In this document: one piece after another, positions 1 to 64,000 of the stretch
Position numbering within the stretch: the stretch's first letter is position 1
Layout: the number at the start of each line of letters is the position of its first letter
Assembly (NCBI GenBank): GCA_002408465.1
Contig: DHSM01000022.1
Location: forward strand, 81,555-145,554
DNA length: 64,000 nucleotides
Origin: Firmicutes bacterium UBA5286
Lineage (GTDB): Bacteria; Bacillota; Proteinivoracia; UBA4975
Direction of reading: 5' to 3'
Notes under the pieces: model-generated
The model's database searches: none
The model's input: only the letters and a program-made list of their open reading frames with translations
Told to the model about the DNA's origin: nothing
Translations under genes and position numbers: made by a program

Positions 1-249
1 CTCTATCTCTTCTACATACCCCTGGAAGCGGCCAGTCATGATTTCAACCGTCACCTTCTGCCTGCCGGTGAAAAACCAGTCATCTTTTATTTCCTGATAC
101 GCAGAAACTTCAAGGACTCTGGCTCGGACAATTACCGTGGGATAGTCCTGGGGCCAATCTTCCTCGTATTCCCCGCCGCTCAGGGCAGATGCCGATCCCA
201 GCAACAGAACGGCTGCAAGCAATATTGCCAGCCCACGTGATTTCTTCAC
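1..249 (-). CDS. Partial CDS (N-terminus in window, GTG start at 247-249): secreted or lipoprotein-like hypothetical protein with signal peptide MKKSRGLAILLAAVLLLGSASA
   Basis: Manual minus-strand translation starts MKKSRGLAILLAAVLLLGS... with a hydrophobic signal peptide. An AG-rich stretch lies upstream. It runs off the window start. No family recognised. Confidence 0.35.
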   Translation of the reverse strand, partial: MKKSRGLAILLAAVLLLGSASALSGGEYEEDWPQDYPTVIVRARVLEVSAYQEIKDDWFFTGRQKVTVEIMTGRFQGYVEEIE

Positions 250-377
250 CTCTTACCCGCCTTCCTTCACTGCTGCCAAATTCGAATGCAGCTATATGGC
301 TTTTGATTGCCACTAGTTTTTATTATACTTATTAGCTGGAAGAGCTGTCAAACACAAGAAAAAAGGGCCTGCAGCCC

Positions 378-1988
378 TTAATAATCTCCCAAAACCGTCT
401 GGGCAATATTGGTGGCATGATCGCCAATCCGTTCAAAATTTGCAATGATGTCAAGAAAGATAACGCCGGAGGGCGGGAAACAACGACCCTCGTTGATCCG
501 GGCCACATGGCGCTGGCGCAATTTCTTTTCCAGTCGGTCAATTTCAATGTCATCAACCAGTATTTCTCGGGCCAAGGTTTTATTCCTGGCTCTGAAAGCA
601 GCTATGGCCTTGGCGGTCATGTTGCGAACTTTGGCGTACATATCCTTGAGTTCTTCTGTTGCCGATTCCGAAAAAGGATATTTATCCTCTATTTTTTCCC
701 GAACCAAATCCGAAATATTGTCAGAGTGGTCACCAATGCGCTCAATGTCATTTACTGCATGCATATACCCTGCCAATAAGCGGCTTTGCTCCACGCTTAG
801 CCCATGCTGGGCAAGGTCCGCCAGGTAAATAGTGATTTGCTGCTCCAGTTCGTCCACAACCTCTTCATTGCGCTGAATTTTCTTGATGAGGTTAATATCT
901 GTCTGCAGCAACATGGACATAGCATTGTCAAACATCTCTACGGACAAATCTGCCATACGGCTGATTTCCCTCTCGGTAGCCCCCAAGGCCAGTGAAGGAG
1001 AATTGAGCAGGTTCTTATCCAGGTATATGGGACCTGTCTCAAATATTTCTTCAGTGCCAGGCACAATTTTCGTAATCAGCTTGACGAATTGGTTTAAGAA
1101 GGGAAGAAATAATAAGGTGTTGCTAACATTAAACAAGGTATGGCCCCAGGCCACCTGACGGGGTATCGCAGTGCTCAGCCCTTGAATAAAGATAGTGAAA
1201 GGTTTGAGTATAATCAGAAAGCATAAAACCCCAAGGACATTGAACATCAGGTGTGCCACTGCCGCCCTGCGGGCGTTGAGGCCGGTGCCAATGCTGGCCA
1301 GCATGGCCGTGATGCAGGTGCCGATATTTGAACCCAGCACCAGGGGCATTGCTCCATTTAAGTCCAGCACTCCCTGGCCAACTAAAGTAATGATGACAGC
1401 GGTTGTTGCAGAGCTGCTTTGGACCAAACTGGTAAACAGCATTCCCGCCAACAATCCCAGGATTGGGCGTTGGCCAAACTGGCCCAACAGATTGATGACT
1501 TGGGGAAATTCCTTGATGCCATCTAAAGCGTCCCCCATAATGCTTATGCCCAAAAAGAGAATGCCAAAGCCCAGGATGCTCTCACCGATATTTTTATACA
1601 TGCGCTTATTAACAAAAACATAAAGAACTACACCTAGGGCTATTGCCGGCAGGGCAAATCCGGCAATATCAAAAGAGATTATCTGACCGGTGACAGTGGT
1701 GCCGATATTGGCGCCCAGAATGGTGCCCACAGCCTGAGTGAGGGTCATCAGCCCAGCATTTACAAAGCCAACTACCATGACGGTGGTGGCGCTGCTGCTC
1801 TGGATAGCTGCAGTAATAATAAAACCTGTCAAGACTGCAGCAAAGCGATTAAAGGTCAGGAGTTCCAGAAAACGGCGCAGTTTATCCCCAGCAACTTTAT
1901 GCAAACCCTCGGACATCATATGCATTCCCAAGAGAAACAAACCCAGGCCGCCTATGATGCCCATACTCATTTTAACAATCATCCGCAC
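378..1988 (-). CDS. Na+/phosphate cotransporter family protein (NptA type II-like) with C-terminal PhoU-like repeats
   Basis: 536 aa. The N-terminal half has multiple TM helices with duplicated QSSSATT motifs typical of Na/Pi cotransporters. The C-terminal half is soluble with PhoU-like helices. Confidence 0.8.
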   Translation of the reverse strand: MRMIVKMSMGIIGGLGLFLLGMHMMSEGLHKVAGDKLRRFLELLTFNRFAAVLTGFIITAAIQSSSATTVMVVGFVNAGLMTLTQAVGTILGANIGTTVTGQIISFDIAGFALPAIALGVVLYVFVNKRMYKNIGESILGFGILFLGISIMGDALDGIKEFPQVINLLGQFGQRPILGLLAGMLFTSLVQSSSATTAVIITLVGQGVLDLNGAMPLVLGSNIGTCITAMLASIGTGLNARRAAVAHLMFNVLGVLCFLIILKPFTIFIQGLSTAIPRQVAWGHTLFNVSNTLLFLPFLNQFVKLITKIVPGTEEIFETGPIYLDKNLLNSPSLALGATEREISRMADLSVEMFDNAMSMLLQTDINLIKKIQRNEEVVDELEQQITIYLADLAQHGLSVEQSRLLAGYMHAVNDIERIGDHSDNISDLVREKIEDKYPFSESATEELKDMYAKVRNMTAKAIAAFRARNKTLAREILVDDIEIDRLEKKLRQRHVARINEGRCFPPSGVIFLDIIANFERIGDHATNIAQTVLGDY

Positions 1989-2116
1989 ACCTCCGTAAGG
2001 CTGTAATGCACCTATTACCCCATATGGTAGCCTAGGAAAACCGGCTTGTCAACACAGGAAATAAAGCCAAAAAGGGAGAAAAGGACGCTAAGTAGCGTCC
2101 CGATATCGGCAGTTCT

Positions 2117-2491
2117 TTATGCTTTTTTCCCCTTGCGGTAATCCTCTATAGCTGCCTTAAGAGCATCGGCTGCCAAGTTGGAACAGTGCATCTTCACCGG
2201 CGGCAGTCCGTCCAGTTCTTCTGCAACCTGGCGGTTTGACACTTTTTCAGCCTCAGAAATTGGCATTCCCTTGACGATTTCAGTGATCATGCTGCTGGTT
2301 GCAATAGCAGCCCCGCAGCCAAAAGTTTGAAATTTGATATCTTCGATTACCTCGTTTTCCCCTACTTTAATATACAATTTCATAATATCGCCGCAGCGGA
2401 TGTTGCCCACCTCGCCCACCCCGTTGGCATCAGGAAGAACGCCAACATTGCGCGGATTTTGAAAGTGATCCATGACTTTTTCTGAGTACAT
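2117..2491 (-). CDS. iscU: Fe-S cluster assembly scaffold IscU/NifU
   Basis: 124 aa with the conserved cysteines of NifU/IscU (GCGDIMKL..., FGCGAAIA, HCSNLA). Immediately downstream of the cysteine desulfurase. Confidence 0.9.
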   Translation of the reverse strand: MYSEKVMDHFQNPRNVGVLPDANGVGEVGNIRCGDIMKLYIKVGENEVIEDIKFQTFGCGAAIATSSMITEIVKGMPISEAEKVSNRQVAEELDGLPPVKMHCSNLAADALKAAIEDYRKGKKA

Positions 2492-2502
2492 ATCTTCTCC
2501 TC

Positions 2503-3666
2503 CTATCCCAGTTCGGCCTGTATAGGTGACATTTTCCGCAGGCGCTGGATGATCCCTGGAATTACCTCTAATACGTAGTCAATATCTTCTTCTCCAGTAG
2601 ATTTGCCCAAAGTAAACCGCAGGGAACCGTGGGCGGTTTGGTGGTCGAGCCCCATAGCCATCAGTACATGGGAAGGATTAAGGGAACCGGATGTGCAGGC
2701 GGAACCGCTGGACACAGCAATCCCCGCCATGTCAAGGCTGAGAATGAGACTTTCTCCCTCCACCCTTTTGATGCTGACATTGACGTTTCCCGGCAGGCGC
2801 TGTTCGGGATGACCGTTAAGGCGAACCTCAGGCAAAGCCGTCAGCCCTTTTATCAGCTTATCCCTGAGAACAGTCAGACGGCGGCAAGTCTCAGGCTGTT
2901 CTGCCACTGCCAGCTCCATTGCCCTGGCAAAACCCATGATCCCAGCAACGTTTTCGGTCCCAGGACGCAAGTTGCGTTCTTGGGCGCCGCCATACGAGAC
3001 GTTGGCAAGCCTTGTTCCCTTTTTGACATAAAGAAGGCCAACCCCCTTTGGTCCGTAAAGTTTGTGAGCGGAAGCCGAAAGCAGATCCACCTGCAGCTCT
3101 TTAACATCCACAGGTATATTGCCCAGGGATTGAACTGCATCTGTATGAAAAAGCGCTCCCCGCTCATGGGCAATAACTGCCAGCTCCCTAATCGGCTGAA
3201 CGGTGCCTACTTCATTATTGGCATGCATAATCGAAACCAAGACTGTCTCATCGCTGATAGCCTTTCCCAGCTGGGAGGGAGAGACCATTCCGTATTTATC
3301 CACAGGCAGCACCGTCAACCTATACCCTCGACTTTCCAGGGCCTCACAGGTATAGAGAACGGCATGGTGTTCGATTGCAGAGGTGATAATATGCCTGCCT
3401 TTATTTTTTTTCTGAGCGGCGGCGCCTAAAATCGCAATATTGTCAGCTTCTGTTCCCCCAGAGGTGAAGAATATCTCCTGGGGCGCGGCGTTAAGAGCTT
3501 TGGCCACTCGCTCTCTGGCGCCGTCCACATCCTTGTGCGCCTCCCGGCCAAAGGCATGGATGCTGGACGGGTTGCCGAACTTTTCCGTCAAAAAGGGAAT
3601 CATTGCTTCATATGCTTCCTGCCGCATTGGCGTAGTGGCGGCATGATCCAAATAGATGCTGCGCAT
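2503..3666 (-). CDS. iscS: Cysteine desulfurase (NifS/IscS, aminotransferase class V)
   Basis: 387 aa. MRSIYLDHAATTP start, an SAHK pyridoxal-lysine motif and the SSGSACTSG active-site cysteine loop. Confidence 0.9.
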   Translation of the reverse strand: MRSIYLDHAATTPMRQEAYEAMIPFLTEKFGNPSSIHAFGREAHKDVDGARERVAKALNAAPQEIFFTSGGTEADNIAILGAAAQKKNKGRHIITSAIEHHAVLYTCEALESRGYRLTVLPVDKYGMVSPSQLGKAISDETVLVSIMHANNEVGTVQPIRELAVIAHERGALFHTDAVQSLGNIPVDVKELQVDLLSASAHKLYGPKGVGLLYVKKGTRLANVSYGGAQERNLRPGTENVAGIMGFARAMELAVAEQPETCRRLTVLRDKLIKGLTALPEVRLNGHPEQRLPGNVNVSIKRVEGESLILSLDMAGIAVSSGSACTSGSLNPSHVLMAMGLDHQTAHGSLRFTLGKSTGEEDIDYVLEVIPGIIQRLRKMSPIQAELG

Positions 3667-3672
3667 TTCTGT

Positions 3673-4092
3673 TCACTCCTTTGATGCTCTTGCAAGTATA
3701 TCTGCTAGGGTTGTGGTGTCCAGCACTTCATCCATGGCGACCTTCAACTTCTGCCAGACAAATCTGGTGGAACAGCCGTCTCTGTGCCTGCACACTGCTT
3801 CCTCATCAACAGCCACGCATTGCATGGGGGCCAAAGAACCCTCCAGAGCCCATAAGACATCACCCACAGTAATGTCAGAAGGGGGGCGGGATAATTTGTA
3901 TCCGCCCTTGGCGCCGCGGAAACTGGTTACAAGCTCCTTGGTCCGCAGATCCCTGAATAAATGCTCCAAATATTGCTCGGACAGATGCTCCTTTTGAGCG
4001 ATCTGTCGCAGAGGAACAGGACCGGCATTAAATTCTTCCGCCAACACCATCATGGCCCTTAATCCATATTCTCCCCGGGTGGAAATCAGCAT
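3673..4092 (-). CDS. Rrf2 family transcriptional regulator (IscR-like, three-Cys Fe-S ligand set)
   Basis: 139 aa. N-terminal wHTH (RGEYGLRAMMVLA). Cys cluster CVAVDEEAVCRHRDGC. First gene of the Rrf2-iscS-iscU operon. Confidence 0.85.
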   Translation of the reverse strand: MLISTRGEYGLRAMMVLAEEFNAGPVPLRQIAQKEHLSEQYLEHLFRDLRTKELVTSFRGAKGGYKLSRPPSDITVGDVLWALEGSLAPMQCVAVDEEAVCRHRDGCSTRFVWQKLKVAMDEVLDTTTLADILARASKE

Positions 4093-4192
4093 ATCCTCAC
4101 CTCCGGCATAAAATACCCTAGTCTTTTACTCGGGATTATTATAGCATCGCCATTTCCCTCTGTCAATCATACCAAGAACGAAAAAAGGCCCT

Positions 4193-4747
4193 TTATTCAG
4201 AGCCCGAAAACAACCCCTGGATTAAGACGCTTATCTTTTCCCACAGCCAAAACCGCACTTCGACTTCTTGCTCTCCGCAAGCCCCCTCCGTCATTGTTTC
4301 ATTGACAAAGCACAGAGGCGGGAACAACAGACACCACCAATTTCTCCCTTGCCCTTCGCCCAGAATTACTTGGACCGACCTGTACTTGCCCTCTGGGTAG
4401 GTACGGGCTTGGTAGGCCCGGACAGGGTAATCTTCCACCTGAAATTTTACCTGGACCAGGCACTCCTCCCCTGCCGCCGTTAAAACCGAGGAAGCCAGAT
4501 TGGCTAAGATGCTCTGATTGGCAATTATCCAGGCAGCCACATCTCTTTGCTCCATTCCTGCAAATATCGGCCCCAGTTCCGTGACAATTTTATCCCGGAC
4601 TTCTTCTTTAAGTCTTTGGTCCGCGACACTGTTGCTGTTGGCGATGACATGCAATCTGATTACATCCCCTTGAGCGAGAGCTGTCCCCTGCGCAAACAAA
4701 AGCAGAAGCAAAAAAATCGTGCAGGCAAGCCTGGTATTCTCTTTCAT
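4193..4747 (-). CDS. spoIIR: Stage II sporulation protein R (SpoIIR)
   Basis: 184 aa. Signal peptide then the RLHVIANSNSVADQ motif typical of SpoIIR. Start codon overlaps the sigG stop (TAATG). Confidence 0.75.
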   Translation of the reverse strand: MKENTRLACTIFLLLLLFAQGTALAQGDVIRLHVIANSNSVADQRLKEEVRDKIVTELGPIFAGMEQRDVAAWIIANQSILANLASSVLTAAGEECLVQVKFQVEDYPVRAYQARTYPEGKYRSVQVILGEGQGRNWWCLLFPPLCFVNETMTEGACGEQEVEVRFWLWEKISVLIQGLFSGSE

Positions 4748-5529
4748 TAGACATTCCCCATATGGCTTTTGATGAATTTCAGAGCGCCTTTTTCCAAACG
4801 AGAAACCTGGGCCTGAGATATCCCCATGGCTGCCGCCACCTGAACCTGAGTTAGTCCTCCAAAGAATCGCTTATGCAGAATTTCTTTTTCCCGGGGAGAC
4901 AGTTTTCCCAAAGCTTCTTTTAACAGCAGCTTTTGCATCCAGCTGGTACTATCATTGTGCACATCCCGCACCTGATCCATCAGGTATAAGGGGTCGGTGC
5001 TGTCGCTGAACACTGCCTCGTGCAGGGAAAGGGGGTCAAAATTAGCATCCAAAGCTTGAACCACTTCTTCCGGTGGCAATTCCAGGGCGGCAGCGATTTC
5101 TTCGATTGTTGGCTCCCTGCCCATGGTTTTGGCCAGCCGCTCCCGGGCTTGCAAAGCCTTATGCGCAGTCTTGCGGAGTGAGCGGCTGACTCGGATAACA
5201 TTGTTATCCCGCAGGTAGCGGCGAATTTCCCCTAAGATCATGGGCACCGCATAAGTCGAAAACTTTACGCCTATGCTGGGATCAAAATTGTCCACGGCCT
5301 TGACCAAGCCTACACAGCCCACCTGAAAGAGATCGTCAATATTTTCGCCTCGGTTGTGGAACTGTTTTAAAACACTGAGGACAAGGCGCAAGTTGCCGGC
5401 GATGATTTCTTCCCGGGACTCTTTACAGCCCTGAAGTTTTTTTTGAAACAAGTTGTCCATTTCTTTAGCAGATAATACCTTAAGATGGTAGGTATCAATT
5501 CCGCTTAAAGTTACCCTTTTGTTAAGCAT
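4747..5529 (-). CDS. sigG: Sporulation sigma factor SigG (sigma-70 family, forespore)
   Basis: 260 aa. Near-identical blocks to B. subtilis SigG: GNLRLVLSV, DDLFQVGCVGL, VKFSTYAVPMIxGEIRRYLRDNNxIRVSRSLR, GISQAQVSRLEK. Closer to SigG than to SigF. Confidence 0.8.
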   Translation of the reverse strand: MLNKRVTLSGIDTYHLKVLSAKEMDNLFQKKLQGCKESREEIIAGNLRLVLSVLKQFHNRGENIDDLFQVGCVGLVKAVDNFDPSIGVKFSTYAVPMILGEIRRYLRDNNVIRVSRSLRKTAHKALQARERLAKTMGREPTIEEIAAALELPPEEVVQALDANFDPLSLHEAVFSDSTDPLYLMDQVRDVHNDSTSWMQKLLLKEALGKLSPREKEILHKRFFGGLTQVQVAAAMGISQAQVSRLEKGALKFIKSHMGNV

Positions 5530-5565
5530 GGCAATTCCTCCTGAGGCAATAATTTCCTTTGCCCT

Positions 5566-5597
5566 ATAGTATTGCCACTTTTATCCTATTTTTACTC
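5566..5597 (-). promoter_or_regulatory. Tentative forespore-type (sigma-F/G) promoter upstream of sigG: -35 GAGTA, about 19-20 bp spacer, -10 CAATACTA
   Basis: The minus-strand sequence tGAGTAaaaataggataaaagtggCAATACTAtagggc lies 35-65 bp upstream of the sigG ATG. The -10 resembles the sigma-G CATACTA element but the spacer is longer than consensus. Confidence 0.25.
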
Positions 5598-5664
5598 AAA
5601 AAAATTCCGCTATCCAATTAAATAAGCCAGGCGATCGTGGTTGCCGCCAGGCTTGTGTGTGGAT

Positions 5665-6231
5665 TCAAGCAATATATGTCTCAATTCCCTTATATACCAG
5701 GTGGGTGACAAATTCAGCCATCTGTTGGGGAAGTTTTGGATTGTCGTCTTGCAGCCACTTCCGGATTACGCCAATGCTCCCTGTGGCCACATAGGTATAA
5801 ATATATTCTGCGGCGGATTCGTCCACCCTTTTCTGTTTTTGCCATTCGAAGACAACCCTCTCGCTGACAATCTTCATGATATTGGTCTGAAAATCAATGT
5901 CTCCGTTGTTTCCCAGAAGGACGTGGCAGAGTTCGCTATTTTGGGCTATATATTCGAAGATCTTGGCGAGTATCTGCACCATATTTGTCTCACCCGCTTC
6001 GACAACGAAATGATCCAGAGAAGAATTGATGTCTGCTATAAATGCAGACTCTATTTGTTTTAGCAGATCAAATTGGTCGGAATAGTGGGAATAAAAGGTA
6101 GCGCGGTTAATATCGGCCCTTTCACATAGCTCCTTAATGGTCAGTCGTGAAATCGGCTTTTCCTTTAGCACTTCAATCAAGCTTTGCCGCAGAACCATTT
6201 TCGTGTACTTCACTCGTCTGTCGGTAGCCAT
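5665..6231 (-). CDS. TetR/AcrR family transcriptional regulator
   Basis: 188 aa. The N-terminal HTH (TIKELCERADINRATFYSHY) is typical of TetR. Divergent from the SDR gene. Confidence 0.85.
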   Translation of the reverse strand: MATDRRVKYTKMVLRQSLIEVLKEKPISRLTIKELCERADINRATFYSHYSDQFDLLKQIESAFIADINSSLDHFVVEAGETNMVQILAKIFEYIAQNSELCHVLLGNNGDIDFQTNIMKIVSERVVFEWQKQKRVDESAAEYIYTYVATGSIGVIRKWLQDDNPKLPQQMAEFVTHLVYKGIETYIA

Positions 6232-6305
6232 TTTTTACCCTCCTGAGAAAATTAATTTTTGGGAATCTGTTGGTTATACTACATGCTGTTGCTGGACTGT
6301 AGTGG

Positions 6306-6338
6306 AATCAACAGAAGATAACGATCTGTTGGTTGATT
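6306..6338. promoter_or_regulatory. Candidate TetR operator in the TetR/SDR divergent intergenic region: inverted repeat caacaga-N9-tctgttg, with a second atctgttggtt copy at 6263-6275
   Basis: The sequence aatCAACAGAagataacgaTCTGTTGgttgatt was read directly. The half-site atctgttggtt recurs 50 bp upstream. Confidence 0.3.
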
Positions 6339-6466
6339 AGTTTTCTTGTTGTTAGTATACTAAAGATAAGAAAGATAGTCAACACAATGTATCGGAATTC
6401 CCGAGCATTTGTGAGCCTTTCGACTGGAACATGATGAAAAATTAGCCCAAAATGGAGTGATGATCA

Positions 6467-7486
6467 ATGGCTGAAAAATATCTGCTTACAGGTGCGGCTG
6501 GGAACTTAGGGAGCAGTGTTGTCCGGGAGCTGATCTCCCAGGGCAAGGATGTTAGGGCCCTGGTCCTTCCGGGAGATACAACTGCCCAGAGACTCCCGGC
6601 AGGCGTAGAGAAGTATGAAGGGAACATCCTGAATCCTGCTGATTTGGAAAAGTTTTTCGCAGTTCCCCAGGGCACTGAAGTCACTGTTATTCATTGCGCG
6701 GGAATTGTCTCAACGGTATGGGATTATGATAAGCAGGTATTCCAGGTCAATGTGCGGGGCACAGAGAATATTGTCAAGGAATGTGTCCGCTCTAAAGTAA
6801 AGAAACTGGTCTATACCAGCTCGGTGCATGCGATTCCGGAACAGCCCAAGGGTGCAGTTATGACCGAGATAAGTGAATTTGCGCCGGAAAAAATCGTCGG
6901 GTTTTACGGGAAGACAAAAGCCTGGGCTGCGCAGATTGTCATGGACGCTGTCAAGGAGCATGACCTGAATGCTTCGGTAGTATTCCCTTCGGGACTATGC
7001 GGGCCAGATGATTATGCTTTCGGCTATGTGACCCAGCTATTGATGGACAGCGCCAGGAACAAGCTGCCGGCAGGGGTTAAGGGAGGGTACGACTTTGCCG
7101 ACGTGCGTGATGTGGCGGCAGGGGTGGTGGCGGCCTGCACAAAAGGAGTCAAGGGCGAAACCTATATCCTCGGCAACCGCTATGTGTCTGTGCGGGAAAT
7201 CTTGCAATTCGTCCATGAACTGACCCATGCCCGTCTGGTCAAGTGCATGATTTCTATCGCGGCCGCCCGCATGTTTTTGCCGGTGTTCAGCTTATACTAC
7301 AAGATCCGCAAACGCCGCCCCCTATTTACAAGGTACTCTCTTTATACCCTGACCAGCAACTCCAACTTTTCCTCAGAAAAAGCCAAGCGTGAATTAGGGT
7401 ATAAAGTGCGCCCCTTTAAGGAAACGATTCGTGATGCCCTGAAGTGGCTGCAAGCAGAAGGGAAATTAAGGCCCCGGTATCTCTAA
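6467..7486 (+). CDS. NAD(P)-dependent epimerase/dehydratase family oxidoreductase (extended SDR, dihydroflavonol-reductase-like)
   Basis: 339 aa. N-terminal Rossmann motif TGAAGNLGSSVVRELISQG. YxxxK region present. Confidence 0.8.
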   Translation: MAEKYLLTGAAGNLGSSVVRELISQGKDVRALVLPGDTTAQRLPAGVEKYEGNILNPADLEKFFAVPQGTEVTVIHCAGIVSTVWDYDKQVFQVNVRGTENIVKECVRSKVKKLVYTSSVHAIPEQPKGAVMTEISEFAPEKIVGFYGKTKAWAAQIVMDAVKEHDLNASVVFPSGLCGPDDYAFGYVTQLLMDSARNKLPAGVKGGYDFADVRDVAAGVVAACTKGVKGETYILGNRYVSVREILQFVHELTHARLVKCMISIAAARMFLPVFSLYYKIRKRRPLFTRYSLYTLTSNSNFSSEKAKRELGYKVRPFKETIRDALKWLQAEGKLRPRYL

Positions 7487-7581
7487 ATACTGATAATGCT
7501 TGCCAACAGGCTGTGTTTTGCAAAGAAGCCATAAACCCCAAGGGTTTATGGCTTCTGACATTGAACTTTGAAAGTGGCCAT

Positions 7582-8475
7582 CTAAATAGCAGTCTCTGTT
7601 TTTGTCCCCCAGACAATTCTGGCCAGTCCTGCCAAATCTTTTTCCACCTGAGGCGCCGCGAATCCACCGGAGCGGAATAATCTTTGCACTTCTTGGGCCT
7701 GGGTGCTGCCAATTTCGACAAAAAGCAATCCTCCCGGCAGCAGATAATCTGCCGCCTGCCGGAGCAAGCGCCGGTAATGGCACAAACCATCGGCCCCGGA
7801 AACTAAAGCCTCTCTGGGCTCATATCCGCTGATTTCCGGCTGTAAATCAGCATATTCCCTGGCAGCGACATAGGGCAGATTGGCAACAATGCAGGCAAAC
7901 TGCCCCCTAAGCTGTTCCAGGGGGGCTAACAAGTCACCGGGCAAAAAGATTGCCCGCTCTACAAGCCCAAATTTTTCGGCGTTTTTTTGGGCCACCTTCA
8001 AAGCCAAAATGGAACAATCAACTGCGTACAACCTGGCTGCAGGCAACAACATCAGCATGCTCAGGCCAATTGCGCCGCTGCCGGCGCCGATGTCGGCCAC
8101 AAGAACTGATTGGCCGGGAAAACCTTTGTTCAATTCTTGGACTGCCAGTTCCACCAGTATTTCCGTTTCCGGCCGGGGAATGAGGACATCTTCATTGACA
8201 CAAAAATCCCAGTGCAAAAAAGGCTTTATCCCCGTAATAAAGGCAAAGGGCTTGCGTTTTCGCCGTTCCTCGACCCCTTGCCGGAACAGCTGGGCCTGCT
8301 GGTCTGAAAGGGCAATTTCATCATGGGTCAGCACTGCGGCCTGATCCTTGCCAAGGACCCAGCCCAAGAGGAGCTGGGCTTCAAACCAGGGCTTATCGAT
8401 TCCTGCCTCTTTCAGTTTTGCCACGGCCTCAAGCATCAATTCCCGGGCTGTCATGAGTTTATCCCATCTGGGCAA
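7582..8475 (-). CDS. prmC: Release factor glutamine N5-methyltransferase PrmC (HemK)
   Basis: 297 aa. SAM-binding [12 protein letters not shown] and catalytic NLPYV (NPPY-type) motifs. Overlaps the prfA stop. Confidence 0.85.
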
Positions 8476-9559
8476 GGCGGGCGAGCTGATCGACGGTAAT
8501 CAGGCTGTCGATAATTTCTTCTAAATCCCCACCTAAGATTTCACTAAGCCGGTGGGTGGTCAAGCCGATTCTATGGTCGGTGACCCGAGTCTGGGGATAG
8601 TTATATGTCCGAATCCGCTCGGAGCGATCTCCCGTTCCCACCTGGCTGCGCCGTTCTGCAGCCAATTCTGCTTGCTGCTCGGATTGAAGTTTTTCAAAAA
8701 TCCGGGAACGGAGAACACGCATCGCCTTATCCCGGTTTTTTAGCTGAGATTTTTCATCCTGACAGGAAACAACAATCCCTGTAGGGATGTGGGTAATTCT
8801 AACTGCCGACTGGGTAGTGTTGACGCTTTGCCCACCGGGACCGGTGGCGCAAAATATATCAACGCGCAGGTCATTTGGATTGATGTCAACTTCAACTTCC
8901 TCAGCTTCCGGGAGCACGGCCACAGTAATTGTGGAGGTATGGATACGGCCGCCGGATTCAGTGGCGGGTATCCGCTGCACTCGATGCACGCCGCTTTCAT
9001 ATTTTAAACGGCTGTATGCCCCCCTGCCCTCAAGGACAAAGACTATTTCTTTGATGCCGCCGATATCAGTGTAGTGAGAGTCGAGAATCTCTGTCTTCCA
9101 TTGTTTTGTTTCAGCATACCTTGAATACATCCTAAAAATCTCCATGGCGAAAAGGGCGGCCTCTTCGCCGCCGGCGCCGCTGCGGATTTCCATAATGACG
9201 TTTTTGTCATCATTGGGGTCTTTGGGAATGAGAAGAAACTTGAGCCTTTCTTCCTGATTGGCCAGTGCGGCTTCCAGTTCTGCAGTTTCTTCCTTGGCCA
9301 GATCTACAAAATCTGGATCAGCATCTTCGGCAACAATTTCTCTGGCCTCGGTCAAAGCTTGTTGGGTTTTTTGATAAAGGCGGTAAGCCTCAACGGTTTC
9401 CGCCAATGATGCATGTTCTTTTGTCAGTTCCAGCCAGAGTTTTTGGTCCTTATTGACTAATTCAGGATCGGATATTTTTTTTTCCAGCTCCAAATATTTC
9501 TGTTCTATAGCCGCTAATTTTTCTAACACTTTATCACACCTTTTAACCTGAGGTTCCAT
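8459..9559 (-). CDS. prfA: Peptide chain release factor 1
   Basis: 366 aa. GGQ motif ([10 protein letters not shown]). An RF1-type tripeptide region. Confidence 0.95.
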
Positions 9560-9573
9560 GCAATATTATAGCC

Positions 9574-10437
9574 TTACTCTTCTCCAGGGTCAATAACGCC
9601 CGCCAGAGCGGCCAAGGCAACCTCTAACTGGCTGGCATCGGGCTCTCGGGTTGTGAGCTTTTGCAAGGCCAGGCCGGGAGCCAACAGTGCCTTGGCAATA
9701 AAGGAAGGGCTCTTTGCCGTCCATTTGATTATTTCATAGGCGATTCCCGCCAGCACTGGCAGCAGTGCCAGCCTCAGCGCCAGCTTCACCCACAGTGTTG
9801 GCGGCGAAAAAAGGGAGAACAAAAGAATGCTGAGGATGACAACCAGCAGGAGAAAGCTGGTTCCACACCGGGGATGGAGACGGGAACAGGCAGCCGCCGC
9901 CTCGGCAGTCAATGGCTTATCCTGCTCCCAGCAGCTTATTACCTTATGCTCTGCACCGTGATATTCAAAAGTTCGCCTGATATCCCTGGACAGCCCCACC
10001 AAAAGCAAATAGCTGATAAAGAGTAAAATTCTCACGATGCTTTCAAGTAGATTGAGAAGCAGACTGGAGCCGCCTAGCCAGCGAGCAAGAGGATTTACCA
10101 GGACCACGGGCAGCAAGAAGAAAAGACCAATGCCCAAGGCCAAAGAAACCACTGCTACAAACGCGAACTGTGCGGGGGAAATCTGTTCCTGGGGATCGGT
10201 CAGGTTGGCGGACATGGCTAAGCTGGAAACAGCTCCGCTCAGGGATTCATAGAGAGCAACCACACCCCGGATAAGGGGAAAACCCAAAACCGGCCATCTC
10301 CTGGCCAGTGGTACCAAAGGACTTGCGTTGGTGACAATTTCTCCATTGGCGGTGCGCACAGCAACTGCCTGACGCTGGGGGCTGCGCAGCATCACCCCTT
10401 CGATTACGGCCTGCCCCCCGATATTGCCCTGTTTCAC
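9574..10437 (-). CDS. DUF1385 family membrane protein
   Basis: 287 aa. The N-terminal [14 protein letters not shown] motif is characteristic of DUF1385. Several TM helices. Lies in the conserved position between tdk and prfA. Confidence 0.65.
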
Positions 10438-11009
10438 CTGGGCACCTCATGGCAGCGCCGGCACCTGGCCTCATAACTTTCTGAGGCTCCCACCATTATA
10501 GTCGGTTCAGTGGCCTTGGCGGGCTGGCCGTTTACCAGGCGCTGGGTGCGGTTGGCGGGATTGCCGCATTTTATGCAGATTGCCTGGAGCTTGTCCACAT
10601 ACTCAGCCATAGCCATCAGGGCAGGGGTTGGTCCAAAAGGCTGGCCGCGAAAGTCCAGATCCAGGCCTGCAACGATGACCCGCTTGCCTTTGTCTGCCAG
10701 GCGGCGGCAGACATCCACCAGACCATTGTCAAAGAATTGGGCTTCATCAATAGCAACTACTTCGGTGTCGTCTTCAACCAGGGAAAAAAGCACACCAGAA
10801 TCGACTACTGCCACGGCGTCCGTCTGGTCGCCATTGTGTGTCACTACATTCACCTTATTGAAACGATCATCTAACCTGGGTTTAAAAACCTGAACTTTGA
10901 GGCGGCCAATTTTTGCCCGCTTAACCCGCCTGATCAGTTCTTCGCTTTTGCCGCTGTACATACTGCCGCAAATTACTTCCAGCCAGCCCATGTCTTTCAT
11001 TAGATGCAT
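10434..11009 (-). CDS. tdk: Thymidine kinase
   Basis: 191 aa. P-loop MYSGKSEEL and the C-terminal zinc-ribbon cysteines (CIKCG...CRRCH). Confidence 0.9.
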
Positions 11010-11085
11010 ATTTATCTCTCCCCAACAGTACTTAAAGTTATATATTCTCTGTCAGAAGAGTATTTCCCTGCTCAATGTACTTGTT

Positions 11086-11988
11086 TTAAGGCAAGTGGGA
11101 CAGAGGGTTTACATGACGGCCATGGACCTTTACTTCAAAGTGGAGATGAGGACCTGTAGAATTCCCGGTTGAGCCTACATAGGCAATGATATCCCCTTGA
11201 GAGACCTCGTCCCCCTTGGCTACATTCAGTTTGGTAGCGTGGGCATAGAGGGTGCTTATTCCAGACTTGTGCTGCAGATGAACCATATAACCGTATGATC
11301 CGCCCCAGCCAGAGCTGGTAACAACGCCCGGAGCAACAGCGTAAATTGGCGCTCCCACTCTGCCTGTTATATCGATTCCCCAGTGAAAGGAACCTTTGCG
11401 CATGCCATAATTTGAAGATAATTTCCCCAACATTGGCCAAACAAATCCGCAGTTCACTTTTGTCCCCCCCCGGCTTACCGAGCGTGCCTGGAGAAGGGGG
11501 TCAGGCATTTTCGCCCCGGGAATGACCAGACGGGTGCCAGGCGCTAATTCTTTGCTGTCCAAAGAATTTGCGAACCATATGACTTCATAATCCACTTCGT
11601 ATTTTTTTGCCAAAGCCGTTAATTCATCACCTTGGGCGACGGTATATAGCAAACCTGTTACCGCCGGAAATTGCAGTTGCTGACCTACCCTGATAAGATT
11701 GGGATTTTCGATTTTGTTGCTTTCACTGATTGTAGCCAGACTGACCCCAAATTTCTCGGAAATGCCTATCAAAGTATCCCCCTTGCTTACTGTATATGTT
11801 ATGACTTCTACTCGCTGCTGTTTGTAATCCAGGTAGCTCATACAGAGTTCCGGTGAATAGTAATCGGATTCAGCCAGCTCAGCTACCATGGCCTCCACGT
11901 CCTCAATAGAATGGGCTGCCACTGTCCCTGTGAAAAGCATGGTTACCAGCAGAGCTGCAACCAAACCGGACAGAATGAGCTTGAACAT
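11086..11988 (-). CDS. LysM-domain M23 family metallopeptidase (track ORF extends to 12156; the likely start is the MFKLILSG signal peptide)
   Basis: Two LysM repeats (YTVSKGDTLIGISEKFGVS, YTVAQGDELTALAKKY). A C-terminal M23 domain with the HxxxD, GWGGSYG and HLHFEV motifs. Confidence 0.8.
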   Translation of the reverse strand: MFKLILSGLVAALLVTMLFTGTVAAHSIEDVEAMVAELAESDYYSPELCMSYLDYKQQRVEVITYTVSKGDTLIGISEKFGVSLATISESNKIENPNLIRVGQQLQFPAVTGLLYTVAQGDELTALAKKYEVDYEVIWFANSLDSKELAPGTRLVIPGAKMPDPLLQARSVSRGGTKVNCGFVWPMLGKLSSNYGMRKGSFHWGIDITGRVGAPIYAVAPGVVTSSGWGGSYGYMVHLQHKSGISTLYAHATKLNVAKGDEVSQGDIIAYVGSTGNSTGPHLHFEVKVHGRHVNPLSHLP

Positions 11989-12160
11989 CGAATAATCACC
12001 TCTTTGGTTTATACGTTTTTTGCCAGTGATTGCCCCTATTATATCCGGGAAATTGGGAAATATGCGCTTTTCAACCAGAGCCCCCTCCCAAGCCGCGAGG
12101 GTTTGGACAAAAAAAGCAGGGCCGGCGGGAAGACTTGCCGGCCCTGACAGATGCAAAAAC

Positions 12161-13162
12161 TTAAAATACGTGGGGTTTGCGTTTTAGATTATGAGTGGCA
12201 TCGACATAGCGGATTGTGCCGCTTCGGTAACGCATGACAATGGAATGGGTGCTGGCTACATGCCCATGGAAACGCACCCCCCGGACCAAATCACCATCAG
12301 TGATGCCGGTGGCGGCAAAGAAACAATCTTCACCTCTCACCAAATTTTCCATGGTCAGCAACTGCCGGGGATTGGCAATGCCCATGGAGATAATGCGCTC
12401 TTCTTGGGCGGCGCTTGCCGGGCAAAGCCGGCCTTGAATCTCCCCGCCCAGGCATTTGAGGGCTACTGCCGCCAGGACACCTTCGGGAGCGCCGCCAATG
12501 CCCAGCAGCATGTCGACTCCTGACCCCGCTACTGCCGCGGAAACAGCGGCAGCCACATCGCCGTCGGAAATCAGCTTTACCCGGGCACCTGCCTGACGCA
12601 CCTCATAAATTATCTTTTCGTGGCGGGGACGGTCTAAAATCACTACCACCAAGTCACGAATATCCTTGTTGGATGCCTTGGCCACAGCTGCAATATTTTC
12701 CGCCGGCGAAAAGTCTAAGTTTACTTTCCCTGCAGCACAAGGCCCGACAGCTATTTTTTCCATATACATGTCCGGGGCATGGAGGAGACATCCTCGGGCC
12801 GCTACGCCGATGACGGCGATGGAATTAGGCAGTCCCTTGGCCACCAGGTTTGTGCCTTCTACTGGATCCACGGCCACATCCACTTCAGGCCCGCCGCCGC
12901 ATCCAACTCTTTCGCCTATGTACAGCATAGGGGCTTCGTCAATTTCCCCTTCGCCAATCACCACTGTACCACGGATTTGCACAGTGTCAAACATCCGCCG
13001 CATTGCATCTACGGCGGCCCCGTCAGCCTCTTCCTTATTGCCCAGCCCCATCCAGCGGGCAGAAGTCATAGCCGCTGCTTCCGTCACCCTGACCAACTCC
13101 AGAGCCAGTTCCCTGTCCATCCGATCCCCCCCTTTGTATGACACATTCTTCATATATGACAT
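12161..13162 (-). CDS. glpX: Fructose-1,6-bisphosphatase class II (GlpX); the likely true start is MDRELALE near 13120
   Basis: The [15 protein letters not shown] start and the [15 protein letters not shown] metal-site motif are typical of GlpX. Confidence 0.9.
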
Positions 13163-13194
13163 ACTTATTCTTCGCCAGAGAAGATAATTCCTGC

Positions 13195-13222
13195 AAAAAG
13201 GCCGGTGAAACCGGCCTTTTTT
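13195..13222 (-). terminator. Rho-independent terminator immediately after the tal stop (aaaaaGGCCGGtgaaaCCGGCCtttttt, bidirectional shape)
   Basis: A perfect 6-bp GC stem and 5-nt loop, flanked by an A tract and a T tract. The tal stop is at 13224-13226. Confidence 0.7.
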
Positions 13223-13223
13223 A

Positions 13224-13865
13224 TTATTTTAGCTTTTCCCAGTCTTGCAAGAAGCGCTCTATACCTCGGTCTGTCAAAGGATGGGTTGTGGCAGCCAGCA
13301 AAATTGAGAAGGGGACGGTAGCAAAATGAGCGCCGGCCCTGATGGAATCTGCAATGTGGCTGATGCTGCGAATGCTGGCGGCGATAATTTTGGCATTTAG
13401 ACCAAAGTAGGTAAAAGCGTCGGCAATATCCCGGACCAAATCAATACCGTCGGCATTGACATCATCCAGCCTGCCCACAAAGGGGCTGACATAGGTTGCA
13501 CCCGCCCGGGCTGCCATCATTGCCTGGTTGAGAGAAAAGATCAGGGTGACATTGGTCTTGATCCCCTTGGCAGTCAAAATCTTTGTGGCCTTGAGCCCTT
13601 CAGCGGTCATGGGAATCTTGATGACAATATTCGGAGACAGAGCGGCAAGCTTTTCTGCTTCAGCTACCATGCCCCCGCTTTCCAGGCTGATGACTTCGGC
13701 GCTGATAGGTCCATCCACCACAGTGATAATCTCCTGCAGCAATTCTTGAAAATCCCTGCCTTCTTTTGCTACCAAGGTGGGATTGGTGGTCACGCCTTCG
13801 ATGACGCCCAGAGCCCAGGCCTCCCGGATTTCTTCGATATTGGCAGTATCGATAAAAAATCTCAA
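13224..13865 (-). CDS. tal: Transaldolase / fructose-6-phosphate aldolase (short TalC/Fsa type)
   Basis: 213 aa. [13 protein letters not shown] start and the VTTNPTL motif of the short transaldolase family. Confidence 0.9.
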
Positions 13866-13876
13866 ATTATCACCCC

Positions 13877-14731
13877 TTATGCCTGGCCGGCGCTGCCAAA
13901 CAGCTGAATTTTTTGTTTTGCCACCTGTTTAAGGGCTTCGCGGCCTGGTCCCAAGAGCTTGCGGGGATCAAATTCACCTGGCTTTTCAGCCAGCACCTGT
14001 TTAATGGCGGCGGTAAAGGCCTGGCGCAAGTCGGTATCTATGTTGATTTTGCAGATCCCTATGCTGATTGCCTTTTGAATCGCGTCTTCGGGGACACCGG
14101 AAGCCCCGTGCAGAACCAGGGGCACATCCACCTGGTCGCGAATCTTTTGCAGCCGGGCGAAATCCAGGCGGGGTTCACCTTTATAGGGTCCATGGGCTGT
14201 TCCAATTGCCACTGCCAGAGCATCGATACCTGTGCGCTCAACAAACTCCTGGGCTTCTTCCGGCACCGTCATCATTGCATCTTTGTCGCTGACGCTGACG
14301 TCATCCTCAGTGCCGCCTATTTTGCCCAACTCGGCCTCTACAGATACACCTGCGGGTTTGGCCACCCTTACTACTGCCACGGTATTGGCGATATTATCCT
14401 CAAATGAATGCTTGGAGCCGTCAAACATTACCGCCGAGAATCCCGCCCGGATACATTGCACAGCCTGTTCAAAGCTGGTGCCGTGGTCAAGATGCAGGGC
14501 CACAGGCACTTTAACCTTTTCCGATGCAATCTTTACGATCGCAGCAATATAGTCCAAGCCGGCATACTTAATTGCGCCCTGGCTTGCCTGAAGAATCACC
14601 GGCGAGTCCAGCTCATTTGCAGCCTCAACAATCCCCTGGACAATCTCCAGGTTGTTGGCATTGAAGGCCCCAACAGCATAGCCTCCTTTTTGTGCCTGCT
14701 TCAGCAGAAGGGACATTGGAACTAGTGCCAT
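13877..14731 (-). CDS. fba: Fructose-bisphosphate aldolase class II
   Basis: 284 aa. [15 protein letters not shown] and class II aldolase metal-ligand motifs. Confidence 0.9.
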
Positions 14732-14743
14732 TTTTTACACTCC

Positions 14744-15553
14744 TTAAAGATGTAATATTTTCCTTGCTTCCGCCGGGGTTGCCACTTCCCGGCCCAACTC
14801 TTCAGCTAGGCGGGCAATGCGCTGCACCAGCTGGGCATTGCTTTCCGCCAACTGCCCTCTCTTATAATAAACATTATCTTCAAAGCCTACCCGCACATGG
14901 CCGCCGAGAATTATCGCCATTGCCCCCAGGGGAAGTTCCGTCCTGCCAATGCCCGCAACCGTCCAGGTGCAGCCCGCAGGCAACAAGCTCTTCATGTACA
15001 TTAATGCCTCGGGTGTGCCTGGCATCGCTCCCGGCACTCCCAGGACAAAGTCAAAATGCAGGGGAAGTTCAAGAATGCCTTGTTTCACAAGGGTCAGCGC
15101 ATTCTGCACCATGCCGCTGTCAAAGGCCTCGATTTCCGGCTTGACACCTTTGGAAATCATCGTCTTGGCAAAAGTGCGGATATCATCCATGGTGTTGACG
15201 AAGAGATCATCGCCGAAGTTGACGCTGCCGGTGGACAGAGTCGCCATTTCCGGATTGAGCTGCACCGGCTGCAGACGCTCTTCGGGAGTCATGCCCACGG
15301 CGCCGCCGGTGGACACCTGCACGATGACATCACAGCGTTTGCGGATTCCGGAAATGATTTCGCCAAAGACTTTTGCGTCTTGGGTAGAGTTGCCATCAGG
15401 CTTGCGAGCATGGAGATGGACCATGCTGGCCCCTGCTTGCTGACAGAGGCAGGCTGCCTCGGCAATTTCTTCGGGAGAGATGGGCAAAGCCGGATTAGCT
15501 TCCTTCGTTGTCTCGGCGCCGGTGAGGGCGGCAGTAATAATTAATTTATCCAT
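14744..15553 (-). CDS. kce: 3-keto-5-aminohexanoate cleavage enzyme (Kce, BKACE/DUF849 family)
   Basis: 269 aa. Collinear with characterised Kce (ITAALTGAETT, VHLHARKPDG, QVSTGGAVG, NFGDD, FVLGVPGAMPGTP, IGRTELPL, GHVRVGFEDNVYYKRG, ESNAQLV). Only a 12-bp gap to fba. Confidence 0.85.
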   Translation of the reverse strand: MDKLIITAALTGAETTKEANPALPISPEEIAEAACLCQQAGASMVHLHARKPDGNSTQDAKVFGEIISGIRKRCDVIVQVSTGGAVGMTPEERLQPVQLNPEMATLSTGSVNFGDDLFVNTMDDIRTFAKTMISKGVKPEIEAFDSGMVQNALTLVKQGILELPLHFDFVLGVPGAMPGTPEALMYMKSLLPAGCTWTVAGIGRTELPLGAMAIILGGHVRVGFEDNVYYKRGQLAESNAQLVQRIARLAEELGREVATPAEARKILHL

Positions 15554-15940
15554 TTAAACCACCTTTCTCTGTTTATCTTTCGGAACAACACATACTCCTT
15601 TTGCACTGGCCACCAAAAGGGGCGGATCGAGCTTGTCGGCTGCGGAATCCCCTGCAGCTCCATTGGCGGCAATTATCTTATAGGCTTCAAAGGACATGGT
15701 CCGGGAAGTGTTGCCTATCTTTTCTATCTTGGCGATTACTTCCAAAAAGTCCCCTGCGAAAACCGGAGCTTTGAATAACACATCTTCATAGGCTAAAAAA
15801 AGACCTTCGTCTCCGTCTGAATATACCAACAAAGCGGTGGCAGCATCGCCAAACAATCCCATTATCCTGGCCCCATCCACCAAATTGCCCCCGTAATGAG
15901 CATCGCCGGTGCTCATACGCACACGCAGTACAAATTCCAT
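15554..15940 (-). CDS. kal: Hotdog-fold protein, candidate 3-aminobutyryl-CoA ammonia-lyase (Kal)
   Basis: 128 aa, about Kal size. Sits directly upstream of kce as in lysine-fermentation operons. The assignment rests on size, fold-like composition and context, not on a remembered alignment. Confidence 0.5.
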   Translation of the reverse strand: MEFVLRVRMSTGDAHYGGNLVDGARIMGLFGDAATALLVYSDGDEGLFLAYEDVLFKAPVFAGDFLEVIAKIEKIGNTSRTMSFEAYKIIAANGAAGDSAADKLDPPLLVASAKGVCVVPKDKQRKVV

Positions 15941-15956
15941 TTCTACCTTCTCCTTT

Positions 15957-16316
15957 TTATGTATATTGTTGAATTAAATTGAGCATGAGCTTAATGTCAA
16001 AGGGTTTTTCTAGATATGCAGCAGCCCCCAATTTTTTAACCCGCTTGGCCAAGTCAGGGCTGCCCTGGCCAGTAATCACAATAACAGGTGGATGCGCATA
16101 CAGCTGCATAATTTCGCGCAAGGTCTCAACACCATCCAGTCGGGGCATTCTTACATCAAGAAAAACCAGGTCAACAGTTCTTTCCCGAATCATTTCCATC
16201 GCCTCTTCGCCGCTTGCTGCTTCCAGCAGCGCGTACTCATCACTGTTCAGCACTTCCGACAACAGGCGCCTGATTCCGGGTTGGTCATCGGCAACGACAA
16301 CCGTTTTTTTGGCCAA
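15957..16316 (-). CDS. spo0F: Spo0F-like single-domain response regulator (the track ORF to 16499 is over-extended into pyrG; the likely TTG start is at 16314-16316 with a GGGGG RBS)
   Basis: Receiver domain KKTVVVADDQPGIRRLLSEVL...LDVRMP...EKPFDIK, close to B. subtilis Spo0F (DDQYGIRILLNEV...AKPFDID). Conserved position between pyrG and fba. Confidence 0.7.
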   Translation of the reverse strand: MAKKTVVVADDQPGIRRLLSEVLNSDEYALLEAASGEEAMEMIRERTVDLVFLDVRMPRLDGVETLREIMQLYAHPPVIVITGQGSPDLAKRVKKLGAAAYLEKPFDIKLMLNLIQQYT

Positions 16317-16401
16317 TGAAATACCCCCTCGTAAAAGAGATCTGGCATGAAAGGTTCCCTTTTGGGGATATATTCTCCCTATTGTCTCTATATCCTTCCT
16401 G

Positions 16402-18072
<1,671 letters not shown>

Positions 18073-18822
18073 TTAAAGGCTGCCTAATTTGCGGGCGACC
18101 ATTTCCCTGGAAATATAGCTGGCAACCTGGCGAGGGGTGGTGCCGGCGCCAAAACCGGCGTCATAACCCAGTTCCAACGCCAGTTGATGGCTGATGCGAG
18201 GGCCCCCTGCCACCAGCACCACTGAATTCCGGATGCCTTCAGCCTCCAAAAGCTCAACCAGGCGAGTGAGATTAGGTATATGCACATCCCGCTGGGTCAC
18301 CACTTGGGAAACCAGGATGGCATCTGCCTGCAGCCTGCGGGCCTCGGCTACCAAAAACGTATTGTCCACTTGGCTGCCTAGGTTGTAGGCATTGATCCAG
18401 GGATAGCGCTCCAGGCCATATTCGCCGTTATATCCCTTCATATTCATTATGGCGTCGATGCCCACTGTGTGAGCGTCGGTGCCGGTGCAGGCCGCCACCA
18501 CGTTGAGCTTGCGGCCGACATTATCCCGGATGTAGTCGTTGATTTCATAAAAGTCCATCTCTTCTAACTCGAGTTCCGTAACTTGCAGGGTGCTCAGGTC
18601 TACCTGGTGATGACAGTGACCGTAGACAACAAAAAAGCTAAAGCCCGCGCCCTGACTGGCCATATGCACTACTTCCGCCTGGTCCAGGCCCATGGACTCG
18701 GCCAGGCTTGCGGCAGCAGCTTTTGCCTGGGGGCCGGCAGCCAGAGGCAGGGTAAAGGATACCTGCACTGCTCCATCATCCAAAGCGTCGCCGTAGGCTT
18801 TTATTATTTTCCCTTCAGTCAT
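18073..18822 (-). CDS. kamE: Lysine 5,6-aminomutase beta subunit (B12-binding, KamE)
   Basis: 249 aa. B12-binding DxHxxG-type motif (ACTGTDAHTVGID) and a Rossmann-like C-terminal half. Overlaps kamD. Confidence 0.8.
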   Translation of the reverse strand: MTEGKIIKAYGDALDDGAVQVSFTLPLAAGPQAKAAAASLAESMGLDQAEVVHMASQGAGFSFFVVYGHCHHQVDLSTLQVTELELEEMDFYEINDYIRDNVGRKLNVVAACTGTDAHTVGIDAIMNMKGYNGEYGLERYPWINAYNLGSQVDNTFLVAEARRLQADAILVSQVVTQRDVHIPNLTRLVELLEAEGIRNSVVLVAGGPRISHQLALELGYDAGFGAGTTPRQVASYISREMVARKLGSL

Positions 18823-20380
18823 TTTCCATCCCCCTGTCCAGCTTTGCTTTCATATTGTCCAGGAACGGATTATAGTATTCTGCAGCTTGCATAAACACTC
18901 CCAGCAGACCTTTGCCGCCCTCCCTGGATCTCTTGACATCGGCAAACATTCCCCTTTCCAAAGCGGTGAAGAGGCCAATTCCCGCCACCTGGCTTAAGAG
19001 ATCCGCTGCTTTTGCCAGCACTTCGGAAGCCCGTTTTTGCATCCGGCCATCCGGCACGATTTCCAGTTCCTCCCTGAGATGCCGGGCGTTATTCATGATA
19101 TAGCGGGCGTTTTCTATTGCTAAATAGCGGTCCTGAATAAAGGGAGTGTGAATGGCTTCAGTGAGCATTCCCAGCAAATGGATTCCTTGCCCTGTGAGCA
19201 CAGAGGTGAGATTAAAGAGGCTGTTGTGCAGGTAACCTTTAAAGATGTCGCCGGTCATGTGCTTGGTAGGGGGCATATATTTCAGGGGAGCATCAGGGAA
19301 AAGCTGCCTGGCCATCTGAGCCTGGGCTATTTCCAGCAGCAGCCCGTCTTCCATATCCGGATTGATTTCAAAGGCGTGTCCCAATCCCATTTGCCAGGGA
19401 CTTAGACCTGCTGCCAGGGCCAGTTGTTCGTTGATAAACTGTGAAGCCGTTACTGTATGCGCTTCAGCAACTGCATCGGCAGTGGTCAGGTAATTGTCTT
19501 CTCCAGAATTGATGATGATGCCGGCAAAGGCATTGATTACCCTAGAAAAGTTCTGATCAATCAAGGTCCGCTGCATGTTGATATCCCTGAAGAGTATGCC
19601 GTACAGGGCATCATTGAGCATCATGTCCAAGCGTTCCAAGGCGCCTAAGGCAGCTATTTCCGGCATGCACAGGCCGGAACAGTAGTTGACCAGCATGATA
19701 TACCGGCCTAATTTTTCACCGGTCTCGTCCAGGGCCTTGCGCATAATGCGGAAGTTCTCCTGAGTGGCGTAAGTGCCGCCAAACCCTTCTCGAGTGGCGC
19801 CATGGGGCACATAGTCCAGCAGACTCTGGCCGGTGGTCCGGATAACGGCGATGATATCTGCTCCTTGTTCAGCGGCTGCCTGTGCCTGAGGCACATCCTG
19901 CATGATGTCGCCGGTAGCGACGATGACATAGAGCAGGGGAGAAGGCCCCATCTTTAATTTTAGTTGCAAGCGCTGGCGCTGACGCCGATTGTCGGCAATC
20001 CGCTGCAGGCCAGGCTGAGCAAGTTCCTGGAGGAAGGGGCGCAAACCCGCTGGCTCTATTCGGGGCAGGGCCAGCAAATCCAACTCGCCAGCAGCCACTT
20101 TCGCGGCCGCCATTTGGGGGGAAAGGTTTAACTGCTTGCAGGCATTGCCCAGCCAATAGGCGGCTCCCAGGCCAAGTTCGCCGCGGGCAGCCAGGCTGTC
20201 CACTATAATATTGGCCATGGGCACGTCATCCAAGGCATCGTTGACCCCCAGCAAGCGCAACACTGTTCGTTCAACAGACTCGGTAGACCGGGACCCGATA
20301 AACACCTGCACTTCATCAGCAATTTGACGGGCAGCGTCCCGGCATTCCTTGACCAAGACTGCATCCAACTGCAATTTCAT
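18815..20380 (-). CDS. kamD: Lysine 5,6-aminomutase alpha subunit (KamD, PLP-binding TIM barrel)
   Basis: 521 aa, about KamD size. Adjacent and overlapping to kamE. Family recalled from overall sequence character and context. Confidence 0.75.
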   Translation of the reverse strand: MKLQLDAVLVKECRDAARQIADEVQVFIGSRSTESVERTVLRLLGVNDALDDVPMANIIVDSLAARGELGLGAAYWLGNACKQLNLSPQMAAAKVAAGELDLLALPRIEPAGLRPFLQELAQPGLQRIADNRRQRQRLQLKLKMGPSPLLYVIVATGDIMQDVPQAQAAAEQGADIIAVIRTTGQSLLDYVPHGATREGFGGTYATQENFRIMRKALDETGEKLGRYIMLVNYCSGLCMPEIAALGALERLDMMLNDALYGILFRDINMQRTLIDQNFSRVINAFAGIIINSGEDNYLTTADAVAEAHTVTASQFINEQLALAAGLSPWQMGLGHAFEINPDMEDGLLLEIAQAQMARQLFPDAPLKYMPPTKHMTGDIFKGYLHNSLFNLTSVLTGQGIHLLGMLTEAIHTPFIQDRYLAIENARYIMNNARHLREELEIVPDGRMQKRASEVLAKAADLLSQVAGIGLFTALERGMFADVKRSREGGKGLLGVFMQAAEYYNPFLDNMKAKLDRGMEND

Positions 20381-21993
20381 TGATCCAACACCTCCTGGGG
20401 AGCAATCCCCAACTCTTGCGAAGCATGCGCGATAATTTCTGGAGCCAGACCCAGAAAAGCTGCGACCCTAAGGGCATCGCGGGGTATTTCTCCTTTTCCC
20501 GGCACCAGGGAATAGTCCATTAATTTTTGCAGTGATTTCAGGTCCTGAGTCTGCAGCTCGGCGTCTCTGCGGGAGAGACCCGCCAGTCCCGCTACCTGCA
20601 AATGTGTAACTCCCTCCATATCTGAAAGGCCGGGGAAATGAGTTGCCACTAAGGTGATGCTGTTGCCTTCATCCAGCCAAGCCACTAATGCCTTGACCAG
20701 CGCGGCACCCTCCCAGGGATTTGTCCCTCGGGCAGGCTCATCCAGCAAAAACAACCCTCTTTGCCCCCGCAGAGGAAGGACCCCTGCCAGTCCATGAATC
20801 TCCGTGCCAAAGGTGCTCAATCCCTGACTGGGGTTCTCTTCTTGCTGAGAATAATAGATAAATTCCCGCAGGGAAAACTTGCATGCCCGGGCAGGCACCA
20901 GCAGCCCCATTTGCGCCATGGCTATTGCCAGTCCGGCAGAGCGCAGGGCAATGGACTTGCCTCCCATGTTGGCGCCGGTAATTACTGTCACTGGCGTGCC
21001 GAGACACAAGGAGACAGGCTGAAAAATCATGCCCTCTTTTGCCAGATAGCTGCTGACCACAGGATTGATGAATTCAGCCAGCACCAACTGGGACTCGTTG
21101 ACAAGCTCGGGAACACACCAGCCAGTTTGCCTGGCCAGGCGCCCTTTGGCCAGCAGCAGATCAATTCTGCCTATGCGCCGGCATGCCGCCAGCAAAAGGC
21201 GGCGATTTTTTGCCGCCTCTCTGCTTAAATCCCGGCGGACGCTGTATTCTATTTCTTGGATTTTCTCCTCCAGGCTGCTGATTGCCGATCCCAACGCCAG
21301 CATCTGCTCATCGTCGCGAATTGTATATTCTAATTCAGCATATCCCTCTGCCGCCGCGATTATATCTTTGCGGATTTCCAGCTCTTTGCACGCGGGATCC
21401 AGCTTATGAATGCGCAGGCGGCCAAGGGGATTAAAGGTTTGGCCGGTTTCCTGTGAAACTTTCGCCTGCAGTTCTCTGCGCCGGCGACTAAGTTCTGCTT
21501 TTTTCTCCCTTTGCTCTTGTCTGAGCGCGGCCAGGGCAGGGGTAAAGCTGTCTGCCAGATAAAACCCTTCCCCTCCCCCGCCTGGAGCAAGTACTGCCAG
21601 CAGATCCACGGCCACAGGGATTGTCAGCCGGGAAGGCAGGAACTTAAATTGTTGCAGCTTTTCCCCCAGCTGCCGAGATAAATCCAAAAAACGTTTGAGT
21701 TCAAAAAAATCCATATCTTCGAGGACATATCCCTGACAGGCTCTTTTGACCGCCCCTCTGATTTCCCTGAAAGAACCCAGGCGCAGTTCGATTTCCCCGA
21801 GCAAATCCGGTTGCCACTCAGCCAGCAATCCCGCAACCAGGTCCCATTCATTAGTCAGCCAGCTTTCACAGCCAGGGCCGGCAGCCTTCATTCTGGTTTT
21901 AAGCAGTTTCCCATAGGGGCTTATGGGGCAAAGTTGCCGCAGCACCCAATTCAGGCCGATTCTCTCTGCAGTAGGTTGTTCAACAAGGGCCAT
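20377..21993 (-). CDS. MutS domain-V-like ABC ATPase lacking the mismatch-binding domain; conserved accessory gene of lysine aminomutase clusters (candidate reactivating factor)
   Basis: 538 aa. Walker A VITGANMGGKSIALRS and Walker B/D-loop FLLDEPARGTNP, typical of MutS domain V. No N-terminal mismatch domain. Lies between kamA and kamD. Confidence 0.7.
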   Translation of the reverse strand: MALVEQPTAERIGLNWVLRQLCPISPYGKLLKTRMKAAGPGCESWLTNEWDLVAGLLAEWQPDLLGEIELRLGSFREIRGAVKRACQGYVLEDMDFFELKRFLDLSRQLGEKLQQFKFLPSRLTIPVAVDLLAVLAPGGGGEGFYLADSFTPALAALRQEQREKKAELSRRRRELQAKVSQETGQTFNPLGRLRIHKLDPACKELEIRKDIIAAAEGYAELEYTIRDDEQMLALGSAISSLEEKIQEIEYSVRRDLSREAAKNRRLLLAACRRIGRIDLLLAKGRLARQTGWCVPELVNESQLVLAEFINPVVSSYLAKEGMIFQPVSLCLGTPVTVITGANMGGKSIALRSAGLAIAMAQMGLLVPARACKFSLREFIYYSQQEENPSQGLSTFGTEIHGLAGVLPLRGQRGLFLLDEPARGTNPWEGAALVKALVAWLDEGNSITLVATHFPGLSDMEGVTHLQVAGLAGLSRRDAELQTQDLKSLQKLMDYSLVPGKGEIPRDALRVAAFLGLAPEIIAHASQELGIAPQEVLDQ

Positions 21994-21998
21994 AATTA

Positions 21999-23021
21999 TT
22001 AGCCTCCCTCTGCCATAGGATCGACAACCAGCAACTCCGGCATCAATTCCCTTAAGCCCCCTACCAGCTGTCTGCCTGGCAGCCGCCGCCCCCGGGGGTC
22101 CACAGGGTTGACAGTGATGGCGATTAGGTTGATGGGCCGGATAACATTTACAGCCACCCGCCGCAACAAGCGCTGCCAGCGGCCGGGCTCGACAAAAATC
22201 CTTGTCCCGTCTTGGACAATAGCCTTAAGCCCTGGAACTTTCCAGCTTGCCTGCAAAAGCAGTTCTGCCAGGGGATCGCTTAACGCGCCCCCTACCAGCA
22301 GGCAGTTGTAATCAGGGCTAAGATAATCGGAAATTTCCGGCGGTGCATCTATGGCAGTAGTAAGGGGTATTGGCTTGACCTGGCCGTGCTGATTTTGCAC
22401 GCCGATTTTTCCCTGCTCCAGCAGCGCCAATCCCTGTTCGCCAAGGTTAGAAACGGCTGGAGTCATCAATACCCGAGCGGCGTTGACAGTGAGGCCCACT
22501 ACCTTTTGCACGTCCCTGCCAATTACCGCACCTGTGGCCAGAATCGCTGCATCGGTAACCGATGGGGCAGAAGCGGCAATTCTGTCGATAGCCCCGTCAG
22601 CAATGACCAGTTGGGCATAATCCTGCAACCTTGCAATTACTGCCCGAAGATCCCCGGTGCGTTCAGGACCGCTGACTTCAACGCTACCAGCTTCCCGCAC
22701 CCGGGCGATGACGATTTCCCCCAGGGCATTGTATATGCCGGTGGTGTCCAAAATTTCCAGGCGGGCAGTGCCTCTGCCCAAACTGGCAGTGGAGGTAGCC
22801 AGCACCGCCTTCTCTGGCAGGTAAATTGCCGGCTTGGGAAGAGCGCTGACAATGTCGGTGCTTTCACCATCCCGGCCGGTGGAAGTTAGACCAAGGGCAA
22901 TGCCGGCTTGAACCGCTCCTGCAACCAGGCAGTTTACCGTCACCGTCTTGCCTGTGTTTTTGCCCATTCCCACTACAGCAATTGACTGATGCCGGAGTGC
23001 CAGGGCAGTGAGATCATTCAC
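21999..23021 (-). CDS. P-loop NTPase of unknown function; second accessory gene between kamA and kamD
   Basis: 340 aa. N-terminal P-loop AVVGMGKNTGKT. Translationally coupled to kamA and the MutS-like gene (4-bp overlaps). No confident family. Confidence 0.45.
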   Translation of the reverse strand: MNDLTALALRHQSIAVVGMGKNTGKTVTVNCLVAGAVQAGIALGLTSTGRDGESTDIVSALPKPAIYLPEKAVLATSTASLGRGTARLEILDTTGIYNALGEIVIARVREAGSVEVSGPERTGDLRAVIARLQDYAQLVIADGAIDRIAASAPSVTDAAILATGAVIGRDVQKVVGLTVNAARVLMTPAVSNLGEQGLALLEQGKIGVQNQHGQVKPIPLTTAIDAPPEISDYLSPDYNCLLVGGALSDPLAELLLQASWKVPGLKAIVQDGTRIFVEPGRWQRLLRRVAVNVIRPINLIAITVNPVDPRGRRLPGRQLVGGLRELMPELLVVDPMAEGG

Positions 23022-24256
23022 TTGCGTCGCTTTCCCCGTTGCAAATTGTTGGGCTCCATGCTTATGCCCTGACCCTTAAGCAGTCCATGAACTCCCAGAG
23101 ACTCCTGGCAGTAAGCGCAATCGCTGCAGTCTGGAGATTGATAGTCTGCCGGCTGGGCATACGTAGCGATTACTCCTTCATAGTTGCGGAGCACCACCCG
23201 GTCGGGAGACTGGGAGATGAGATACTGAGGCATGACAGGAATTTTGCCGCCGCCGCCGGGGGCATCTACGACAAAAGTGGGAACAGCAAAGCCGGAGGTG
23301 TGGCCGCGCAGTCCTTCAATAATCTCTATGCCCTTGGACACGCTGGTGCGGAAGTGTTCAATTCCCTGTGACAAATCGCATTGGTAGATATAGTAAGGAC
23401 GGACTCGGTTTTTGACTAACGCGTGCACCAGGGCTTTCATGACCCCCAGGCAATCATTGACTCCCCGCAACAGAACTGACTGATTTCCAAGGGGGATTCC
23501 TGCATCAGCAAGCCTGGCCAAAGCCGCGGCTGCTTCTTCAGTCATCTCCCGGGGATGATTAAAGTGGGTATTTATCCAAATGGGATGATACTTTTTGAGC
23601 ATGTCAACCAGAGCGGGGGTAATACGCTGGGGCATAACCACCGGCGTTCTGGTGCCGATGCGAACAATTTCAACATGTTCGATTTTCCGCAAGCTTTTTA
23701 TGATCTCTTCCAGCTGGCTGTCGGAAATAAGCAGGCCGTCGCCGCCAGAAATCAGCACATCCCTGATCTGAGGAGTCTTGCGGATATAATCCAGGGCCTT
23801 TTCTATTTGCTCCCGGGGCAGCGCCCGGTCGTTTGTCCCTGCCATTCGGCGGCGGGTACAGTGCCGGCAGTACATCGAACACTGGTCAGTCACCAAAAAC
23901 AGGACCCTATCAGGATAGCGATGGGTAATCCCCGGGGCAGGAGAATCCAAATCTTCTGCCAGGGGATCCAACATATCCGAAGCCGACCGGATTAATTCCC
24001 GGCTGGTGGGAACAGCCTGACGGCGAATGGGACAAGCAGAGTCCTCAGGATCCATGAGGGAAGCGTAATAAGGAGTAATAGCCATGCGCAAACTACCCAA
24101 GCAACGGCGGATTCCTTCCTCTTCCTCAGGCGTCAGGTTGATGACTTGCTTTAGGGTTTCTACATCTGTAATCCGATTTTTTAGTTGCCAGTGCCAGTCA
24201 TTCCACTCCTCCGGCGTAACATTTTTAAATATGTCAATCCGTTTGTATGTGGACAA
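23018..24256 (-). CDS. kamA: Lysine 2,3-aminomutase (radical SAM)
   Basis: 412 aa. CSMYCRHCTRRR radical-SAM cluster motif. KamA-typical length and C-terminal Zn-cysteine region (CSDCAYC). Confidence 0.9.
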   Translation of the reverse strand: MSTYKRIDIFKNVTPEEWNDWHWQLKNRITDVETLKQVINLTPEEEEGIRRCLGSLRMAITPYYASLMDPEDSACPIRRQAVPTSRELIRSASDMLDPLAEDLDSPAPGITHRYPDRVLFLVTDQCSMYCRHCTRRRMAGTNDRALPREQIEKALDYIRKTPQIRDVLISGGDGLLISDSQLEEIIKSLRKIEHVEIVRIGTRTPVVMPQRITPALVDMLKKYHPIWINTHFNHPREMTEEAAAALARLADAGIPLGNQSVLLRGVNDCLGVMKALVHALVKNRVRPYYIYQCDLSQGIEHFRTSVSKGIEIIEGLRGHTSGFAVPTFVVDAPGGGGKIPVMPQYLISQSPDRVVLRNYEGVIATYAQPADYQSPDCSDCAYCQESLGVHGLLKGQGISMEPNNLQRGKRRK

Positions 24257-24270
24257 AATCTAGCCCCCCT

Positions 24271-25314
24271 TTATGCGTACAGCTTGCTGAACATCTCCCG
24301 CAGAACGCTGTTTTCCCGCAGTGTATTAATAGCAATCTCAGAATGGTCCTTGGTGTAACCGTTGCCGATGAGCATAGTCACGTCTTTGCCGATGCCCTCT
24401 GCGCCAAGAGCTGCGGCGGTAAAACTGGTGGCCATGCTGAAGAAATAGACCATGCCGCCGTCCTTGGTGGCCAAAATTGATGTCATTTCGGTGGCAGGAA
24501 TGTCAACACAGTTAATGGTCACGTCTGCCAAGGCGCCGTCAGTTGCCTCTTCAACCAATTTGAGAACAGCTACTGAATCCTTTGCATCACCGCGCAGGAT
24601 AACATCGGCCAGCCCGCTCTGCCGGACCCGCTCTGCCGCTCGATCCGAACGGCACAGGGCCATGACTTTGCCAGTGATGCCTGCCCGTTTCTTAGCCTCA
24701 TGGAGACAGAGGAGCCCGGATTTGCCGCCGCCGCCGATGATCAGCACTGTTTGGCCGGGGCCCACGATTTTGGCGGTTTGAGCAGGGGCGCCTGCTACGT
24801 CCAGCACTGCCAGGGCCAGCTTATCCGGCATGTCCTTAGGCAATTTCGCGTAGATGCCGCTTTCAAAGAGCACCGCTTTGGCCCGCACATCCACCTGGCA
24901 GGTAGCCGGATGCACTGCAAGAATTTCCTGGATGTTTAAGGGAGTCAGGGACAAAGAGACCATGCTGGCGACGCGGTCGCCCACTGCTAAATCTCGCTTG
25001 CCCTGCAAGGACTTACCGATTTCAGCCACCGACCCGATTAACATGCCGCCGGAACCGGTGACAGGATTATGCTGCTTCCCCCGCTTGGCAACAGTTTCCA
25101 AGATAATTTCGCCGATTTTCTCCGGGTCGCCTTTTGCCTGTTCCGAAATCTGCCTGAAGCTGGCTGCATCCACATTCAAAGTTTCAACATCGATGAGGAG
25201 TTCGTTGTCCCAAATCTCCATAGAGTTATCCAACTTCCATGCAGGTTGGGGCAAAGATCCCATTGGTTCAATAGTTCTGTGCGTTCCGTAACGATTTCCA
25301 CCTGTTTTTGTCAT
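24271..25314 (-). CDS. kdd: L-erythro-3,5-diaminohexanoate dehydrogenase (Kdd)
   Basis: 347 aa. Rossmann GGGGKSG motif, about Kdd size. First gene after the sigma-54 promoter in the lysine cluster. Assignment is by context plus family-like sequence. Confidence 0.7.
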   Translation of the reverse strand: MTKTGGNRYGTHRTIEPMGSLPQPAWKLDNSMEIWDNELLIDVETLNVDAASFRQISEQAKGDPEKIGEIILETVAKRGKQHNPVTGSGGMLIGSVAEIGKSLQGKRDLAVGDRVASMVSLSLTPLNIQEILAVHPATCQVDVRAKAVLFESGIYAKLPKDMPDKLALAVLDVAGAPAQTAKIVGPGQTVLIIGGGGKSGLLCLHEAKKRAGITGKVMALCRSDRAAERVRQSGLADVILRGDAKDSVAVLKLVEEATDGALADVTINCVDIPATEMTSILATKDGGMVYFFSMATSFTAAALGAEGIGKDVTMLIGNGYTKDHSEIAINTLRENSVLREMFSKLYA

Positions 25315-25325
25315 GAATGTCCCTC

Positions 25326-26711
25326 CTATTTCTTTACTTGCTCTATACTAATGCAAATTTCATGCCACTTGTGCTTTCGCAGCTTCCGCTGCAGAGTTTG
25401 TCTGGGGATGCCTAGTAAACTTGCGGCTTTGCTGATGTTATTTTCAGTAGTTTTCATTGTCCGGAAAATCATGTCCCTTTCCAGCCTATCCAGTTCCGGG
25501 CGCAATTTTTGTAAACCCCTAGGTTGGTGAAGATGCTCTGGCAAGTCTACAGTCTCAATCAGGCCCTCACTGCGGAAATTTAAGCAACTTTCAATGCAGT
25601 TGGACAGTTCCCGGATATTCCCTGGCCAGTGCCAGGCAGCAAGCATTCTTGCCGCCTCTGGAGCCACCCCCTCAACCCTGGTAGCGAGACTGGCGTTAAA
25701 CCGAGAAAGAAAATGTCTGCACAAAATGGGGATATCGATCTTTCGCTCCCGCAGAGGAGGCAACACCAAGACAACTACATTAAGCCGGTAATACAAATCC
25801 GGGCGCAGAGCCTCTTTGGGATTGGCAGCCATGGCGGCAATAATCCTGACATCCACTTTTCGTGTTCTGACATCCCCGAGCCGGCGCAACTCACCTGTCT
25901 CCAGCACCCGCAGCAGCTTGGCCTGGAGCTGATGGGGCATGGCATTGAGTTCGTCAAGAAACAAGGTTCCGCCGTTAGCCAGTTCAAACAGACCAGGCCT
26001 GTCCTGGGCGCCGGTAAAACTTCCCTTGACGCTGCCAAACAAAATGGCATCCAACAAGCCTTCCGGCAGAGCTGCACAGTTCTGGGCAATAAAAGGCCGG
26101 GCCCGGCGCAAACTTTCATTATGAATAGACTGAACCAGCAATTCTTTGCCTGTCCCAGTTTCTCCTACTACCATCACCGGCGAATCATTATGGGCGGCCA
26201 AGGCTCCCCGGGCCAGCACCTCCCGCAAAGCAGAGCTCTCGCCAATAATGTCGCTGAAGTGGTAAATTGCGCCTTGTTCCGCCCTGGCAGCAGGATCTTC
26301 GCTGTGCAGCCTACGGCGCAAGTCAATGACTTGTTCCGCCAGCTTCCGAATCCCTGATATATCCCGGGCCACCTCTACCGCCCCCAAGAGATTGCCCTCC
26401 TGCCCAAAAATGGGCAATGTGGTGTTGACAGTAGAAATTTCCACACCCTTGACATTGGTATAGACCTGTTGCTGATCGACAATGGGCTTGCCGGTGCGGG
26501 CCACCTTGAGCAAGGTGCTGGTTCCCCTGTCCAGGGAAGGGAAAATTTCCAGGACATGTTTGCCCAGCACCTCAGAGGGCTCCAATCCATCCATGATTGC
26601 CGCTGCAGCGTTATAGTATTTAGTTATACCGTTGGTGTCTACCATGTGTATGCCTTCGTTGCTGTGGCTAAGCACCACCTCAAGCAATGCATGTTCCAGT
26701 TGCATATTCAC
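25326..26711 (-). CDS. Sigma-54-dependent transcriptional activator (PAS sensor, AAA+ sigma-54 interaction domain, Fis-type HTH)
   Basis: 461 aa. N-terminal PAS. GETGTGKELLVQSIH Walker A, GAFTGA-like loop (GSFTGA), ELANGGTLFLDE, and a C-terminal HTH (AASLLGIPRQTLQRKL). Confidence 0.9.
   Translation of the reverse strand: MNMQLEHALLEVVLSHSNEGIHMVDTNGITKYYNAAAAIMDGLEPSEVLGKHVLEIFPSLDRGTSTLLKVARTGKPIVDQQQVYTNVKGVEISTVNTTLPIFGQEGNLLGAVEVARDISGIRKLAEQVIDLRRRLHSEDPAARAEQGAIYHFSDIIGESSALREVLARGALAAHNDSPVMVVGETGTGKELLVQSIHNESLRRARPFIAQNCAALPEGLLDAILFGSVKGSFTGAQDRPGLFELANGGTLFLDELNAMPHQLQAKLLRVLETGELRRLGDVRTRKVDVRIIAAMAANPKEALRPDLYYRLNVVVLVLPPLRERKIDIPILCRHFLSRFNASLATRVEGVAPEAARMLAAWHWPGNIRELSNCIESCLNFRSEGLIETVDLPEHLHQPRGLQKLRPELDRLERDMIFRTMKTTENNISKAASLLGIPRQTLQRKLRKHKWHEICISIEQVKK
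25352..25367 (-). promoter_or_regulatory. Sigma-54 (-24/-12) promoter TGGCATgaaatTTGCA driving kdd-kamA-...-kamE, embedded in the last codons of the activator gene
   Basis: The minus-strand sequence TGGCATGAAATTTGCA matches the consensus TGGCAC-N5-TTGCW with exact GG/GC spacing. It lies about 38-53 bp upstream of the kdd ATG (RBS AGGAGGG) and overlaps the 3' end of the EBP gene. Confidence 0.6.
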
Positions 26712-26761
26712 TCCTCCGCAGAGTTTTTTGCACCCTTTTGCCCAATAACGGGCAGCAGGGG

Positions 26762-26787
26762 CGGAAGAAAAGCAACCTTATGGTTGC
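26762..26787 (-). terminator. Intrinsic terminator of the pdaD-speE-speB operon (GCAACCauaaGGUUGC plus U-rich tail), overlapping the speB stop codon
   Basis: Perfect 6-bp palindrome gcaacc/ggttgc centred on the speB stop, followed on the minus strand by uuuucuucc. Confidence 0.45.
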
Positions 26788-27641
26788 CTGCCAAAGAGCA
26801 ATAGAGCCTCCCGCATAATCTTGGCCCCCAGGGCAGCGGAAATGTCAGTATGATCATGGGGGGCTAATTCCACCAAATCAAAGCCAACAACATTGCACTG
26901 CCCCAACAGCTGGAGGCCGGCCAGCAGCTCCCGGGGGCTGATGCCGCCGGCCTCGGGAGTGCCGGTTCCGGGAGCATAGGCTGGGTCCAGAGCATCCAGA
27001 TCCAGGGTGATATAGATCGGCCCAGTCAGCTCGTGGATTACCTGGGAGAGGGGCTGTAGAAATCTAAAAGGAAAAAGGCGTGTCCGCTGGCGGGAAAACT
27101 GGTGCTCTTCCCTGGTGGCAGAACGAATGGCAAACTGCCATATTTCCCCCAGGGGCAGCGTCCTAGCGGCAGCGCCAACCACCGTGGCATGGGAAAGGGT
27201 TTCTCCCAGCCACTCCTCCCGCAAATCAGCATGGGCGTCAATATGTACTAGAGTGAGCCCGGGAAAATACCGGGAAAAGACACGCAGGCAGGGGAGGGTA
27301 ACAAGATGATCCCCGCCCATGACAAAGGGGCGCTGTCCAGCCGCCAGCAGCTGACCCACCGCCTCTTGGATTATGTCCAGAGAGCGGGGAACATTGCCAA
27401 TAGGCAACAACAAGTCGCCAGCATCATAAAAGTCTAAGTCCTCAAGACTTTTTTCCAGCTGCAGGCTATAATCCTCCAGATTGTATGACATTCGCCGCAC
27501 AGCTTCCGGCCCGAATCTTGACCCAGGCCGAAAACTGGCGGTAAAATCCATGGGAGCGCCTAAGATTACATTTGCTGCCTGGGGACTGTCGCCGGCGCAG
27601 AAAAATTTCTGTCCTCTAAAACTGTCTTTGCCCCATTCCAT
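26778..27641 (-). CDS. speB: Agmatinase (arginase family)
   Basis: 287 aa. Arginase-family Mn ligands (GGDHLVT, DAHADL, DLDALDP). Confidence 0.85.
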   Translation of the reverse strand: MEWGKDSFRGQKFFCAGDSPQAANVILGAPMDFTASFRPGSRFGPEAVRRMSYNLEDYSLQLEKSLEDLDFYDAGDLLLPIGNVPRSLDIIQEAVGQLLAAGQRPFVMGGDHLVTLPCLRVFSRYFPGLTLVHIDAHADLREEWLGETLSHATVVGAAARTLPLGEIWQFAIRSATREEHQFSRQRTRLFPFRFLQPLSQVIHELTGPIYITLDLDALDPAYAPGTGTPEAGGISPRELLAGLQLLGQCNVVGFDLVELAPHDHTDISAALGAKIMREALLLFGRQP

Positions 27642-28474
27642 TATGGTCTGCTCAAAAGCTCTCGGACAAACTGGGGCAAGACAAAACAGCTGCGGTGCAG
27701 TTCAGGGGTGTAGTACTTACTGATAAAACCCGGATGCGGCTGGCGCTGATTGGTCAAGGGGTCATATTGTTTGGAGGCCAGGGTAAAGCTCCACAAACCG
27801 CTGGGATAAGTGGGAATACTGGCCAAATAGGTGTGAACCTTGGGGAATACTGCCTGCATGCCCTTATAGGCCCCCGCCAGAATCTCCTGATTGTAAAAAG
27901 GAGATTCAGTCTGAGCAACCATTATGCCGTCCGGTCTCAAAGCGGCGTATACAGCAGCGTAAAAATCTCTGGAGAAGAGGGCAACGGCAGGTCCCACCGG
28001 TTCGGTAGAATCCACTAGCACTATGTCAAATTCCCCTTTATGTTCCCTGAGATAAGCAAAGCCGTCTCCGATGTGGATTTCGACTTTGGGGTTTCCCAGG
28101 GCGCCGGCGATTTCCGGCAAAAATTTCCGGGATTGGGCGATTACTTCGCCGTCAATCTCGGCAAGAATTGCTTTTTCCACCTGGGGATGTTGCAACACTT
28201 CCCGAATGGCTCCGCCATCGCCGCCGCCAATTACAGCAACTTTCCTGGGACAAGGATGGGTGAAAAGGGCCGGGTGGCTAATCATTTCATGATAAACAAA
28301 CTCATCGGCAATGGTGGTCATAACCATGCCGTCCAGGACCAGCATTGGGCCAAAGGCTTCGGTGTCGATGATGGCCAAGTGCTGATAGGGGGTCTGGGCC
28401 GTTGTCAGAGTTTCTCTGACTTTACAGGATAGTCTGAGACTGGGAGTCTGTTCTTCGGTATACCAAAGTTCCAT
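27641..28474 (-). CDS. speE: Spermidine synthase
   Basis: 277 aa. LWYTE start, VLDG, IGGGDGG and DSTEP motifs of SpeE. Confidence 0.9.
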   Translation of the reverse strand: MELWYTEEQTPSLRLSCKVRETLTTAQTPYQHLAIIDTEAFGPMLVLDGMVMTTIADEFVYHEMISHPALFTHPCPRKVAVIGGGDGGAIREVLQHPQVEKAILAEIDGEVIAQSRKFLPEIAGALGNPKVEIHIGDGFAYLREHKGEFDIVLVDSTEPVGPAVALFSRDFYAAVYAALRPDGIMVAQTESPFYNQEILAGAYKGMQAVFPKVHTYLASIPTYPSGLWSFTLASKQYDPLTNQRQPHPGFISKYYTPELHRSCFVLPQFVRELLSRP

Positions 28475-28486
28475 TCTTGAGTCCTC

Positions 28487-28945
28487 CTAGTACCACAGGG
28501 CTACAGCGGCAAAGGCGCAGCCTATTCTTTCCACCACATGTTCGGTGGAAGCCAGTTTAACGTCCTTGAGGGCAAGGTCTCTGACGGCAAAAGCATTTTT
28601 CAGCATCTGGCGAATTTTCTCTTCCGCCTCTTCCCTGGTCCCCTTGGCGGCATATTCCATAATCACGCCAAAAGAATTTTCGCTAAAGCCAATGCCGACA
28701 CAGGCGGCGATTTTTTCCCCTTTTTTCTCGCTGATTACATACCCATAAGCAGTGGGCACAAGGGATCCCGGGGGAAGGACCAAATCCGGAACATAAATCG
28801 ATTCTGGGGGCAAAATGCTGCTGATTCTCAGCAAATTGACATTGCCTATTCCTGACGCCAAAAGAGCGTTGTCAAAGGAGTTCAGCAGAGTCTCGCCTTC
28901 GGCGCTGCCGGCAACTATCTTAAACTTTTTCGGTGTTGGTAGCAT
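28487..28945 (-). CDS. pdaD: Pyruvoyl-dependent arginine decarboxylase (PdaD)
   Basis: 152 aa. The conserved self-cleavage Ser-Ser site sits in LLRISSILPP. Upstream of speE-speB (arginine to agmatine to putrescine to spermidine). Confidence 0.7.
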   Translation of the reverse strand: MLPTPKKFKIVAGSAEGETLLNSFDNALLASGIGNVNLLRISSILPPESIYVPDLVLPPGSLVPTAYGYVISEKKGEKIAACVGIGFSENSFGVIMEYAAKGTREEAEEKIRQMLKNAFAVRDLALKDVKLASTEHVVERIGCAFAAVALWY

Positions 28946-29106
28946 TATTTATCCTCCTTATTAAACTAGAGCATAATTATACCAAAATCTGCGCAAGAGT
29001 AAATATGCTTTAGTCAGTTCCCGACAACTAAATTATAACATAGCCGCAACTTGCCATATTCCTTTATATCTTTTCTGGGATTCGGAATACTAAATACAGG
29101 CTTGTA

Positions 29107-31287
29107 ATGGGAGGTGTGGCATTTTTGCGCCCGCGAAAAATCAAAAGACTGTTAACTCTATTCGTCTTGATCCCCTTCATTTTCCTAATTGCCGGAGCCG
29201 TTTATTTTGTTTATACCTACTACAGCATCGACCTGGCCAGGCAGCTGGAGGAACCTTCCATTATCCTGGACAGGGATGGCAGGCAAGTGAGCAGGTATTC
29301 TTCAGAAATCCGCCAGGTGGTCAGCCTGGATGAAATCTCCCCTTTTCTGGTGGATGCCACATTGGCCATAGAGGACGCTAGGTTTTACCAACATTTTGGC
29401 CTGGATCCACGGGGCCTGGCCAGGGCTCTTTGGCATAATTTGCGTAAAGGGCGCGTTGTCGAGGGGGGGAGTACAATTACACAGCAGCTGGCAGAAAATG
29501 AGTATTTTCTCAGCGTCAGCGGTCCTGCCCGCAGCTTGGGGAAAAAAATCAAGGAGGCCGTCTATGCCATTAAATTAGAGCGCACCTATACTAAGAATGA
29601 AATTCTTGAGCGCTACCTAAACAGAATTTATTTTGGCCATGGGCGCTTTGGCGTAGAGGCCGCCGCCCAATACTATTTCGGCAAATCCGCCCGGGACGTG
29701 ACTCTTTCCGAGGCGGCGATGCTGGCAGGCATTCCCAACGCTCCTGCAATATATTCACTGCGGGACCATCCCGACAATGCCCACTCCCGCAGAAACCTGG
29801 TGCTGGCCCGTATGGAAGAGCTGGGTTATATTTCCGCCGACCAGCGACAGGAGGCTGAAGCGCAAGTGCTGGTTGCATCCCCGCCCCAGGAAAAGGCAGC
29901 CAGCGCCAGCCATTTTCGCCTGCGGGTAGAAAAGGAACTAAGGAAAGTTTTTTCGGATTTGTATCCCACAATGAGCGATAAAGAAATTACTAATCTCATC
30001 TATAACCAGGGGTTAACTATTCATACCACCCTGTCCCTGTCTGCCCAGGCGGCAGCAGAGCAGGTGATGACTGAAAGAGGTCAGGCCCTGCGGCAGCAAA
30101 ATTCCAACATTCAAGGCGCTTTTGTTGCCATTGACCCCGCCAGCGGCGGCATTATCGCCCTGGTTGAGAGCCTTGAGCTTACAGGCACATATCCCCGCGC
30201 TGATGCCAAGTACAATTTAGGCTCATCTTTCAAAGGAGTTTTGTATACCGCCGCCCTGGAAAACGGCTATACTGCCGCCAGCACTTTGCTTTGTGCCGAA
30301 ACAGCCTTTCCCAATCCCGGCGGCAAACCGGATCCTTATGTGCCCAGTGATTATGGCGACAGATATCATAACCGGGCCCTGCGCATTCGAGAAGCGCTGG
30401 AGGTCTCCTGCAATGTGGCAGCAGTGCGCATTGGCGTTGAAATGGGACTGGACAAATATCTTGCCCTGGCGGCAAGGCTCAACCCCCGCCTGGCACAGAA
30501 CAATATCGGCAACCCGGCGCATTTGCAGCTGCCGTTGGGGCCCATGGCTTCACCTATGAATCTGACACTTGTCTATGCCCCCTTCGCCAACGGAGGCTAT
30601 TCAGTGGAACCCTATGCCGTAACCGAAGTGCGGGACAGAGACGGGGCCGTCATCTACCAGGCCTGGCCCAAGAGGCAGCCAGTATTGGATCCCCAGCTGG
30701 CCTATATTGTCACCCATATGCTTAAGGGCGTTCAGGGCATTAGCCAGATCCCCTATGCAGCGGGGAAAACGGGAACCAGCGACAACCGAAATACCGTTTT
30801 TGTTGGTTTTACCACCGACATTGTGGCCACGGCGTTCTTCGGCTTTGACACTCCCGCTGAAGCTAGCTTTGTGGGCAGTGCCGCCGGAGTGGCCGCCCCG
30901 GCCTGGCGGGAGTTTGCTGCCCTCTACTATGGAGAGTCACCGCCTCATGATTTTGTCCGTCCGCCAGGAATTGAAGAAGCAGTAGTATGTTCAGTAACAG
31001 GGCAGCTGGCAACCTATCTATGCCCCGATTCCTATACAGAACTTTTTATGCCAGACACAGCTCCCAGGGAATACTGTCAGGAACATGCCGGTGAGACCAT
31101 CGAAATCTGTCAGTCCACCGGACTGCCCGCCAACCCGTTCTGTCCCCAAGAGCTGCGCATATCCGTGCAAAGAGAAGCCTGGATGCGCAATCTCCAGTGC
31201 TGGCTACATGGCCCTCCCCTTGAGCCGGCAGATGAGCAGGAGCCGACCCCGGAAGAGGAAGAGGAAGGAGAGGAAGAGACAGACTAG
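29107..31287 (+). CDS. Class A penicillin-binding protein (PBP1A: glycosyltransferase plus transpeptidase) with acidic C-terminal tail
   Basis: 726 aa. N-terminal TM, GT51 motifs (EDARFYQHFGLD, GGSTITQQL, RKIKEAV), transpeptidase SxxK/SxN/KTG motifs. C-terminal EEEEEGEEETD. An alternative TTG start with a GGAGG RBS lies 15 nt downstream. Confidence 0.9.
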   Translation: MGGVAFLRPRKIKRLLTLFVLIPFIFLIAGAVYFVYTYYSIDLARQLEEPSIILDRDGRQVSRYSSEIRQVVSLDEISPFLVDATLAIEDARFYQHFGLDPRGLARALWHNLRKGRVVEGGSTITQQLAENEYFLSVSGPARSLGKKIKEAVYAIKLERTYTKNEILERYLNRIYFGHGRFGVEAAAQYYFGKSARDVTLSEAAMLAGIPNAPAIYSLRDHPDNAHSRRNLVLARMEELGYISADQRQEAEAQVLVASPPQEKAASASHFRLRVEKELRKVFSDLYPTMSDKEITNLIYNQGLTIHTTLSLSAQAAAEQVMTERGQALRQQNSNIQGAFVAIDPASGGIIALVESLELTGTYPRADAKYNLGSSFKGVLYTAALENGYTAASTLLCAETAFPNPGGKPDPYVPSDYGDRYHNRALRIREALEVSCNVAAVRIGVEMGLDKYLALAARLNPRLAQNNIGNPAHLQLPLGPMASPMNLTLVYAPFANGGYSVEPYAVTEVRDRDGAVIYQAWPKRQPVLDPQLAYIVTHMLKGVQGISQIPYAAGKTGTSDNRNTVFVGFTTDIVATAFFGFDTPAEASFVGSAAGVAAPAWREFAALYYGESPPHDFVRPPGIEEAVVCSVTGQLATYLCPDSYTELFMPDTAPREYCQEHAGETIEICQSTGLPANPFCPQELRISVQREAWMRNLQCWLHGPPLEPADEQEPTPEEEEEGEEETD

Positions 31288-33785
31288 TCCTCCCTCTGAG
31301 GAGAGGTAGATTGCAAAAATTCCCTTTGCCAAGCCAGGACTTCTCTGGCCGGACCGCTGCGTATGGGACAAGGGGGCAATGATTCCAAGAACCAGCGCCC
31401 GTATCCCCTGGTTGCTACTCGCTTGTCCAGCACCAAGACAACGCCCTTATCCTGCTTGTTCCGAATGAGGCGGCCAAAGCCCTGCTTGAAACGCAAAACT
31501 GCCTGAGGAATTTGGAAAGAATAAAATGGGTTTTTCCCCTGACTTCGCATTTCTTCCATTCTCGCCTGAAATACAGGCTCGTCAGGCACATTAAAGGGCA
31601 AGCGGGTCAAGATTAGATTGCTCAGGCTTTCCCCGGGCACATCCACCCCTTCCCAAAAGGACGCAGTGGCCATCAAGACTGAATTAGTATCCGCCTGAAA
31701 TTTTTCCAACAGTCTGTGCCGGGGCATATCTCCCTGGCAAAGCAGGGTAATCCCCTGGGCGGTGAGATCCTCTCCCAGGGCGGCAGCCGTTGCATTTAGC
31801 AGGTAAAAGGACGTAAAGAGCACCAGACCCCTGCCCCGGGAGGCCAGCAGCGACTCCCCGATGGCGGGGATTATTTTAGCCTGAAACCCGTGTTCCGCCG
31901 GATCAGGCAGGTCGGTTGCTATGCCCAGCAGCACCCGCTGCTGGTAATTGAAAGGGGATTCATACTGCAATTCCTTGACCTTGAAGGTTCTATCAAGTCC
32001 CAGCCTTTCCCGGATATAATCGTAACTCTTCTTCACCGTCAGAGTTGCGGAGGTGAAAATTACTGAAGGGAATTTCTCCCACAGATTCTCCTTCAAAATA
32101 TTGCTTACCGCGAGGGGTGCATAATTAAAGACTGCTCTGGGTCCCTGGCGGGTTGTTCCCAGTTCTGCCCAGCGCACCAAAGAACCATCTTCCCCCACAA
32201 GCACTTCCTGCAGGTCAGCTTCTAATCCCCCCAGCCTGGCCCGAATCCCATCTATTTCAATGGCCTGGGGCAACACAACCTCAAAGCCCTGGGGACCCAG
32301 GAAATCGAGGCGGGTGCGAAATGCCTCCAATAATTTTCCCAACCTTGCCGTCTCCAAAAACAAGGTCTCGGCCTTTGTTACCAGCTGCTGCCAGCCAGGG
32401 TGGTGAGCATATTCTCCAGTCAAACGCAATTTCAGGTCTTTTTCTCCCTGCTGGCTTAGAAAATTGACTGCAGCAGCGAAGAAACCGTTTATCTCTTCGC
32501 CTAAGTGGATACATTCCGGCACCAGCTGCTGCCGTATAGTCTCCATAAGTCCCCGGACCAGTTCGGCGTCAAGTCCTGCTGCAGCCGCCAATTTGTTTTC
32601 TAAGACCACCAGCAGTCCCTTGGACTTATTGGCCCGGACTGCATACAAGCGGGCCAGCAGCCGGGAGAAGCTCAGCCTGGTCACTCTCCCGCCCAGCCAG
32701 TCTGTTGCCGCCCGTTCAACATTATGAGCTTCGTCCAAGACTACACAGTGGTATTCCGGCAACACCCCCGTATCCGCTCCTTTGCTGCGCAGGGCAATGT
32801 CCGCAAACAGCAAGCTGTGATTGGCTATGAGCACTTGGGCATCCAGGGCCTCCCGCCTGGCGCTGTGGAAAAAGCACTCCCGAAAAAACTGACAGTTGAC
32901 CCGCAGACAGGCATCCGGTTCCGAGCAAACCAGGTCCCATAAGTCTCCGGGCCAAAAACCCAAATCGGATTTGGTTCCGTCCCGGGTGGTTTTCTCCCAG
33001 GTCATCATCGCCTGGAGGTTAGACAAATCTTTGTCCTCAATTAAATCCTCCCCCCGCTGAATGAGCTCCCGAAACTTTCGCTTGCATAGATAGTTTGCCC
33101 TGCCCTTGACAAGGACGGCTTTAAACCCAAAGGGCAACCCTCGCTGCAGGAGAGGGATATCTTTATAGAGCAACTGCTCCTGTAAATTTATGGTGTTGGT
33201 GGAGACAACCACCCGCCGGTTGTTCTCCCTGGCCCAGATGAGCACCGGCACCAGGTAGGCCAGACTCTTGCCGATGCCCGTGCCCGCTTCCGCCAAGGCA
33301 TGAGCACCCTCATTGAGGGCCTGGGCAAGATTGACAGCCATCTCCAGCTGCTGAGGCCTGCTCTCATAAGCGGGCATAATCCCGGCAACATATCCGCCGG
33401 GGCCCAAGGCAGCATTAACCAGTTTGAGGGAAACACTTGCCTGCGGTTTGCTTTGCACCGGCTCTACCAGGATATAGGCCTCGCTGACACTGTTGTCGAC
33501 AATGGCGAAGCCAATGCCTTCCCGAGCCAGCCGAGAAGCTGCTGTAATATCCCCCCCGGAAGGCGTCAGGTCTCCAGAGGGATGATTGTGAATAACCATC
33601 AGGCAGAGACCGGGCTTAGCCTGGACCACGGTAGGAACGCTGTCCTGGTTTCCCCGGGACATGACCTGGATATCTGTCATTACATTCTCCCTAAGGGTGG
33701 CGCGAAAAAATACTTCGTTATTATTGGCAGCTGCTATCTCCTGGCGCATCAGCCTGGCTGCCGCCGGGGAAAACCACTTATGCAT
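31284..33785 (-). CDS. dinG: DinG/Rad3-family Fe-S DNA helicase fused to an N-terminal RadC-like JAB/MPN domain
   Basis: 833 aa, one continuous frame. N-terminal HNHPSGDLTPSGGD is the RadC/JAB HxHPSG...PS..D signature. It is followed by Walker A GTGIGKSLAYL, four Fe-S cysteines (CKRK, CSEPDAC, NCQFFREC), the DEAH box VVLDEAHNV and C-terminal helicase motifs. Confidence 0.8.
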   Translation of the reverse strand: MHKWFSPAAARLMRQEIAAANNNEVFFRATLRENVMTDIQVMSRGNQDSVPTVVQAKPGLCLMVIHNHPSGDLTPSGGDITAASRLAREGIGFAIVDNSVSEAYILVEPVQSKPQASVSLKLVNAALGPGGYVAGIMPAYESRPQQLEMAVNLAQALNEGAHALAEAGTGIGKSLAYLVPVLIWARENNRRVVVSTNTINLQEQLLYKDIPLLQRGLPFGFKAVLVKGRANYLCKRKFRELIQRGEDLIEDKDLSNLQAMMTWEKTTRDGTKSDLGFWPGDLWDLVCSEPDACLRVNCQFFRECFFHSARREALDAQVLIANHSLLFADIALRSKGADTGVLPEYHCVVLDEAHNVERAATDWLGGRVTRLSFSRLLARLYAVRANKSKGLLVVLENKLAAAAGLDAELVRGLMETIRQQLVPECIHLGEEINGFFAAAVNFLSQQGEKDLKLRLTGEYAHHPGWQQLVTKAETLFLETARLGKLLEAFRTRLDFLGPQGFEVVLPQAIEIDGIRARLGGLEADLQEVLVGEDGSLVRWAELGTTRQGPRAVFNYAPLAVSNILKENLWEKFPSVIFTSATLTVKKSYDYIRERLGLDRTFKVKELQYESPFNYQQRVLLGIATDLPDPAEHGFQAKIIPAIGESLLASRGRGLVLFTSFYLLNATAAALGEDLTAQGITLLCQGDMPRHRLLEKFQADTNSVLMATASFWEGVDVPGESLSNLILTRLPFNVPDEPVFQARMEEMRSQGKNPFYSFQIPQAVLRFKQGFGRLIRNKQDKGVVLVLDKRVATRGYGRWFLESLPPCPIRSGPAREVLAWQREFLQSTSPQRED

Positions 33786-33855
33786 GGCTATTCACCTCCG
33801 CCTGTTATTATAGCATTTTGCCGCCAGGACATACTATCCTTAAGGAGGTAAGAGA

Positions 33856-34455
33856 TTGGCAAAACCCAAGGGCAAACCCAAGGCCAGGGAAATTCGCTCT
33901 CAGCACGCGCAATTGAAGAGCCATCCCCATGGCAATGAAAAAGGTGTCAAGTGGCCCATGGCTGTCAAGGACGGCTCCAGGCAAGACTACGGCTCCAAGA
34001 TGGATACTGGGCTAAAGGGAACTGACAAGGAACTTTTGGCTGTACAGAGACAGCTTGACTCTGACGAAAATTTATCGGCATATGGACTCAAGGCCGGTTC
34101 CGCAAATAATAAAATCCAGATTACCGGCATAGTGGATACTCTGGCTGACAAAGAAAAACTCAAGCCCCTTTTAAGAGATCTGGGAATTGTTGAGTTTGCC
34201 GACGGAGTCAGCATCAGCACCGATGGCTCCGTCCTCGACCAGGATGTCTCCAGGGAGGTTATGGAAGAAATTGGGGCTGAACCACTGCTGGCAGACAATG
34301 CCATCAGCGTAGAATGTGTCGCGGGGACGGTGTACTTGACCGGCGAAGTGAGGAGTCCCCGCCAGGAAGAGGCAGCTCTTGCCGCTGCCGGCCGGGGCCG
34401 GGGTGTTGTCCAGGTCGTCAGCCAGCTGCGCTTTTTGCCGGAAGTAAGGGAATAA
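33856..34455 (+). CDS. BON-domain protein (two BON repeats)
   Basis: 199 aa. Two repeats of the BON pattern (I.I...G.V.L.G.V....K). Low-complexity basic N-terminus. Confidence 0.55.
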   Translation: MAKPKGKPKAREIRSQHAQLKSHPHGNEKGVKWPMAVKDGSRQDYGSKMDTGLKGTDKELLAVQRQLDSDENLSAYGLKAGSANNKIQITGIVDTLADKEKLKPLLRDLGIVEFADGVSISTDGSVLDQDVSREVMEEIGAEPLLADNAISVECVAGTVYLTGEVRSPRQEEAALAAAGRGRGVVQVVSQLRFLPEVRE

Positions 34456-34460
34456 AAAAA

Positions 34461-34500
34461 GATGTCTCTGGGCAAAACCAGAGGCATCTATTATTTTGTG
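34461..34500. terminator. Bidirectional rho-independent terminator between the convergent BON and DnaJ-domain genes
   Basis: gaTGtCTCTGGgcaaaaCCAGAGgCAtc hairpin with an A tract on the 5' side and ttattttgtg on the 3' side. Confidence 0.6.
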
Positions 34501-34518
34501 ATAGTTTCGTGCCAGCCT

Positions 34519-35244
34519 TTATTTTAAAGCAAGTTCGATCAGTTCCTCATCCAGCCAGTCTCCCTGTACATCCCGGACCAGCATTTTATGTTTATAGACA
34601 AATCTTGACGCCCAGCGTCCTGAAGGCAACTGGGGAAACCAAAGCTGCACTGTGGCCCGGGTGCCGGGAAACAGTTCAACTCCCGCTTCTTTGTACTTGG
34701 GGGGATGCTGCCAGGCGCAGACCGGGTGGCATTGATAAAAATCCCCCATTTGGTCTACAAGCACCCCTCTGCCATTGCGGCAGTCCATCTGCTGGGAGAA
34801 AGAAGCCCGGTTGCGCACATGCAGAATGAGTATTGAAGCCCGCAGGGCAAACAAATCTTTGCTTTCCAGTGAGAGCAACTGCTTGTAGCGGCAGCTGCGG
34901 CGATAATAACTGCATTCCCGGGGGCAAGTAAAGACTTGATTTGGCTGCAGTTCGGCGATCTGAATTTCCAGATGCCGACCCCGGGTGGGAGCGGGCACAA
35001 TTTGCGCCCCGTGGGCAACAGCGGTTTCTTGTTGGCTGCGGGCATGAAGGGTCCCGGGAAATGAGGGTTCCAGCGCCAATGCCAGGTTTCGGTATGCCTC
35101 TTCTATTTCTTTGGCCCTTTCCGGGTCGCCGCCAACATCAGGATGATGTCTTTTCATCAGGGCCCGGTAGGCAGCCCTGATTACTTCTGTAGGGGCGCCA
35201 GGACTGACGCCAAGCACTTTGTAATAATCCTTCATTTTTCCCAC
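34519..35244 (-). CDS. DnaJ (J-domain) protein with Cys-rich C-terminal domain of unknown function
   Basis: 241 aa. N-terminal J domain (DYYKVLGVSPGA...HPD tripeptide). The C-terminal part has several Cys/His. Confidence 0.7.
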   Translation of the reverse strand: MGKMKDYYKVLGVSPGAPTEVIRAAYRALMKRHHPDVGGDPERAKEIEEAYRNLALALEPSFPGTLHARSQQETAVAHGAQIVPAPTRGRHLEIQIAELQPNQVFTCPRECSYYRRSCRYKQLLSLESKDLFALRASILILHVRNRASFSQQMDCRNGRGVLVDQMGDFYQCHPVCAWQHPPKYKEAGVELFPGTRATVQLWFPQLPSGRWASRFVYKHKMLVRDVQGDWLDEELIELALK

Positions 35245-35293
35245 CCTTCCTCTTTGCTACTTCGCCGGGGAGAAGAATATTTCCTGCCAAGGA

Positions 35294-35767
35294 CTATTTA
35301 TGATAGGTCTCGCCGGCATTAATCTTGCATGCCCGATAGAGCTGCTCCAATAGAATCAGCCGCATAAGCTGATGAGGAAAGGTTAGAGCAGAAAAGCTCA
35401 AACGGTAGTCTGCCCTGGTGAGCACATCCTGGCAAAGGCCCATGGAGCCGCCTATACAAAAGGTCGCTTCACTGATTCCCCGCAGGGACAGGCTTTGAAA
35501 CAGGGCAGCCAAGCCCGGAGAATCCAAGCTTCTGCCTTTTATGTCCAGGGCAATAACATAAGACCTAGGTTTAATCCTGGTCAATATTTGCTCCCCTTCC
35601 CTTTGCAGGGCTTGTTGCTGCTGAACGCTGCCCCTGGGACAGGGCTGGTCCGGCACTTCCTCGATGCTTACTTTCCCTAGCCGGCCCAAGCGGCGACAAT
35701 ACTCTTGGATTCCCAGCTGCAGCCACTTTTCTTTTACCTTGCCCACAACTACCAGCCGAAATTGCAT
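35294..35767 (-). CDS. rlmH: 23S rRNA (pseudouridine1915-N3)-methyltransferase RlmH (SPOUT)
   Basis: 157 aa. MQFRLVVVGK start, SPOUT C-terminal knot motifs. Conserved position downstream of htrA-like near the origin. Confidence 0.9.
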   Translation of the reverse strand: MQFRLVVVGKVKEKWLQLGIQEYCRRLGRLGKVSIEEVPDQPCPRGSVQQQQALQREGEQILTRIKPRSYVIALDIKGRSLDSPGLAALFQSLSLRGISEATFCIGGSMGLCQDVLTRADYRLSFSALTFPHQLMRLILLEQLYRACKINAGETYHK

Positions 35768-35953
35768 TTATACCACCAGGTAGACGGGAGGTTGAGAGCA
35801 AAAATCGCAGAAATGAGGTGCTGTCCAGTCAGTAAAAGAAACTTTATCTAAAAGATACAGATCAGGCGGTGACTCATATATATCTACGAATTCGTCTATG
35901 GCCTGATCCAGATGCTCCGAGCAGACAACATACATTCTACTGCCTCCTGTCAC
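35768..35953 (-). CDS. Small CxxH/CxxC protein typically found beside htrA-like protease genes in Firmicutes
   Basis: 61 aa with CSEH and CDFC motifs. Translationally coupled (4-bp overlaps) to the HtrA-like gene and rlmH. Confidence 0.45.
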   Translation of the reverse strand: MTGGSRMYVVCSEHLDQAIDEFVDIYESPPDLYLLDKVSFTDWTAPHFCDFCSQPPVYLVV

Positions 35954-37122
35954 CGAACTTCTAATTCCGCTAAAATTACCTCAAAATTGAGTTTTTCCTT
36001 TCCTCGCACCACCGTCACCTGGACCTTGTCGCCGACGGATTTGTTGCTGATAATGCGGCGCAGGTCACGAAGGCCTTCTGTCTTGGTGCCATTAACTTCA
36101 ATTATGATATCCTCAGGCTTAATTCCCGCTTGCCTGGCGGGTCCGCCATAGGGGGTCTCAGTAACCAGCAAACCGTAATCACTGCCTAAATTATAGGCCT
36201 CGGCAATGGCCGGCGTAATTTCACCGATGGTCACTCCCAGCATGGGACGGATGACCCGGCCCTCTTTGATCAAGGATTCGCTGATGCTCTTAACCAAGTT
36301 GCTGGGAATGCTGAAACCAAGGCCCTCTGCGTCAGTTATCTTGACGCTGTTGATACCTACCACTTCACCCTTCATGTTGACCAGGGGACCGCCGCTGTTG
36401 CCGGGGTTGATGGCCGCGTCGGTCTGCAGGAGGCCAAAGACCCAGTCATACACGTCAAAGCTGCGATCGGTGGCGGAGATAATACCCAAGGTTACCGAAC
36501 GCTGCAGTTCAGGCCCGCCGGGGTTGCCAATGGCGATGACAAACTCGCCAACCGTAAGTTGTCCGGAATCCCCCAGCACAGCCCAGGGCATGTCTGCCAA
36601 GGGTTGTATTTTTAATACAGCCAAATCGGTGCCAGGGTCCTGGCCGACAATAGCAGCATCCACTTCCTGACCATTGCTCAAGGTCACTACCACGGAGACG
36701 GCATCTTCCACCACATGGTAATTGGTGACAATATAGCCGCCGGGGCTGATGATTACACCGCTGCCATATCCCGTGGGCGCCGCAGGCGTGATTCTTCCAA
36801 ACCAGTCCCGAGATTGAGAAATGCGAGTGACACCGACAACAGCGGGGAAGACCTTGCTTACCGCTGCAACAACCGCCGTCTGTTGATATTCCAAGTCTGG
36901 CATCTGGAGAGAATCCTGATTCTGATAATTCCAGGGCAAGACTTGGTCTGGATTAGGATTTTGGCTGATGTCAGCTGCAGGCAACAAATAGGGAAGCAGC
37001 GCGGGCAGACATAAAAGTACAATCAACCCGCCCAATAAAGCTGCAGCCACCAGTCCTAAAAAACGACGCCAACGAGAAGAACGGGGGGATTTTTCAATAT
37101 AGTATTCTTCCATTTGCACCAC
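35950..37122 (-). CDS. htrA: Trypsin-like serine protease with PDZ domain (HtrA/YyxA-like)
   Basis: 390 aa. N-terminal TM. Catalytic GNSGGPLVN. C-terminal PDZ. Confidence 0.85.
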   Translation of the reverse strand: MVQMEEYYIEKSPRSSRWRRFLGLVAAALLGGLIVLLCLPALLPYLLPAADISQNPNPDQVLPWNYQNQDSLQMPDLEYQQTAVVAAVSKVFPAVVGVTRISQSRDWFGRITPAAPTGYGSGVIISPGGYIVTNYHVVEDAVSVVVTLSNGQEVDAAIVGQDPGTDLAVLKIQPLADMPWAVLGDSGQLTVGEFVIAIGNPGGPELQRSVTLGIISATDRSFDVYDWVFGLLQTDAAINPGNSGGPLVNMKGEVVGINSVKITDAEGLGFSIPSNLVKSISESLIKEGRVIRPMLGVTIGEITPAIAEAYNLGSDYGLLVTETPYGGPARQAGIKPEDIIIEVNGTKTEGLRDLRRIISNKSVGDKVQVTVVRGKEKLNFEVILAELEVR

Positions 37123-37148
37123 CTCTGTTACGAATTGTAACAGATTTG

Positions 37149-37961
37149 CTATTTAACCTGCAACACCGGACCCGGCTTATGCCGGGGAAGGACTTTTAGG
37201 CTGTGATAAACTGGTTCCGAATCCATACCCTGGGCCGCAAGGAACTGAGCTACCGCAGCAATGGCGATTTCAGGGCTGTTGTTGACAGCGCTCAGGTGAC
37301 CTAAATGGGCCTGGGTAATCTTGCCCTTGGCGGCCAGCCATGCCAGCACACGGGCCGCCTGTAGATTGGAAAGATGCCCATTTTCGCTGGCCACCCTTTT
37401 TTTTAACGACCAGGGATACGGTCCCTGCTGCAGCATCTTAAGATCGTGATTTGCTTCAAGCACCATGGCATTGCATGCGGACAGTGTATTGACCATAGCT
37501 TCAGTGACACAGCCGGTATCCGTAAACACCGCCGCCCGGCATTTGCCTGTATCAAAGATATAGTTAACCGGTTCCAAGGCATCATGGCAGACTGGCAGCG
37601 CCCAGACTTCCAAGCCATTTAAGACAAAAGCCGTCCCCGGAGAAATTAGATGAATTTTATCTTCGGAGATGATGCCCAGTCTATCTCTGGCCGCCAGCCA
37701 GGTGCCTGCAGTCATGTACAGGGGAATTCCCAGCCTGCGGCTGAGAATGCCGGCGCCGGCAATATGGTCATTGTGTTCGTGGGTTACAAGTATGGCTGTG
37801 ATGCTGGCGGAATCAATCCCCGCTGCCGCCAGTCCGGCATAGGTCCGCTTGCCGCTGAGGCCGGCATCCAGGAGCAAGGCCCGGCCCTGATGCAAAATTA
37901 TGTATGCGTTTCCACTGCTGCCGCTGGCCAGCGAATGAACTTCCATTTTCCAAGCCTCCAC
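37149..37961 (-). CDS. walJ: MBL-fold metallo-hydrolase WalJ/YycJ
   Basis: 270 aa. THEHNDHIAG metallo-beta-lactamase motif. Conserved position in the wal locus. Confidence 0.75.
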   Translation of the reverse strand: MEAWKMEVHSLASGSSGNAYIILHQGRALLLDAGLSGKRTYAGLAAAGIDSASITAILVTHEHNDHIAGAGILSRRLGIPLYMTAGTWLAARDRLGIISEDKIHLISPGTAFVLNGLEVWALPVCHDALEPVNYIFDTGKCRAAVFTDTGCVTEAMVNTLSACNAMVLEANHDLKMLQQGPYPWSLKKRVASENGHLSNLQAARVLAWLAAKGKITQAHLGHLSAVNNSPEIAIAAVAQFLAAQGMDSEPVYHSLKVLPRHKPGPVLQVK

Positions 37962-37986
37962 ATAAAAACGGGGCAGCTGCCCCGCT

Positions 37987-39240
37987 TCAGATCAATTCAA
38001 TATCTGCGCCCAGGCCCTGGAGTTTGCCAATAAAGTCATGATACCCCCTGCGCAGGTGCTCAACTCCGCTGACCCGGGTTTCTCCCCGAGCGATAAGTCC
38101 GGCAATAATCAGGGCGGAACTAGCCCGTAAATCGAAGGGATGGACAGTAGCGCCCAGGATTTCGTCAACGCCTTCGATTACCGCAGCCCGGCCCTCAACT
38201 TTGATATTGGCTCCCATCCGCTTTAGTTCATCTACATAGCGAAATCTGGTTTCAAATATATTTTCGGTAATAATGCTTGTGCCTGTACACACTGCCAGGT
38301 AAGAGGCCAGGGGCTGCTGCAAGTCAGTGGGAAACCCCGGATAGGGCAAGGTCTTGATGTCAATGGCTTGGCCCCTGGCGGGACCCCGCACTCGAATCCA
38401 ATCATCACCTTCCTCTATCATTACACCGGATTCCCTCAATTTGGCTGTCACTGCTTCTAGATGGCGAGGAATGACATCTTTAACAATCACATCGCCGCCG
38501 GTGGCTGTGGCAGCTATCATAAATGTACCGGCCTCAACCCGGTCGGGTATAATGCTGTGCTCGGAACAACCCCGCTCCCTTGTGCCTGTGATGCGCAGGG
38601 TGCCCGTTCCCGCCCCCCGAACAACAACTCCAATTTTATTTAAAAAGTTTGCCACATCGATGATTTCTGGTTCCCGGGCTGCGTTTTCAATGGTGGTATT
38701 ACCCTCAACCCCTGCCGCTGCCAGCATTACATTGACGGTTGCCCCCACAGTGACCAAGTCAAAATATATGTCTCCGCTTTTTTTCTCTCCACCCTGCAAA
38801 TGCACCTTGCCGTCGCTGATAGTCCAAGAATAGCCCAGGGCATGAAATCCTTTAAGGTGCTGATCTATTGGCCGGGGACCGATTTTGCACCCGCCGGGCA
38901 AACCCGTCCTTGCTGAGCCAAATCTACCCAAGAGAGCGCCCATAAAATAGTAGGATGCTCGCAACTTCTCCGCAAGTCCCTCAGGAGGAGTGAGATTTTT
39001 TATCTGTGCTGTGTCAACGCTGATGGTGGAAGAATCCAACCACTGAACTTCTGCGCCTAATGCCGAAAGAATTTCGCACTGGGTGCGCACATCGGTAAGG
39101 GGGGGCACATTTTCAAGGACACAAGGCCCCTGGGCGAGAATGGTGGCAGGAATAATTGCCACGGCTGCGTTTTTTGCGCCGCTAATGCTGACAGTACCTT
39201 TAAGAGGAAGAGACCTGTTGATGCGTATAATATTTTCCAT
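37987..39240 (-). CDS. murA: UDP-N-acetylglucosamine 1-carboxyvinyltransferase (MurA paralog)
   Basis: 417 aa. GAKNAA N-terminus, the active-site Cys loop LPGGCKIGPRPID, two-domain EPSP-synthase fold motifs. Confidence 0.9.
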   Translation of the reverse strand: MENIIRINRSLPLKGTVSISGAKNAAVAIIPATILAQGPCVLENVPPLTDVRTQCEILSALGAEVQWLDSSTISVDTAQIKNLTPPEGLAEKLRASYYFMGALLGRFGSARTGLPGGCKIGPRPIDQHLKGFHALGYSWTISDGKVHLQGGEKKSGDIYFDLVTVGATVNVMLAAAGVEGNTTIENAAREPEIIDVANFLNKIGVVVRGAGTGTLRITGTRERGCSEHSIIPDRVEAGTFMIAATATGGDVIVKDVIPRHLEAVTAKLRESGVMIEEGDDWIRVRGPARGQAIDIKTLPYPGFPTDLQQPLASYLAVCTGTSIITENIFETRFRYVDELKRMGANIKVEGRAAVIEGVDEILGATVHPFDLRASSALIIAGLIARGETRVSGVEHLRRGYHDFIGKLQGLGADIELI

Positions 39241-39273
39241 GATTACCCCCAGCTGAAGATAGTGATATCTATC

Positions 39274-40155
39274 TTATTCAACGTCGAAGAGGGTTTTCCT
39301 GCCGGGAAACTGTCTTTCGCCTTCAAGTTCTCCGGTTTGAGCGTTGACATAGTACTTGCTGCCGCCTTCAGTCTCCACAACCCAAACCGGGCTGGCACGC
39401 CATTGATCTGCCAGCACCGGCATGCCATACCAGGAGATATATATGCCAGTAATTGTGGCCCCTGCTGGCATTTTTTCCGCCGCTACTGTCAAGGCTGCGG
39501 TGGCAGGAATGGATAACAAGCTTTCCCCCGCATACCCCATCACTTCAACCCAATAATAATCCAGTTCAATTATGCTGCCGCTCTGATCAACCACTACGAC
39601 AATGCTGGAGACTTCAAGTTCCTTACCATGCCAGCGTTGAATATACTCCACTGCCCATGTGCCGTCTGGGCTGGCCGCCGTCTTCCCGGCAATTGAATCC
39701 CTTGGTCTGCCCACAGTGTCTTCTAAGAATTGATCGGCCCTTTTGCGGGCTGCGGATATGGCAATGTCGCCGTTTTCGGGGGGGAGGGCGGAAAGATAGT
39801 GAATGCGGCCATCCACGTAAATGTCAACTTCACCAAGAGCGGAACGGTATTCCGACTTGGCTCCCGAAGCGACTCGCTCAAACTTCTCTCCTATGAGACT
39901 CGCCGCCACTTCCTCTTCGCGAAAAAGCACATTGCTTACGCCTAATAATTGCAGGCGCTTCATCCGCCTGGGCACCTTGGCTGTGACGGCAATGCCGCTG
40001 TACTCCAGTTCTTCAAGGGTTGCCTGGATTTGTTCCGGGCTGACATAGTTTGAGGAATCAAAAAAAACAGGCAGCAGCCACAACTGAAAGACAAAAGCCA
40101 AATTCAAGACTAAGAAGGCAATGATAAAAATGTTGATTGTCCGCTCCCAATCCAT
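39274..40155 (-). CDS. yycI: YycI-like regulator of the WalK kinase (N-terminal TM, periplasmic domain)
   Basis: 293 aa. Single N-terminal TM helix. Position and size match YycI. Confidence 0.55.
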   Translation of the reverse strand: MDWERTINIFIIAFLVLNLAFVFQLWLLPVFFDSSNYVSPEQIQATLEELEYSGIAVTAKVPRRMKRLQLLGVSNVLFREEEVAASLIGEKFERVASGAKSEYRSALGEVDIYVDGRIHYLSALPPENGDIAISAARKRADQFLEDTVGRPRDSIAGKTAASPDGTWAVEYIQRWHGKELEVSSIVVVVDQSGSIIELDYYWVEVMGYAGESLLSIPATAALTVAAEKMPAGATITGIYISWYGMPVLADQWRASPVWVVETEGGSKYYVNAQTGELEGERQFPGRKTLFDVE

Positions 40156-41457
40156 TTATTGCCCCCCCAATTGTATTTTGATTTGGAGAATGCGTCCATC
40201 ACTGGCAGCCACGTGGACAACCTGATTTCCGGTCCAGACCCGCCAAACAGGAATGAGCCTGTCCTGCTGCCAGTAGAAAGCCAGAGCTAAATCTGAAATA
40301 TGCTTATTCCCTTCGGCAAAAAATTGACCGGCTTGGGAATCAGAGGCAAGATGCCAGGCGAGGGGTTTTATCTCCGCGTAAATCTCTACGGCTTCTTCAG
40401 CGGCCAAGGCCAAGTGACGCTGATAATCACTGACTTGGTCTTGCTGGAATTCAACTGCAATCCCCACATTCTCTCCGGTTATCGGCAACCCCTTTGAGAA
40501 GCTGCAAAATTCTAGACTTACAGATTCTCCCGGCCGGTTGCTCAAGTAAACAGGCAGCATATTGCCCGGCCACCCCCCGTGGGCAACAAGGAAGTCTATT
40601 GTCGCTTGCATCAGCTGGGGTTGATCCCAAAAGACTGCGCCCTGCCCCTGCCTTCCCGAAGTATATTCCAATGCCCCCGAGGGGAATATGCGCAGGGCGC
40701 CAAACCCGTCTGTATAAGTTTCTGTGCCATCTGCCTCCAGAATGATTGAGGGATTTAGGAAAAAAGAATGGATTATATCTTCAATTCTTACTTCTTCAAG
40801 CTGGCAGGCAGGCACAGCAATCTCCTGAGCCTCCACCAGGTCAAAGATTCCAGCAGCAACTGAATAAGTTTCACCTTGTCCCATGACTGCCATTGGGTAG
40901 GCCGCTGGATTGCGAGGTTCAGCTGCTGCCTGCTGGAATACAGAGAGAGGCAAATCTGCCTGCAACTGCCAGAGCACGCCAGTAGCAGAATTGATGAATT
41001 TGACAGGTCCCCCGTCCAGGGGAACAAAAACACTATCAATGGATGCAAAAGGAAAATCCGTCTCGTAAAACATAGTCAGCCAGTTTGCCAGCAATCCACG
41101 GGATATTTGATAATCATAACGGAAAAGCACTCCAGGGGTGATGGAATCGCTGGTATACTCGCCGGTGACCCATACATCCCCGCCTTTTTCGCTGCCATAT
41201 TCCATTTGCCCCAGGGTCAGAACCAAATCGGAATACGTTTGGGAAAGGGTTTCGATTAATATTGCCCCCTGATTTGGGCTGCAGATATAAATTCTTCCAG
41301 GCAGACTGATTTCGTGCAGGCCAGGTTTGGGACCAAACCAGGGCCCAGTACCTCTGCCTCCGCTGTTGGGGACTGGCTGACCAAATATAATCAGGACGGA
41401 GAGGACAAGGCTGCAGATTACCAGACTGGCCAACAATCCCGCTTTAGCTCTGACCAT
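40156..41457 (-). CDS. yycH: YycH-like regulator of WalK (the likely start is MVRAKAG; the track ORF extends to 41544, overlapping walK)
   Basis: About 430 aa with an N-terminal TM. Immediately downstream of walK. Confidence 0.55.
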   Translation of the reverse strand: MVRAKAGLLASLVICSLVLSVLIIFGQPVPNSGGRGTGPWFGPKPGLHEISLPGRIYICSPNQGAILIETLSQTYSDLVLTLGQMEYGSEKGGDVWVTGEYTSDSITPGVLFRYDYQISRGLLANWLTMFYETDFPFASIDSVFVPLDGGPVKFINSATGVLWQLQADLPLSVFQQAAAEPRNPAAYPMAVMGQGETYSVAAGIFDLVEAQEIAVPACQLEEVRIEDIIHSFFLNPSIILEADGTETYTDGFGALRIFPSGALEYTSGRQGQGAVFWDQPQLMQATIDFLVAHGGWPGNMLPVYLSNRPGESVSLEFCSFSKGLPITGENVGIAVEFQQDQVSDYQRHLALAAEEAVEIYAEIKPLAWHLASDSQAGQFFAEGNKHISDLALAFYWQQDRLIPVWRVWTGNQVVHVAASDGRILQIKIQLGGQ

Positions 41458-43219
41458 TGTTATTCCTCCCCGTTGTCGCCGGCGATTGCAGGCGAGTTTC
41501 TGTTCCTGCCACTGGCAGAGGGATCGTGACTTCCGTTCCCACACCTTCTTGGCTGAAGATATTTACTGTCCCCCCGTGCAGTTCGGCGATTTGTTTGGCT
41601 ATAGACAGGCCCAGACCAGTTCCCCCAGCCTTTCGGCTCCTGGCCTTGTCAACCCTGTAAAAACGTTCAAATATTCGTCCCAAGGCTTCGGCCGGAATGC
41701 CGATTCCCGTGTCCCTGACAATGACTTCTAAATATTTGTTGCGGCTGCTGGCGGAAACAGTGACTCTGCCAGCAGCAGTATAGTTGATGGCGTTTTGAAT
41801 AATGTTCAAAAACAGACGATACAGCTGATCCCGATCTCCCATTATTTTGGGGAGATTTCTGGGCAGGCGCACCTCCAGGTCTAAGCCCTTGGCTGACGCC
41901 TGGCCTGAAACCGCCTTGCTGATATCCTTTAATATTTCCTGCACCGATACTAATCTAAACTGCTTGCTGCGGCTTTCATTCCTGGACAGTATCAGGAGAT
42001 CCTCTATCATGCGCACCATCCTGTCCGCTTCAGAATTGATAACAGCTAAAAAACGCTCCTGCACTTCAGGACTTTCATTCGGGTTCTCCATTAAAGTTTC
42101 CAGATAAGTTTTTATCGTGGTCAAAGGTGTGCGCAATTCATGAGAAACATTGGCGACAAATTCCTGCCGCATTTGATCTAAACGGTTTTGTTCGGTAATA
42201 TCCGAGAGAACCACAATGGTGCCCTGTTTTTTGCCGGCCTGCAGAAAGGGCAGTCTTTGTTGGCGCAGGACAATGCCTAAGGTCCCCTCTAAATAAATCA
42301 TTCCCTGGGCTTCCTGGAGCTGAGGAAAATCAGCAGCTGTTCCCTGGTCCAGCATTTTCTGCTTGTTGACGCCAAACCAGTTGCAGGCAGTTGCATTGAT
42401 ATGCATGACTCTTCCCTCATGGTCTAAGACAATAAGGCCATCACTGAGGTTTATCAAAATGCCCTCTACTTTATCCTTTTCCTGAACCACCTCATCCCAG
42501 CTCAATTGCAGCTGGGCAGCCAGTTCATTAAAGGTCTCTGCCAGCCTGCCGATCTCGTCATCGGCATTGATATCCAGGGAGGGCTGAAAATCACCTGATT
42601 TCATTGCTTCGGCCTGGCTGGTAATCTTGCGCAGAGGGTGGGCTAAGGTCCTGGCTAGGCGGAGACCAAGAAAGGCTGAGAGGATCAGGGCAAGCACTGC
42701 CCCAGTCAAAAGAGCAGTGCGCATTTGGCGCATGGCTGCATCGACCTGGCGCAGAGAGGTTGAGGCATAGACCACTCCCGTAAGCAAGTTATTGCTGTAG
42801 ATAGGCTGTGTATAGTAGTAAAACCGCTGTTCAAACCGCTCATCAAAGCGAATTGAATCCGCTGGTTTTCCCTGAATGGCAGACAAAACTTCCGGCTGCA
42901 CAATTTCTGTGCCAATCATCGGCTCCAGCCCGGGGGAGGCAGCAGCTACCTTGCCGTATTTATCCAGCAAGTATACTTCCCGGTTGACCACATTGCTGAA
43001 TTGGCCAACCAATTGCTGCAAGCCTTCGGTATCGGGGAGCGGGGTATAGTATCTCTCGGCCAGTGATGCTAGGAGCTGCACATGATTATGCAATCCTGAT
43101 TTCAGATCTCTCATAAAGTAATTTTCGATAGAAGACAGCATGTACACACCAAAAAGCTCCAGTGCAAACAGCAGCAACAGTATATAGACCAGAACTAATT
43201 TCCACTGGATACTTTTCAT
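41444..43219 (-). CDS. walK: Sensor histidine kinase WalK (TM-extracellular-TM, HAMP, PAS, HisKA, HATPase)
   Basis: 591 aa. H-box SHELRTPLT. N, G1 and G2 boxes (GGTGLGLSI). Cytoplasmic PAS. Confidence 0.85.
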   Translation of the reverse strand: MKSIQWKLVLVYILLLLFALELFGVYMLSSIENYFMRDLKSGLHNHVQLLASLAERYYTPLPDTEGLQQLVGQFSNVVNREVYLLDKYGKVAAASPGLEPMIGTEIVQPEVLSAIQGKPADSIRFDERFEQRFYYYTQPIYSNNLLTGVVYASTSLRQVDAAMRQMRTALLTGAVLALILSAFLGLRLARTLAHPLRKITSQAEAMKSGDFQPSLDINADDEIGRLAETFNELAAQLQLSWDEVVQEKDKVEGILINLSDGLIVLDHEGRVMHINATACNWFGVNKQKMLDQGTAADFPQLQEAQGMIYLEGTLGIVLRQQRLPFLQAGKKQGTIVVLSDITEQNRLDQMRQEFVANVSHELRTPLTTIKTYLETLMENPNESPEVQERFLAVINSEADRMVRMIEDLLILSRNESRSKQFRLVSVQEILKDISKAVSGQASAKGLDLEVRLPRNLPKIMGDRDQLYRLFLNIIQNAINYTAAGRVTVSASSRNKYLEVIVRDTGIGIPAEALGRIFERFYRVDKARSRKAGGTGLGLSIAKQIAELHGGTVNIFSQEGVGTEVTIPLPVAGTETRLQSPATTGRNNNGQS

Positions 43220-43223
43220 GTTT

Positions 43224-43919
43224 TCACCCCTTAAAGTAGTAGCCCAGTCCTCTCCTGCTCAGGATATATTGAGGGTTGCCAGGGGTCTCCTCAATTTTGA
43301 CCCTCAGTCTGCGGATTGTAACATCAACCGTGCGCACATCGCCAAAATAATCGTATCCCCACACCTTTTTTAGGAGCTCCTCCCGGCTGAATATTTTGCC
43401 GGGATTGCTGGCCAAAAAATCCAAGAGTTCGAATTCCCTTTGGGTGAGATCTATCACCTTCCCCCGCCGTTTGACCGTAAAGAAATCCCGGTCAATTTCC
43501 AGGGACGACTCCCCTGCCTGCGAGGCAGCTTGTTTTTCCTTGGCCCCTAGAGTCCTTCCGCGAAGCTGTGCCTTGATGCGGGCAAGCAGTTCCCTGGTGC
43601 TGAAGGGCTTGGTCACATAATCATCAGCCCCCAGCTCCAACCCCAAGACCTTGTCAATCTCTGCATCTTTGGCGGTGAGCATGATAATTGGGCAATCCAT
43701 ATGCTGACGCACCTGCCGGCAAACGCTGAAACCGTCGATGCCCGGCAGCATTATATCCAACAAAATCAAGTCGGGCAAAAACTCCTTGGCTGCGGACACG
43801 GCATCATCGCCGGTATACACCGCACGCACTTCATAGCCTTCCTTGCCAAGATTATACTCTAAGATATCAGCAATGGGCTTTTCGTCTTCCACTATCAAAA
43901 TTTTACTTGCTCTGACCAT
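43224..43919 (-). CDS. walR: OmpR-family response regulator WalR (likely start [13 protein letters not shown]; the track ORF starts at 43955)
   Basis: Receiver domain [14 protein letters not shown]...[10 protein letters not shown] and a winged-helix C-terminus (RRLRVKIE...[11 protein letters not shown]). Confidence 0.9.
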
Positions 43920-44073
43920 ACTGGTACCCCCTGTCGAATTTTGCTTTTCAGCCAATCTTCTATATTGAATTAATAATAGACTGTATCAGCAACCCCGTCA
44001 AACCTCGGCTCCCCCGCCAGAGTTTACGTAATTATATTATACCGCAAATAAAAAGCCTGCGGTATTCGCAGGC

Positions 44074-45432
44074 TTAGGGTTTAAAAAATTGCAGGGCGTT
44101 AATGCGTGTGCCGTTCCGCTGCACTTCAAAATGAAGATGGGGTCCGGTGCTGTTGCCGGTGCTGCCTGCCTTGGCAATAACCTGGCCCTTGGAAACCCAT
44201 TGACCCGGCTTGACTAAGCGGGCGCTGGCATGGGCATAGAGGGTTGCATAGCCATTGCCATGGTCGATCTTAACATAATTTCCATAAGAAGGACCCCATT
44301 GCGATATAATCACTGTGCCAGCAGCGGCAGCATAAATGGGAGTGCCGGTAGGAGCGCCAATATCTACCCCGCCGTGAGTGCCCCTGCGGGATCCAAAGTA
44401 ATCAGTGATGTAACCTGTGTTCAGCGGCCAGCGGAACTTGCCGGCGGCAGCACTGGGCCACCTGGAGGTTCCCTTTTCGATGATTTTGGTCACCGGCTGA
44501 GTTTCAACCTCGGTATTGACAATTCTTCTCCCGGTTTCAACACCGTTGGCGTATTCCACTTTGTAGATGACGGCCTTCTTGCCGGAGACGCCTTTTGTCA
44601 CTGTAGAGGACTGATAGAACCAGCGCTTGCCGGTGTATCGATATGCTGTCGAATAGCTAATGGCTTCATAAGACTTGACTTGCTCCACCGTGCGGACATT
44701 GAGCTTTGGTTCTGCAACTACCAGGTTGAGGACCTGCCCTGTTTTTAAAACATTGCTCTTGGCCAGGGAAGGATTGGCTTTCTTGAGATCTGTTTGACTC
44801 ATGTTGACTGAACGGGAAACAGACCACAAACTGTCGCCCTTGGCTACCACATAGGTCTCTGTTTTCTCTCGCCCCTGTAAAATATAGTCGACAGCTGCAT
44901 CTACAGCCCAGATATCTTCCGGCACCACTTCCTGGGGACAGATTTCCACGGAGTCAACAATTTCGGTGCTGACCAACGTGCATTTTGCTGAATCGTGCAC
45001 AAAGAAGTTTGCCACCTGAGTCAATACTTCCTGGGCCTGCTCCTGAGTGGCTGTCCACAGCAAGGATTCATCATTAACAACAATTGCCCAACCCATAGTA
45101 GAATAGGATACCCTGGCTGCCAGGGCTGTTTTCACATGGGCCTCATCGGCCCGAGGCTTCAATTGCAGTTCTCTTTGCGCAGATATTTCCTGGGCAAATT
45201 TAAGATTAAGCCCGACTTGGGCCTCTTCTTTATTCAATAAATCTTCCAATATGTTGGTATATCCTTGGATGCTGGCCACTGCGCCGACATCTTCGCCATC
45301 TATATAGACTCTGTACACAAATCCGGGCCGATAAATAGCATAGGCCGCTGAGCCCGTTGCCACCATAAGAATTAACAAGGCAAGACACCCAAGCAGGATT
45401 CTTTTCTTCATAGGCCACCTCTCTTTTGCCAA
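44074..45432 (-). CDS. LysM-domain M23 metallopeptidase with long N-terminal region of unknown function
   Basis: 452 aa. Signal/TM, LysM (YVVAKGDSLWSVSRSV), and C-terminal M23 (HGGVDIGAPTGTPIY, HLHFEV). Confidence 0.8.
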   Translation of the reverse strand: MAKERWPMKKRILLGCLALLILMVATGSAAYAIYRPGFVYRVYIDGEDVGAVASIQGYTNILEDLLNKEEAQVGLNLKFAQEISAQRELQLKPRADEAHVKTALAARVSYSTMGWAIVVNDESLLWTATQEQAQEVLTQVANFFVHDSAKCTLVSTEIVDSVEICPQEVVPEDIWAVDAAVDYILQGREKTETYVVAKGDSLWSVSRSVNMSQTDLKKANPSLAKSNVLKTGQVLNLVVAEPKLNVRTVEQVKSYEAISYSTAYRYTGKRWFYQSSTVTKGVSGKKAVIYKVEYANGVETGRRIVNTEVETQPVTKIIEKGTSRWPSAAAGKFRWPLNTGYITDYFGSRRGTHGGVDIGAPTGTPIYAAAAGTVIISQWGPSYGNYVKIDHGNGYATLYAHASARLVKPGQWVSKGQVIAKAGSTGNSTGPHLHFEVQRNGTRINALQFFKP

Positions 45433-45625
45433 CCAATACTCGGTTTTTATACTTATTCGCCTTATTAATTGAGAATCCTTTTGGTAATTTGTTGAAAACC
45501 CATTGCTCCTTTGTTTTTTAGCGTAAGCAAGGGCTCATTTTGGCCACCTGCTGGCAGCATGCCTGCAAGCGCAAAAAACCGCTTCGATCCACGTTTACCG
45601 TGCATCTCTGCGGTTTTTTTCAATT

Positions 45626-45701
45626 TGGAGCCGGCGATGGGACTTGAACCCGCAACCTGCTGATTACGATTCAGCTGCTCTGCCAATTGAGCTACGCCGG
45701 C
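45626..45701 (-). tRNA. tRNA-Thr (anticodon CGU)
   Basis: Manual fold of the reverse complement: acceptor GCCGGCG/CGCCGGC, anticodon loop aTCGTaa, T-loop TTCAAGT, CCA encoded. Confidence 0.8.
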
Positions 45702-45711
45702 AAATAGACTA

Positions 45712-45787
45712 TGGTGCCGCAGGGCAGAATTGAACTGCCGACACGTGGATTTTCAGTCCACTGCTCTACCGACTGAGCTACCGCGGC
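45712..45787 (-). tRNA. tRNA-Phe (anticodon GAA)
   Basis: Reverse complement GCCGCGGTAGCTCAGTCGGTAGAGCAGTGGACTGAAAATCCAC...GGTTCAATTCTGCC...CACCA. Confidence 0.85.
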
Positions 45788-45794
45788 ATAAAAG

Positions 45795-45871
45795 TGGCGG
45801 AGCTGACGGGAGTCGAACCCGCGATCTCCTGCGTGACAGGCAGGCATGTTAGGCCACTACACCACAGCTCC
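45795..45871 (-). tRNA. tRNA-Asp (anticodon GUC)
   Basis: Reverse complement GGAGCTGTGGTGTAGTGGCCTAACATGCCTGCCTGTCACGCAGGAGATCGCGGGTTCGACTCCCGTCAGCTCCGCCA. Confidence 0.85.
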
Positions 45872-45875
45872 GCTT

Positions 45876-45952
45876 TGGTGACCCCTAGGGGATTCGAACC
45901 CCTGAATGCCAGCGTGAAAGGCTGGTGAGTTAAGCCGCTTCTCCAAGGGGCC
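45876..45952 (-). tRNA. tRNA-Glu (anticodon UUC)
   Basis: Reverse complement GGCCCCTTGGAGAAGCGGCTTAACTCACCAGCCTTTCACGCTGGCATTCAGGGGTTCGAATCCCCTAGGGGTCACCA. Confidence 0.85.
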
Positions 45953-45960
45953 TAAATAAA

Positions 45961-46035
45961 TGGTGAGCCATGATGGATTCGAACCATCGACACCCTGATT
46001 AAAAGTCAGGTGCTCTGCCAACTGAGCTAATGGCC
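45961..46035 (-). tRNA. tRNA-Lys (anticodon UUU)
   Basis: Reverse complement GGCCATTAGCTCAGTTGGCAGAGCACCTGACTTTTAATCAGGGTGTCGATGGTTCGAATCCATCATGGCTCACCA. Confidence 0.85.
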
Positions 46036-46049
46036 CAAGACACTATAAG

Positions 46050-46078
46050 AGAATACTATAGATAAATTTTCGTGTCAA
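46050..46078 (-). promoter_or_regulatory. Candidate sigma-A promoter of the tRNA operon: -35 TTGACA (46073-46078), 17-bp spacer, weak -10 TATTCT
   Basis: The minus-strand sequence gggTTGACAcgaaaatttatctatagTATTCTc was read directly upstream of tRNA-Lys. The -10 is poor, so the call is tentative. Confidence 0.3.
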
Positions 46079-46100
46079 CCCTTATTTCTTGTTTAAAAAT

Positions 46101-46544
46101 TTAAATGGCTTCAACCGAAAGGGTTAAACAGGCTGTTACTTGGGGATGAAGGCGTATTTCTATCTCATAGTTGCCCAGCTGCCGAATTGGTTCTTGCAGC
46201 ATAACCTTGCGGCGGTCAACTTTGACTCCCATTCTTGCCATTTCATCGGCAATATCCTTGCTGGTAACCGAACCAAACAGGCGCCCGCCTTCTCCTGCCT
46301 TAACTTTGTAGTCCAGTTTTAAGTTCTCAATTTTTTCTTTGAGATTCTGGTTGCGGGTAAAATCCCTTTCATCCCTCTTGTCTGCCATCTGCTGCTGTTG
46401 CTCTAGGGATTTGAGGGCATTGGCATCTGCACTAACCGCCAGCCCCCTGGGCAATAAAAAGTTTCGGGCGTAGCCATCGGAAACGTCCTTGACTTCACCG
46501 GCATTGCCCACTCCTTTTACCTTTGCCTTTAGAATTACCTTCAT
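46101..46544 (-). CDS. rplI: 50S ribosomal protein L9
   Basis: 147 aa. MKVILKAKVKGVGNAGEVKDVSDGYARNFLLPRGLA is a canonical L9 N-terminus. Confidence 0.9.
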   Translation of the reverse strand: MKVILKAKVKGVGNAGEVKDVSDGYARNFLLPRGLAVSADANALKSLEQQQQMADKRDERDFTRNQNLKEKIENLKLDYKVKAGEGGRLFGSVTSKDIADEMARMGVKVDRRKVMLQEPIRQLGNYEIEIRLHPQVTACLTLSVEAI

Positions 46545-46583
46545 GGATACTCCCCCTTAATCATTATCCTGGCCGAAATGAAG

Positions 46584-46898
46584 CTAATCCTCATCTCTGT
46601 GCTTGCCTCGCCAATAGCTCAATAATTCTGCTTCAAACTGGCGCAAACTGTTTTCGGGATTGGCTGCCCTGTCTTGCAGTTTTTCTTCAATGGCTATATC
46701 CATGCGGCGAATGCTGATGCCCAAACGATCAGCCATGCTAAACAGGATGACAATTGCCGCACTGAGGGCATCAAGCACATTGTCCTCCAAGCCTCTGTAC
46801 AGACCAGAAAACAGCTCGGCGATTACCGACAGCAATTGCACCTTCAGACCCTCAATTATTTTTAGGTTGCGAGCAATATCAATGTGGTTTGCAGTCAT
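46584..46898 (-). CDS. MazG-like nucleotide pyrophosphohydrolase domain protein
   Basis: 104 aa all-alpha protein with EExxD/E-type acidic motifs (LEDNVLDAL, EEKLQDRA). The MazG/YpjD-like call is moderate. Confidence 0.5.
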   Translation of the reverse strand: MTANHIDIARNLKIIEGLKVQLLSVIAELFSGLYRGLEDNVLDALSAAIVILFSMADRLGISIRRMDIAIEEKLQDRAANPENSLRQFEAELLSYWRGKHRDED

Positions 46899-46945
46899 TT
46901 AATCCCCTCCCGGACAAAACAGGGGCAACTACTTGCCCCTTGTAT

Positions 46946-47173
46946 CTATTCCGTTGTGTATGGCATCAGAGCAATGTAGCGGGAACGCTTGATAGCCAGG
47001 GTCAACTGACGTTGATGTCCCGCACAGTTGCCGGTTATACGCCTGGGCAGGATTTTGCCCCGGTCGGAAATGAAACGCCGCAGCTTATCTGGGCTTTTAT
47101 AATCAATATGCGTAACCTTGTCTACGCAGAAACTGCATACGCGTTTGCGCTTTCTGCCTCTTTCCTTGCGCAT
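46946..47173 (-). CDS. rpsR: 30S ribosomal protein S18
   Basis: 75 aa. [31 protein letters not shown]. Confidence 0.95.
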
Positions 47174-47188
47174 CTTTTAGCCTCCAAT

Positions 47189-47587
47189 CTAAAATGGGAT
47201 ATCGTCGTCGGCGCCTGCATCAGTGCCGTACTGTTCAAAGCCGGAGTTGGCCGTGCGAGTGCTCTGCTCGCCCTTCCGGTCCAGGAAGCGGACGCTGTCT
47301 GCGATTACTTCGGTAATATACCTGCGCTGGCCATCCTGTTCATAAGTCCGCACCTGCATTCTTCCATCCACAGCCACAAGGCTGCCCTTGCCCAGATAGT
47401 TAGCACAGTTTTCCGCCTGTTTGCGCCAAACAACGATAGGGATAAAATCTGCCTCCCTTTCGCCCTCTTTATTGAGAAAGGGGCGGTCAACCGCGAGGGT
47501 AAAGGATGCCACAGGGGTTCCGGAAGGAATATACTTTAATTCCGGATCCCTCGTCAACCGGCCTATTAGAATCACCCGGTTCAACAA
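47189..47587 (-). CDS. ssb: Single-stranded DNA-binding protein
   Basis: 132 aa. [21 protein letters not shown]-fold start and the C-terminal acidic tip DDIPF. Confidence 0.95.
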
Positions 47588-47607
47588 AAAATCATCTCCC
47601 CTCCAAA

Positions 47608-47895
47608 CTATTCATCTACCCGAACAATGATATGCCTGAGAATTCCCTCGGTTATCTTGATGACACGATCCAGCTCGGCTACCACCTGAGGAGTGCCCTC
47701 AAAATGTAGCTCGATGTAGTTCCCATCGCTGAAATCAGCGATTTCGTAGGCAAGATGCCGTTTTCCCCATTGTTTTACTTCGCCCACCTGGCCACCCTGT
47801 TCGCCAATGATGGCAGCGACTTTTTCCTGAAGGCCATTAATCTGTTCCTCATCCAAGTCGGGCTGGACAATGTACAGCATTTCATATTTGCGCAT
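47608..47895 (-). CDS. rpsF: 30S ribosomal protein S6 (start at MRKYEM; GGAGGAGG RBS 9 nt upstream)
   Basis: [17 protein letters not shown] is a canonical S6 start. The track ORF begins 3 codons earlier at an ATG abutting the RBS. Confidence 0.95.
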
Positions 47896-47959
47896 ATCTT
47901 TCACCTCCTCCTATGGACTAGCGGCTTCAACGGACGTTGAAGCAGGGGGACAATTAAAT

Positions 47960-47987
47960 ATTATAACACAAAGACCTGCACATGCAA
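47960..47987 (-). promoter_or_regulatory. rpsF operon sigma-A promoter: -35 TTGCAT, 16-bp spacer, extended -10 TGtTATAAT (copy A of the 34-bp repeat)
   Basis: The minus-strand sequence aacTTGCATgtgcaggtctttgTGtTATAATatt lies about 65-95 bp upstream of the rpsF ATG. The rpsF 5'UTR also contains a stem-loop gcttcaacg-tcc-gttgaagc. Confidence 0.6.
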
Positions 47988-47994
47988 GTTAACC
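47961..47994. repeat. 34-bp perfect direct repeat copy A (ttataacacaaagacctgcacatgcaagttaacc), left boundary of the AT-rich islet
   Basis: Identical 34-mer found at 49948-49981, read directly from the sequence. Confidence 0.9.
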
Positions 47995-48091
47995 CCAACT
48001 TTACAGTTTAAAACCCACAGCAAGATATGCTCCCCCTAAGGTTGACAAACGAAATAATATAACCGTCTGAAGATTGAAGGAGGAAGTTTTT

Positions 48092-48169
48092 TTGTCCAGG
48101 AATAGGTTCAGCCATTCTATATTAGGCAGCCAATGGTGTTGTGAATATCGGTTCTATTATCGGCAATAA
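48092..48169 (+). CDS. Possible 25-aa small ORF (TTG start, strong GAAGGAGGA RBS 7 nt upstream): MSRNRFSHSILGSQWCCEYRFYYRQ
   Basis: RBS at 48076-48084. Frame read manually to the TAA at 48167-48169. A TTGACA hexamer sits at 48042-48047. No family. Confidence 0.2.
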   Translation: MSRNRFSHSILGSQWCCEYRFYYRQ

Positions 48170-48613
48170 TAGGACTTATTAGGAAGATTGTCGGAGTTTC
48201 AGGGCAGAATTCCCCTCAGGGGGTGTTTACATCGTATTTTGGGTGTGTTACATTAAGGTCAAGAGAAGTGACAAACGGTCACGTGAAGTATTGTCAGGTC
48301 AAAAGAGAATAATATTTGCAAGGGACGGTTTTTGGGGGCTAATTACCATGTTACCGCATGTTAATTAGCTAGAGGTTTTTGATATGAAGTGATACCGAAA
48401 TCCATTTAGCTATCTGGATTTTGAGGTCGACAGCAATCTTTTGGGTTAGTAGCCAGAAATAACTCAACAGCATTTACCATCTCCTTTCCCCGTCCCTGCA
48501 AATTTATTCTATCAGCGAATTTTGGGACATGCAAGCTTGTTTACACTTTACTTTAGCTTCTGAGATTCCGGCTTGCTTTGGACACAGATATCTGCTATAC
48601 TTTTCCTTCAATG

Positions 48614-48637
48614 GGACGCCTCAGGGCGTTTTTTTTT
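48614..48637 (+). terminator. Plus-strand intrinsic terminator inside the islet (GGACGCCtcaGGGCGUU plus U9)
   Basis: The hairpin gacgcc-tca-gggcgt is followed by nine T. This implies a plus-strand transcript across 48040-48637, where no ORF of 60 aa or longer exists. Confidence 0.5.
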
Positions 48638-48752
48638 GCCTGAACCCCTTTCTCGTCAGGTCTTCTTGCTTATAATAGCTTCTCGCGGAGTTGTTTTTAA
48701 CGCCTTTTTTTAATAATTTTTTTTCAAAAAGTGCTTACAGAATTTAATTATC

Positions 48753-49358
48753 CTATGTAATTATCTGTTTATTATGTTGTGCTTTGCCTTCCTTCTTTTG
48801 GTATCTCTCGACGAGCCTATCTATTTGGATGCCTTCCAGTATCTCTGAGATTTCTTTGTATTGGTAGTTTGTGCTGAACTTCTCCACGGCTGCTGTAGCC
48901 CATACCATGAGCGCAACAACGATCGCTGAGACTGTCAAGAAGAATAGGAGAATGTTTCCTGCTAGGTTTCCGCTGAAGTAACCTTTTAAGAGTTCAACTA
49001 TGAGCCAGCTGTAGCCTGGTAGGACTATTACGCCAATCGCTGCTGTGATCTTATTTAGAAGGTTTTTTGAATCTGCACTTCTTTTCCTTGTCAAGTTTGC
49101 TAATTCCTGAAGGTCTTTTTGTGTGAAGTTTCTTTGGTTGATTTCTTCCCGGAAATTTTGGAGCCTTATTTCTTTGGCCTGGATTCTATATGTGTAGAGG
49201 ACCATTGCGATGATTGGTAGTTGAATGATAATACCTTTTTTAATTAGGTCCCATGTAACTGCTGTTGTGATAATCAAGGTGACGAAGAAGATGATAAATT
49301 CTTTCAGGTTTCCTTTTCCTTTGTAGAGTTCGAGTAGGGAGTTTTCTCTTGGATTCAA
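48753..49358 (-). CDS. Hypothetical membrane protein, four TM helices in two pairs separated by a charged cytoplasmic linker (TTG start, GGAGG RBS); sole long ORF of the islet
   Basis: 201 aa. TM pairs at about 22-57 and 108-160. K/N/I-rich. No recognised family. Confidence 0.55.
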   Translation of the reverse strand: MNPRENSLLELYKGKGNLKEFIIFFVTLIITTAVTWDLIKKGIIIQLPIIAMVLYTYRIQAKEIRLQNFREEINQRNFTQKDLQELANLTRKRSADSKNLLNKITAAIGVIVLPGYSWLIVELLKGYFSGNLAGNILLFFLTVSAIVVALMVWATAAVEKFSTNYQYKEISEILEGIQIDRLVERYQKKEGKAQHNKQIIT

Positions 49359-49861
49359 TTTGATCGCCTCCGTTCTGGGTTGATTATATTTTGGTGGAGC
49401 AGTTGTGTCAATTCTGAAGTAGGGATAAGTTCATCAGGTTATTTGATACATCATCTTGGCCAAGGGTATCACCAAAATATAGCGGGCTTCCAGACGCTTC
49501 TTCTCCAGGCGAAGGCCCGAATCTTTGTTTAGGAAATCTATTAAGGTGCTTTCCTTAGCAGTGATCCGGCTGGCCGCAGGTCTTGGGGACACCCGCCCGG
49601 GGACCTCTGGGGTGGCCATAACCCGAGGCTATATTGGGGGACTCGCCCTGAGCAAGGTTAGAATTCCTTGGCAGATTCTACGCCATTCAATTATAGTTAT
49701 GGATGAATGACTTATTCTGTAGATGTAACTCGTTTCTGGCTGTTCTACACTCCCACCTGATCCTGGCCAATCAACCTATTTATCGCTTCGCACGGCCCGT
49801 GTTCCTGTTTTTGTCTTCTGTTCCCCTGAACCTAGCATGAAGTTCTCAGGTTTTTGCTAGG

Positions 49862-49890
49862 TGAAAAAAAACGCAGAAATCTGCGTGCTT
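49862..49890 (-). terminator. Minus-strand intrinsic terminator (CGCAGAuuuCUGCG plus U8) about 55 nt downstream of the predicted promoter-copy-B start site (about 50-80 nt, since the start site is a prediction)
   Basis: Plus strand gtgaaaaaaaaCGCAGAaatCTGCGtg. On the minus strand this reads as a hairpin followed by UUUUUUUU. Confidence 0.5.
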
Positions 49891-49946
49891 AAAGCGTTTA
49901 TTGATTGTCAACATGGCCGTTCTGATAGACTAACTGTAAAAGTCGG

Positions 49947-49974
49947 GTTATAACACAAAGACCTGCACATGCAA
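49947..49974 (-). promoter_or_regulatory. Second copy (B) of the rpsF promoter: -35 TTGCAT, 16-bp spacer, TGtTATAAC; oriented toward the islet interior
   Basis: Part of the 34-bp repeat copy B. The -10 differs by one base because the base just outside the repeat differs from copy A. Confidence 0.5.
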
Positions 49975-49981
49975 GTTAACC
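49948..49981. repeat. 34-bp perfect direct repeat copy B, right boundary of the islet, 5 bp downstream of the DUF951 gene stop
   Basis: Identical to 47961-47994. Confidence 0.9.
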
Positions 49982-50164
49982 AGGCGACAAAACTTTGCGG
50001 ATGGATTTTTCAGCTTGCTTGCGGGGCAAGAGAATGCTGCGGCCGCAGTTGCAGCACTGAAAGCGGAAATCCATCCCCACCCGCACTATCTTCCACTGAT
50101 TGGCCCCGCAGGGATGGGGCTTTTTTAATTGGACAATATCTCCGGGAATGTAGATTGCACCCAC
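49976..50164 (-). CDS. yyzM: DUF951 family small protein (YyzM-like)
   Basis: 62 aa. KKPHPCGANQWKIVRVGMDFRFQCCNCGR matches the DUF951 Cys pattern. Conserved origin-region position between the ribosomal S6 operon and yyaD/yyaC. Confidence 0.65.
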   Translation of the reverse strand: MGAIYIPGDIVQLKKPHPCGANQWKIVRVGMDFRFQCCNCGRSILLPRKQAEKSIRKVLSPG

Positions 50165-50167
50165 CTC

Positions 50168-50755
50168 CTATAAAACAAATAGGGCCAGGAAATGCACCAG
50201 GGCCTGTACCAATGGGCTCAACAAGCTGGCCAGCCAGGACTCCCCCACAGCAGTTGCCAGCATTGCGCCAGCCTTGCCCAGGACCAGAACTGGTGCCATG
50301 GCCAAGAAATAAATCGCTGTCACAAGCCCGCCAGTCAATCCCGCCGCTACGCCCCAAGCTCCCGAAACGGACATTCTTGGCTTTGCCAGCAGCCTGAATG
50401 CAGTCAGCAGCGTCAGCATTAAAAAACATAAGGCAGCTATATTGACAGCTAAAGCGATTAGGCGCGGTAAATTTTCTCCTGCCGTCGTCTCAATTGTCAG
50501 GACATCTTGCCAGGGCCCCAATAAAGGCGAGGCTGCTCCTGCCGGCATTGCCAAAGTTTCAAAGCCCGCAACGAAAATTGACTCCAGCCGTGGACGGAGA
50601 TAAACGGCACAATTGTCGGCAAAAGGCAAAGAGACCAGCAAAGCCCCCACCAGCACGAGCAACCTAGCCAGGGCCCGCTTCAAGCCCGCAAGATATCCTG
50701 TCACCGCGCCCCAGACAACTACACCAGTCAGCAAAAGGTCGAGCCATGGAAACAT
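50168..50755 (-). CDS. CvpA-like (colicin V production family) membrane protein, tentative
   Basis: 195 aa. M..WLDLLL..VVVWGAVTGYLAGLKRAL N-terminus and four TM helices resemble CvpA. Weak call. Confidence 0.4.
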   Translation of the reverse strand: MFPWLDLLLTGVVVWGAVTGYLAGLKRALARLLVLVGALLVSLPFADNCAVYLRPRLESIFVAGFETLAMPAGAASPLLGPWQDVLTIETTAGENLPRLIALAVNIAALCFLMLTLLTAFRLLAKPRMSVSGAWGVAAGLTGGLVTAIYFLAMAPVLVLGKAGAMLATAVGESWLASLLSPLVQALVHFLALFVL

Positions 50756-50789
50756 ATTAACCCTCCCTGTTTTCTATAGGGAAAGGAAA

Positions 50790-51134
50790 TCAGCGCCAAA
50801 TCATGATGATGGCCGCCGCAGGCAAGGGAAGCCAAATAGCCCCCAGCAGATAGTGCTGGACCGCTGCAATGCCAAGGACGCAAATGGCGGCAACTGCAAA
50901 GAACAATAGAATCTCCCGGAGATAGTCTTCAAAGAACAGATATTTCTTTTCTTTACGTCTGAAAATGGCAGCAAAAACATCAGCTAGTATTTTGGTGACT
51001 GCAAAGACGAGAAATGCATGCAGCCAAGGGGCCATTATTATCAATGCCAACAATCTCGATACTGCTGCAGCAAGAATCAGCAAGCCTGCAAAGATCAGAA
51101 CAGCGGTTGCTCGTCGCTTTCCCCCGCTCCCCAT
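50790..51134 (-). CDS. Small hypothetical membrane protein (3-4 TM)
   Basis: 114 aa, hydrophobic, no family recognised. Confidence 0.35.
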   Translation of the reverse strand: MGSGGKRRATAVLIFAGLLILAAAVSRLLALIIMAPWLHAFLVFAVTKILADVFAAIFRRKEKKYLFFEDYLREILLFFAVAAICVLGIAAVQHYLLGAIWLPLPAAAIIMIWR

Positions 51135-51141
51135 GGAATCA

Positions 51142-52149
51142 TCACCTGTTTCTTCTAACTGTTTTGAACTTATTGAGACTATAATAGCATAAACCTGCCA
51201 AAAGGACTATATTGCATAGTCCCAACAAAGGATAGAGAAAAGCCACCAGACTGATAAAACCGTACTGAGCAATAACAAATCCCGCAACGGCTGTAATAAC
51301 TACACATAGCCAATAACCAGGAGGTTTAACCACCCGGCTGGCCAAACCATGCAGGTTTGCCAGGGCAGTAGTAAGCACCGCCGCCAACAGGACCAAAGCG
51401 TAGACCCATTGCCATTTTCCCAGCCATATTTCTGCCAGTCTCAGCAAAGGAATCTCAACACTTCCCATCCCCAATGTAGCGCCATATATGACCAGCAACA
51501 AAAAACCTATCAATAGCCCGCCAGCCACACCGCCAGCAAGGACCGTGTGCCGGTCCAGCTTTTCTTTGAGGGTGCTCATAGCCACCCCGGCAATGGCGGT
51601 ATTGAGAGAGACATACAACAGGGCCGAACTAAACGGGCCCCGCACATACCCTCCCAAAGCCGGCACACTGACTTGGGCGATGCAAAGGATTACGATTGCC
51701 ACCGCCATACCCGGCACCAGCCAACAATTTGCCTTGACAAATCCCTTTCCCCCGGTGCGCAAAAGCAGAATACACAGAAGTAAAAACCCGGCGCACCCGA
51801 TAGAATAGTGAAGCCCCCAGCTTTTCAGCACCGTTCCCCCTGCAGCTGTCATCACCCCTACCCCGGTGAGCAAAGTTGCCAAAAATATAAGATCTGTAAG
51901 GGAAACCAGCCACTTCCATGGCAAAACATAGTTGAGCAAATCCAAATAAGAATAAACTGGATTACGCTGGGCAACATCTAGTATTACAACCCCCACCCAG
52001 ACAAACATCAGTGTTGCCAGGCCAACCCCCGCCAGTCCTCGGTTGCCGTATCCAGAGAAGAAATCCACTACTTCCCGGCCGGTGGCAAAGCCGGCTCCGA
52101 TTACAGCTCCGCAATAGGTCATTGCCACTGCAAAAGTGTTTTTCGACAT
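51142..52149 (-). CDS. YkvI/YyaD-family polytopic membrane protein
   Basis: 335 aa. GAGFATGREVVDFF N-terminal motif typical of the YkvI family. Position matches B. subtilis yyaD. Confidence 0.5.
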   Translation of the reverse strand: MSKNTFAVAMTYCGAVIGAGFATGREVVDFFSGYGNRGLAGVGLATLMFVWVGVVILDVAQRNPVYSYLDLLNYVLPWKWLVSLTDLIFLATLLTGVGVMTAAGGTVLKSWGLHYSIGCAGFLLLCILLLRTGGKGFVKANCWLVPGMAVAIVILCIAQVSVPALGGYVRGPFSSALLYVSLNTAIAGVAMSTLKEKLDRHTVLAGGVAGGLLIGFLLLVIYGATLGMGSVEIPLLRLAEIWLGKWQWVYALVLLAAVLTTALANLHGLASRVVKPPGYWLCVVITAVAGFVIAQYGFISLVAFLYPLLGLCNIVLLAGLCYYSLNKFKTVRRNR

Positions 52150-52243
52150 AACAACACCTCAGAAGCAATTTATTCACCGCTCTGGCATTTTATGTGACAG
52201 GCACACATACTTATTAAATAGCGCATTGTTATTGGAGGCTGTT

Positions 52244-52819
52244 ATGGCAAAAATTAATTCCGTGCCCCCGCACCATGCTCGAATAAAATATAATCAGCCC
52301 GATGCCCCAGAGGTTATCAGCCAGGCTCTGATTTCACTGTGCCCCGTCATTCCTTCCCCTCAGGATATCTTAATCCTCTGCATCGGTACCGACCGCTCCA
52401 CCGGCGACAGCCTGGGGCCACTGACCGGCAGCAAGCTCCAGGAACATAACCCGCCCTTTCAAGTTGTCGGCTGCCTTGAGCACCCTGTTCATGCCGCCAA
52501 TCTTGCCGAAACCCTGGCCCGCATCCAAGCCAATCCCCCAAACTGGACGGTGGCTATTGATGCTTCTCTGGGCAATATGGACGGAGTAGGCTTGGTCAAT
52601 ATCGGCGCAGGAGCCTTACAGCCTGGCGCTGGAGTCAATAAACGCCTGCCTCAGGTAGGGGATGTGTACATTACTGGCATAGTCAATGTGGGTGGATTTA
52701 TGGAATACTTCGTCCTTCAGAACACCAGACTTTCTCTGGTGTCAAAAATGGCAGATGTAATTTGCACCGGGCTGCTTACAGCCTTTGCCTTTCAAAATAA
52801 AAAAGCCGGACAACGCTGA
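52244..52819 (+). CDS. yyaC: Spore protease YyaC (DUF1256); start at MAKINS with GGAGG RBS (the track ORF starts at 52136)
   Basis: CIGTDRSTGDSLGPLTG and IDASLG motifs. Conserved origin-region gene. Confidence 0.75.
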   Translation: MAKINSVPPHHARIKYNQPDAPEVISQALISLCPVIPSPQDILILCIGTDRSTGDSLGPLTGSKLQEHNPPFQVVGCLEHPVHAANLAETLARIQANPPNWTVAIDASLGNMDGVGLVNIGAGALQPGAGVNKRLPQVGDVYITGIVNVGGFMEYFVLQNTRLSLVSKMADVICTGLLTAFAFQNKKAGQR

Positions 52820-52833
52820 AGTCCGGCTTTGCT

Positions 52834-53220
52834 TTATTTTGCTGGCTTATCTTTATCGGGAAGAGGCTGATTTTGCCCTTGCATTTTGCATGCGCCGTGG
52901 AATACCGCGCCGTCGCCAATGGCGAGCTTGGCAACAGTGATATCTCCGTAGAGTTTGCCCGAGGGTTCAATTTCTAGAACACCTGTAGACTCAATATTGC
53001 CGCGAATGGTTCCGGCAATGGAAATGCTGCGGCACTTAATCTCAGCCTCTACTAAGCCGCTGGCGGCAACAATAATATCGCCATTGGTGTTGAGTTTGCC
53101 GGTAATCTTTCCTTCTACCCTCAGTATCCCCTTTGCCTCAACGGTCCCATTAATAACTGTCTCTTTGCCGATAATGGTATCTATTTTCGTGGTGTCGATT
53201 TCTTCCTTCTTGCTAAACAT
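52834..53220 (-). CDS. Bactofilin (polymer-forming cytoskeletal protein, DUF583)
   Basis: 128 aa of beta-helical repeats (GTVEAKGILRVEGKITGKL..., GTIRGNIESTGVLEIEPSGKLYGDITV). Confidence 0.8.
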   Translation of the reverse strand: MFSKKEEIDTTKIDTIIGKETVINGTVEAKGILRVEGKITGKLNTNGDIIVAASGLVEAEIKCRSISIAGTIRGNIESTGVLEIEPSGKLYGDITVAKLAIGDGAVFHGACKMQGQNQPLPDKDKPAK

Positions 53221-53232
53221 AATCTGCGCCTC

Positions 53233-54174
53233 CTAGGGTAAATATTTGACTGGGTTTACCGCCTCGCCCCAGCGGCGAATTTGATAGTGAAGGTGGGGGG
53301 CGGTGGACCTGCCAGTGTTGCCCACGTATCCGATTATCGATCCGCCTTCCACCACATCGCCGACTTTGACTTTTATCTTGCTCTGATGTGCATAATATGT
53401 TTCGTATCCATAGCCATGGTTGATAATAACCAGCTTGCCATATGTGGAGAGGTACCCTGCATAGGTTATCCTGCCTGATCCTGTGGCATAAATCGGTCGC
53501 CCGTAAATATTGCTGCCAGCAATATCGATGGCTGGGTGAAAATCTCTGGCTCTGGTTACAGGATGCCTGCGCCAGCCAAAGCCGGAAGTAATAACCCCCC
53601 AAGTGGGCCAGCGGGAGGGTATGGCTGCTTCCCTGCGCTGCTGCTCCTCAATATTTTCTTTGAGGGTCACCATGCGGTCTTCCTGCTCAGGGAGAGTTGT
53701 CTGTAAGACCTCAATGCCAGAAAAGGTCCGGTCAATGGAAGTATACTCCCGGGTTGCCAGGTAGCTGCGAAAATTAGGAGCCTCTTTCTGACTGGTAGGT
53801 GACACCGGTTCGGTAATGGAACCTTCTATGTCATTTAATTCCAGAAGTTCTCTTTCCAAATTCTGAACCCGCTTCAGGTTTTCCAGCATCATCTGTGTTT
53901 CATTGGCCAGTTGTCCGATAAGCTCACTTTTGATCTGATTATCAATCCGCAGCTGCTCTAATTCCGGGAACACAGCCTTGGCAGAATTATAACTATTAAA
54001 AAAACTGACCAGTAATATAGGGACAAATATCAAGATAAAGCCTACACATTGCAGCAAAAACAGAGGAAACTTAAAACTGACCGGCGGCTTTTGGGAATGA
54101 GGCACAACCATAATTGTAATATCTTTATTTTCTCTTTTCAAACAGTCACCCCCCCTCTCCAAAAAAATCGGCAA
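53233..54174 (-). CDS. M23 family metallopeptidase with N-terminal TM and coiled-coil
   Basis: 313 aa. HPAIDIAG, GYGYETYYAH and HLHYQI motifs. Confidence 0.8.
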   Translation of the reverse strand: MPIFLERGGDCLKRENKDITIMVVPHSQKPPVSFKFPLFLLQCVGFILIFVPILLVSFFNSYNSAKAVFPELEQLRIDNQIKSELIGQLANETQMMLENLKRVQNLERELLELNDIEGSITEPVSPTSQKEAPNFRSYLATREYTSIDRTFSGIEVLQTTLPEQEDRMVTLKENIEEQQRREAAIPSRWPTWGVITSGFGWRRHPVTRARDFHPAIDIAGSNIYGRPIYATGSGRITYAGYLSTYGKLVIINHGYGYETYYAHQSKIKVKVGDVVEGGSIIGYVGNTGRSTAPHLHYQIRRWGEAVNPVKYLP

Positions 54175-54175
54175 A

Positions 54176-54646
54176 CTATTTAGTTTCCATGGCGGCCTTT
54201 ATCGCCAAATCCTCTTCCTCGGAAAGATAGTACTGGGATTTGCCTTCATGGACAGGCTTGGCATAAACCCTGGTATCCTCCCGTCCGAAAATTCCGGTGA
54301 TGACAAAACCATCCACCTTGTCATTCAGCAGCGCAAGCGAAAAACTCAGGTCGCTGCCGGTTTTTTCGAAGGCATTGTAGCGTACCAGATGCCAGTGTTG
54401 CGGAAATTGAGAAATCTTAGTTTGCACTGCAGCAACCTTGTCGCCAATGTGGCTGATAGTCTGTTGCTGAGACTGAAAAACCTTTTCCAGTTCATTAATA
54501 TGTTCTTCAAGAGTGCCGCCTTTCAACAAGCGGGTCATCTTCTTATAGGCCCTTAGGCGGCATGATAAAATAATATTATAAGTAAGCAAGCAAATTGCTG
54601 TTACGCCTGCAGCGATTTCAAACCAGTATTGCCTTAGCAGATCCAC
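54176..54646 (-). CDS. DUF4446-like protein (N-terminal TM)
   Basis: 156 aa. RYNAFEKTGSDLSFSLALLNDKVDG...SREDTRVYAKPV...YYLSEEE pattern recalled as DUF4446, common next to parB in Firmicutes. Confidence 0.45.
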   Translation of the reverse strand: MDLLRQYWFEIAAGVTAICLLTYNIILSCRLRAYKKMTRLLKGGTLEEHINELEKVFQSQQQTISHIGDKVAAVQTKISQFPQHWHLVRYNAFEKTGSDLSFSLALLNDKVDGFVITGIFGREDTRVYAKPVHEGKSQYYLSEEEDLAIKAAMETK

Positions 54647-54731
54647 ACTTATTCCCCCTGTAACTCCTTAGTTAATTACTATTCGCCATTAAATTCAATT
54701 CTCCTTCCTCAACAACAAAAGTTCACCTTAT

Positions 54732-54956
54732 TTAGGTGAACGATTTTTCTTCTCTTGCCTCTTCTCTCAGGAAATCCAAGTCAGGAACCCAGTTATTCGC
54801 CCATTCTCCCTGAGTTATGCAGGAAATCGGGGAAGCCTCTTCGGCATCAGACAGGCCTGTAACCAGACAGTATTCCTGCTTGTTGATATCCATTCCGAAT
54901 GCGTTGCGAACTAAGGGAAAGCTTGAACGCGATTTTCTCTTGTCAGTCATCGCCAA
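54732..54956 (-). CDS. Hypothetical small protein
   Basis: 74-aa ORF in an otherwise unexplained gap. No family. Confidence 0.25.
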   Translation of the reverse strand: MAMTDKRKSRSSFPLVRNAFGMDINKQEYCLVTGLSDAEEASPISCITQGEWANNWVPDLDFLREEAREEKSFT

Positions 54957-54995
54957 CCTCCCATGAATAGCTTGCCCCTGAGAAAAACCATCTAT

Positions 54996-56060
54996 TCACC
55001 AAACCCGTCCCCGGGCAGCAACCTTCCATTCCTGGCCATTGCTTGTCCGAACTTTTTCCGCCAGGTTGATTACCGGGCAGGCGTGATTCGGTATTACCTG
55101 GACTATATCTCCAATCGCCGGCAAATTAGTTCCTTCGACAATGCCGTGTTCTTCAGACAACCGGGTCAATCGCCAAGAAGCATTTTCCATCAGCCCATAT
55201 CCCGTCACTGTCCCGCTTCCATGAGCCCCCTGATCCAAAGCCAACACTTTGGCGCCGGCATCGATGATTGCCCTGTCGGCTGCAGGACGGCTGACTACGG
55301 TGGCGATAACCCGGAGACTGCAGCGTTCCCTGCCAACAACCCCCAGGGCTACCTGAGTGGCGTCATTAAAGACATAGTTTCCCGGCCTGATTTCCGTCAC
55401 CCCTGGCACTCTGCCTCCCCAGCCAACTGTAGGCGTTGAACCGATGCTTACTTCGGCTACATTTACCCCCTGGCGGCGCAGGGATTCAGCAGCTTCAACC
55501 ATCAGCTCTCCTTCCTTAGTTCCCACCTGAGCCACCTCTGCGGCGCTGCTGCACCCGTAGGCATGGCCGGCATGGGTTAACAACCCCCGAAAATTCAAAT
55601 GGGGGAGGCGACAAAGCCAATGCACAAATTCCTCCAAGCCAGGTCCCGGCGCCAAGCCGCAGCGGCCAAGGCCGCTGTCCACCTTCACTAGAACACCTGT
55701 TCCCCCCGGTGCGGCCAAATCCGAAATTTGCTGAGCACCCAGTTGAGAATCCACTAACAGACTGAGCTTGCACCCTCTGCGCAGGAGCTCAGCAGCTCTT
55801 TCCAGCTTGCTCTCCCCAATCAAAGGGTAAGCTACCAAGATATCTTTAATTCCTGCGGCAAACATTACTTCCGCCTCACTCAGTTTGGCTACTGTTATTC
55901 CTCTGGCGCCGGCCTTAATTTGCATCCAGGCAATCTCAGGCAGCTTGTGAGCCTTGATGTGAGGACGCAGCTTAATGCCATTGCTGGCGGCAAAAGCAGC
56001 CATGGCATTAATATTGTTATGCAATATACCCATGTCTATAAGCACATAGGGTGTCTCCAT
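54996..56060 (-). CDS. Alanine-racemase-domain (fold type III PLP) enzyme, D-serine deaminase / D-threonine aldolase-like
   Basis: 354 aa. KLRPHIKAHK PLP-lysine motif of the DSD1/D-TA family. Confidence 0.65.
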   Translation of the reverse strand: METPYVLIDMGILHNNINAMAAFAASNGIKLRPHIKAHKLPEIAWMQIKAGARGITVAKLSEAEVMFAAGIKDILVAYPLIGESKLERAAELLRRGCKLSLLVDSQLGAQQISDLAAPGGTGVLVKVDSGLGRCGLAPGPGLEEFVHWLCRLPHLNFRGLLTHAGHAYGCSSAAEVAQVGTKEGELMVEAAESLRRQGVNVAEVSIGSTPTVGWGGRVPGVTEIRPGNYVFNDATQVALGVVGRERCSLRVIATVVSRPAADRAIIDAGAKVLALDQGAHGSGTVTGYGLMENASWRLTRLSEEHGIVEGTNLPAIGDIVQVIPNHACPVINLAEKVRTSNGQEWKVAARGRVW

Positions 56061-56102
56061 TTTACCCCTCCTAAAAGATCAGGGCCGGCAGCTGTCATTG
56101 CT

Positions 56103-57245
56103 TCACCTCGCCCTGGACTTCAACTGCTCCAGTGCACTGAGCAAAGCATCAATATCTTCATTGGTATTAAAGATTCCCGGGCTCATCCGCACCGTCCCGG
56201 GTCCCATGGTTCCTAAACTTTGGTGGGTGCGGGGAGAACAATGCAACCCCCCCCGCAGACAAATGCCAAACTCGTCATCCAGAATGTACGCCAATTCGCT
56301 GGAATCCATGCCCGCGAAATTAAAGGATAATACCCCCACCACGTTCCCGTTTTCGCCATAAATATCCGCTTCCAACTGGCGCAATCCTGCTATTGCCCGC
56401 TGGCGCAGGCGGAGCTCATGCTGGCTGACAGCCTCCAACCCCCTGGCATTCAGGTACTCTATGCCCGCAGCCAGGCCAGCAATGCCAGGCACATTTAATG
56501 TGCCCGCCTCAAAGCGCTCGGGCCTCAGTCTTGGCGCTTCCGGAACAGCAGAGTGACTGCCTGTTCCCCCAAGACGCCAGGGCAACAGATCTGCCTCGGG
56601 AGCAATATACAACCCGCCAATGCCCTGGGGTCCCAACAGGCCTTTATGCCCGGGGAAAGCTGCAAAATCTAGGTTAAGCTCCTGAAAATCAAGGGGAACA
56701 ACTCCGGCCGTCTGTGCGGCGTCTACGCAGACTAATGCCCCGGCAGCTTTTGCCATCCTTGCCATCTCTGCCAAGGGGTATACCTTGCCGGTGACATTGG
56801 AAGCATGCGTTATAGTGACCAAATCCGGCCCCGTCGCCAGCGCTTGTTCATACTCAGCCCAAGCGAAGCCTTGCTCCTTAAGGGGGCTGACATATTCCAC
56901 TTTGACGCCGAACCTTTTGGCAATATCACAAAGAGGTCGCCACAAAGCATTGTGTTCACAGCCCACGCTGACGATTGATCTGGCAGCCGGCAAAATGCCA
57001 TAGATAATCATATTCAAACTTTCTGTGGCCCCACCAGTAAAGATGATGTTGCGGGAATCGCTGACGCCAAAAAAATTGGCCACGACCTCCCTTGCCTCCA
57101 GCACTCGGGCGGCAGCGTCCCTGGAAAATCGGTGTCCGCCTCTGCCCGGATTCGCTGCCCTGCGCAAGGCATGGTCTGTAGCCAGGTATACTGATTCAGG
57201 TTTTGGCCAGCTGGTAGCCGCGTTATCAAGGTAAACCAATTTCAT
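56103..57245 (-). CDS. Aminotransferase class V / cysteine desulfurase family protein
   Basis: 380 aa. YLDNAATS, FTGGATESLN, a PLP-Lys region (FAAFPGHKGLLGP) and a conserved Cys loop. Confidence 0.75.
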   Translation of the reverse strand: MKLVYLDNAATSWPKPESVYLATDHALRRAANPGRGGHRFSRDAAARVLEAREVVANFFGVSDSRNIIFTGGATESLNMIIYGILPAARSIVSVGCEHNALWRPLCDIAKRFGVKVEYVSPLKEQGFAWAEYEQALATGPDLVTITHASNVTGKVYPLAEMARMAKAAGALVCVDAAQTAGVVPLDFQELNLDFAAFPGHKGLLGPQGIGGLYIAPEADLLPWRLGGTGSHSAVPEAPRLRPERFEAGTLNVPGIAGLAAGIEYLNARGLEAVSQHELRLRQRAIAGLRQLEADIYGENGNVVGVLSFNFAGMDSSELAYILDDEFGICLRGGLHCSPRTHQSLGTMGPGTVRMSPGIFNTNEDIDALLSALEQLKSRAR

Positions 57246-57256
57246 ACCCCCAGCGT

Positions 57257-57272
57257 TGTTTCACGTGAAACA
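57257..57272. promoter_or_regulatory. Perfect 16-bp parS site TGTTTCACGTGAAACA
   Basis: Exact match to the Firmicutes parS consensus, 8 bp downstream of the spo0J stop. Confidence 0.85.
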
Positions 57273-57279
57273 ATGAAGT

Positions 57280-58095
57280 CTAATGCAAAATTATGTTGAT
57301 AATCCGATTGGCATCCTGGGGTGAATAATACTCAATGATGATGCGGCCTTTGCCGCCCTTTTCCTCCAGAGTAACCCGGGTGCCCAAATGCTCCATAAGC
57401 TTCTGTTGCATATGGGCGGCATTGGGATCCCGAGGTTCCGCTTTTTTTTGCCTTTGCGCCTGCCTGTTCTTTTCCGCCGTCCTCACGGTGAGGCCTTTGC
57501 TTACAATTCTCTCAGCGGCCTTCAGCTGATCCTCAACCGCCAGGGACAGCAACGTGCGGGCGTGGCCTGGAGAGATGCGGCCATCCGCGACCATTGACTG
57601 GACAGGAGGGGCAAGATTTAACAAGCGCAAGGTGTTGGCAATGGCCGAGCGGCTCTTGCCAATCCTGGTTGCCAAAGCCTCCTGTGTAAGGTTAAACTCT
57701 TTGATTAATTGAGCATACGCATTGGCCTCTTCTAAGGGATTTAAGTCCTCGCGCTGCAAGTTTTCCACCAGGGAAATCTCAGCCAGCTGGCGATCAGTCA
57801 AGTCCATAATTACAGCGGGAATGGAGCTCTTGCCCGCAAGTTTGGCCGCGCGAAAGCGTCGTTCTCCCGCCACCAACTGATAACGGCCTAAATGAGGGCG
57901 AACGACAATGGGCTGCAACAAACCGTGCTGAGCGATGGATTGAGCCAGCTCTTCCAAGGCTTCCTGATCAAAAGTCCTCCTTGGCTGATGCGGATTGGGA
58001 ACAATGCTGTCCAGGGATACTTCAGATGGAGGAACTTCTTCCTCGGCGCCGGGAATCAAAGCCCCGAGGCCTCGCCCCAAAGCCCGTTTACTCAT
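57280..58095 (-). CDS. spo0J: Chromosome partitioning protein ParB/Spo0J
   Basis: 271 aa. GERRFRAAKLAG ParB box and an HTH. Confidence 0.9.
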   Translation of the reverse strand: MSKRALGRGLGALIPGAEEEVPPSEVSLDSIVPNPHQPRRTFDQEALEELAQSIAQHGLLQPIVVRPHLGRYQLVAGERRFRAAKLAGKSSIPAVIMDLTDRQLAEISLVENLQREDLNPLEEANAYAQLIKEFNLTQEALATRIGKSRSAIANTLRLLNLAPPVQSMVADGRISPGHARTLLSLAVEDQLKAAERIVSKGLTVRTAEKNRQAQRQKKAEPRDPNAAHMQQKLMEHLGTRVTLEEKGGKGRIIIEYYSPQDANRIINIILH

Positions 58096-58849
58096 TCTTT
58101 AAAACCTCCGCGGTCAGTTGCATGTAAGTCTCTGCACCCTTGGAACGGGGATCATAATCCAAAATGGTCTGCCCATGGCTGGGTGCCTCGCTGAGCTTGA
58201 CATTTCGGGGAATGATGGTCTCATAAACCTGATCGCCGAAATAAGCGCGGACCTCAGATACTACCTGCGCCGCCAGATTAGTCCTGGGGTCATACATCGT
58301 CAGCAGCGCTCCTTCCAATTTTAACGATTTATTGAGGTGGCGCTGAACAAGCTTTATCGTGTTTACCAGCTGACTCAAACCCTCCAATGCATAGTACTCG
58401 CATTGAATGGGAACAAGAATGGAATCTGCAGCGGTAAGTGCGTTTACAGTAAGCAAGCCCAAGGAGGGAGGGCAGTCAATTAATACAAAATCATACTGAT
58501 TGCGAATGTTCTCCATGTGCTGCCGCAGCTTTTCTTCCCTGGACATGGAGGGAACGAGCTCGATCTCTGCTCCGGCAAGCTGGATGGAGGCAGGGGCAAT
58601 CCAAAGGTTTTCCACCTCTGTAGGCGTAATAACGGTCTCCATGGGAATGCCCGAGACAAGAACATCATACATACATCTCTTGATCGACGGCTTCCTTACG
58701 CCAACGCCGCTGGTAGTGTTGCCTTGAGGATCAATATCCACAAGCAGGACCCTCTTGCCCTGACTGGCCAGCCCTGCGCCCAAGTTGATAGCTGTCGTCG
58801 TCTTGCCGACTCCGCCCTTCTGATTGGCGATGGCAATAACTTTACCCAT
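58088..58849 (-). CDS. soj: Chromosome partitioning ATPase ParA/Soj
   Basis: 253 aa. Deviant Walker A KGGVGKTT. Confidence 0.9.
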   Translation of the reverse strand: MGKVIAIANQKGGVGKTTTAINLGAGLASQGKRVLLVDIDPQGNTTSGVGVRKPSIKRCMYDVLVSGIPMETVITPTEVENLWIAPASIQLAGAEIELVPSMSREEKLRQHMENIRNQYDFVLIDCPPSLGLLTVNALTAADSILVPIQCEYYALEGLSQLVNTIKLVQRHLNKSLKLEGALLTMYDPRTNLAAQVVSEVRAYFGDQVYETIIPRNVKLSEAPSHGQTILDYDPRSKGAETYMQLTAEVLKNE

Positions 58850-58880
58850 CTTCTCACTCTCCTTAGAAGCTGTAACCCAA

Positions 58881-59711
58881 TTATTTCGGAACTCTTATGG
58901 TAATTTCATAGTAATCCTTATGTTCATTATGACTGACTTGGGGTTTTAAACCAATTTGCTCCATGGTGGCAACTGCCTGACGAATGGTATTGAGCACAAT
59001 TCGATAGTCGCGGATAACAAATTTCTGCGTTCCCGCGGGTTTGCCGGCTTCCTTATTGTCTGCCATCAAATCCTCAATAAGGTCTTCGGTCTGGCGAACG
59101 TTCAGGCTGAGGCGGATGATCTTTTCGAGCACCTTTTCCTGACTCTTGCTGTCGGGAAGCTTTAAAAGAGCGCGGGCGTGCCGTTCGGAAAGCCCTGCCT
59201 GCAGGAGCTTGTACTGAATAGAATCAGCCAGCTTTAATAGACGCATCTTGTTGGCAATTGTAGACTGGCTTTTGCCAATCCTTTGGGCCAGGACCTCTTG
59301 GGTAAGGCCGAACTCATCCAGCAAGCGCTGATACCCTTTGGCCTCTTCAAAAAAGTCCAGGTCCTCCCGTTGCAGGTTTTCAATCAGGGCAATGGCGGCC
59401 ATAGCAGAATCATTAACATCCCTAATCACTGCAGGAATTCTTGTCCATCCTAACAGTTTGCAGGCCCGAAGCCTTCTCTCCCCGGCCACAAGCTGGAACC
59501 CCTTTTCTTGGCGCCTGACAAGTACTGGCTGCAGCAGTCCGTAAGTGCGGATAGATTGTGCCAACTCGTCAAGATTATCCTCGTCAAAGCGTTGTCTGGG
59601 CTGAAAAGGATTGGGACTGATGTCGGCACAACTCAATTCCCTGGTTTCCTCCACATTGGAACCTTCTGTCCCAAGAAGTAGTTTATTGAGACTTTCTCGC
59701 ACAATAATCAC
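58881..59711 (-). CDS. noc: Nucleoid occlusion protein Noc (ParB paralog)
   Basis: 276 aa. ParB-family GERRLRACKLLG. Position between rsmG and soj. Confidence 0.75.
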   Translation of the reverse strand: MIIVRESLNKLLLGTEGSNVEETRELSCADISPNPFQPRQRFDEDNLDELAQSIRTYGLLQPVLVRRQEKGFQLVAGERRLRACKLLGWTRIPAVIRDVNDSAMAAIALIENLQREDLDFFEEAKGYQRLLDEFGLTQEVLAQRIGKSQSTIANKMRLLKLADSIQYKLLQAGLSERHARALLKLPDSKSQEKVLEKIIRLSLNVRQTEDLIEDLMADNKEAGKPAGTQKFVIRDYRIVLNTIRQAVATMEQIGLKPQVSHNEHKDYYEITIRVPK

Positions 59712-59778
59712 CCTCTCTTAAATCAAGGTTACTGGAGTATTCGCTATTATAAAGTACAACTCCTGCAGAAAGACAAAA

Positions 59779-60486
59779 TTACAACGGCTTCTTAGCGGGC
59801 ATACCTGGTCTGCGAGGATAAACTGACGGCGTTGGGCTAATTTTATCGATTACCACCAGGCAACGTTGGTCTCCGGGGGGAAGACTGTAAAAATGAACCT
59901 GGCGAACTCGCCCTCCCAGCAGCCTGAAAGCATTTTCAGCCGCTGCCGCCTCTTCGGCGCCGCTAGGGCCTTTCATGGCCAAACAGCATCCTCCCAAGGC
60001 AAGGAGAGGCAAACAGTATTCACAGATGACTGACAGGCCGGCAACAGCCCTAGTGACAGTCAGAGAAAAAGTTTCCCGCTTGGGACCCTGACCTAAATTT
60101 TCGGCCCGCTCCCAGAGAATGTCTGCCTCTACAGCCAGCTCTTGACAGCAGTGACGCAAAAAAGCAGCCTTTTTTGCTGCCGCCTCCACCAAAGTGAGCT
60201 TTATTTCTGGATAGACAATTTTTAACGGCAAGCCGGGAAAGCCTGCTCCGGTTCCTATATCAACCAATGAGGAGGCCGCGAGAGCAATAAATTTACCTGG
60301 AAAAAGAGAATCGCAGATATGTTTATAGATAAAATCCCGGGGCTCGATGAGGGCGGTAAGATTAATTTTTTTGTTCCATTCAACAAGGATTTGATAGTAC
60401 TGGCAGAGTTGATCCAGGCAGCGGCTGGAATGGGGGAAACCGTTTTCCGCCAAAACCTGCTCTAATTCAGTGCGCATGGCGGCCAC
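59779..60486 (-). CDS. rsmG: 16S rRNA (guanine527-N7)-methyltransferase RsmG
   Basis: 235 aa. SAM motif [15 protein letters not shown]. Confidence 0.9.
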
Positions 60487-62353
60487 CCTTTTGTTTTATA
60501 TGGATGGAAAGTACTGATACATCTGCTGGGGAGACTCCTGAGATTCTGGAAGCCTGGCCTAAAGTCTGAGGCTTGAATTTGCTAAGTTTTTCTCTGGCCT
60601 CAGCAGAAAGACCCAGTATCTCATTGTACTGGAGACAGGAGGGGAGCAGGGTTGTCTCTAAGCGGCGCATCCTTTCCACCTGTTGCCTTTGTTTGTCAAC
60701 ATATCCTCGGTACTTAAACTCCGTTTCAACCACCTGAAGCATTTCCTTGTCTAATACAGATAAAGATGGAACCAACGGCGCCAGATCAGTCAGAGCAATC
60801 TCTGGCCGCAAAATTATCTCCGTCAACGGAGCAGATTGTGTCAGAAGGCTGCTGCCTCTTACCTGCAAAAGGGGGTTGATGTCCTTAGGGGCAACTTTAG
60901 TTTTCGCCAGCTCTTCCATGGCCTCAAGGATTAGAGCCTGTTTATTTTGGAAGATTCTAAACCGTTCCTCGCAAAGAAGTCCCACTTGATGTCCTATGGG
61001 AGAAAGGCGCTGATCGGCATTGTCCTGGCGCAGCAACAGGCGAAATTCCGCTCGAGAAGTCAGCATGCGATAGGGTTCATTAGTGCCCTTAATGGTCAAG
61101 TCGTCGATAAGGACGCCAATATAAGCCTGGGAGCGCTGGAGGATAATTTCTCCCTTGCCTTGCACCCTGCGGGCAGCATTGATTCCTGCCATCAATCCCT
61201 GGGCTGCCGCCTCTTCATATCCTGAAGTGCCATTAATCTGGCCGGCACAAAACAAGCCCGGAATTTCTTTGGCTTCCAAAGTAAGTTTCAGCTGCGTGGG
61301 AACCACGACATCGTATTCAATGGCATAACCTGGCCTGAGCATTTCTGCTTGCTCCAGGCCGGGGATGGTGTGCAAAAAGGCCTCCTGTACATCTTCCGGC
61401 AAGCTGGACGATATGCCCTGGACGTAGTATTCATTGGTACTTGCCCCTTCGGGCTCAATAAACAGCTGATGGCGATCTTTATCGGGAAAACGCACAATCT
61501 TATCTTCTATGGAAGGGCAGTAGCGGGGGCCAACCCCCTCAATAATCCCGGTAAAAAGAGGGGCCCTGTGCAAATTTTCTTTGATTATGCGATGAGTTTC
61601 AGAAGTTGTATAGGTCAGCCAGCACTGTGCCTGTTCCCGCTTGACCGGCGCCGCCCAAAAAGAAAAACTTAAGGGCGAATCAGCACCGGGCTGAGGTTTC
61701 ATTTTTGCAAAATCCAAGGTGCAGCCATTGACTCGTGGGGGGGTGCCGGTTTTAAACCGAATCAGCGCCAAGCCCAGTTCCCTTAAAGAACGGGAAAGCT
61801 GGGGCGGCCCTTCCTGGGCATTGGGACCGCCTGGCCAAGTTTTTTCCCCGATGATCATCCGAGATGCCGTATAGGTTCCCGGAGTGACAATTAAATTGGG
61901 CGCATAAAAACCGGTGCCCAGGCGGGTGGTAACACCCTTAATGCCGTCGCTGTCAGCGTTGATAGTTTCCACAACAGCCTGACGCATTGTTAAATTAGGC
62001 TGTTCCTCCAACACTTTCTTCATCCTCTGCTGATAGGCGACTTTGTCGGCCTGAGCTCGCAGGGAATGCACTGCAGGACCTTTATTGGTGTTGAGCATGC
62101 GGATCTGAATCAAAGTTTCATTAATATTGCGTCCCATTTCCCCGCCTAGGGCATCGATTTCCCGGACCAAATGGGCTTTGGCGGGACCGCCAATCGAGGG
62201 GTTGCAGGGCATGAGGGCGACAGCATCCAGATTCATGGTCAAGAGCAAAACCTGACAATTCATCCTGGCCGCTGCCAGGGCGGCTTCACAACCGGCGTGG
62301 CCTGCGCCGATGACGATAACATCAAATTTATGTCCATTGGCCAAAGCAAGCAC
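60467..62353 (-). CDS. mnmG: tRNA uridine-5-carboxymethylaminomethyl modification enzyme MnmG (GidA)
   Basis: 628 aa. FAD motif [15 protein letters not shown]. Confidence 0.95.
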
Positions 62354-63718
62354 CTACTTTCCCAAACAAAAACGTTGAAAGATACTGTCCAGAAGATCAT
62401 CAGTCCAAACCGCACCGGTAATTTCCCCCAGTGCCTGCCAGGCCTGGCGCAAGTCCAATGCCAACAAGTCCGAAGGCAAGGTCTCCCAATTGGCGGCAAC
62501 CTGGCGCAAAAGCCCGGCGGCCGTCACCAGAGCCTGATAATGACGCTGATTGCTGATAAATGTGGTATCAGGGCTAAACTTGCCGCTGATAAACAGATTT
62601 TCAATTTCATCTTTTAAAGCTTCAATGCCCTGTTCCTGGAGAGCGGAAATTTCCGTGATGTGCTGAAACCCCCTGGCGGCTATTTCCCCTGCATCAATAA
62701 CTGCAGGCAGATCTGTTTTATTGAGCACTACAATAGCGTTATCCCTGCTTACATTCTGCAAAAGCAGGTCATCTTCTTCGGTTAAGGGACGAGAGGTATC
62801 TAAAATCAGGAGAATAAGATCTGCCTGTTCTGCAAGCTTGCGTGCCCGCTCAATGCCAATCTTCTCAATAACGTCGCCGGATTCCCGGATGCCGGCGGTA
62901 TCGGCCAAACGCAGGGGTATGCCCCTGATAGTCACAGGCACTTCCAGCACATCCCGGGTTGTGCCAGGAATGTCAGTGACTATAGCCCGTTCCTCGCCGG
63001 CCAAAATATTGAGGAGTGAGGATTTGCCTACGTTAGGACTGCCTAAAATTACAGTCACGACCCCATCCCGATAGATTTTGCCCTCTTGATATGTACTCTG
63101 CAGGCCTTCTAAAACAGTAATTTGCTGTTCCAGCGTTGCCGCTGCCTTGTCCCGGCCAGGTAAATCAAGCTCCGCCTCAGGATAATCAATCTCTGCTTCA
63201 ATCCAGGCCAAAACAGAGATAACCTTATCCCTGATCGCTTCAATGGCTGCCGACAGTCTTCCCCTGTAATGGGAGCGAGCGATCTCGGCTGCTTTGTTAG
63301 AGCTGGCGCTAATAAGGTCAGATATAGATTCAGCCTGAGCTAAATCAATCCGTCCGTTTAGAAAAGCCCGCTTGCTGAATTCACCGGGCTCTGCAAGCCG
63401 AACGCCTAAGTCAAATATTGCCCTGAGCATGGTCTGAAGGATAACTATTCCTCCGTGACAGTGAAACTCTACCACATCTTCTCCGGTAAAGGATCGGGGG
63501 GATTTAAACCAAACAAATAAGCCAGTATCAATATGTTTCCCTTTTGAGTCGGTAAAATCGCCAAAATACATCCTGCCCGGAGAAAAGGCGACCTTGCGCT
63601 TAGGGTTAAAAAGCTTGGCCCCGAGAGCCGCGGCCTTCTCGCCGCTAATTCTGATTATGCCTATCCCGCCGAATCCCGGAGGGGTGGCAACAGCAGCAAT
63701 TGTATCAAGGGTATACAT
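62354..63718 (-). CDS. mnmE: tRNA modification GTPase MnmE (likely start MYTLDTIAAV; the track ORF starts at 63763)
   Basis: G domain GSPNVGKSSL, DTAG, NKTD. C-terminal CLGK. Confidence 0.95.
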   Translation of the reverse strand: MYTLDTIAAVATPPGFGGIGIIRISGEKAAALGAKLFNPKRKVAFSPGRMYFGDFTDSKGKHIDTGLFVWFKSPRSFTGEDVVEFHCHGGIVILQTMLRAIFDLGVRLAEPGEFSKRAFLNGRIDLAQAESISDLISASSNKAAEIARSHYRGRLSAAIEAIRDKVISVLAWIEAEIDYPEAELDLPGRDKAAATLEQQITVLEGLQSTYQEGKIYRDGVVTVILGSPNVGKSSLLNILAGEERAIVTDIPGTTRDVLEVPVTIRGIPLRLADTAGIRESGDVIEKIGIERARKLAEQADLILLILDTSRPLTEEDDLLLQNVSRDNAIVVLNKTDLPAVIDAGEIAARGFQHITEISALQEQGIEALKDEIENLFISGKFSPDTTFISNQRHYQALVTAAGLLRQVAANWETLPSDLLALDLRQAWQALGEITGAVWTDDLLDSIFQRFCLGK

Positions 63719-63789
63719 CATCAGCCCTCCCTTTGCCAGTATACTAGCATATAAAAACCACAAAAAACAACAACCGGCCTCATGGCCGG

Positions 63790-64000
63790 TTAATCTCGCT
63801 TCAGATCTATGACAACTCTGCGGGAAGGTTCTTCGCCAATGCTGTAAGTTACAACATCATGGTCATCGCTGAGAGCCATGTGCACCAGGCGGCGCTCAGC
63901 GGGAGTCATGGGCTCGAGAGCAATTTTGCGTCCTGTCTTGACTGCCTTTTGCTTGGCAGACAGGGCATTCTTCTGGATGGTAAGACGGCGTTTTTCTCTG
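63790..64000 (-). CDS. khpB: Jag/KhpB RNA-binding protein, C-terminal R3H part only (partial, continues beyond window)
   Basis: Manual translation ...LEPMTPAERRLVHMALSDDHDVVTYSIGEEPSRRVVIDLKRD* shows an R3H motif. The stop is at 63790-63792. A GC hairpin (ccggcc-atga-ggccgg) follows. Confidence 0.8.
   Translation of the reverse strand, partial: REKRRLTIQKNALSAKQKAVKTGRKIALEPMTPAERRLVHMALSDDHDVVTYSIGEEPSRRVVIDLKRD

Follow-up and report, generated by a model that had tools for sequence, protein, structure and literature searches.

Genes and signals in the window

The window, as we call the whole 64,000-nucleotide stretch of DNA analysed here, carries on its minus strand a gene set for lysine fermentation interleaved with housekeeping genes (Table 1). 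Beyond tal, the order continues with glpX, an M23 peptidase gene, tdk, a DUF1385 gene, prfA, and prmC. Gene calls were judged against the curated NCBIfam cut-offs, and all of the pathway and housekeeping set pass. The set leading from lysine to crotonyl-CoA is present, with KamA, KamB/KamC, KamD/KamE, Kdd, Kce, and Kal all above their cut-offs; Kdd, Kce, and Kal are the three enzymes that take 3,5-diaminohexanoate on to crotonyl-CoA. These scores bear out the order from activator to tal given by an earlier sequence-only reading, whose gene labels and positions were right; two of the labels can be made specific, its "P-loop protein" being KamB and its "MutS-like ATPase" KamC.

Table 1. Genes and predicted signals of the interleaved region, in window coordinates.
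Feature	Position	Strand	Evidence
Sigma-54 activator	25326-26711	-	PAS + AAA+ sigma-54 interaction domain + HTH_8; Pfam domains on identical product
Sigma-54 -24/-12 promoter (predicted), TGGCATGAAATTTGCA	25352-25367	-	TGGCAT-N5-TTGCA; inside 3' end of activator gene
Upper-pathway operon kdd-kamA-kamB-kamC-kamD-kamE	18073-25314	-	gaps from 14 bp down to 8-bp overlap
kdd, 3,5-diaminohexanoate dehydrogenase	24271-25314	-	NF052381, 265 bits (cut-off 200)
kamA, lysine 2,3-aminomutase	23018-24256	-	TIGR03820, 638 bits (cut-off 525)
kamB, reactivase subunit	21999-23021	-	NF052386, 312 bits (cut-off 210)
kamC, reactivase subunit	20377-21993	-	NF052383, 430 bits (cut-off 300)
kamD, lysine 5,6-aminomutase alpha	18815-20380	-	NF052384, 841 bits (cut-off 600)
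kamE, lysine 5,6-aminomutase beta	18073-18822	-	NF052385, 378 bits (cut-off 280)
Hairpin across kamE stop codon, then UUUUU	18058-18092	-	-12.4 kcal/mol, z = -2.4
Sigma-A-type promoter of pyrG (predicted), TTGCCT-17-TACAAT	18028-18056	-	consensus match
pyrG, CTP synthase	16402-17994	-	875 bits; TTG start, GGAGG before start
Spo0F-like single-domain response regulator, 119 aa	15957-16316	-	PDB matches
kal	15554-15940	-	NF052388, 169 bits (cut-off 160; narrow pass)
kce	14744-15553	-	NF052387, 440 bits (cut-off 382)
fba, class II fructose-bisphosphate aldolase	13877-14731	-	profile match above NCBIfam cut-off
tal, Tal/FSA family	13224-13865	-	profile match above NCBIfam cut-off
Intrinsic terminator 3' of tal (predicted, strong)	13195-13221	-	-18.3 kcal/mol, z = -4.9

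The best match of the activator is the PrdR model, at 335 bits against a cut-off of 795, and many other sigma-54 activator families match as well; judged by these scores, it is a generic sigma-54 enhancer-binding protein and not PrdR. For the Spo0F-like regulator, Spo0F accounts for all of the top eight PDB hits (E ~1e-22, the next family following at E 7e-18), and the map position fits; the gene is missing in three relatives (L087, L088, and L093). The full pathway also needs a butyryl-CoA:acetoacetate CoA-transferase (AtoAD) and a thiolase, which the earlier reading had placed outside the window; in the window ORFs scanned for domains, neither was indeed found. Rfam returned only five tRNAs for the window, with no riboswitch, leader, or rRNA, and no pyrG attenuator of the B. 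subtilis type.

Read off the sequence, the gaps are 11 bp between the activator gene and kdd and 14 bp between kdd and kamA; kamA and kamB overlap by 4 bp, kamB and kamC are 5 bp apart, and overlaps of 4 bp (kamC/kamD) and 8 bp (kamD/kamE) follow. The next gaps are 78 bp (kamE/pyrG), 85 bp (pyrG/spo0F), and 16 bp (spo0F/kal). The kal stop codon abuts the kce start (TAAATG, gap 0 bp), and the gaps of 12 bp for kce/fba and 11 bp for fba/tal agree with those reported earlier. Altogether, 12 genes from kdd to tal are co-directional, 85 bp being the largest gap. It should be noted that the kamE/pyrG gap had been put at less than 60 bp, which does not hold at the TTG start backed by profile alignment and a ribosome-binding site; the pyrG profile aligns with the long ORF only from residue 24 on. 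Other starts give 60 bp (one metagenome gene call) or, only with the longest ORF, 12 bp.

Predicted transcription units

The promoters and terminators in Table 1 are consensus or folding predictions, from which we infer activity and regulatory logic; the signal sequences themselves, like the gene order, are conserved across deep relatives. The sigma-54 element precedes the kdd ATG by about 38 nt; the 64-kb window contains only three matches with one mismatch, this one included. Both marks of a sigma-54 operon are found, namely a -24 GG/-12 GC element and a protein with a Sigma54_activat domain encoded upstream. The element stands at the same place in all nine loci compared, as TGGCAY-N5-TTGCA in eight of them and as TGGTAC-N5-TTGCT in L094, with variable flanks. 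Another of the matches, at 26683-26698, coincides with the opening codons of the activator gene and was taken as chance. The hairpin at the end of kamE is likely a moderate intrinsic terminator of this predicted unit; its equivalents in L090 and L094 are stronger and carry U-runs, and the kamE ends of L088 and L096 show no clear U-run.

The predicted sigma-A element before pyrG, TTGCCT-17-TAnAAT, is found in 10 of 10 loci with a spacing of exactly 17 nt, and a hairpin with a T-run follows tal in 8 of 10. Between spo0F and tal, we found no terminator and no good promoter match, and folding gave no significant RNA structure in the pyrG-spo0F spacer. A promoter-like match inside spo0F (TTGACC-16-AAGAAT, 16174-16147) overlaps the conserved receiver motif DLVFLD and was discounted. 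A tentative sigma-H-like motif (AGGA, then GAAT 21-22 nt on) lies 5' of spo0F in four of the seven spo0F-bearing loci.

We propose the following scheme. The PAS-domain sigma-54 activator would turn on the -24/-12 promoter that lies in the last part of the activator gene, and this promoter would drive kdd-kamA-kamB-kamC-kamD-kamE, with transcription stopping at the hairpin and U-run over the kamE stop codon. A conserved sigma-A promoter immediately downstream would drive pyrG-(spo0F)-kal-kce-fba-tal, and this second unit would close at the strong terminator before glpX. KAL and KCE would be co-produced with CTP synthase, aldolase, and transaldolase, probably in a constitutive manner, and sigma-54, by controlling the committed steps of the upper pathway, would gate the flux.

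The earlier suggestion that fba and tal are co-transcribed with kal-kce is well supported: across the relatives, the kce/fba and fba/tal junctions range from a 7-bp overlap to a 16-bp gap, gaps from spo0F to tal in the window fall within 0-16 bp, no terminator intervenes, and one is predicted after tal. The notion that the aminomutase operon is fused to pyrG fares differently, as that operon has a conserved sigma-54 promoter of its own and a hairpin/U-run end, and pyrG has its own sigma-A promoter. These separately predicted promoters and terminators indicate that only kal-kce would be truly fused into the housekeeping operon, with the aminomutase operon just adjoining it.

Two other ways of transcribing the region have to be weighed. 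If the 12 co-directional genes formed one 13-kb sigma-54 super-operon, CTP synthase, Spo0F, aldolase, and transaldolase would also come under the control of lysine availability; the small gaps, the only moderate kamE terminator in the window, and the relatives lacking a clear U-run at that point are consistent with this. With a hairpin of moderate strength, some transcripts from the sigma-54 promoter might run on into pyrG-tal, but a full super-operon appears improbable against a sigma-A promoter kept directly before pyrG with invariant spacing, the recurrence of the kamE hairpin, strong in L090 and L094, and the consideration that essential pyrG and fba would hardly hang on an inducible promoter. 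A promoter inside kce would make the fusion of fba-tal physical only, with expression independent of kal-kce. The fbaA-ywjH pair of B. subtilis is served by a separate promoter located 3' of spo0F, but here no promoter of fba is detectable by scan: between 14731 and 15940 there is no minus-strand sigma-A match, in a hexamer scan that could miss such a promoter. In three relatives (L091, L093, and L094), the stop codon of kce and the start codon of fba overlap, and in none of the relatives does the kce/fba gap exceed 13 bp; such spacing is typical of translational coupling. An independent fba promoter is about as improbable as the super-operon, and we retain the two-unit scheme.

Age and origin of the interleaved order

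The order speE-speB-activator-kdd-kamABCDE-pyrG-(spo0F)-kal-kce-fba-tal-glpX is found in nine distinct relatives (L087-L094 and L096), whose identity to the window is 66-91% for KCE, 75-87% for PyrG, and 69-84% for PrfA. Lysine and housekeeping genes diverge in step: for L092, the values are 79% (kamA), 73% (kamD), 66% (kce), 75% (pyrG), 76% (fba), and 74% (prfA). In GC, GC3, and codon usage, the lysine genes stay inside the range set by their neighbours. Against cultured Clostridia, PyrG identity reaches a plateau of 68-71% across many orders, and the clade is therefore deep. An identical KCE protein occurs in 50 assembly-collection blocks, and all six places displayed (JGI and ENA assemblies) have the window layout, which is therefore no assembly artefact. 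The loci of this clade were gathered via a protein index; in a KCE search of genome contigs, no member of the clade was among the matches listed, the best there being 66% identical. Eleven further KCE/PyrG cluster pairs match in longest contig size, one of only 5.9 kb. An outgroup picked by PyrG (L097) has pyrG-spoIIR without the spo0F-fba block and is uninformative on the ancestral state.

Taken together with the two-unit scheme, the best explanation, which we consider probable, is that the interleaved order is old and vertically inherited in a Bacillota clade that is uncultured and often found in anaerobic digesters. The earlier reading had entertained a recent insertion and named the same interleaving in relatives as what would speak against it; comparative synteny found precisely this, down to 66% KCE and 75% PyrG identity. 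A recent insertion of horizontally acquired genes into this genome's housekeeping operon might be suggested by the interruption of a backbone colinear with B. subtilis and by a slightly raised GC over 18-24 kb. Concordant divergence, unremarkable per-gene GC3 and codon usage, and the lack of mobile-element genes beside either block tell against it, as does the shared layout, and protein divergence of 25-34% excludes one recently spread mobile segment; we give this origin hardly any credence.

How the split arose is less certain. In a distant, Anaeromicrobium-like lineage of Clostridia (L003 and nine metagenome loci, L100, L104, L110, L112, L114, L115, L118, L119, and L127), tal-glpX is immediately preceded by kal-kce, with no kam genes nearby. 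No fba stands between kce and tal there, and in most loci 175-600 bp separate the two; the gaps are tight, 4-11 bp, in L104 and L102, the trio in L104 standing apart from glpX. Where pyrG is upstream (L105 and L120), the gene before it encodes an SLH protein and not a kam product. KCE of this second lineage is 63-67% identical to that of the window and is not its sister group in the KCE tree. The kamE/pyrG junction was seen only within the window's clade, and the kal-kce/tal junction also outside it. For this reason, separate placement of the two modules seems to us somewhat more likely than fission of a single contiguous cluster, though we are less certain of this than of the age of the layout.

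Under fission, activator-kdd-kamABCDE-kal-kce would have landed beside pyrG-spo0F, and one local block swap would have put pyrG-spo0F between kamE and kal. In the KCE tree (Kimura distances, 200 bootstrap replicates), a Gram-negative contig, L095, is the sister of the window clade (194/200), and its contiguous kamD-kamE-kal-kce on one strand is colinear with the window's genes; these two observations fit fission equally well. In L001, moreover, kal-kce comes directly after kdd. The colinearity of L095 could equally reflect transfer of the segment into L095 from a clade-like donor, followed there by loss of the redundant pyrG-spo0F, and the second deep lineage, with kal-kce upstream of tal-glpX and kam genes not nearby, does not suit fission. 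The modules of L121 are in reverse order, kal-kce-kdd-kam, which shows that they move independently, and its KamA and KamD are nearer to the window than those of L095, so that the gene histories conflict. Fission is thus possible though rather unlikely, and two placements remain our preferred account.

Significance and comparison with known systems

The arrangement involves no new chemistry and no new type of system; it is a modest genomic curiosity and not a recent event. It does offer a clean natural example of catabolic genes that have settled permanently, with translational coupling, in a core housekeeping operon and have stayed there across family-level or deeper divergence. It predicts split control in an abundant uncultured digester clade, with the upper pathway sigma-54-inducible and the lower constitutive. 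Synteny screens for butyrate and lysine pathways that require one contiguous cluster would call these organisms incomplete.

Two deep lineages of Clostridia keep kal-kce directly upstream of tal, with gaps sometimes of 4-12 bp, and linkage to tal, fba, and glpX could on this account be selected rather than merely historical, which we regard as doubtful. If it were, asaccharolytic lysine specialists would co-express lower lysine fermentation as "housekeeping" energy metabolism, pairing KAL-KCE with the gluconeogenic and pentose-forming enzymes needed for growth on amino acids. A more radical form of this idea is that the Tal/FSA-type aldolase might itself act in the lysine pathway.

Contiguous lysine-fermentation clusters are described for Fusobacterium nucleatum (gene-cluster models, PMC3149608) and as the "lysine utilization operon" of Intestinimonas AF211 (PMC4697335). 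They have the same enzymes as the window (KamA, KamDE, Kdd, Kce, and Kal), and in Intestinimonas, too, acetoacetate CoA-transferase and thiolase are not beside the core genes (PMC4697335). Unlike these operons, the window set is split, with pyrG-spo0F between kamE and kal, and with kal-kce fused to fba-tal; we found no description of such a split arrangement in the literature searched.

The claim that pyrG-spo0F-fba-tal-glpX is a Firmicutes block is upheld for spo0F-fba-tal-glpX, whose order and orientation match the B. subtilis locus spo0F-fbaA-ywjH(tal)-murAB-glpX-rho, which likewise has a terminator after ywjH (bioRxiv 10.1101/2023.12.01.569620); the regulator in the window is Spo0F-like. 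The window differs in that kal-kce stands where B. subtilis has the intergenic promoter region between spo0F and fbaA, the block lacks murAB and rho-rpmE (a murA-family gene is in the walRK operon instead), and spo0F is dispensable in its clade, having been lost in the three relatives. On the B. subtilis map, we take pyrG to lie upstream of spo0F, and tdk, prfA, and prmC downstream. Anaeromicrobium sp. and its kin share with the window the position of kal-kce upstream of tal-glpX in the tdk-prfA block, but lack both the intervening fba and a neighbouring kam operon.

In Clostridia, sigma-54 controls amino-acid fermentation operons, for example through PrdR for proline reductase. The window resembles PrdR-type systems in that the gene of a PAS/AAA+/HTH_8 activator immediately precedes an amino-acid catabolic operon with a predicted -24/-12 promoter. 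It differs from them in its activator, which scores far below the PrdR cut-off (335 versus 795 bits), and in the position of the promoter, which is embedded in the 3' end of the activator gene.

Gene content and age of the arrangement

Profile comparison of the minus strand at 13224–26711 showed that all calls exceed the curated NCBIfam cut-offs, which confirms the gene list and order of the sequence-only reading. The lysine genes are, in order, the sigma-54 activator (PAS/AAA+/HTH_8), kdd, kamA, kamB, kamC, kamD, kamE and, separately, kal and kce. Their housekeeping neighbours comprise pyrG, a response regulator of 119 aa, fba and tal, after which come glpX, M23 peptidase, tdk, DUF1385, prfA and prmC. 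What had been called a P-loop protein and a MutS-like ATPase are the reactivase subunit KamB and KamC, respectively, and all eight top PDB matches of the response regulator are Spo0F. The intergenic gaps are 78 bp (kamE/pyrG), 85 bp (pyrG/spo0F), 16 bp (spo0F/kal), 0 bp (kal/kce), 12 bp (kce/fba) and 11 bp (fba/tal), so that the kamE/pyrG distance is slightly larger than the earlier value of under 60 bp, while the remaining spacings were exact. As also claimed, no CoA-transferase or thiolase is found among the window ORFs scanned. The assembly collection has the identical KCE protein in 50 blocks; the same layout in 6/6 places shown indicates that it is not an assembly artefact.

The order activator-kdd-kamABCDE-pyrG-(spo0F)-kal-kce-fba-tal-glpX is kept in the genomic context of all nine distinct relatives (loci L087–L094 and L096) from the window's uncultured Bacillota group, hereafter the clade. 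KCE homologues form a graded series of 94% to 66% identity to the window, and among the relatives the divergence of the lysine proteins keeps pace with that of the housekeeping proteins: in L092, the most distant, identity is 79% for kamA, 73% for kamD, 66% for kce, 75% for pyrG, 76% for fba and 74% for prfA. In 11 further pairs of a KCE and a PyrG cluster, the longest contig has the same length in both members of the pair, in one case just 5.9 kb. PyrG identity to cultured Clostridia levels off at 68–71%, indicating that the clade is deep, and no cultured clade members occur among the PyrG matches. In GC, GC3 and codon usage, the lysine genes stay inside the range of neighbouring genes. The interleaving is old and stable, and the recent insertion implied previously is contradicted by its presence in the relatives.

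It should be noted that the Spo0F-like gene is cleanly missing from L087, L088 and L093, where pyrG lies 27–50 bp from kal. Since L087 and L088 are nearest in the KCE tree to the window, which retains the gene, it has probably been lost more than once. A DDE transposase present in only some assemblies of the window's species (L081–L086) is a strain-level insertion polymorphism. Upstream, L096, the sole relative locus extending that far, has speE-speB at the same position as the window. The minus-strand genes from mnmE to parB, with negative GC skew throughout, place the window close to the origin, and put the lysine/pyrG block on the leading strand at a distance of about 40–50 kb from oriC. 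The stretch at 46000–52150 yielded no tandem repeats and no Rfam match.

Features of the window and of compared loci
Locus	Feature	Position	Strand	Remark
Window	sigma-54 promoter (predicted)	25352–25367	minus	TGGCATGAAATTTGCA; ~38 nt upstream of kdd, within final codons of activator gene
Window	pyrG start	17994	minus	TTG
Window	Spo0F-like gene	15957–16316	minus	TTG start at 16316
Window	polyamine operon	26778–28945		pyruvoyl-dependent arginine decarboxylase, speE, speB; immediately upstream of sigma-54 activator
Window	walR-walK-yycH-yycI-walJ-htrA	35950–43955
Window	murA-family gene	37987–39240		between yycI and walJ
Window	five-tRNA cluster	45626–46036	minus	Lys, Glu, Asp, Phe, Thr
Window	short ORFs or ORFs without Pfam match only	46000–52150		ORF-poor gap ~47.9–48.75 kb; GC down to 0.42 and sharp AT-skew swing at 48–50 kb
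Window	mnmE-mnmG-rsmG-noc-parA-parB	57280–63763	minus
L081, L082, L085, L086	DDE transposase, 500–534 aa	~18170–19780		just downstream of prmC; missing from window (~7490–7580), L083, L084
L091	extra 453-aa ORF, no Pfam match	7829–9190		between pyrG and spo0F
L002 (Syntrophomonadaceae MAG)	class-III aminotransferase	37–1098		immediately upstream of kal-kce
L004 (Tissierellia MAG)	KCE-family gene adjoining glpX	8750–10813		divergent orientation, no kal
L078 (Pseudomonadota MAG)	KCE-family gene adjoining glpX	4997–6837		43% identity

Predicted transcription units

From conserved candidate promoters, hairpins and terminators, and the tight kdd-kamE and kce/fba spacing, we propose two transcription units, a sigma-54 unit kdd-kamABCDE and a sigma-A unit pyrG-(spo0F)-kal-kce-fba-tal. 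The sigma-54 element is found in 9/9 loci despite variable flanks, and neighbouring genes from kdd to kamE lie at most 14 bp apart and overlap by up to 8 bp. At their end, a hairpin with a U-run behind it spans the kamE stop (−12.4 kcal/mol, z = −2.4); L090 and L094 have a stronger one than the window. Directly downstream of this hairpin lies a predicted sigma-A-type pyrG promoter, TTGCCT-17-TACAAT, whose hexamers are identical and spacing exactly 17 nt in 10/10 loci. On this basis, only kal-kce would be truly fused into the housekeeping operon, with the aminomutase operon merely adjoining it, contrary to the fusion of both in the sequence-only reading.

Its other suggestion, that fba and tal are co-transcribed with kal-kce, is likely: no terminator-like structure or good promoter match occurs from spo0F to tal, and in three relatives (L091, L093 and L094) the stop of kce and the start of fba overlap. 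The pyrG-spo0F spacer shows no more folding than shuffled sequence does. Downstream of tal, a strong terminator is predicted (−18.3 kcal/mol, z = −4.9; 8/10 loci), as one follows ywjH in B. subtilis (bioRxiv 10.1101/2023.12.01.569620). With such units, one would expect an inducible upper pathway (kdd-kamABCDE), expression of KAL and KCE together with CTP synthase and the aldolases, and gating of flux at the committed steps.

Origin of the split

The housekeeping backbone of the window is colinear with B. subtilis, which makes the lysine genes the newcomers; the flanking pbp, speE-speB, pyrG, tdk, prfA and prmC match that genome as well. The B. subtilis order is spo0F-fbaA-ywjH-glpX, with murAB between tal and glpX (bioRxiv 10.1101/2023.12.01.569620), whereas the window lacks murAB there. 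The wal operon, with its murA-family gene, is another conserved operon that has a gene embedded in it.

We lean slightly towards two separate placements of the lysine modules. In a second lineage, related to Anaeromicrobium and with KCE 63–67% identical to the window's, L003 and nine metagenome loci have kal-kce immediately before tal-glpX(-rho-tdk-prfA), with gaps down to 4–11 bp in L104 and L102. In L105 and L120 of this lineage, pyrG is 1.4–2.3 kb upstream and is preceded by an SLH-protein gene, not a kam gene. Among the loci compared, the kce/tal junction thus also occurs outside the clade, whereas the kamE/pyrG junction is seen only inside it. The upper and lower (kal-kce) modules are joined in differing orders across lineages: contiguous kamA-kdd-kamB-kamD-kamE-kal-kce in L095, a Gram-negative-type contig, kal-kce-kdd-kdd-kamA-B-C-D in L121 and kdd-kal-kce in L001, all outside the clade. 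KCE-family genes also adjoin glpX in L004 and L078, the latter probably with a different BKACE function.

Splitting of a contiguous cluster by a local block swap is less likely, yet viable, because the KCE tree (neighbour-joining, 200 bootstraps) joins the clade, monophyletic in 172/200, with L095 and its contiguous cluster in 194/200, the second lineage being its own group in 198/200. However, colinearity with L095 would arise equally if a clade-type segment had been transferred to L095 and redundant pyrG-spo0F then lost.

Comparison with described lysine-fermentation clusters

The enzymes are orthologous to those described for lysine fermentation. The L002 aminotransferase may be a Kat-type 3-aminobutyryl-CoA transaminase of the variant lysine pathway (PMC3149608). 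In Intestinimonas, too, atoDA and thiolase lie away from the core genes (PMC4697335), and neither is among the scanned ORFs of the window. Described clusters are contiguous (PMC3149608, PMC4697335), whereas the window's set is split and embedded in a housekeeping operon, an organisation of which we found no report in the literature searched. The arrangement organises a known gene set in a new way and does not amount to a new system.

Follow-up and report, generated by a model that had tools for sequence, protein, structure and literature searches.

The window (the whole 64-kb stretch of DNA analysed) encodes a DinG/XPD-type helicase with a RadC-type JAB/MPN domain at its N-terminus. The protein almost certainly belongs to the RadC-like DinG subgroup and is unexceptional within a family that is already known and widespread; the architecture is not new. 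Fusions of RadC-JAB to DinG/Rad3 helicases were described by Iyer, Zhang, Rogozin and Aravind in 2011, who saw them as close relatives of the versions with a fused exonuclease and suggested nuclease activity for the JAB (PMC3239186). The fusion, the comparison with exonuclease-DinG and the nuclease idea reappeared in 2017 (PMC5512222). In 2025 Cheng gave the subgroup its name, "RadC-like DinG", and stated that no research on it exists (PMC11981726). The novelty implied by the original prediction therefore falls away, and as a discovery the window protein adds little, since the literature already contained its architecture, the link to exonuclease-DinG and the proposal of nuclease activity. Literature searches turned up no experiments on RadC-like DinG and none on the biochemistry of RadC.

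The protein is encoded by a single open reading frame of 833 amino acids, as had been predicted (Table 1). A RadC-like JAB, an SF2 motor and an Arch domain lie in one polypeptide together with the CCCC motif of a predicted Fe-S domain. The reference protein of the subgroup, A0A0M4DKS9 of Desulfuromonas soudanensis (PMC11981726), aligns collinearly with residues 13-392 of the window protein at 46% identity (E 1e-108). Both follow the domain order JAB, linker, motor domain 1 (MD1), Fe-S, Arch, motor domain 2 (MD2), and both have the E / HxH / D catalytic constellation and the four-cysteine Fe-S module. Nothing essential separates the two, the window copy coming from an uncultured Bacillota lineage; few Bacillota were sampled by Cheng (PMC11981726).

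Table 1. Coordinates of the RadC-like DinG gene, its domains and motifs, and its candidate expression signals in the window
Feature	Position	Strand	Basis or remarks
RadC-like DinG gene, complete	31284..33785	(-)	833 aa; open reading frame list
Candidate expression signals	33793..33815	(-)	Likely extended -10 TGcTATAAT (33815-33807) and Shine-Dalgarno GGAGGTG (33799-33793); direct reading of the sequence
RadC-type JAB/MPN domain, residues 1-108	33462..33785	(-)	Pfam RadC, profile and fold matches
E24 codon, JAMM general-base glutamate	33714..33716	(-)	Invariant in alignments A1 and A2; 114/121 homologues
JAMM zinc-site motif H66-N-H68-PSGDLTP-S76-GG-D79	33549..33590	(-)	Regular expression and six-frame scan
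Linker, residues 109-135	33381..33461	(-)	Poorly conserved; one short helix
Walker A / motif I, AGTGIGKS, residues 167-174	33264..33287	(-)	G172 and K173 in 121/121 homologues
Fe-S module (predicted), C234/C293/C298/C304	32874..33086	(-)	In 121/112/120/120 of 121 homologues
Walker B / DEAH box, residues 351-354	32724..32735	(-)	D, E and H in 121/121 homologues
Arch domain, about residues 371-560	32106..32675	(-)	Secondary structure of full-length model; long helices 407-446 and 463-530
Motor domain 2 / Helicase_C_2, about residues 561-810	31356..32105	(-)	PF13307, 155 bits, residues 648-805

Helicase body and related helicases

The motor is an intact DinG/XPD type, with Walker A, DEAH, motif VI, an Arch domain and a four-cysteine Fe-S module. 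This agrees with the prediction of a complete DinG helicase following the JAB. Pfam called Helicase_C_2 (155 bits) and DEAD (residues 155-206) in the protein, and DEAD_2 scored below its cutoff. Motif VI, QGFGRLIR, occupies residues 768-775, of which Q768, G769, G771, R772 and R775 are invariant. Unlike the four Fe-S cysteines, C287 is not conserved among the 121 homologues. The AF2 model of the whole protein (pLDDT 89, pTM 0.85) has E. coli DinG (6FWR) as its top PDB match and is also structurally similar to S. aureus DinG.

The exonuclease-bearing DinG of Bacillus and Staphylococcus (ExoDinG; PRK08074, TIGR01407) is a close counterpart, its helicase body aligning end to end with that of the window protein and its accessory hydrolase domain taking the same N-terminal position. 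Residues 134-824 match positions 250-929 of the 931 positions of PRK08074, which models the Bacillus-type exonuclease-DinG in NCBIfam, so the JAB and linker stand where model positions of about 1-249 would be. These first positions, about 249 in number, presumably hold the exonuclease module, and the prediction that a JAB stands in for the exonuclease domain is thus borne out by position. The two N-terminal domains are of unrelated fold: that of ExoDinG is an RNase H-like, DnaQ-type 3'-5' exonuclease, whereas that of the window protein is JAB/deaminase-like. The scores also remain below the ExoDinG equivalog cutoffs, at 522.6 bits versus 789 for PRK08074 and 360.9 versus 547.7 for TIGR01407. 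ExoDinG is represented in the PDB by entries 8ZEF and 9II8.

YoaA, a DinG paralogue of E. coli, binds the clamp-loader subunit HolC. The YoaA model (NF053712) gave the best NCBIfam score for the helicase body, 571.3 bits, which is nevertheless under its cutoff of 680, and YoaA differs in having no N-terminal domain. According to Cheng, the body of RadC-like DinG is most similar to YoaA, and the organisms with RadC-like DinG are without HolC (PMC11981726).

N-terminal JAB/MPN domain

The domain search, on which the reading of the N-terminus depended, called Pfam RadC (PF04002) at 25.4 bits in the whole protein and 31.3 bits in residues 1-135 alone, above the gathering cutoff of 22.1. All of the N-domains of the family that were compared match the same model (35/35). 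A profile of the N-domain finds the RadC structure 2QLC (E 1.5e-7), and its AF2 model (pLDDT 88.5) retrieved AfJAMM 1OI0, RadC 2QLC, PfJAMM1 (5LD9) and Rpn11 in Foldseek, each with a probability of 1.00. The RadC/JAB signature is present, at residues 66-79 rather than at the predicted residues of about 75-90, and its HNHPSG and SGGD parts are separated by four residues and not by five. Together with E24 it completes the JAMM constellation E-x(n)-H-x-H-x7-S-x2-D (E24, H66-x-H68-x7-S76-x2-D79) on a JAB/MPN fold. Residues 45-60, between the G-N motif and HNH, form a low-confidence loop in both the N-domain and the full-length models, and the linker helix, residues 120-127, is likewise seen in both. 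A further JAMM-type gene was not apparent in the window; the lone other match of the regular expression, at 15377-15418, has no RadC signature.

Canonical RadC is a protein composed of HhH and JAB domains. The window protein shares with it (PF04002, 2QLC) the HNHPSG-x4-PS-x2-D motif, an upstream glutamate and a G-N/T motif after the second strand, which reads ARGN in the window protein. The stretch from the G-N motif to the HNH region is shorter in the window protein, as read by eye from the alignment, and the window-type N-domain differs further in being found only fused to a helicase. The full-length RadC models (TIGR00608, PRK00024) match residues 61-89 alone, with 22.9 bits versus a cutoff of 180 and 18.6 versus 133.85. 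The fold and the E...HxHx7SxxD zinc site are common to the JAMM/MPN+ isopeptidases as well (AfJAMM 1OI0, PfJAMM1 5LD9, Rpn11, CSN5). The window JAB differs from these in being minimal (108 residues), in sitting on a DNA motor and in having no genes for ubiquitin-like proteins (Ubl) or their conjugation nearby.

Possible function of the JAB domain

The best explanation is that of a typical RadC-like DinG whose JAB carries out helicase-coupled, zinc-dependent hydrolysis, and this is probably correct. By analogy with DinG, YoaA and XPD, the motor would load onto single-stranded DNA and translocate in the 5' to 3' direction, with the Fe-S domain and motor domain 1 forming the leading edge and the N-terminal JAB lying at the front of the enzyme. 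At this position, the JAB would meet whatever the helicase displaces or encounters, such as the 3' terminus of a strand that is blocked or has been displaced. Hydrolysis there could trim or clear a terminus or an adduct, as the fused exonuclease would in ExoDinG. This proposed trimming mechanism follows the argument from non-homologous domain displacement made by Iyer et al. in 2011 (PMC3239186). The alternative end-processing module suggested in the original prediction is likewise a hypothesis. The fusion places the action of the JAB at the front of a motor moving 5'-3' on single-stranded DNA, which makes the search for its substrate tractable. The RadC-like DinG family thereby offers an experimental handle on RadC, which is very widespread in bacteria.

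The bond cleaved may tentatively be placed in nucleic acid, the activity being nuclease-like. Cleavage of a peptide or amide bond, in a protein or adduct bound to DNA, is possible, if rather doubtful. In the latter case, the JAB might be a DNA-dependent metallopeptidase: the helicase would meet a crosslinked or tightly bound protein and unfold or present it, and the JAMM site would cut it. In animals, FANCJ and SPRTN, which serve in protein unfolding or presentation and in cleavage, are separate proteins. By analogy, such an enzyme could conceivably be a bacterial counterpart of the FANCJ and SPRTN pairing in a single polypeptide; like the metallopeptidase reading itself, this is on the unlikely side. 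Against peptide cleavage, RadC-type JABs are probably without a groove for a ubiquitin-like tail according to Iyer et al. (PMC5512222), and the other N-terminal fusions of DinG listed by Cheng are of nuclease type, namely Exo, pseudo-Exo and Endo (PMC11981726). No genes for Ubl, E1/E2 or protease adaptors were found in about 85 neighbourhoods of the family. Gene content of this kind would argue against a Ubl substrate. It is improbable that RadC-like DinG is a self-contained bacterial remover of DNA-protein crosslinks or protein roadblocks, with the JAB as a DNA-dependent metallopeptidase; if it were, canonical RadC would gain its long-missing biochemical function.

Conservation of the zinc site and its loss

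The JAB of the window protein is likely to be catalytically active, as judged from its sequence. Residue counts were taken from 121 family members and homologues in a full-length MAFFT alignment. In this set H66 is retained in 114, H68 in 118, S76 in 117 and D79 in 117. All five JAMM residues of the window protein are intact and, as the alignment indicates, under purifying selection. Among distant homologues, identity is 43% in the JAB, 21% in the linker and 26% in the Arch domain, the lowest value within the helicase; conservation of the JAB equals that of the Fe-S and MD2 domains.

The zinc ligands or the glutamate were lost in the sister-clade syntenic orthologues P0010, P0011, P0020 and P0024, and separately in P0026. 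Despite the loss, all five proteins retain a full-length N-domain and an intact helicase. Such retention, which is one modest addition to the published picture, would suit a JAB that is mainly non-catalytic, in the manner of the MPN-minus domains or the pseudo-exonuclease of pExoDinG. Such a domain would serve to stabilise the helicase or to bind either DNA or a partner, its intact JAMM residues being a mere relic. The inactive JAB versions noted in fusobacteria by Iyer et al. in 2011 (PMC3239186) fit this reading as well, and the pTM of 0.85 suggests that the JAB may be packed in a fixed manner on the motor in the model. The reading is nonetheless quite improbable for the window protein. The HxHx7SxxD pattern is kept in 113 of 120 homologues. 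Few positions are invariant across phyla, and the five catalytic ones belong to them. Relative to the helicase, the N-domain evolves about 1.5 times faster at the protein level where the zinc ligands are lost, the ratio being 1.0-1.2 where they are intact. Catalysis by the JAB therefore appears to be under selection where the site is intact, including in the window protein. The orthologues with lost ligands, which occupy the corresponding locus on the chromosomes of sister species, can serve as natural controls for a catalytic versus a structural role.

Integrity of the fusion and genomic context

Assembly artefact is ruled out as the source of the fusion, because at least 23 contigs of independent assemblies (JGI, ENA, Logan) encode the identical protein, and the JAB and helicase share one reading frame at 72 of the 73 genome loci that could be assessed. 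An exhaustive profile search yielded 240 cluster representatives (E<=1e-30); all fragments of sufficient length for a judgement run on into the helicase. Neither among these matches nor at the 73 loci was there a stand-alone form of the N-domain. Homologues with the N-terminal region as a separate gene, which would have spoken for a split gene, were thus absent from both sets.

The gene, chromosomal and monocistronic, has a housekeeping character and lies in an origin-proximal part of the genome of an uncultured Bacillota bacterium. The predicted flanks were confirmed, PBP1A being convergent and the BON-domain protein divergent, and the syntenic surroundings are of housekeeping type, as had also been proposed. 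Clustering of open reading frames of at least 100 amino acids over 85 loci revealed no conserved partner gene, no neighbour family occurring in more than 17 loci, and the recurrent neighbour families are lineage-specific housekeeping genes. Genomic context gives no support to a Ubl-deconjugase or a defence-system reading. That the fusion arose when a radC-like gene was joined to dinG by frameshift or misassembly, for which nothing speaks, or that the gene is part of a mobile or defence element (CasDinG-like, or akin to polyvalent proteins from conjugative elements), contexts in which CasDinG among the DinG relatives and some RadC domains do occur, is hardly credible given the independent contigs and fused loci, the stable walK-htrA-DinG-PBP1A-polyamine gene order in relatives down to 51% identity, flanks free of integrase and island features, a score of 114.4 bits versus a cutoff of 400 with the CasDinG/Csf4 model (TIGR03117), the lack of a type IV CRISPR context and the absence of cas genes from the window and related loci. 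Among named genomes the nearest is that of Firmicutes bacterium UBA5496, whose N-domain is 83% identical.

Expression signals

The Rfam scan of the window returned just five tRNAs, all of them away from the gene. A Cheo-type LexA box (GAAC-N4-GTTC, with at most one mismatch) was not found close to the promoter, and its counts over the window correspond to chance. SOS regulation was rejected on this basis, which is a weak negative given that LexA motifs vary among lineages. The start codon is an ATG located 7 nt after the Shine-Dalgarno sequence GGAGGTG. Instead of the likely extended -10 element of Table 1, a consensus promoter scanner picks a different site, a weak TTGCCA-18-GATAGT at 33862-33833.

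Identity of the JAB-helicase protein

DinG is encoded by a single unbroken 833-aa ORF in the ORF list. Reading of the sequence places its ATG 7 nt after the Shine-Dalgarno GGAGGTG, with an extended -10 element, TGcTATAAT, upstream of the start codon; a Cheo-type LexA box was not found for this gene. The DinG and PBP1A genes share the palindrome CTAG (31284-31287) at their ends, the TAG stops overlapping by 2 nt and the ORFs by 4 nt. At this junction there is no intergenic space, and a terminator-like hairpin was not found.

The N-terminal domain of this DinG is a genuine JAB. Pfam RadC (PF04002) matches the whole protein at 25.4 bits and residues 1-135 alone at 31.3 bits (gathering cutoff 22.1); it also matches each of 35 diverse family N-domains tested alone (35/35; best E 6.7e-11). 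With the N-domain profile, the crystal structure of RadC (2QLC) is matched at E 1.5e-7 and AfJAMM weakly. AlphaFold2 models residues 1-135 with confidence (pLDDT 88.5), and the top PDB matches of this model are AfJAMM 1OI0, RadC 2QLC, PfJAMM1, Rpn11 and CSN5, each with probability 1.00. The JAMM signature reads H66-N-H68-PSG-DLTP-S76-GG-D79, with E24 as the general-base glutamate. The original prediction recognized this RadC signature but placed it at about residues 75-90 instead of 66-79, and counted five residues between HNHPSG and SGGD where there are four.

As predicted, a complete DinG helicase follows, with Walker A (167-174), DEAH (351-354), motif VI (768-775) and four conserved cysteines (C234, C293, C298, C304). 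Pfam calls Helicase_C_2 (155 bits) and DEAD; DEAD_2 is under cutoff. The full-length model, likewise confident (pLDDT 89, pTM 0.85), has E. coli DinG 6FWR (E 5.5e-43) and S. aureus DinG as its first matches, followed by XPD and CasDinG. In both models, the loop 45-60 adjoining the active site is the sole weak stretch of the JAB.

Relation to other DinG types

The protein is 46% identical (E 1e-108) to the RadC-like DinG reference of Desulfuromonas soudanensis and collinear with it over residues 13-392. On the helicase body the highest NCBIfam score belongs to YoaA (571 bits, cutoff 680); PRK08074, the model of Bacillus-type exonuclease-DinG, gives 522.6 bits (cutoff 789), and scores against full-length RadC, Csf4/CasDinG and Rad3 models are far under each cutoff. 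Positions 250-929 of the 931 in PRK08074 align to residues 134-824. Because the alignment starts at position 250, the JAB and linker stand in place of the first ~249 positions, which we infer to hold the exonuclease module. By position, this supports the original description of the JAB as taking the place of an exonuclease.

Fusions of RadC-type JAB domains with DinG/RAD3-like helicases were described in several phyla, including firmicutes, by Iyer, Zhang, Rogozin and Aravind in 2011 (PMC3239186). These authors regarded the fusions as close kin of the 3'-5' exonuclease-fused versions, inferred a possible nuclease function of the JAB from non-homologous domain displacement, and mentioned inactive versions. 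The nuclease idea was repeated later (PMC5512222). The original prediction is confirmed and its structural interpretation was correct, but it was not new. The window protein is a typical RadC-like DinG of already published architecture. Literature searches found no experimental study on the RadC-like DinG subgroup or on RadC biochemistry.

Extent of the fusion

The JAB-helicase fusion is real and general. The identical protein occurs on at least 23 contigs of independent assemblies (JGI, ENA, Logan), which excludes an artefact. Nearly all of the best 120 homologues are 816-890 aa long, and HxHx7SxxD is kept in 113 of them. An exhaustive HMM search with the N-domain profile against 1.84 billion cluster representatives gave 240 matches at E<=1e-30. 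The best 150 of these included 146 new representatives, 77 of which are full-length fusions. All shorter matches long enough to judge extend as far as the Q-motif or Walker A of the helicase and so represent fragments or frameshifts in gene calling rather than stand-alone genes.

Scanning the GTDB species genomes revealed at least 525 relatives, distributed over Bacillota, Halanaerobiales, Desulfuromonadales/Geobacteraceae, Thermodesulfobacteriota, Nitrospirota, Nitrospinota, KSB1, Binatia, Dadabacteria and Spirochaetota. Among named genomes, that of the uncultured 'Firmicutes bacterium UBA5496' is closest. At 72 of 73 assessable loci a single ORF encodes both JAB and helicase, and the N-terminal region was not found as a separate gene in homologues. 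The sole locus with an early-stopping JAB ORF (L041, a Nitrospirota MAG, match 6001-6393) encodes 251 aa ending past Walker A, probably a frameshift or pseudogene in that MAG.

Selection on the JAB and its possible function

Among distant homologues, identity to the query is 43% in the JAB; the Fe-S domain (41%) and MD2 (50%) are comparable, and Arch (26%) and the linker (21%) are clearly lower. Neither curated alignment shows any variation at E24, H66, H68, S76 or D79. In the clade sister to that of the window (P0010, P0011, P0020, P0024), zinc ligands or the glutamate are replaced, as happened independently in P0026. The five catalytic positions in these proteins read ECHSD, GCHTE, ERHSD, RANSD and EYHRE; replacements include H66 to C, R or A, E24 to G or R, and D79 to E. 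In all five proteins the domain remains full-length and the helicase motifs are intact. P0010 and P0024 lie at the same syntenic locus and are therefore orthologues. The JAB/helicase divergence ratio is ~1.5 in the sister clade, compared with 1.0-1.2 where clades retain an intact site. In our reading, catalysis is under selection where the JAMM site is intact, as in the window, and can be lost; in addition, the JAB keeps some structural role, as may also hold for the pseudo-exonuclease of pExoDinG.

The window protein combines an intact 5'-3'-type Fe-S motor and an intact JAMM zinc site in an obligate fusion, with the JAB at the position of the ExoDinG exonuclease. XPD, DinG and YoaA travel along ssDNA in the 5' to 3' direction, led by MD1 and the Fe-S domain. 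By analogy, the window motor would move likewise; with these domains leading, an N-terminal domain on MD1 would therefore meet an exposed terminus or obstacle. Most likely, the JAB would perform a helicase-coupled, zinc-dependent hydrolytic step clearing the exposed terminus or an adduct. The bond cut may tentatively be placed in nucleic acid, as the published hypothesis holds. Cleavage of a peptide or amide bond in a DNA-bound protein is a slightly less probable alternative; it is favoured by the chemistry of every characterised JAMM enzyme known to us, and FANCJ-SPRTN provides a precedent for it (PMC10175854). A mainly structural role, such as the ligand-loss proteins could suggest, is improbable for the JAB of the window protein. 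The RadC-like DinG family would offer a good handle on the function of RadC.

Genomic setting

DinG sits in an origin-proximal housekeeping region, between PBP1A and the BON protein as predicted. The Bacillota-type synteny of the walR-rlmH and parB-mnmE blocks suggests that the window is near oriC.

Features around DinG and ligand-loss loci of relatives
Feature	Position	Strand	Remark
Lysine-fermentation-type cluster	18073-26705	-	Pfam matches on identical contig L001
Lysine 2,3-aminomutase-like radical SAM protein	about 23018-24085	-	same cluster, Pfam on L001
3,5-diaminohexanoate dehydrogenase-like KDD	24271-25314	-	same cluster, Pfam on L001
Sigma-54 PAS activator	25326-26705	-	same cluster, Pfam on L001
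Polyamine operon	26778-28945	-	
Agmatinase	26778-27641	-	polyamine operon
Spermidine synthase	27641-28474	-	polyamine operon
Pyruvoyl-dependent arginine decarboxylase	28487-28945	-	polyamine operon
PBP1A	29107-31287	+	convergent with DinG
DinG	31284-33785	-	
BON-domain gene	33856-34455	+	divergent from DinG
241-aa protein	34519-35244	-	N-terminal DnaJ (J) domain only; C-terminal part uncharacterised, several cysteines
walR, walK, yycH, yycI, murA-like, walJ, htrA, yyzF, rlmH	35294-43919	-	origin-proximal Bacillota synteny
Five tRNA genes, tight group	45629-46036	-	just downstream of rplI
rplI	46101-46544	-	part of DinG surroundings
parB, parA, noc-like, rsmG, mnmG, mnmE	57280-63721	-	origin-proximal Bacillota synteny
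L089 ligand-loss locus	7001-9526		syntenic with window
L090 ligand-loss locus	7001-9463		syntenic with window

Gene order around DinG is unchanged in relatives with DinG at just 51-67% identity. Clustering of neighbours at 85 loci found no family in more than 17 and no conserved partner; no ubiquitin-like system or defence island was seen in the neighbourhoods examined. The window and the related locus L008 have the BON-domain gene, whereas the sister-clade loci L089 and L090 lack it; it therefore has no functional tie to DinG. Beyond this lineage, RadC-like DinG has other neighbours: MutL is convergent on it at another locus (L007), and RtcB with archease lies upstream of it in a genome of Syntrophotaleaceae. 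Alkalicella again has PBP1A beside RadC-like DinG, with a transposase gene in between. The large ORFs after the radical SAM gene may encode the remaining lysine-fermentation enzymes. The J-domain protein adjoins rlmH in relatives and is missing from L089. Linkage of the polyamine operon to PBP1A and DinG is kept in relatives.

Follow-up and report, generated by a model that had tools for sequence, protein, structure and literature searches.

A strain-variable islet between DUF951 and rpsF, bounded by perfect 34-bp direct repeats, as a candidate transposon-like cassette with an unusually long target duplication

How did an AT-rich segment that carries no recombinase gene come to lie between two exact copies of a 34-bp sequence in front of rpsF? 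The question is raised by a 64-kb stretch of DNA from an uncultured fermenter bacterium, which was analysed over its whole length and is called the window here. Two exact copies of the 34-mer TTATAACACAAAGACCTGCACATGCAAGTTAACC are present in the window (47961-47994 and 49948-49981; spacing 1987), in agreement with the perfect direct repeats reported in the initial annotation. No further matches with up to three mismatches were found in the 64 kb, and none is expected by chance. The copies enclose a cassette of 1,953 bp (47995-49947, without assigned strand) of which the presence or absence varies between strains. One copy adjoins rpsF, encoding ribosomal protein S6 (47608-47895; PF01250), and the other the DUF951 gene (49976-50164; PF06107 was detected on the identical gene in L008, L014 and L016). 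Both host genes are located on the minus strand, which corrects the earlier description, and the two copies of the duplication are read on that strand as well. The sharp drop in GC that had been noticed between the copies was borne out by calculation: the GC content of the interior is 0.418 versus 0.512 for the window, and no other 2-kb stretch of the window is as low. The sole gene of the interior, ORF201, has a GC of 0.399 and a GC3 of 0.46, which is below every one of 44 long host ORFs.

The initial annotation had proposed to look in close relatives for an empty site with one 34-bp copy, and such sites were found. In L010-L014, L016 and L018 the cassette was missing precisely and a single 34-mer was retained; in L011, L014 and L016 the flanks were 100% identical to those of the filled strain over about 10.3 kb. 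The site was also empty in a strain that has diverged by 1% (L010/L012), in the contigs with an identical 34-mer (L070-L075) and in four neighbouring species, in which the DUF951-rpsF spacer is compact (about 93-105 bp). A search for the 34-mer in JGI/ENA metagenome contigs added one more empty allele. As strains with identical flanks, the 1%-diverged strain, L070-L075 and all sister species have empty sites, the insert is a recent gain that is restricted to one lineage. In the sister species one of these 34 positions is different, which implies that sequence conservation alone does not impose identity on the two copies.

The opposite polarity would require an ancestral segment, or the product of local decay (for instance a degraded ychF region), that was deleted independently in all other lineages. 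Repeats of 34 bp could well give rise to such deletions, and the distribution of the alleles described below calls for at least one homoplasy or recombination event. However, all outgroups, from 1% divergence to other species, have the compact spacer, the composition of the segment is foreign, its repeats are perfect and its six frames are devoid of ychF or other gene remnants (Pfam search). This reading is effectively refuted and is given very little credence. The statement that ychF normally occupies this position does not apply to the present lineage. In the nearest four species DUF951 directly precedes rpsF at the short distance given above, so the absence of ychF is unrelated to the islet. 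A chimeric join at a repeated k-mer has also to be considered, because short-k assemblies break at the repeat: L005 coincides exactly with the unit from repeat to repeat, and L003 stops at 47940. Nevertheless, contigs span the filled arrangement in several assemblies that are independent and come from different pipelines (MEGAHIT k127, SPAdes-style NODE contigs, JGI), and the empty arrangement is spanned in the same way, which leaves an assembly artefact a next to negligible probability.

Strains that are otherwise all but identical differ in the state of the site, and this variation is seen in several metagenome data sets, from fermentation and other sources, with samples drawn from three accession series. 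Both alleles are contained in samples of PRJNA260163 (runs SRR1561990-SRR1562008), ERZ7240xx and ERZ272830xx. The interior itself is near-invariant, the SNPs among filled contigs being two singletons, both in low-coverage contigs. The flanking SNPs fail the four-gamete test, as the filled or empty state is incongruent with them. This points to later loss, re-insertion or recombination. In about 62 contigs (some 24 of this species, filled or empty, and some 38 of sister lineages) no larger or different element was present at the site. There is no indication that insertion targets this site, as had been suggested: one element in one sub-lineage is the only occupant found.

What was duplicated is part of the control region of rpsF. 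The 34-mer spans the DUF951 stop codon, the conserved rpsF -35 and five of the six bases of the -10. Together with the T at 47960, the copy adjoining rpsF forms the full putative rpsF promoter, CTTGCA ... TGTTATAAT, and keeps TATAAT. The copy adjoining DUF951 holds the stop codon of that gene (49976-49978) and its -10 reads TATAAC. The promoter was assigned because CTTGCA...TGTTATAAT is invariant in five related lineages; a simple consensus promoter scan did not flag it, since its -35 matches at only three of six positions. The claim that the duplicated core is the promoter of the S6 operon is supported in so far as the 34-mer overlaps a conserved, probable rpsF promoter.

The only long ORF of the islet had been described as a four-TM membrane protein. 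ORF201 (48753-49358, minus strand; 201 aa, TTG start, GGAGG ribosome-binding site) is indeed predicted to be an all-helical membrane protein, and four hydrophobic segments can be read off its sequence. Its homologues among 1.84 billion representatives are restricted to P0002 (76%), P0014 (32%) and P0015, which makes it an orphan family, and it matched no family in Pfam, PHROG, PADLOC or NCBIfam. An AlphaFold model based on a 4-sequence alignment reached a pLDDT of 55. ORF201 is a gene under selection, with a dN/dS of 0.21 against the copy in L017. The contig that carries the distant homologue P0014 is only 927 bp long and its context is uninformative. For ORF201 and the small ORFs of the islet taken together, nothing significant was obtained from Pfam, PHROGs, PADLOC and NCBIfam (best match HetE-N, E = 0.0036, under the cut-off).

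ORF201 is preceded by a sigma-70 consensus promoter, TTGACA-17-TATAAT (49383-49411, minus strand; 12/12 matches), that would drive it towards rpsF, and upstream of this promoter by a conserved element that contains a hairpin (49440-49545, minus strand) and is common to the sole other locus with an ORF201 homologue. At that locus, L017, the whole module of hairpin element, promoter and ORF has a DNA identity of 82%, but its surroundings are unrelated and the ends found here are missing. The element is therefore a mosaic of ends and passenger. The neighbours of the homologue in L017 have no Pfam families, and a conserved 34-nt stretch of the hairpin element had no match in viral contigs. An intrinsic-terminator-like hairpin followed by T8 (49871-49886, minus strand) is situated 60-75 nt inside the DUF951-side end, where it would be expected to terminate transcripts that arrive from DUF951 or start at the duplicated promoter copy. 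A second terminator-like hairpin with T9 (48613-48640, plus strand) closes an apparently non-coding segment of 0.6 kb (48060-48645; fold z-score -3.0). Between ORF201 and rpsF no strong terminator was seen. Rfam identified no family on the islet at gathering or permissive thresholds, and folding of 49412-49870 in either strand revealed no excess of structure.

The absence of a recombinase from the islet was confirmed: a six-frame Pfam search of the interior detected no integrase, transposase or resolvase. Comparison of the islet with mobile-element sequences, which had also been proposed, yielded no match for the interior (blastn) or for ORF201 (tblastn) in 50,697 phage and 72,556 plasmid records. 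The inverted repeats noted just inside the direct repeats are present as well. The left one, CCCCAACTTTACAGTT (47993-48008, plus strand), has its first 2 nt inside the duplication, and the right one, CCCGACTTTTACAGTT, is the reverse complement of 49932-49947 (minus strand). The terminal 16 nt match at 13 of 16 positions (16 of 19 if TAACCC is counted), and a repeat scan returned an inner inverted repeat of 19 nt with 84% complementarity. A score of 13/16 was reached by only 0.015% of 20,000 random position pairs with offsets of up to 3 allowed (P about 1.5e-4). Both repeats adjoin the duplication directly, at its inner edges. Further inward the two ends have GTTGACAA in common, but this resemblance was not significant (P about 0.1). 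A small off-centre inverted repeat, ACCTGCA-CA-TGCAAGT (7-2-7), also lies within the 34-mer; symmetry between the ends of the 34-mer was limited to 4/7 and not significant. Other copies of the element or of its terminal repeats were absent from the rest of the window and from 77 fetched loci. The terminal motif is CCCSAMYTTTACAGTT. In viral contigs the pattern of the terminal repeats had five single matches, none with an inverted partner, which is approximately the chance level as roughly estimated from the degeneracy of the pattern and a guessed collection size.

The composition of the islet is thus foreign, its ends bear inverted repeats and mobility genes are missing; a foreign, mobile origin is supported. 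The reading that is favoured, with about even confidence, is that of a transposon-like cassette that is non-autonomous and duplicated an unusually long target when it inserted. Such a cassette would consist of imperfect terminal inverted repeats of 16-19 bp around one membrane-protein gene equipped with a promoter, and would depend on a trans-acting transposase whose gene lies at another place in the genome or on the delivery vector. It may have arrived in the DUF951-rpsF spacer of one sub-lineage by staggered cuts 34 bp apart, or 26-34 bp apart if the TAACC/TTA bases are part of the ends. Gap repair would then have copied the target on both sides, so that both 34-bp copies are perfect. Because the duplication covers the -35 and 5/6 of the -10, the promoter copy next to rpsF would have been regenerated intact (TATAAT), and an insertion in the control region of an essential operon would be tolerated. 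The TATAAC copy would face the terminator inside the element, and ORF201 would be transcribed from its own consensus promoter. Later precise loss through the 34-bp repeats, by recombination or slippage, is proposed as the reason that the state of the site does not track the flanking SNPs. Against this reading it can be said that the inverted repeats at the ends are imperfect and of little length, that the element and its ends are single-copy, with no others in the rest of the window or the 77 loci and none above chance level in viral contigs, that no cognate transposase came to light, and that a 34-bp duplication is far beyond the usual 2-14 bp. So neat a duplication of a promoter could reflect a site-specific system instead.

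In the initial annotation the repeats were interpreted as attL and attR with integrase arm sites. According to this view the islet is a site-specific integrative element without recombinase, either CIME-like or a decayed integrative mobilizable element: a circle of 1,987 bp, with a 34-bp attachment site equal to the chromosomal site, would be integrated and excised by a tyrosine integrase in trans. In streptococci, integrative and mobilizable elements are reported to attach at the ends or promoters of ribosomal-protein genes, and decayed derivatives without integrase are reported to be common. The islet shares with such elements the chromosomal-core direct repeats, the missing recombinase and the adjacent ribosomal-protein gene. 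The precise single-copy empty site and the incongruence of the alleles with flanking SNPs, as expected of reversible integration and excision, fit too, and the small inverted repeat within the 34-mer core may do so. However, no integrase was found in the element, among the genes within about 6 kb on each side (Pfam) or among ten further ORFs of the window, and no cognate element occupied the site in the contigs examined, although L070-L075 have the identical 34-mer. Nor did the 34-mer match any of 2.9 million viral contigs or the GTDB representative genomes. The inverted repeats are terminal and abut the duplication like transposon ends, and are not core sites around an overlap of 6-8 bp; the internal inverted repeat has a spacer of only 2 bp; and an identity of 34/34 would need an attachment site on the element that exactly matches this strain. 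As no cognate element was seen at the site, an att/CIME origin is the weaker rival and is judged unlikely. The hypothetical junction of a circle or tandem would read, on the plus strand, ...AACTGTAAAAGTCGGG + 34-mer + CCAACTTTACAGTT.... The repeat-to-repeat contig L005 would be produced by a k=31 assembly graph in any case. An element exploiting dif/Xer was rejected by eye, the 34-mer being unlike dif sequences.

Among described phenomena, 'insertion with long target duplication' (Nobusato/Furuta/Kobayashi) is close to what is seen here. It concerns restriction-modification gene units in Helicobacter, Haemophilus, Thermus and others that have no mobility genes and are flanked by duplications exceeding 30 bp (several published examples measure 46-47 bp; PMC2853133). 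The islet is likewise a small foreign unit of atypical GC without a mobility gene that varies between near-identical strains; at below 20 kb, and absent from a related genome with one target copy, it falls within the size definition of the class, in which the duplication may also overlap the 3' end of the upstream gene. A transposase-independent event of this kind, in which repair or replication at a staggered or resected chromosomal break took up a linear piece of foreign DNA and 34 bp were duplicated, is consistent with the defining features of strain-dependent presence, duplication length and lack of mobility genes (PMC2853133), and with an element that is single-copy and has no detected partner. 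The terminal inverted repeats would then be incidental or relics of an earlier vehicle. Yet this leaves the inverted repeats at the junctions (P about 1.5e-4), which the class does not require, unexplained; the cargo is a membrane protein and neither a restriction-modification system, by which the class was originally defined, nor a break-making nuclease; and the class itself has no known mechanism. Such a capture is considered rather improbable.

For the transposon-like reading, precedents exist among insertion sequences. Members of IS1634/IS1549 have a size of 1.5-2 kb, an end consensus C-----YT and target duplications of 8-514 bp (PMC2266710), and IS1630 duplicates 19-26 bp (PMC2853133). 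Like these, the islet ends in inverted repeats and has duplicated tens of bp of its target, and its 1.95 kb is in the range of the IS1634 family. Its ends fit the loose C-----YT consensus, but this fit is weak, since it concerns three positions and an IS701-like consensus does about equally well; the ends cannot be assigned to a family. In contrast to these insertion sequences, the islet is single-copy and has no transposase gene or remnant. The targets that IS1630 duplicates hold inverted repeats, as does the 34-mer. A passenger gene between inverted repeats, the lack of a transposase and presumed mobilization in trans are shared with mobile insertion cassettes and cargo MITEs, such as MIC231 of Bacillus cereus, which is mobilized by IS231A. 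Known cassettes of this type duplicate short stretches, of about 10-12 bp, and their partner insertion sequence has been identified, whereas the present one has a 34-bp duplication and no identified partner.

Casposons, too, have terminal inverted repeats and a duplication longer than that of classical transposons, set in their case by a ruler-type integrase, but they are large and encode Cas1 and a polymerase, neither of which is present here. Their duplications measure 13-15 bp (PMC8464041). An origin of the casposon or CRISPR type was rejected on account of this difference in length, the missing Cas1 and the absence of CRISPR-type repeats or arrays from the window. That the cassette was inserted by an uncharacterized integrase or transposase, which by means of a molecular ruler cuts the target strands about 34 bp apart, is a speculative and improbable reading.

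Within the field of bacterial gene mobility, long target duplications are still poorly understood, and neither for IS1634/IS1549 nor for 'insertion with long target duplication' is there an accepted mechanism (PMC2266710, PMC2853133). The present case is unusually clean in its perfect 34-bp copies, terminal inverted repeats and near-invariant interior. The insert lies in the promoter of an essential ribosomal-protein operon that appears to be repaired by the duplication itself. As a natural system the locus could reveal, through read sets that already exist, whether the element still inserts or is excised and in what intermediate form, and it adds an orphan yet selected membrane-protein gene to the known mobile cargo. 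If the islet was no more than a one-off capture, it would be a tidy example of how foreign genes enter the core genome without damage. If a ruler enzyme does exist, its measure of about 34 bp would be similar to that of a CRISPR repeat and more than twice the casposon duplication. It would copy a whole promoter with each insertion, a 'promoter-regenerating' safe-harbour strategy by which the element could become established in front of essential operons with high expression, within their control regions, while its host survives, leaving behind repeats long enough for clean later excision.

The 34-mer TTATAACACAAAGACCTGCACATGCAAGTTAACC occurred in exactly two copies in the window, at 47961-47994 and 49948-49981; a third copy was not found there with up to three mismatches allowed, nor would chance be expected to produce one. 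The intervening 1,953 bp (47995-49947, the islet) had a GC content of 0.418 versus 0.512 for the window and formed the lowest-GC 2-kb stretch within the 64 kb. At the inner edges of the repeats lie inverted copies of 16 bases each, CCCCAACTTTACAGTT and CCCGACTTTTACAGTT, which match at 13 of 16 positions (16 of 19 with TAACCC counted in). A 13/16 match was reached by only 0.015% of 20,000 random position pairs, with offsets of ±3 on each side, and past these terminal inverted repeats the likeness between the two ends was not significant. A six-frame Pfam search of the whole interior revealed no transposase, integrase or resolvase and no ychF-derived sequence. The feature is real, and the core of the initial annotation holds: the islet in the rpsF promoter is foreign, bounded by repeats and free of a recombinase, and relatives have empty sites. 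The annotation's statement that ychF normally holds this position is wrong for the lineage: ychF was at the position in no relative and its absence is therefore unrelated to the islet.

The one long ORF of the islet, ORF201 (201 aa; 48753-49358, minus strand), had a GC of 0.399 and a GC3 of 0.46, both below those of all 44 long ORFs of the window. The ORF is preceded by a GGAGG ribosome-binding site and a perfect TTGACA-17-TATAAT promoter (49411-49383, minus). Its product has four hydrophobic segments and was predicted to be all-helical, although the model was poor (pLDDT 55). With 5.8 billion clustered and 1.84 billion representative proteins searched, ORF201 proved to be almost an orphan: its only relatives were a 76%-identical fragment (P0002), a full-length protein of 32% identity (P0014) and a further, short fragment (P0015). 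Comparison with the P0002 gene gave a dN/dS of 0.21 over 108 codons, and ORF201 is therefore a real gene under selection. ORF-by-ORF searches of the islet with Pfam, PHROGs, PADLOC and NCBIfam were empty, Rfam gave no match on it, and phage and plasmid collections yielded none with blastn or tblastn. ORF201 itself contains, at 49108-49122, a 13/15 match in inverted orientation to the ACACAAAGACCTGCA part of the 34-mer, which by a rough estimate is borderline against chance.

The contig carrying the P0002 gene (L017, GC about 0.40) showed 82% DNA identity to window 48813-49542, plus a 45-bp match to about 49588. The shared block consists of a hairpin element, the promoter and the ORF, and neither the ends of the islet nor its other 1.1 kb were found in L017. 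This implies that the islet is a mosaic, in which a passenger module lies between unrelated terminal segments. The hairpin element, about 70 nt long with the conserved hairpin UCGGGCCUUCG...CGUCUGGA (49440-49545, minus), is situated 45-110 nt upstream of the ORF201 promoter and occurs twice in L017 (914-983 and 1816-1886), the only other ORF201 locus, where it flanks the gene. Its three copies show one compensatory change of a base pair besides several wobble changes, and it could serve as a repeated element in regulation or recombination. A terminator-like hairpin with T8 is present 60-75 nt inside the DUF951-side end (49886-49871, minus), and a strong one (48613-48640, plus) closes a 0.6-kb apparently non-coding segment; between ORF201 and rpsF no strong minus-strand terminator was found. 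This segment (48060-48645, plus) folds somewhat better than shuffled sequences (z = -3.0), matched no Rfam family and starts with AGGAGG (48079-48084), a strong ribosome-binding site, and a 25-codon TTG ORF (48092-48169, MSRNRFSHSILGSQWCCEYRFYYRQ). It may encode a small RNA or a small peptide in convergent orientation to ORF201.

An exact RpsF protein look-up in public assemblies yielded contigs from several projects on fermentation and other metagenomes. Seven (L001-L004, L008, L009 and L015) contained the islet with both 34-mer copies. The empty site to be sought in close relatives was present in L010-L014 and L016, where just a single 34-mer is found and the DUF951 gene lies 93 bp upstream of rpsF; L011, L014 and L016 were 100% identical to the window across about 10.3 kb of shared flanks. 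One more empty allele, L018 (1,674 bp), came from scanning metagenomes for the 34-mer. It showed 94.6% identity on the rpsF side and 99.2% on the DUF951 side (versus window 46733-47994 and 49948-50345), and the shift falls at the conserved spacer, as a sign of either a breakpoint of recombination or a chimera formed at low coverage (2.5). Also empty were the strain represented by L010 and L012 (0.7-1.3% diverged), about 38 contigs with three other RpsF variants, and the four nearest GTDB species (UBA5496, UBA5509, AS09scLD_363 and SBF912). The islet is therefore a derived, recent gain in one sub-lineage. The 34-mer was identical in some of the empty lineages (L070-L075) and differed by one base in the sister species. 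Local decay and an assembly artefact are both effectively excluded as sources of the islet. Among strains otherwise identical to the window, the tRNA Thr-Phe-Asp-Glu-Lys cluster (window 45795, 45959) has a variable neighbourhood: L014 (7101-7140) has 38 extra bp at 45795, and L013 (6937-10288) continues past tRNA-Lys into a different region with tRNA-Leu, a 369-aa lipoprotein-like ORF, trigger factor and ClpP, which suggests either a rearrangement or two tRNA loci joined in assembly.

The filled contigs fell into two flank haplotypes. L002, L004 and L015 were identical to the window, and L001, L003, L008 and L009 differed at 52864, 50668 and 50618, where they carry the alleles of the diverged empty strain; empty L011, L013, L014 and L016 have the window's alleles. 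Hence all four combinations of SNP and insertion state are present, each class in more than one independent assembly, although these are metagenome consensus contigs and phasing is not certain. To fit a single tree, the islet must have been lost precisely or been inserted twice at one place, or the flanks must have undergone homologous recombination within 0.6-2.9 kb of the site. The islet interior was invariant save for two singletons in low-coverage contigs. It is possible that the 34-mers are attachment sites of a CIME-like element, the attL/attR reading originally proposed, which would neatly explain reversible presence and absence. However, no other element or integrase was found at the site in any examined contig, the 34-mer was absent from viral contigs and GTDB representative genomes, and the inverted repeats are terminal, not core-type. 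Moreover, the perfect 34/34 match would have to be coincidental, unless the same lineage had hosted earlier cycles of the element. Attachment-site recombination is thus not the best supported reading.

The islet interrupts the spacer between the DUF951 gene (49976-50164, minus), whose stop codon lies within the right-hand 34-mer copy, and rpsF (47608-47895, minus), which is followed by ssb, rpsR, a MazG-like gene and rplI. Alignment of this spacer from five lineages revealed two invariant motifs, CTTGCA and, 16-17 bp downstream of it, TGTTATAAT, as well as a hairpin-containing leader that is strongly conserved up to the rpsF start. The two motifs are evidently the rpsF promoter with an extended -10; since its -35 matches only 3/6, a consensus scan did not list it, and the assignment comes from conservation and position. 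The 34-mer starts with the last two DUF951 codons (GGT TAA), includes the -35 and stops at the fifth base of the -10. In the filled site the base that follows the rpsF-side copy is T, which keeps TATAAT, and the one that follows the DUF951-side copy is the element's C, which gives TATAAC. The leader (47905-47960, minus; TGTCCCCCTGCTTCAAC-N5-GTTGAAGCCGCTAGTCCATAGGAGGAGGTG; at about 4945-5000 in contigs L019-L022) is almost invariant across lineages with RpsF proteins just 75-96% identical, matched no Rfam family at E <= 10 and is presumably autoregulatory. Antisense to it, a promoter-like site TTGAAG-16-TATTAT (9/12; 47937-47964, plus) is directed into the islet's left end, and would be directed into DUF951 in the empty allele.

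The inverted repeats exactly at the ends, the perfect duplication that is single-copy in the empty site, and the lack of an internal recombinase point to a transposon-type event, in which staggered cuts at the target and their repair would have made the 34-bp duplication during insertion, rather than to recombination of pre-existing identical sites. As the element has no transposase, we infer that it was mobilised in trans, as mobile insertion cassettes are; a trans-acting partner was not found in the window or the contigs examined. Insertion into the promoter of an essential operon would have been survived for the simple reason that the long duplication regenerates the promoter beside rpsF. 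Preferential targeting of the site, as had been suggested, was not supported by any evidence. Usual target duplications are 2-14 bp, far shorter than 34 bp. Longer ones are documented, however: IS1549 and IS1634 make duplications of 8-514 bp and belong to a family of elements 1.5-2 kb in length, whose loose end consensus is C-----YT (PMC2266710). Both islet ends satisfy C-----YT, which is weak evidence as an IS701-type consensus fits about equally. IS1630 makes duplications of 19-26 bp, and Furuta et al. described mobility-gene-free 'insertions with long target duplication' (>30 bp) of unknown mechanism, for example duplications of 46-47 bp that overlap the 3' end of the upstream gene (PMC2853133). 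Transposase-independent capture at a break fits this Kobayashi class but leaves the terminal repeats unexplained.

We classify the islet as a combination of known kinds: a non-autonomous element that carries cargo between inverted repeats, joined with a long target duplication. The islet is an orphan in single copy for which no enzyme was found, yet as a case of an insertion mode that is poorly understood it is unusually clean and is polymorphic in nature, and existing read data make a direct test possible.
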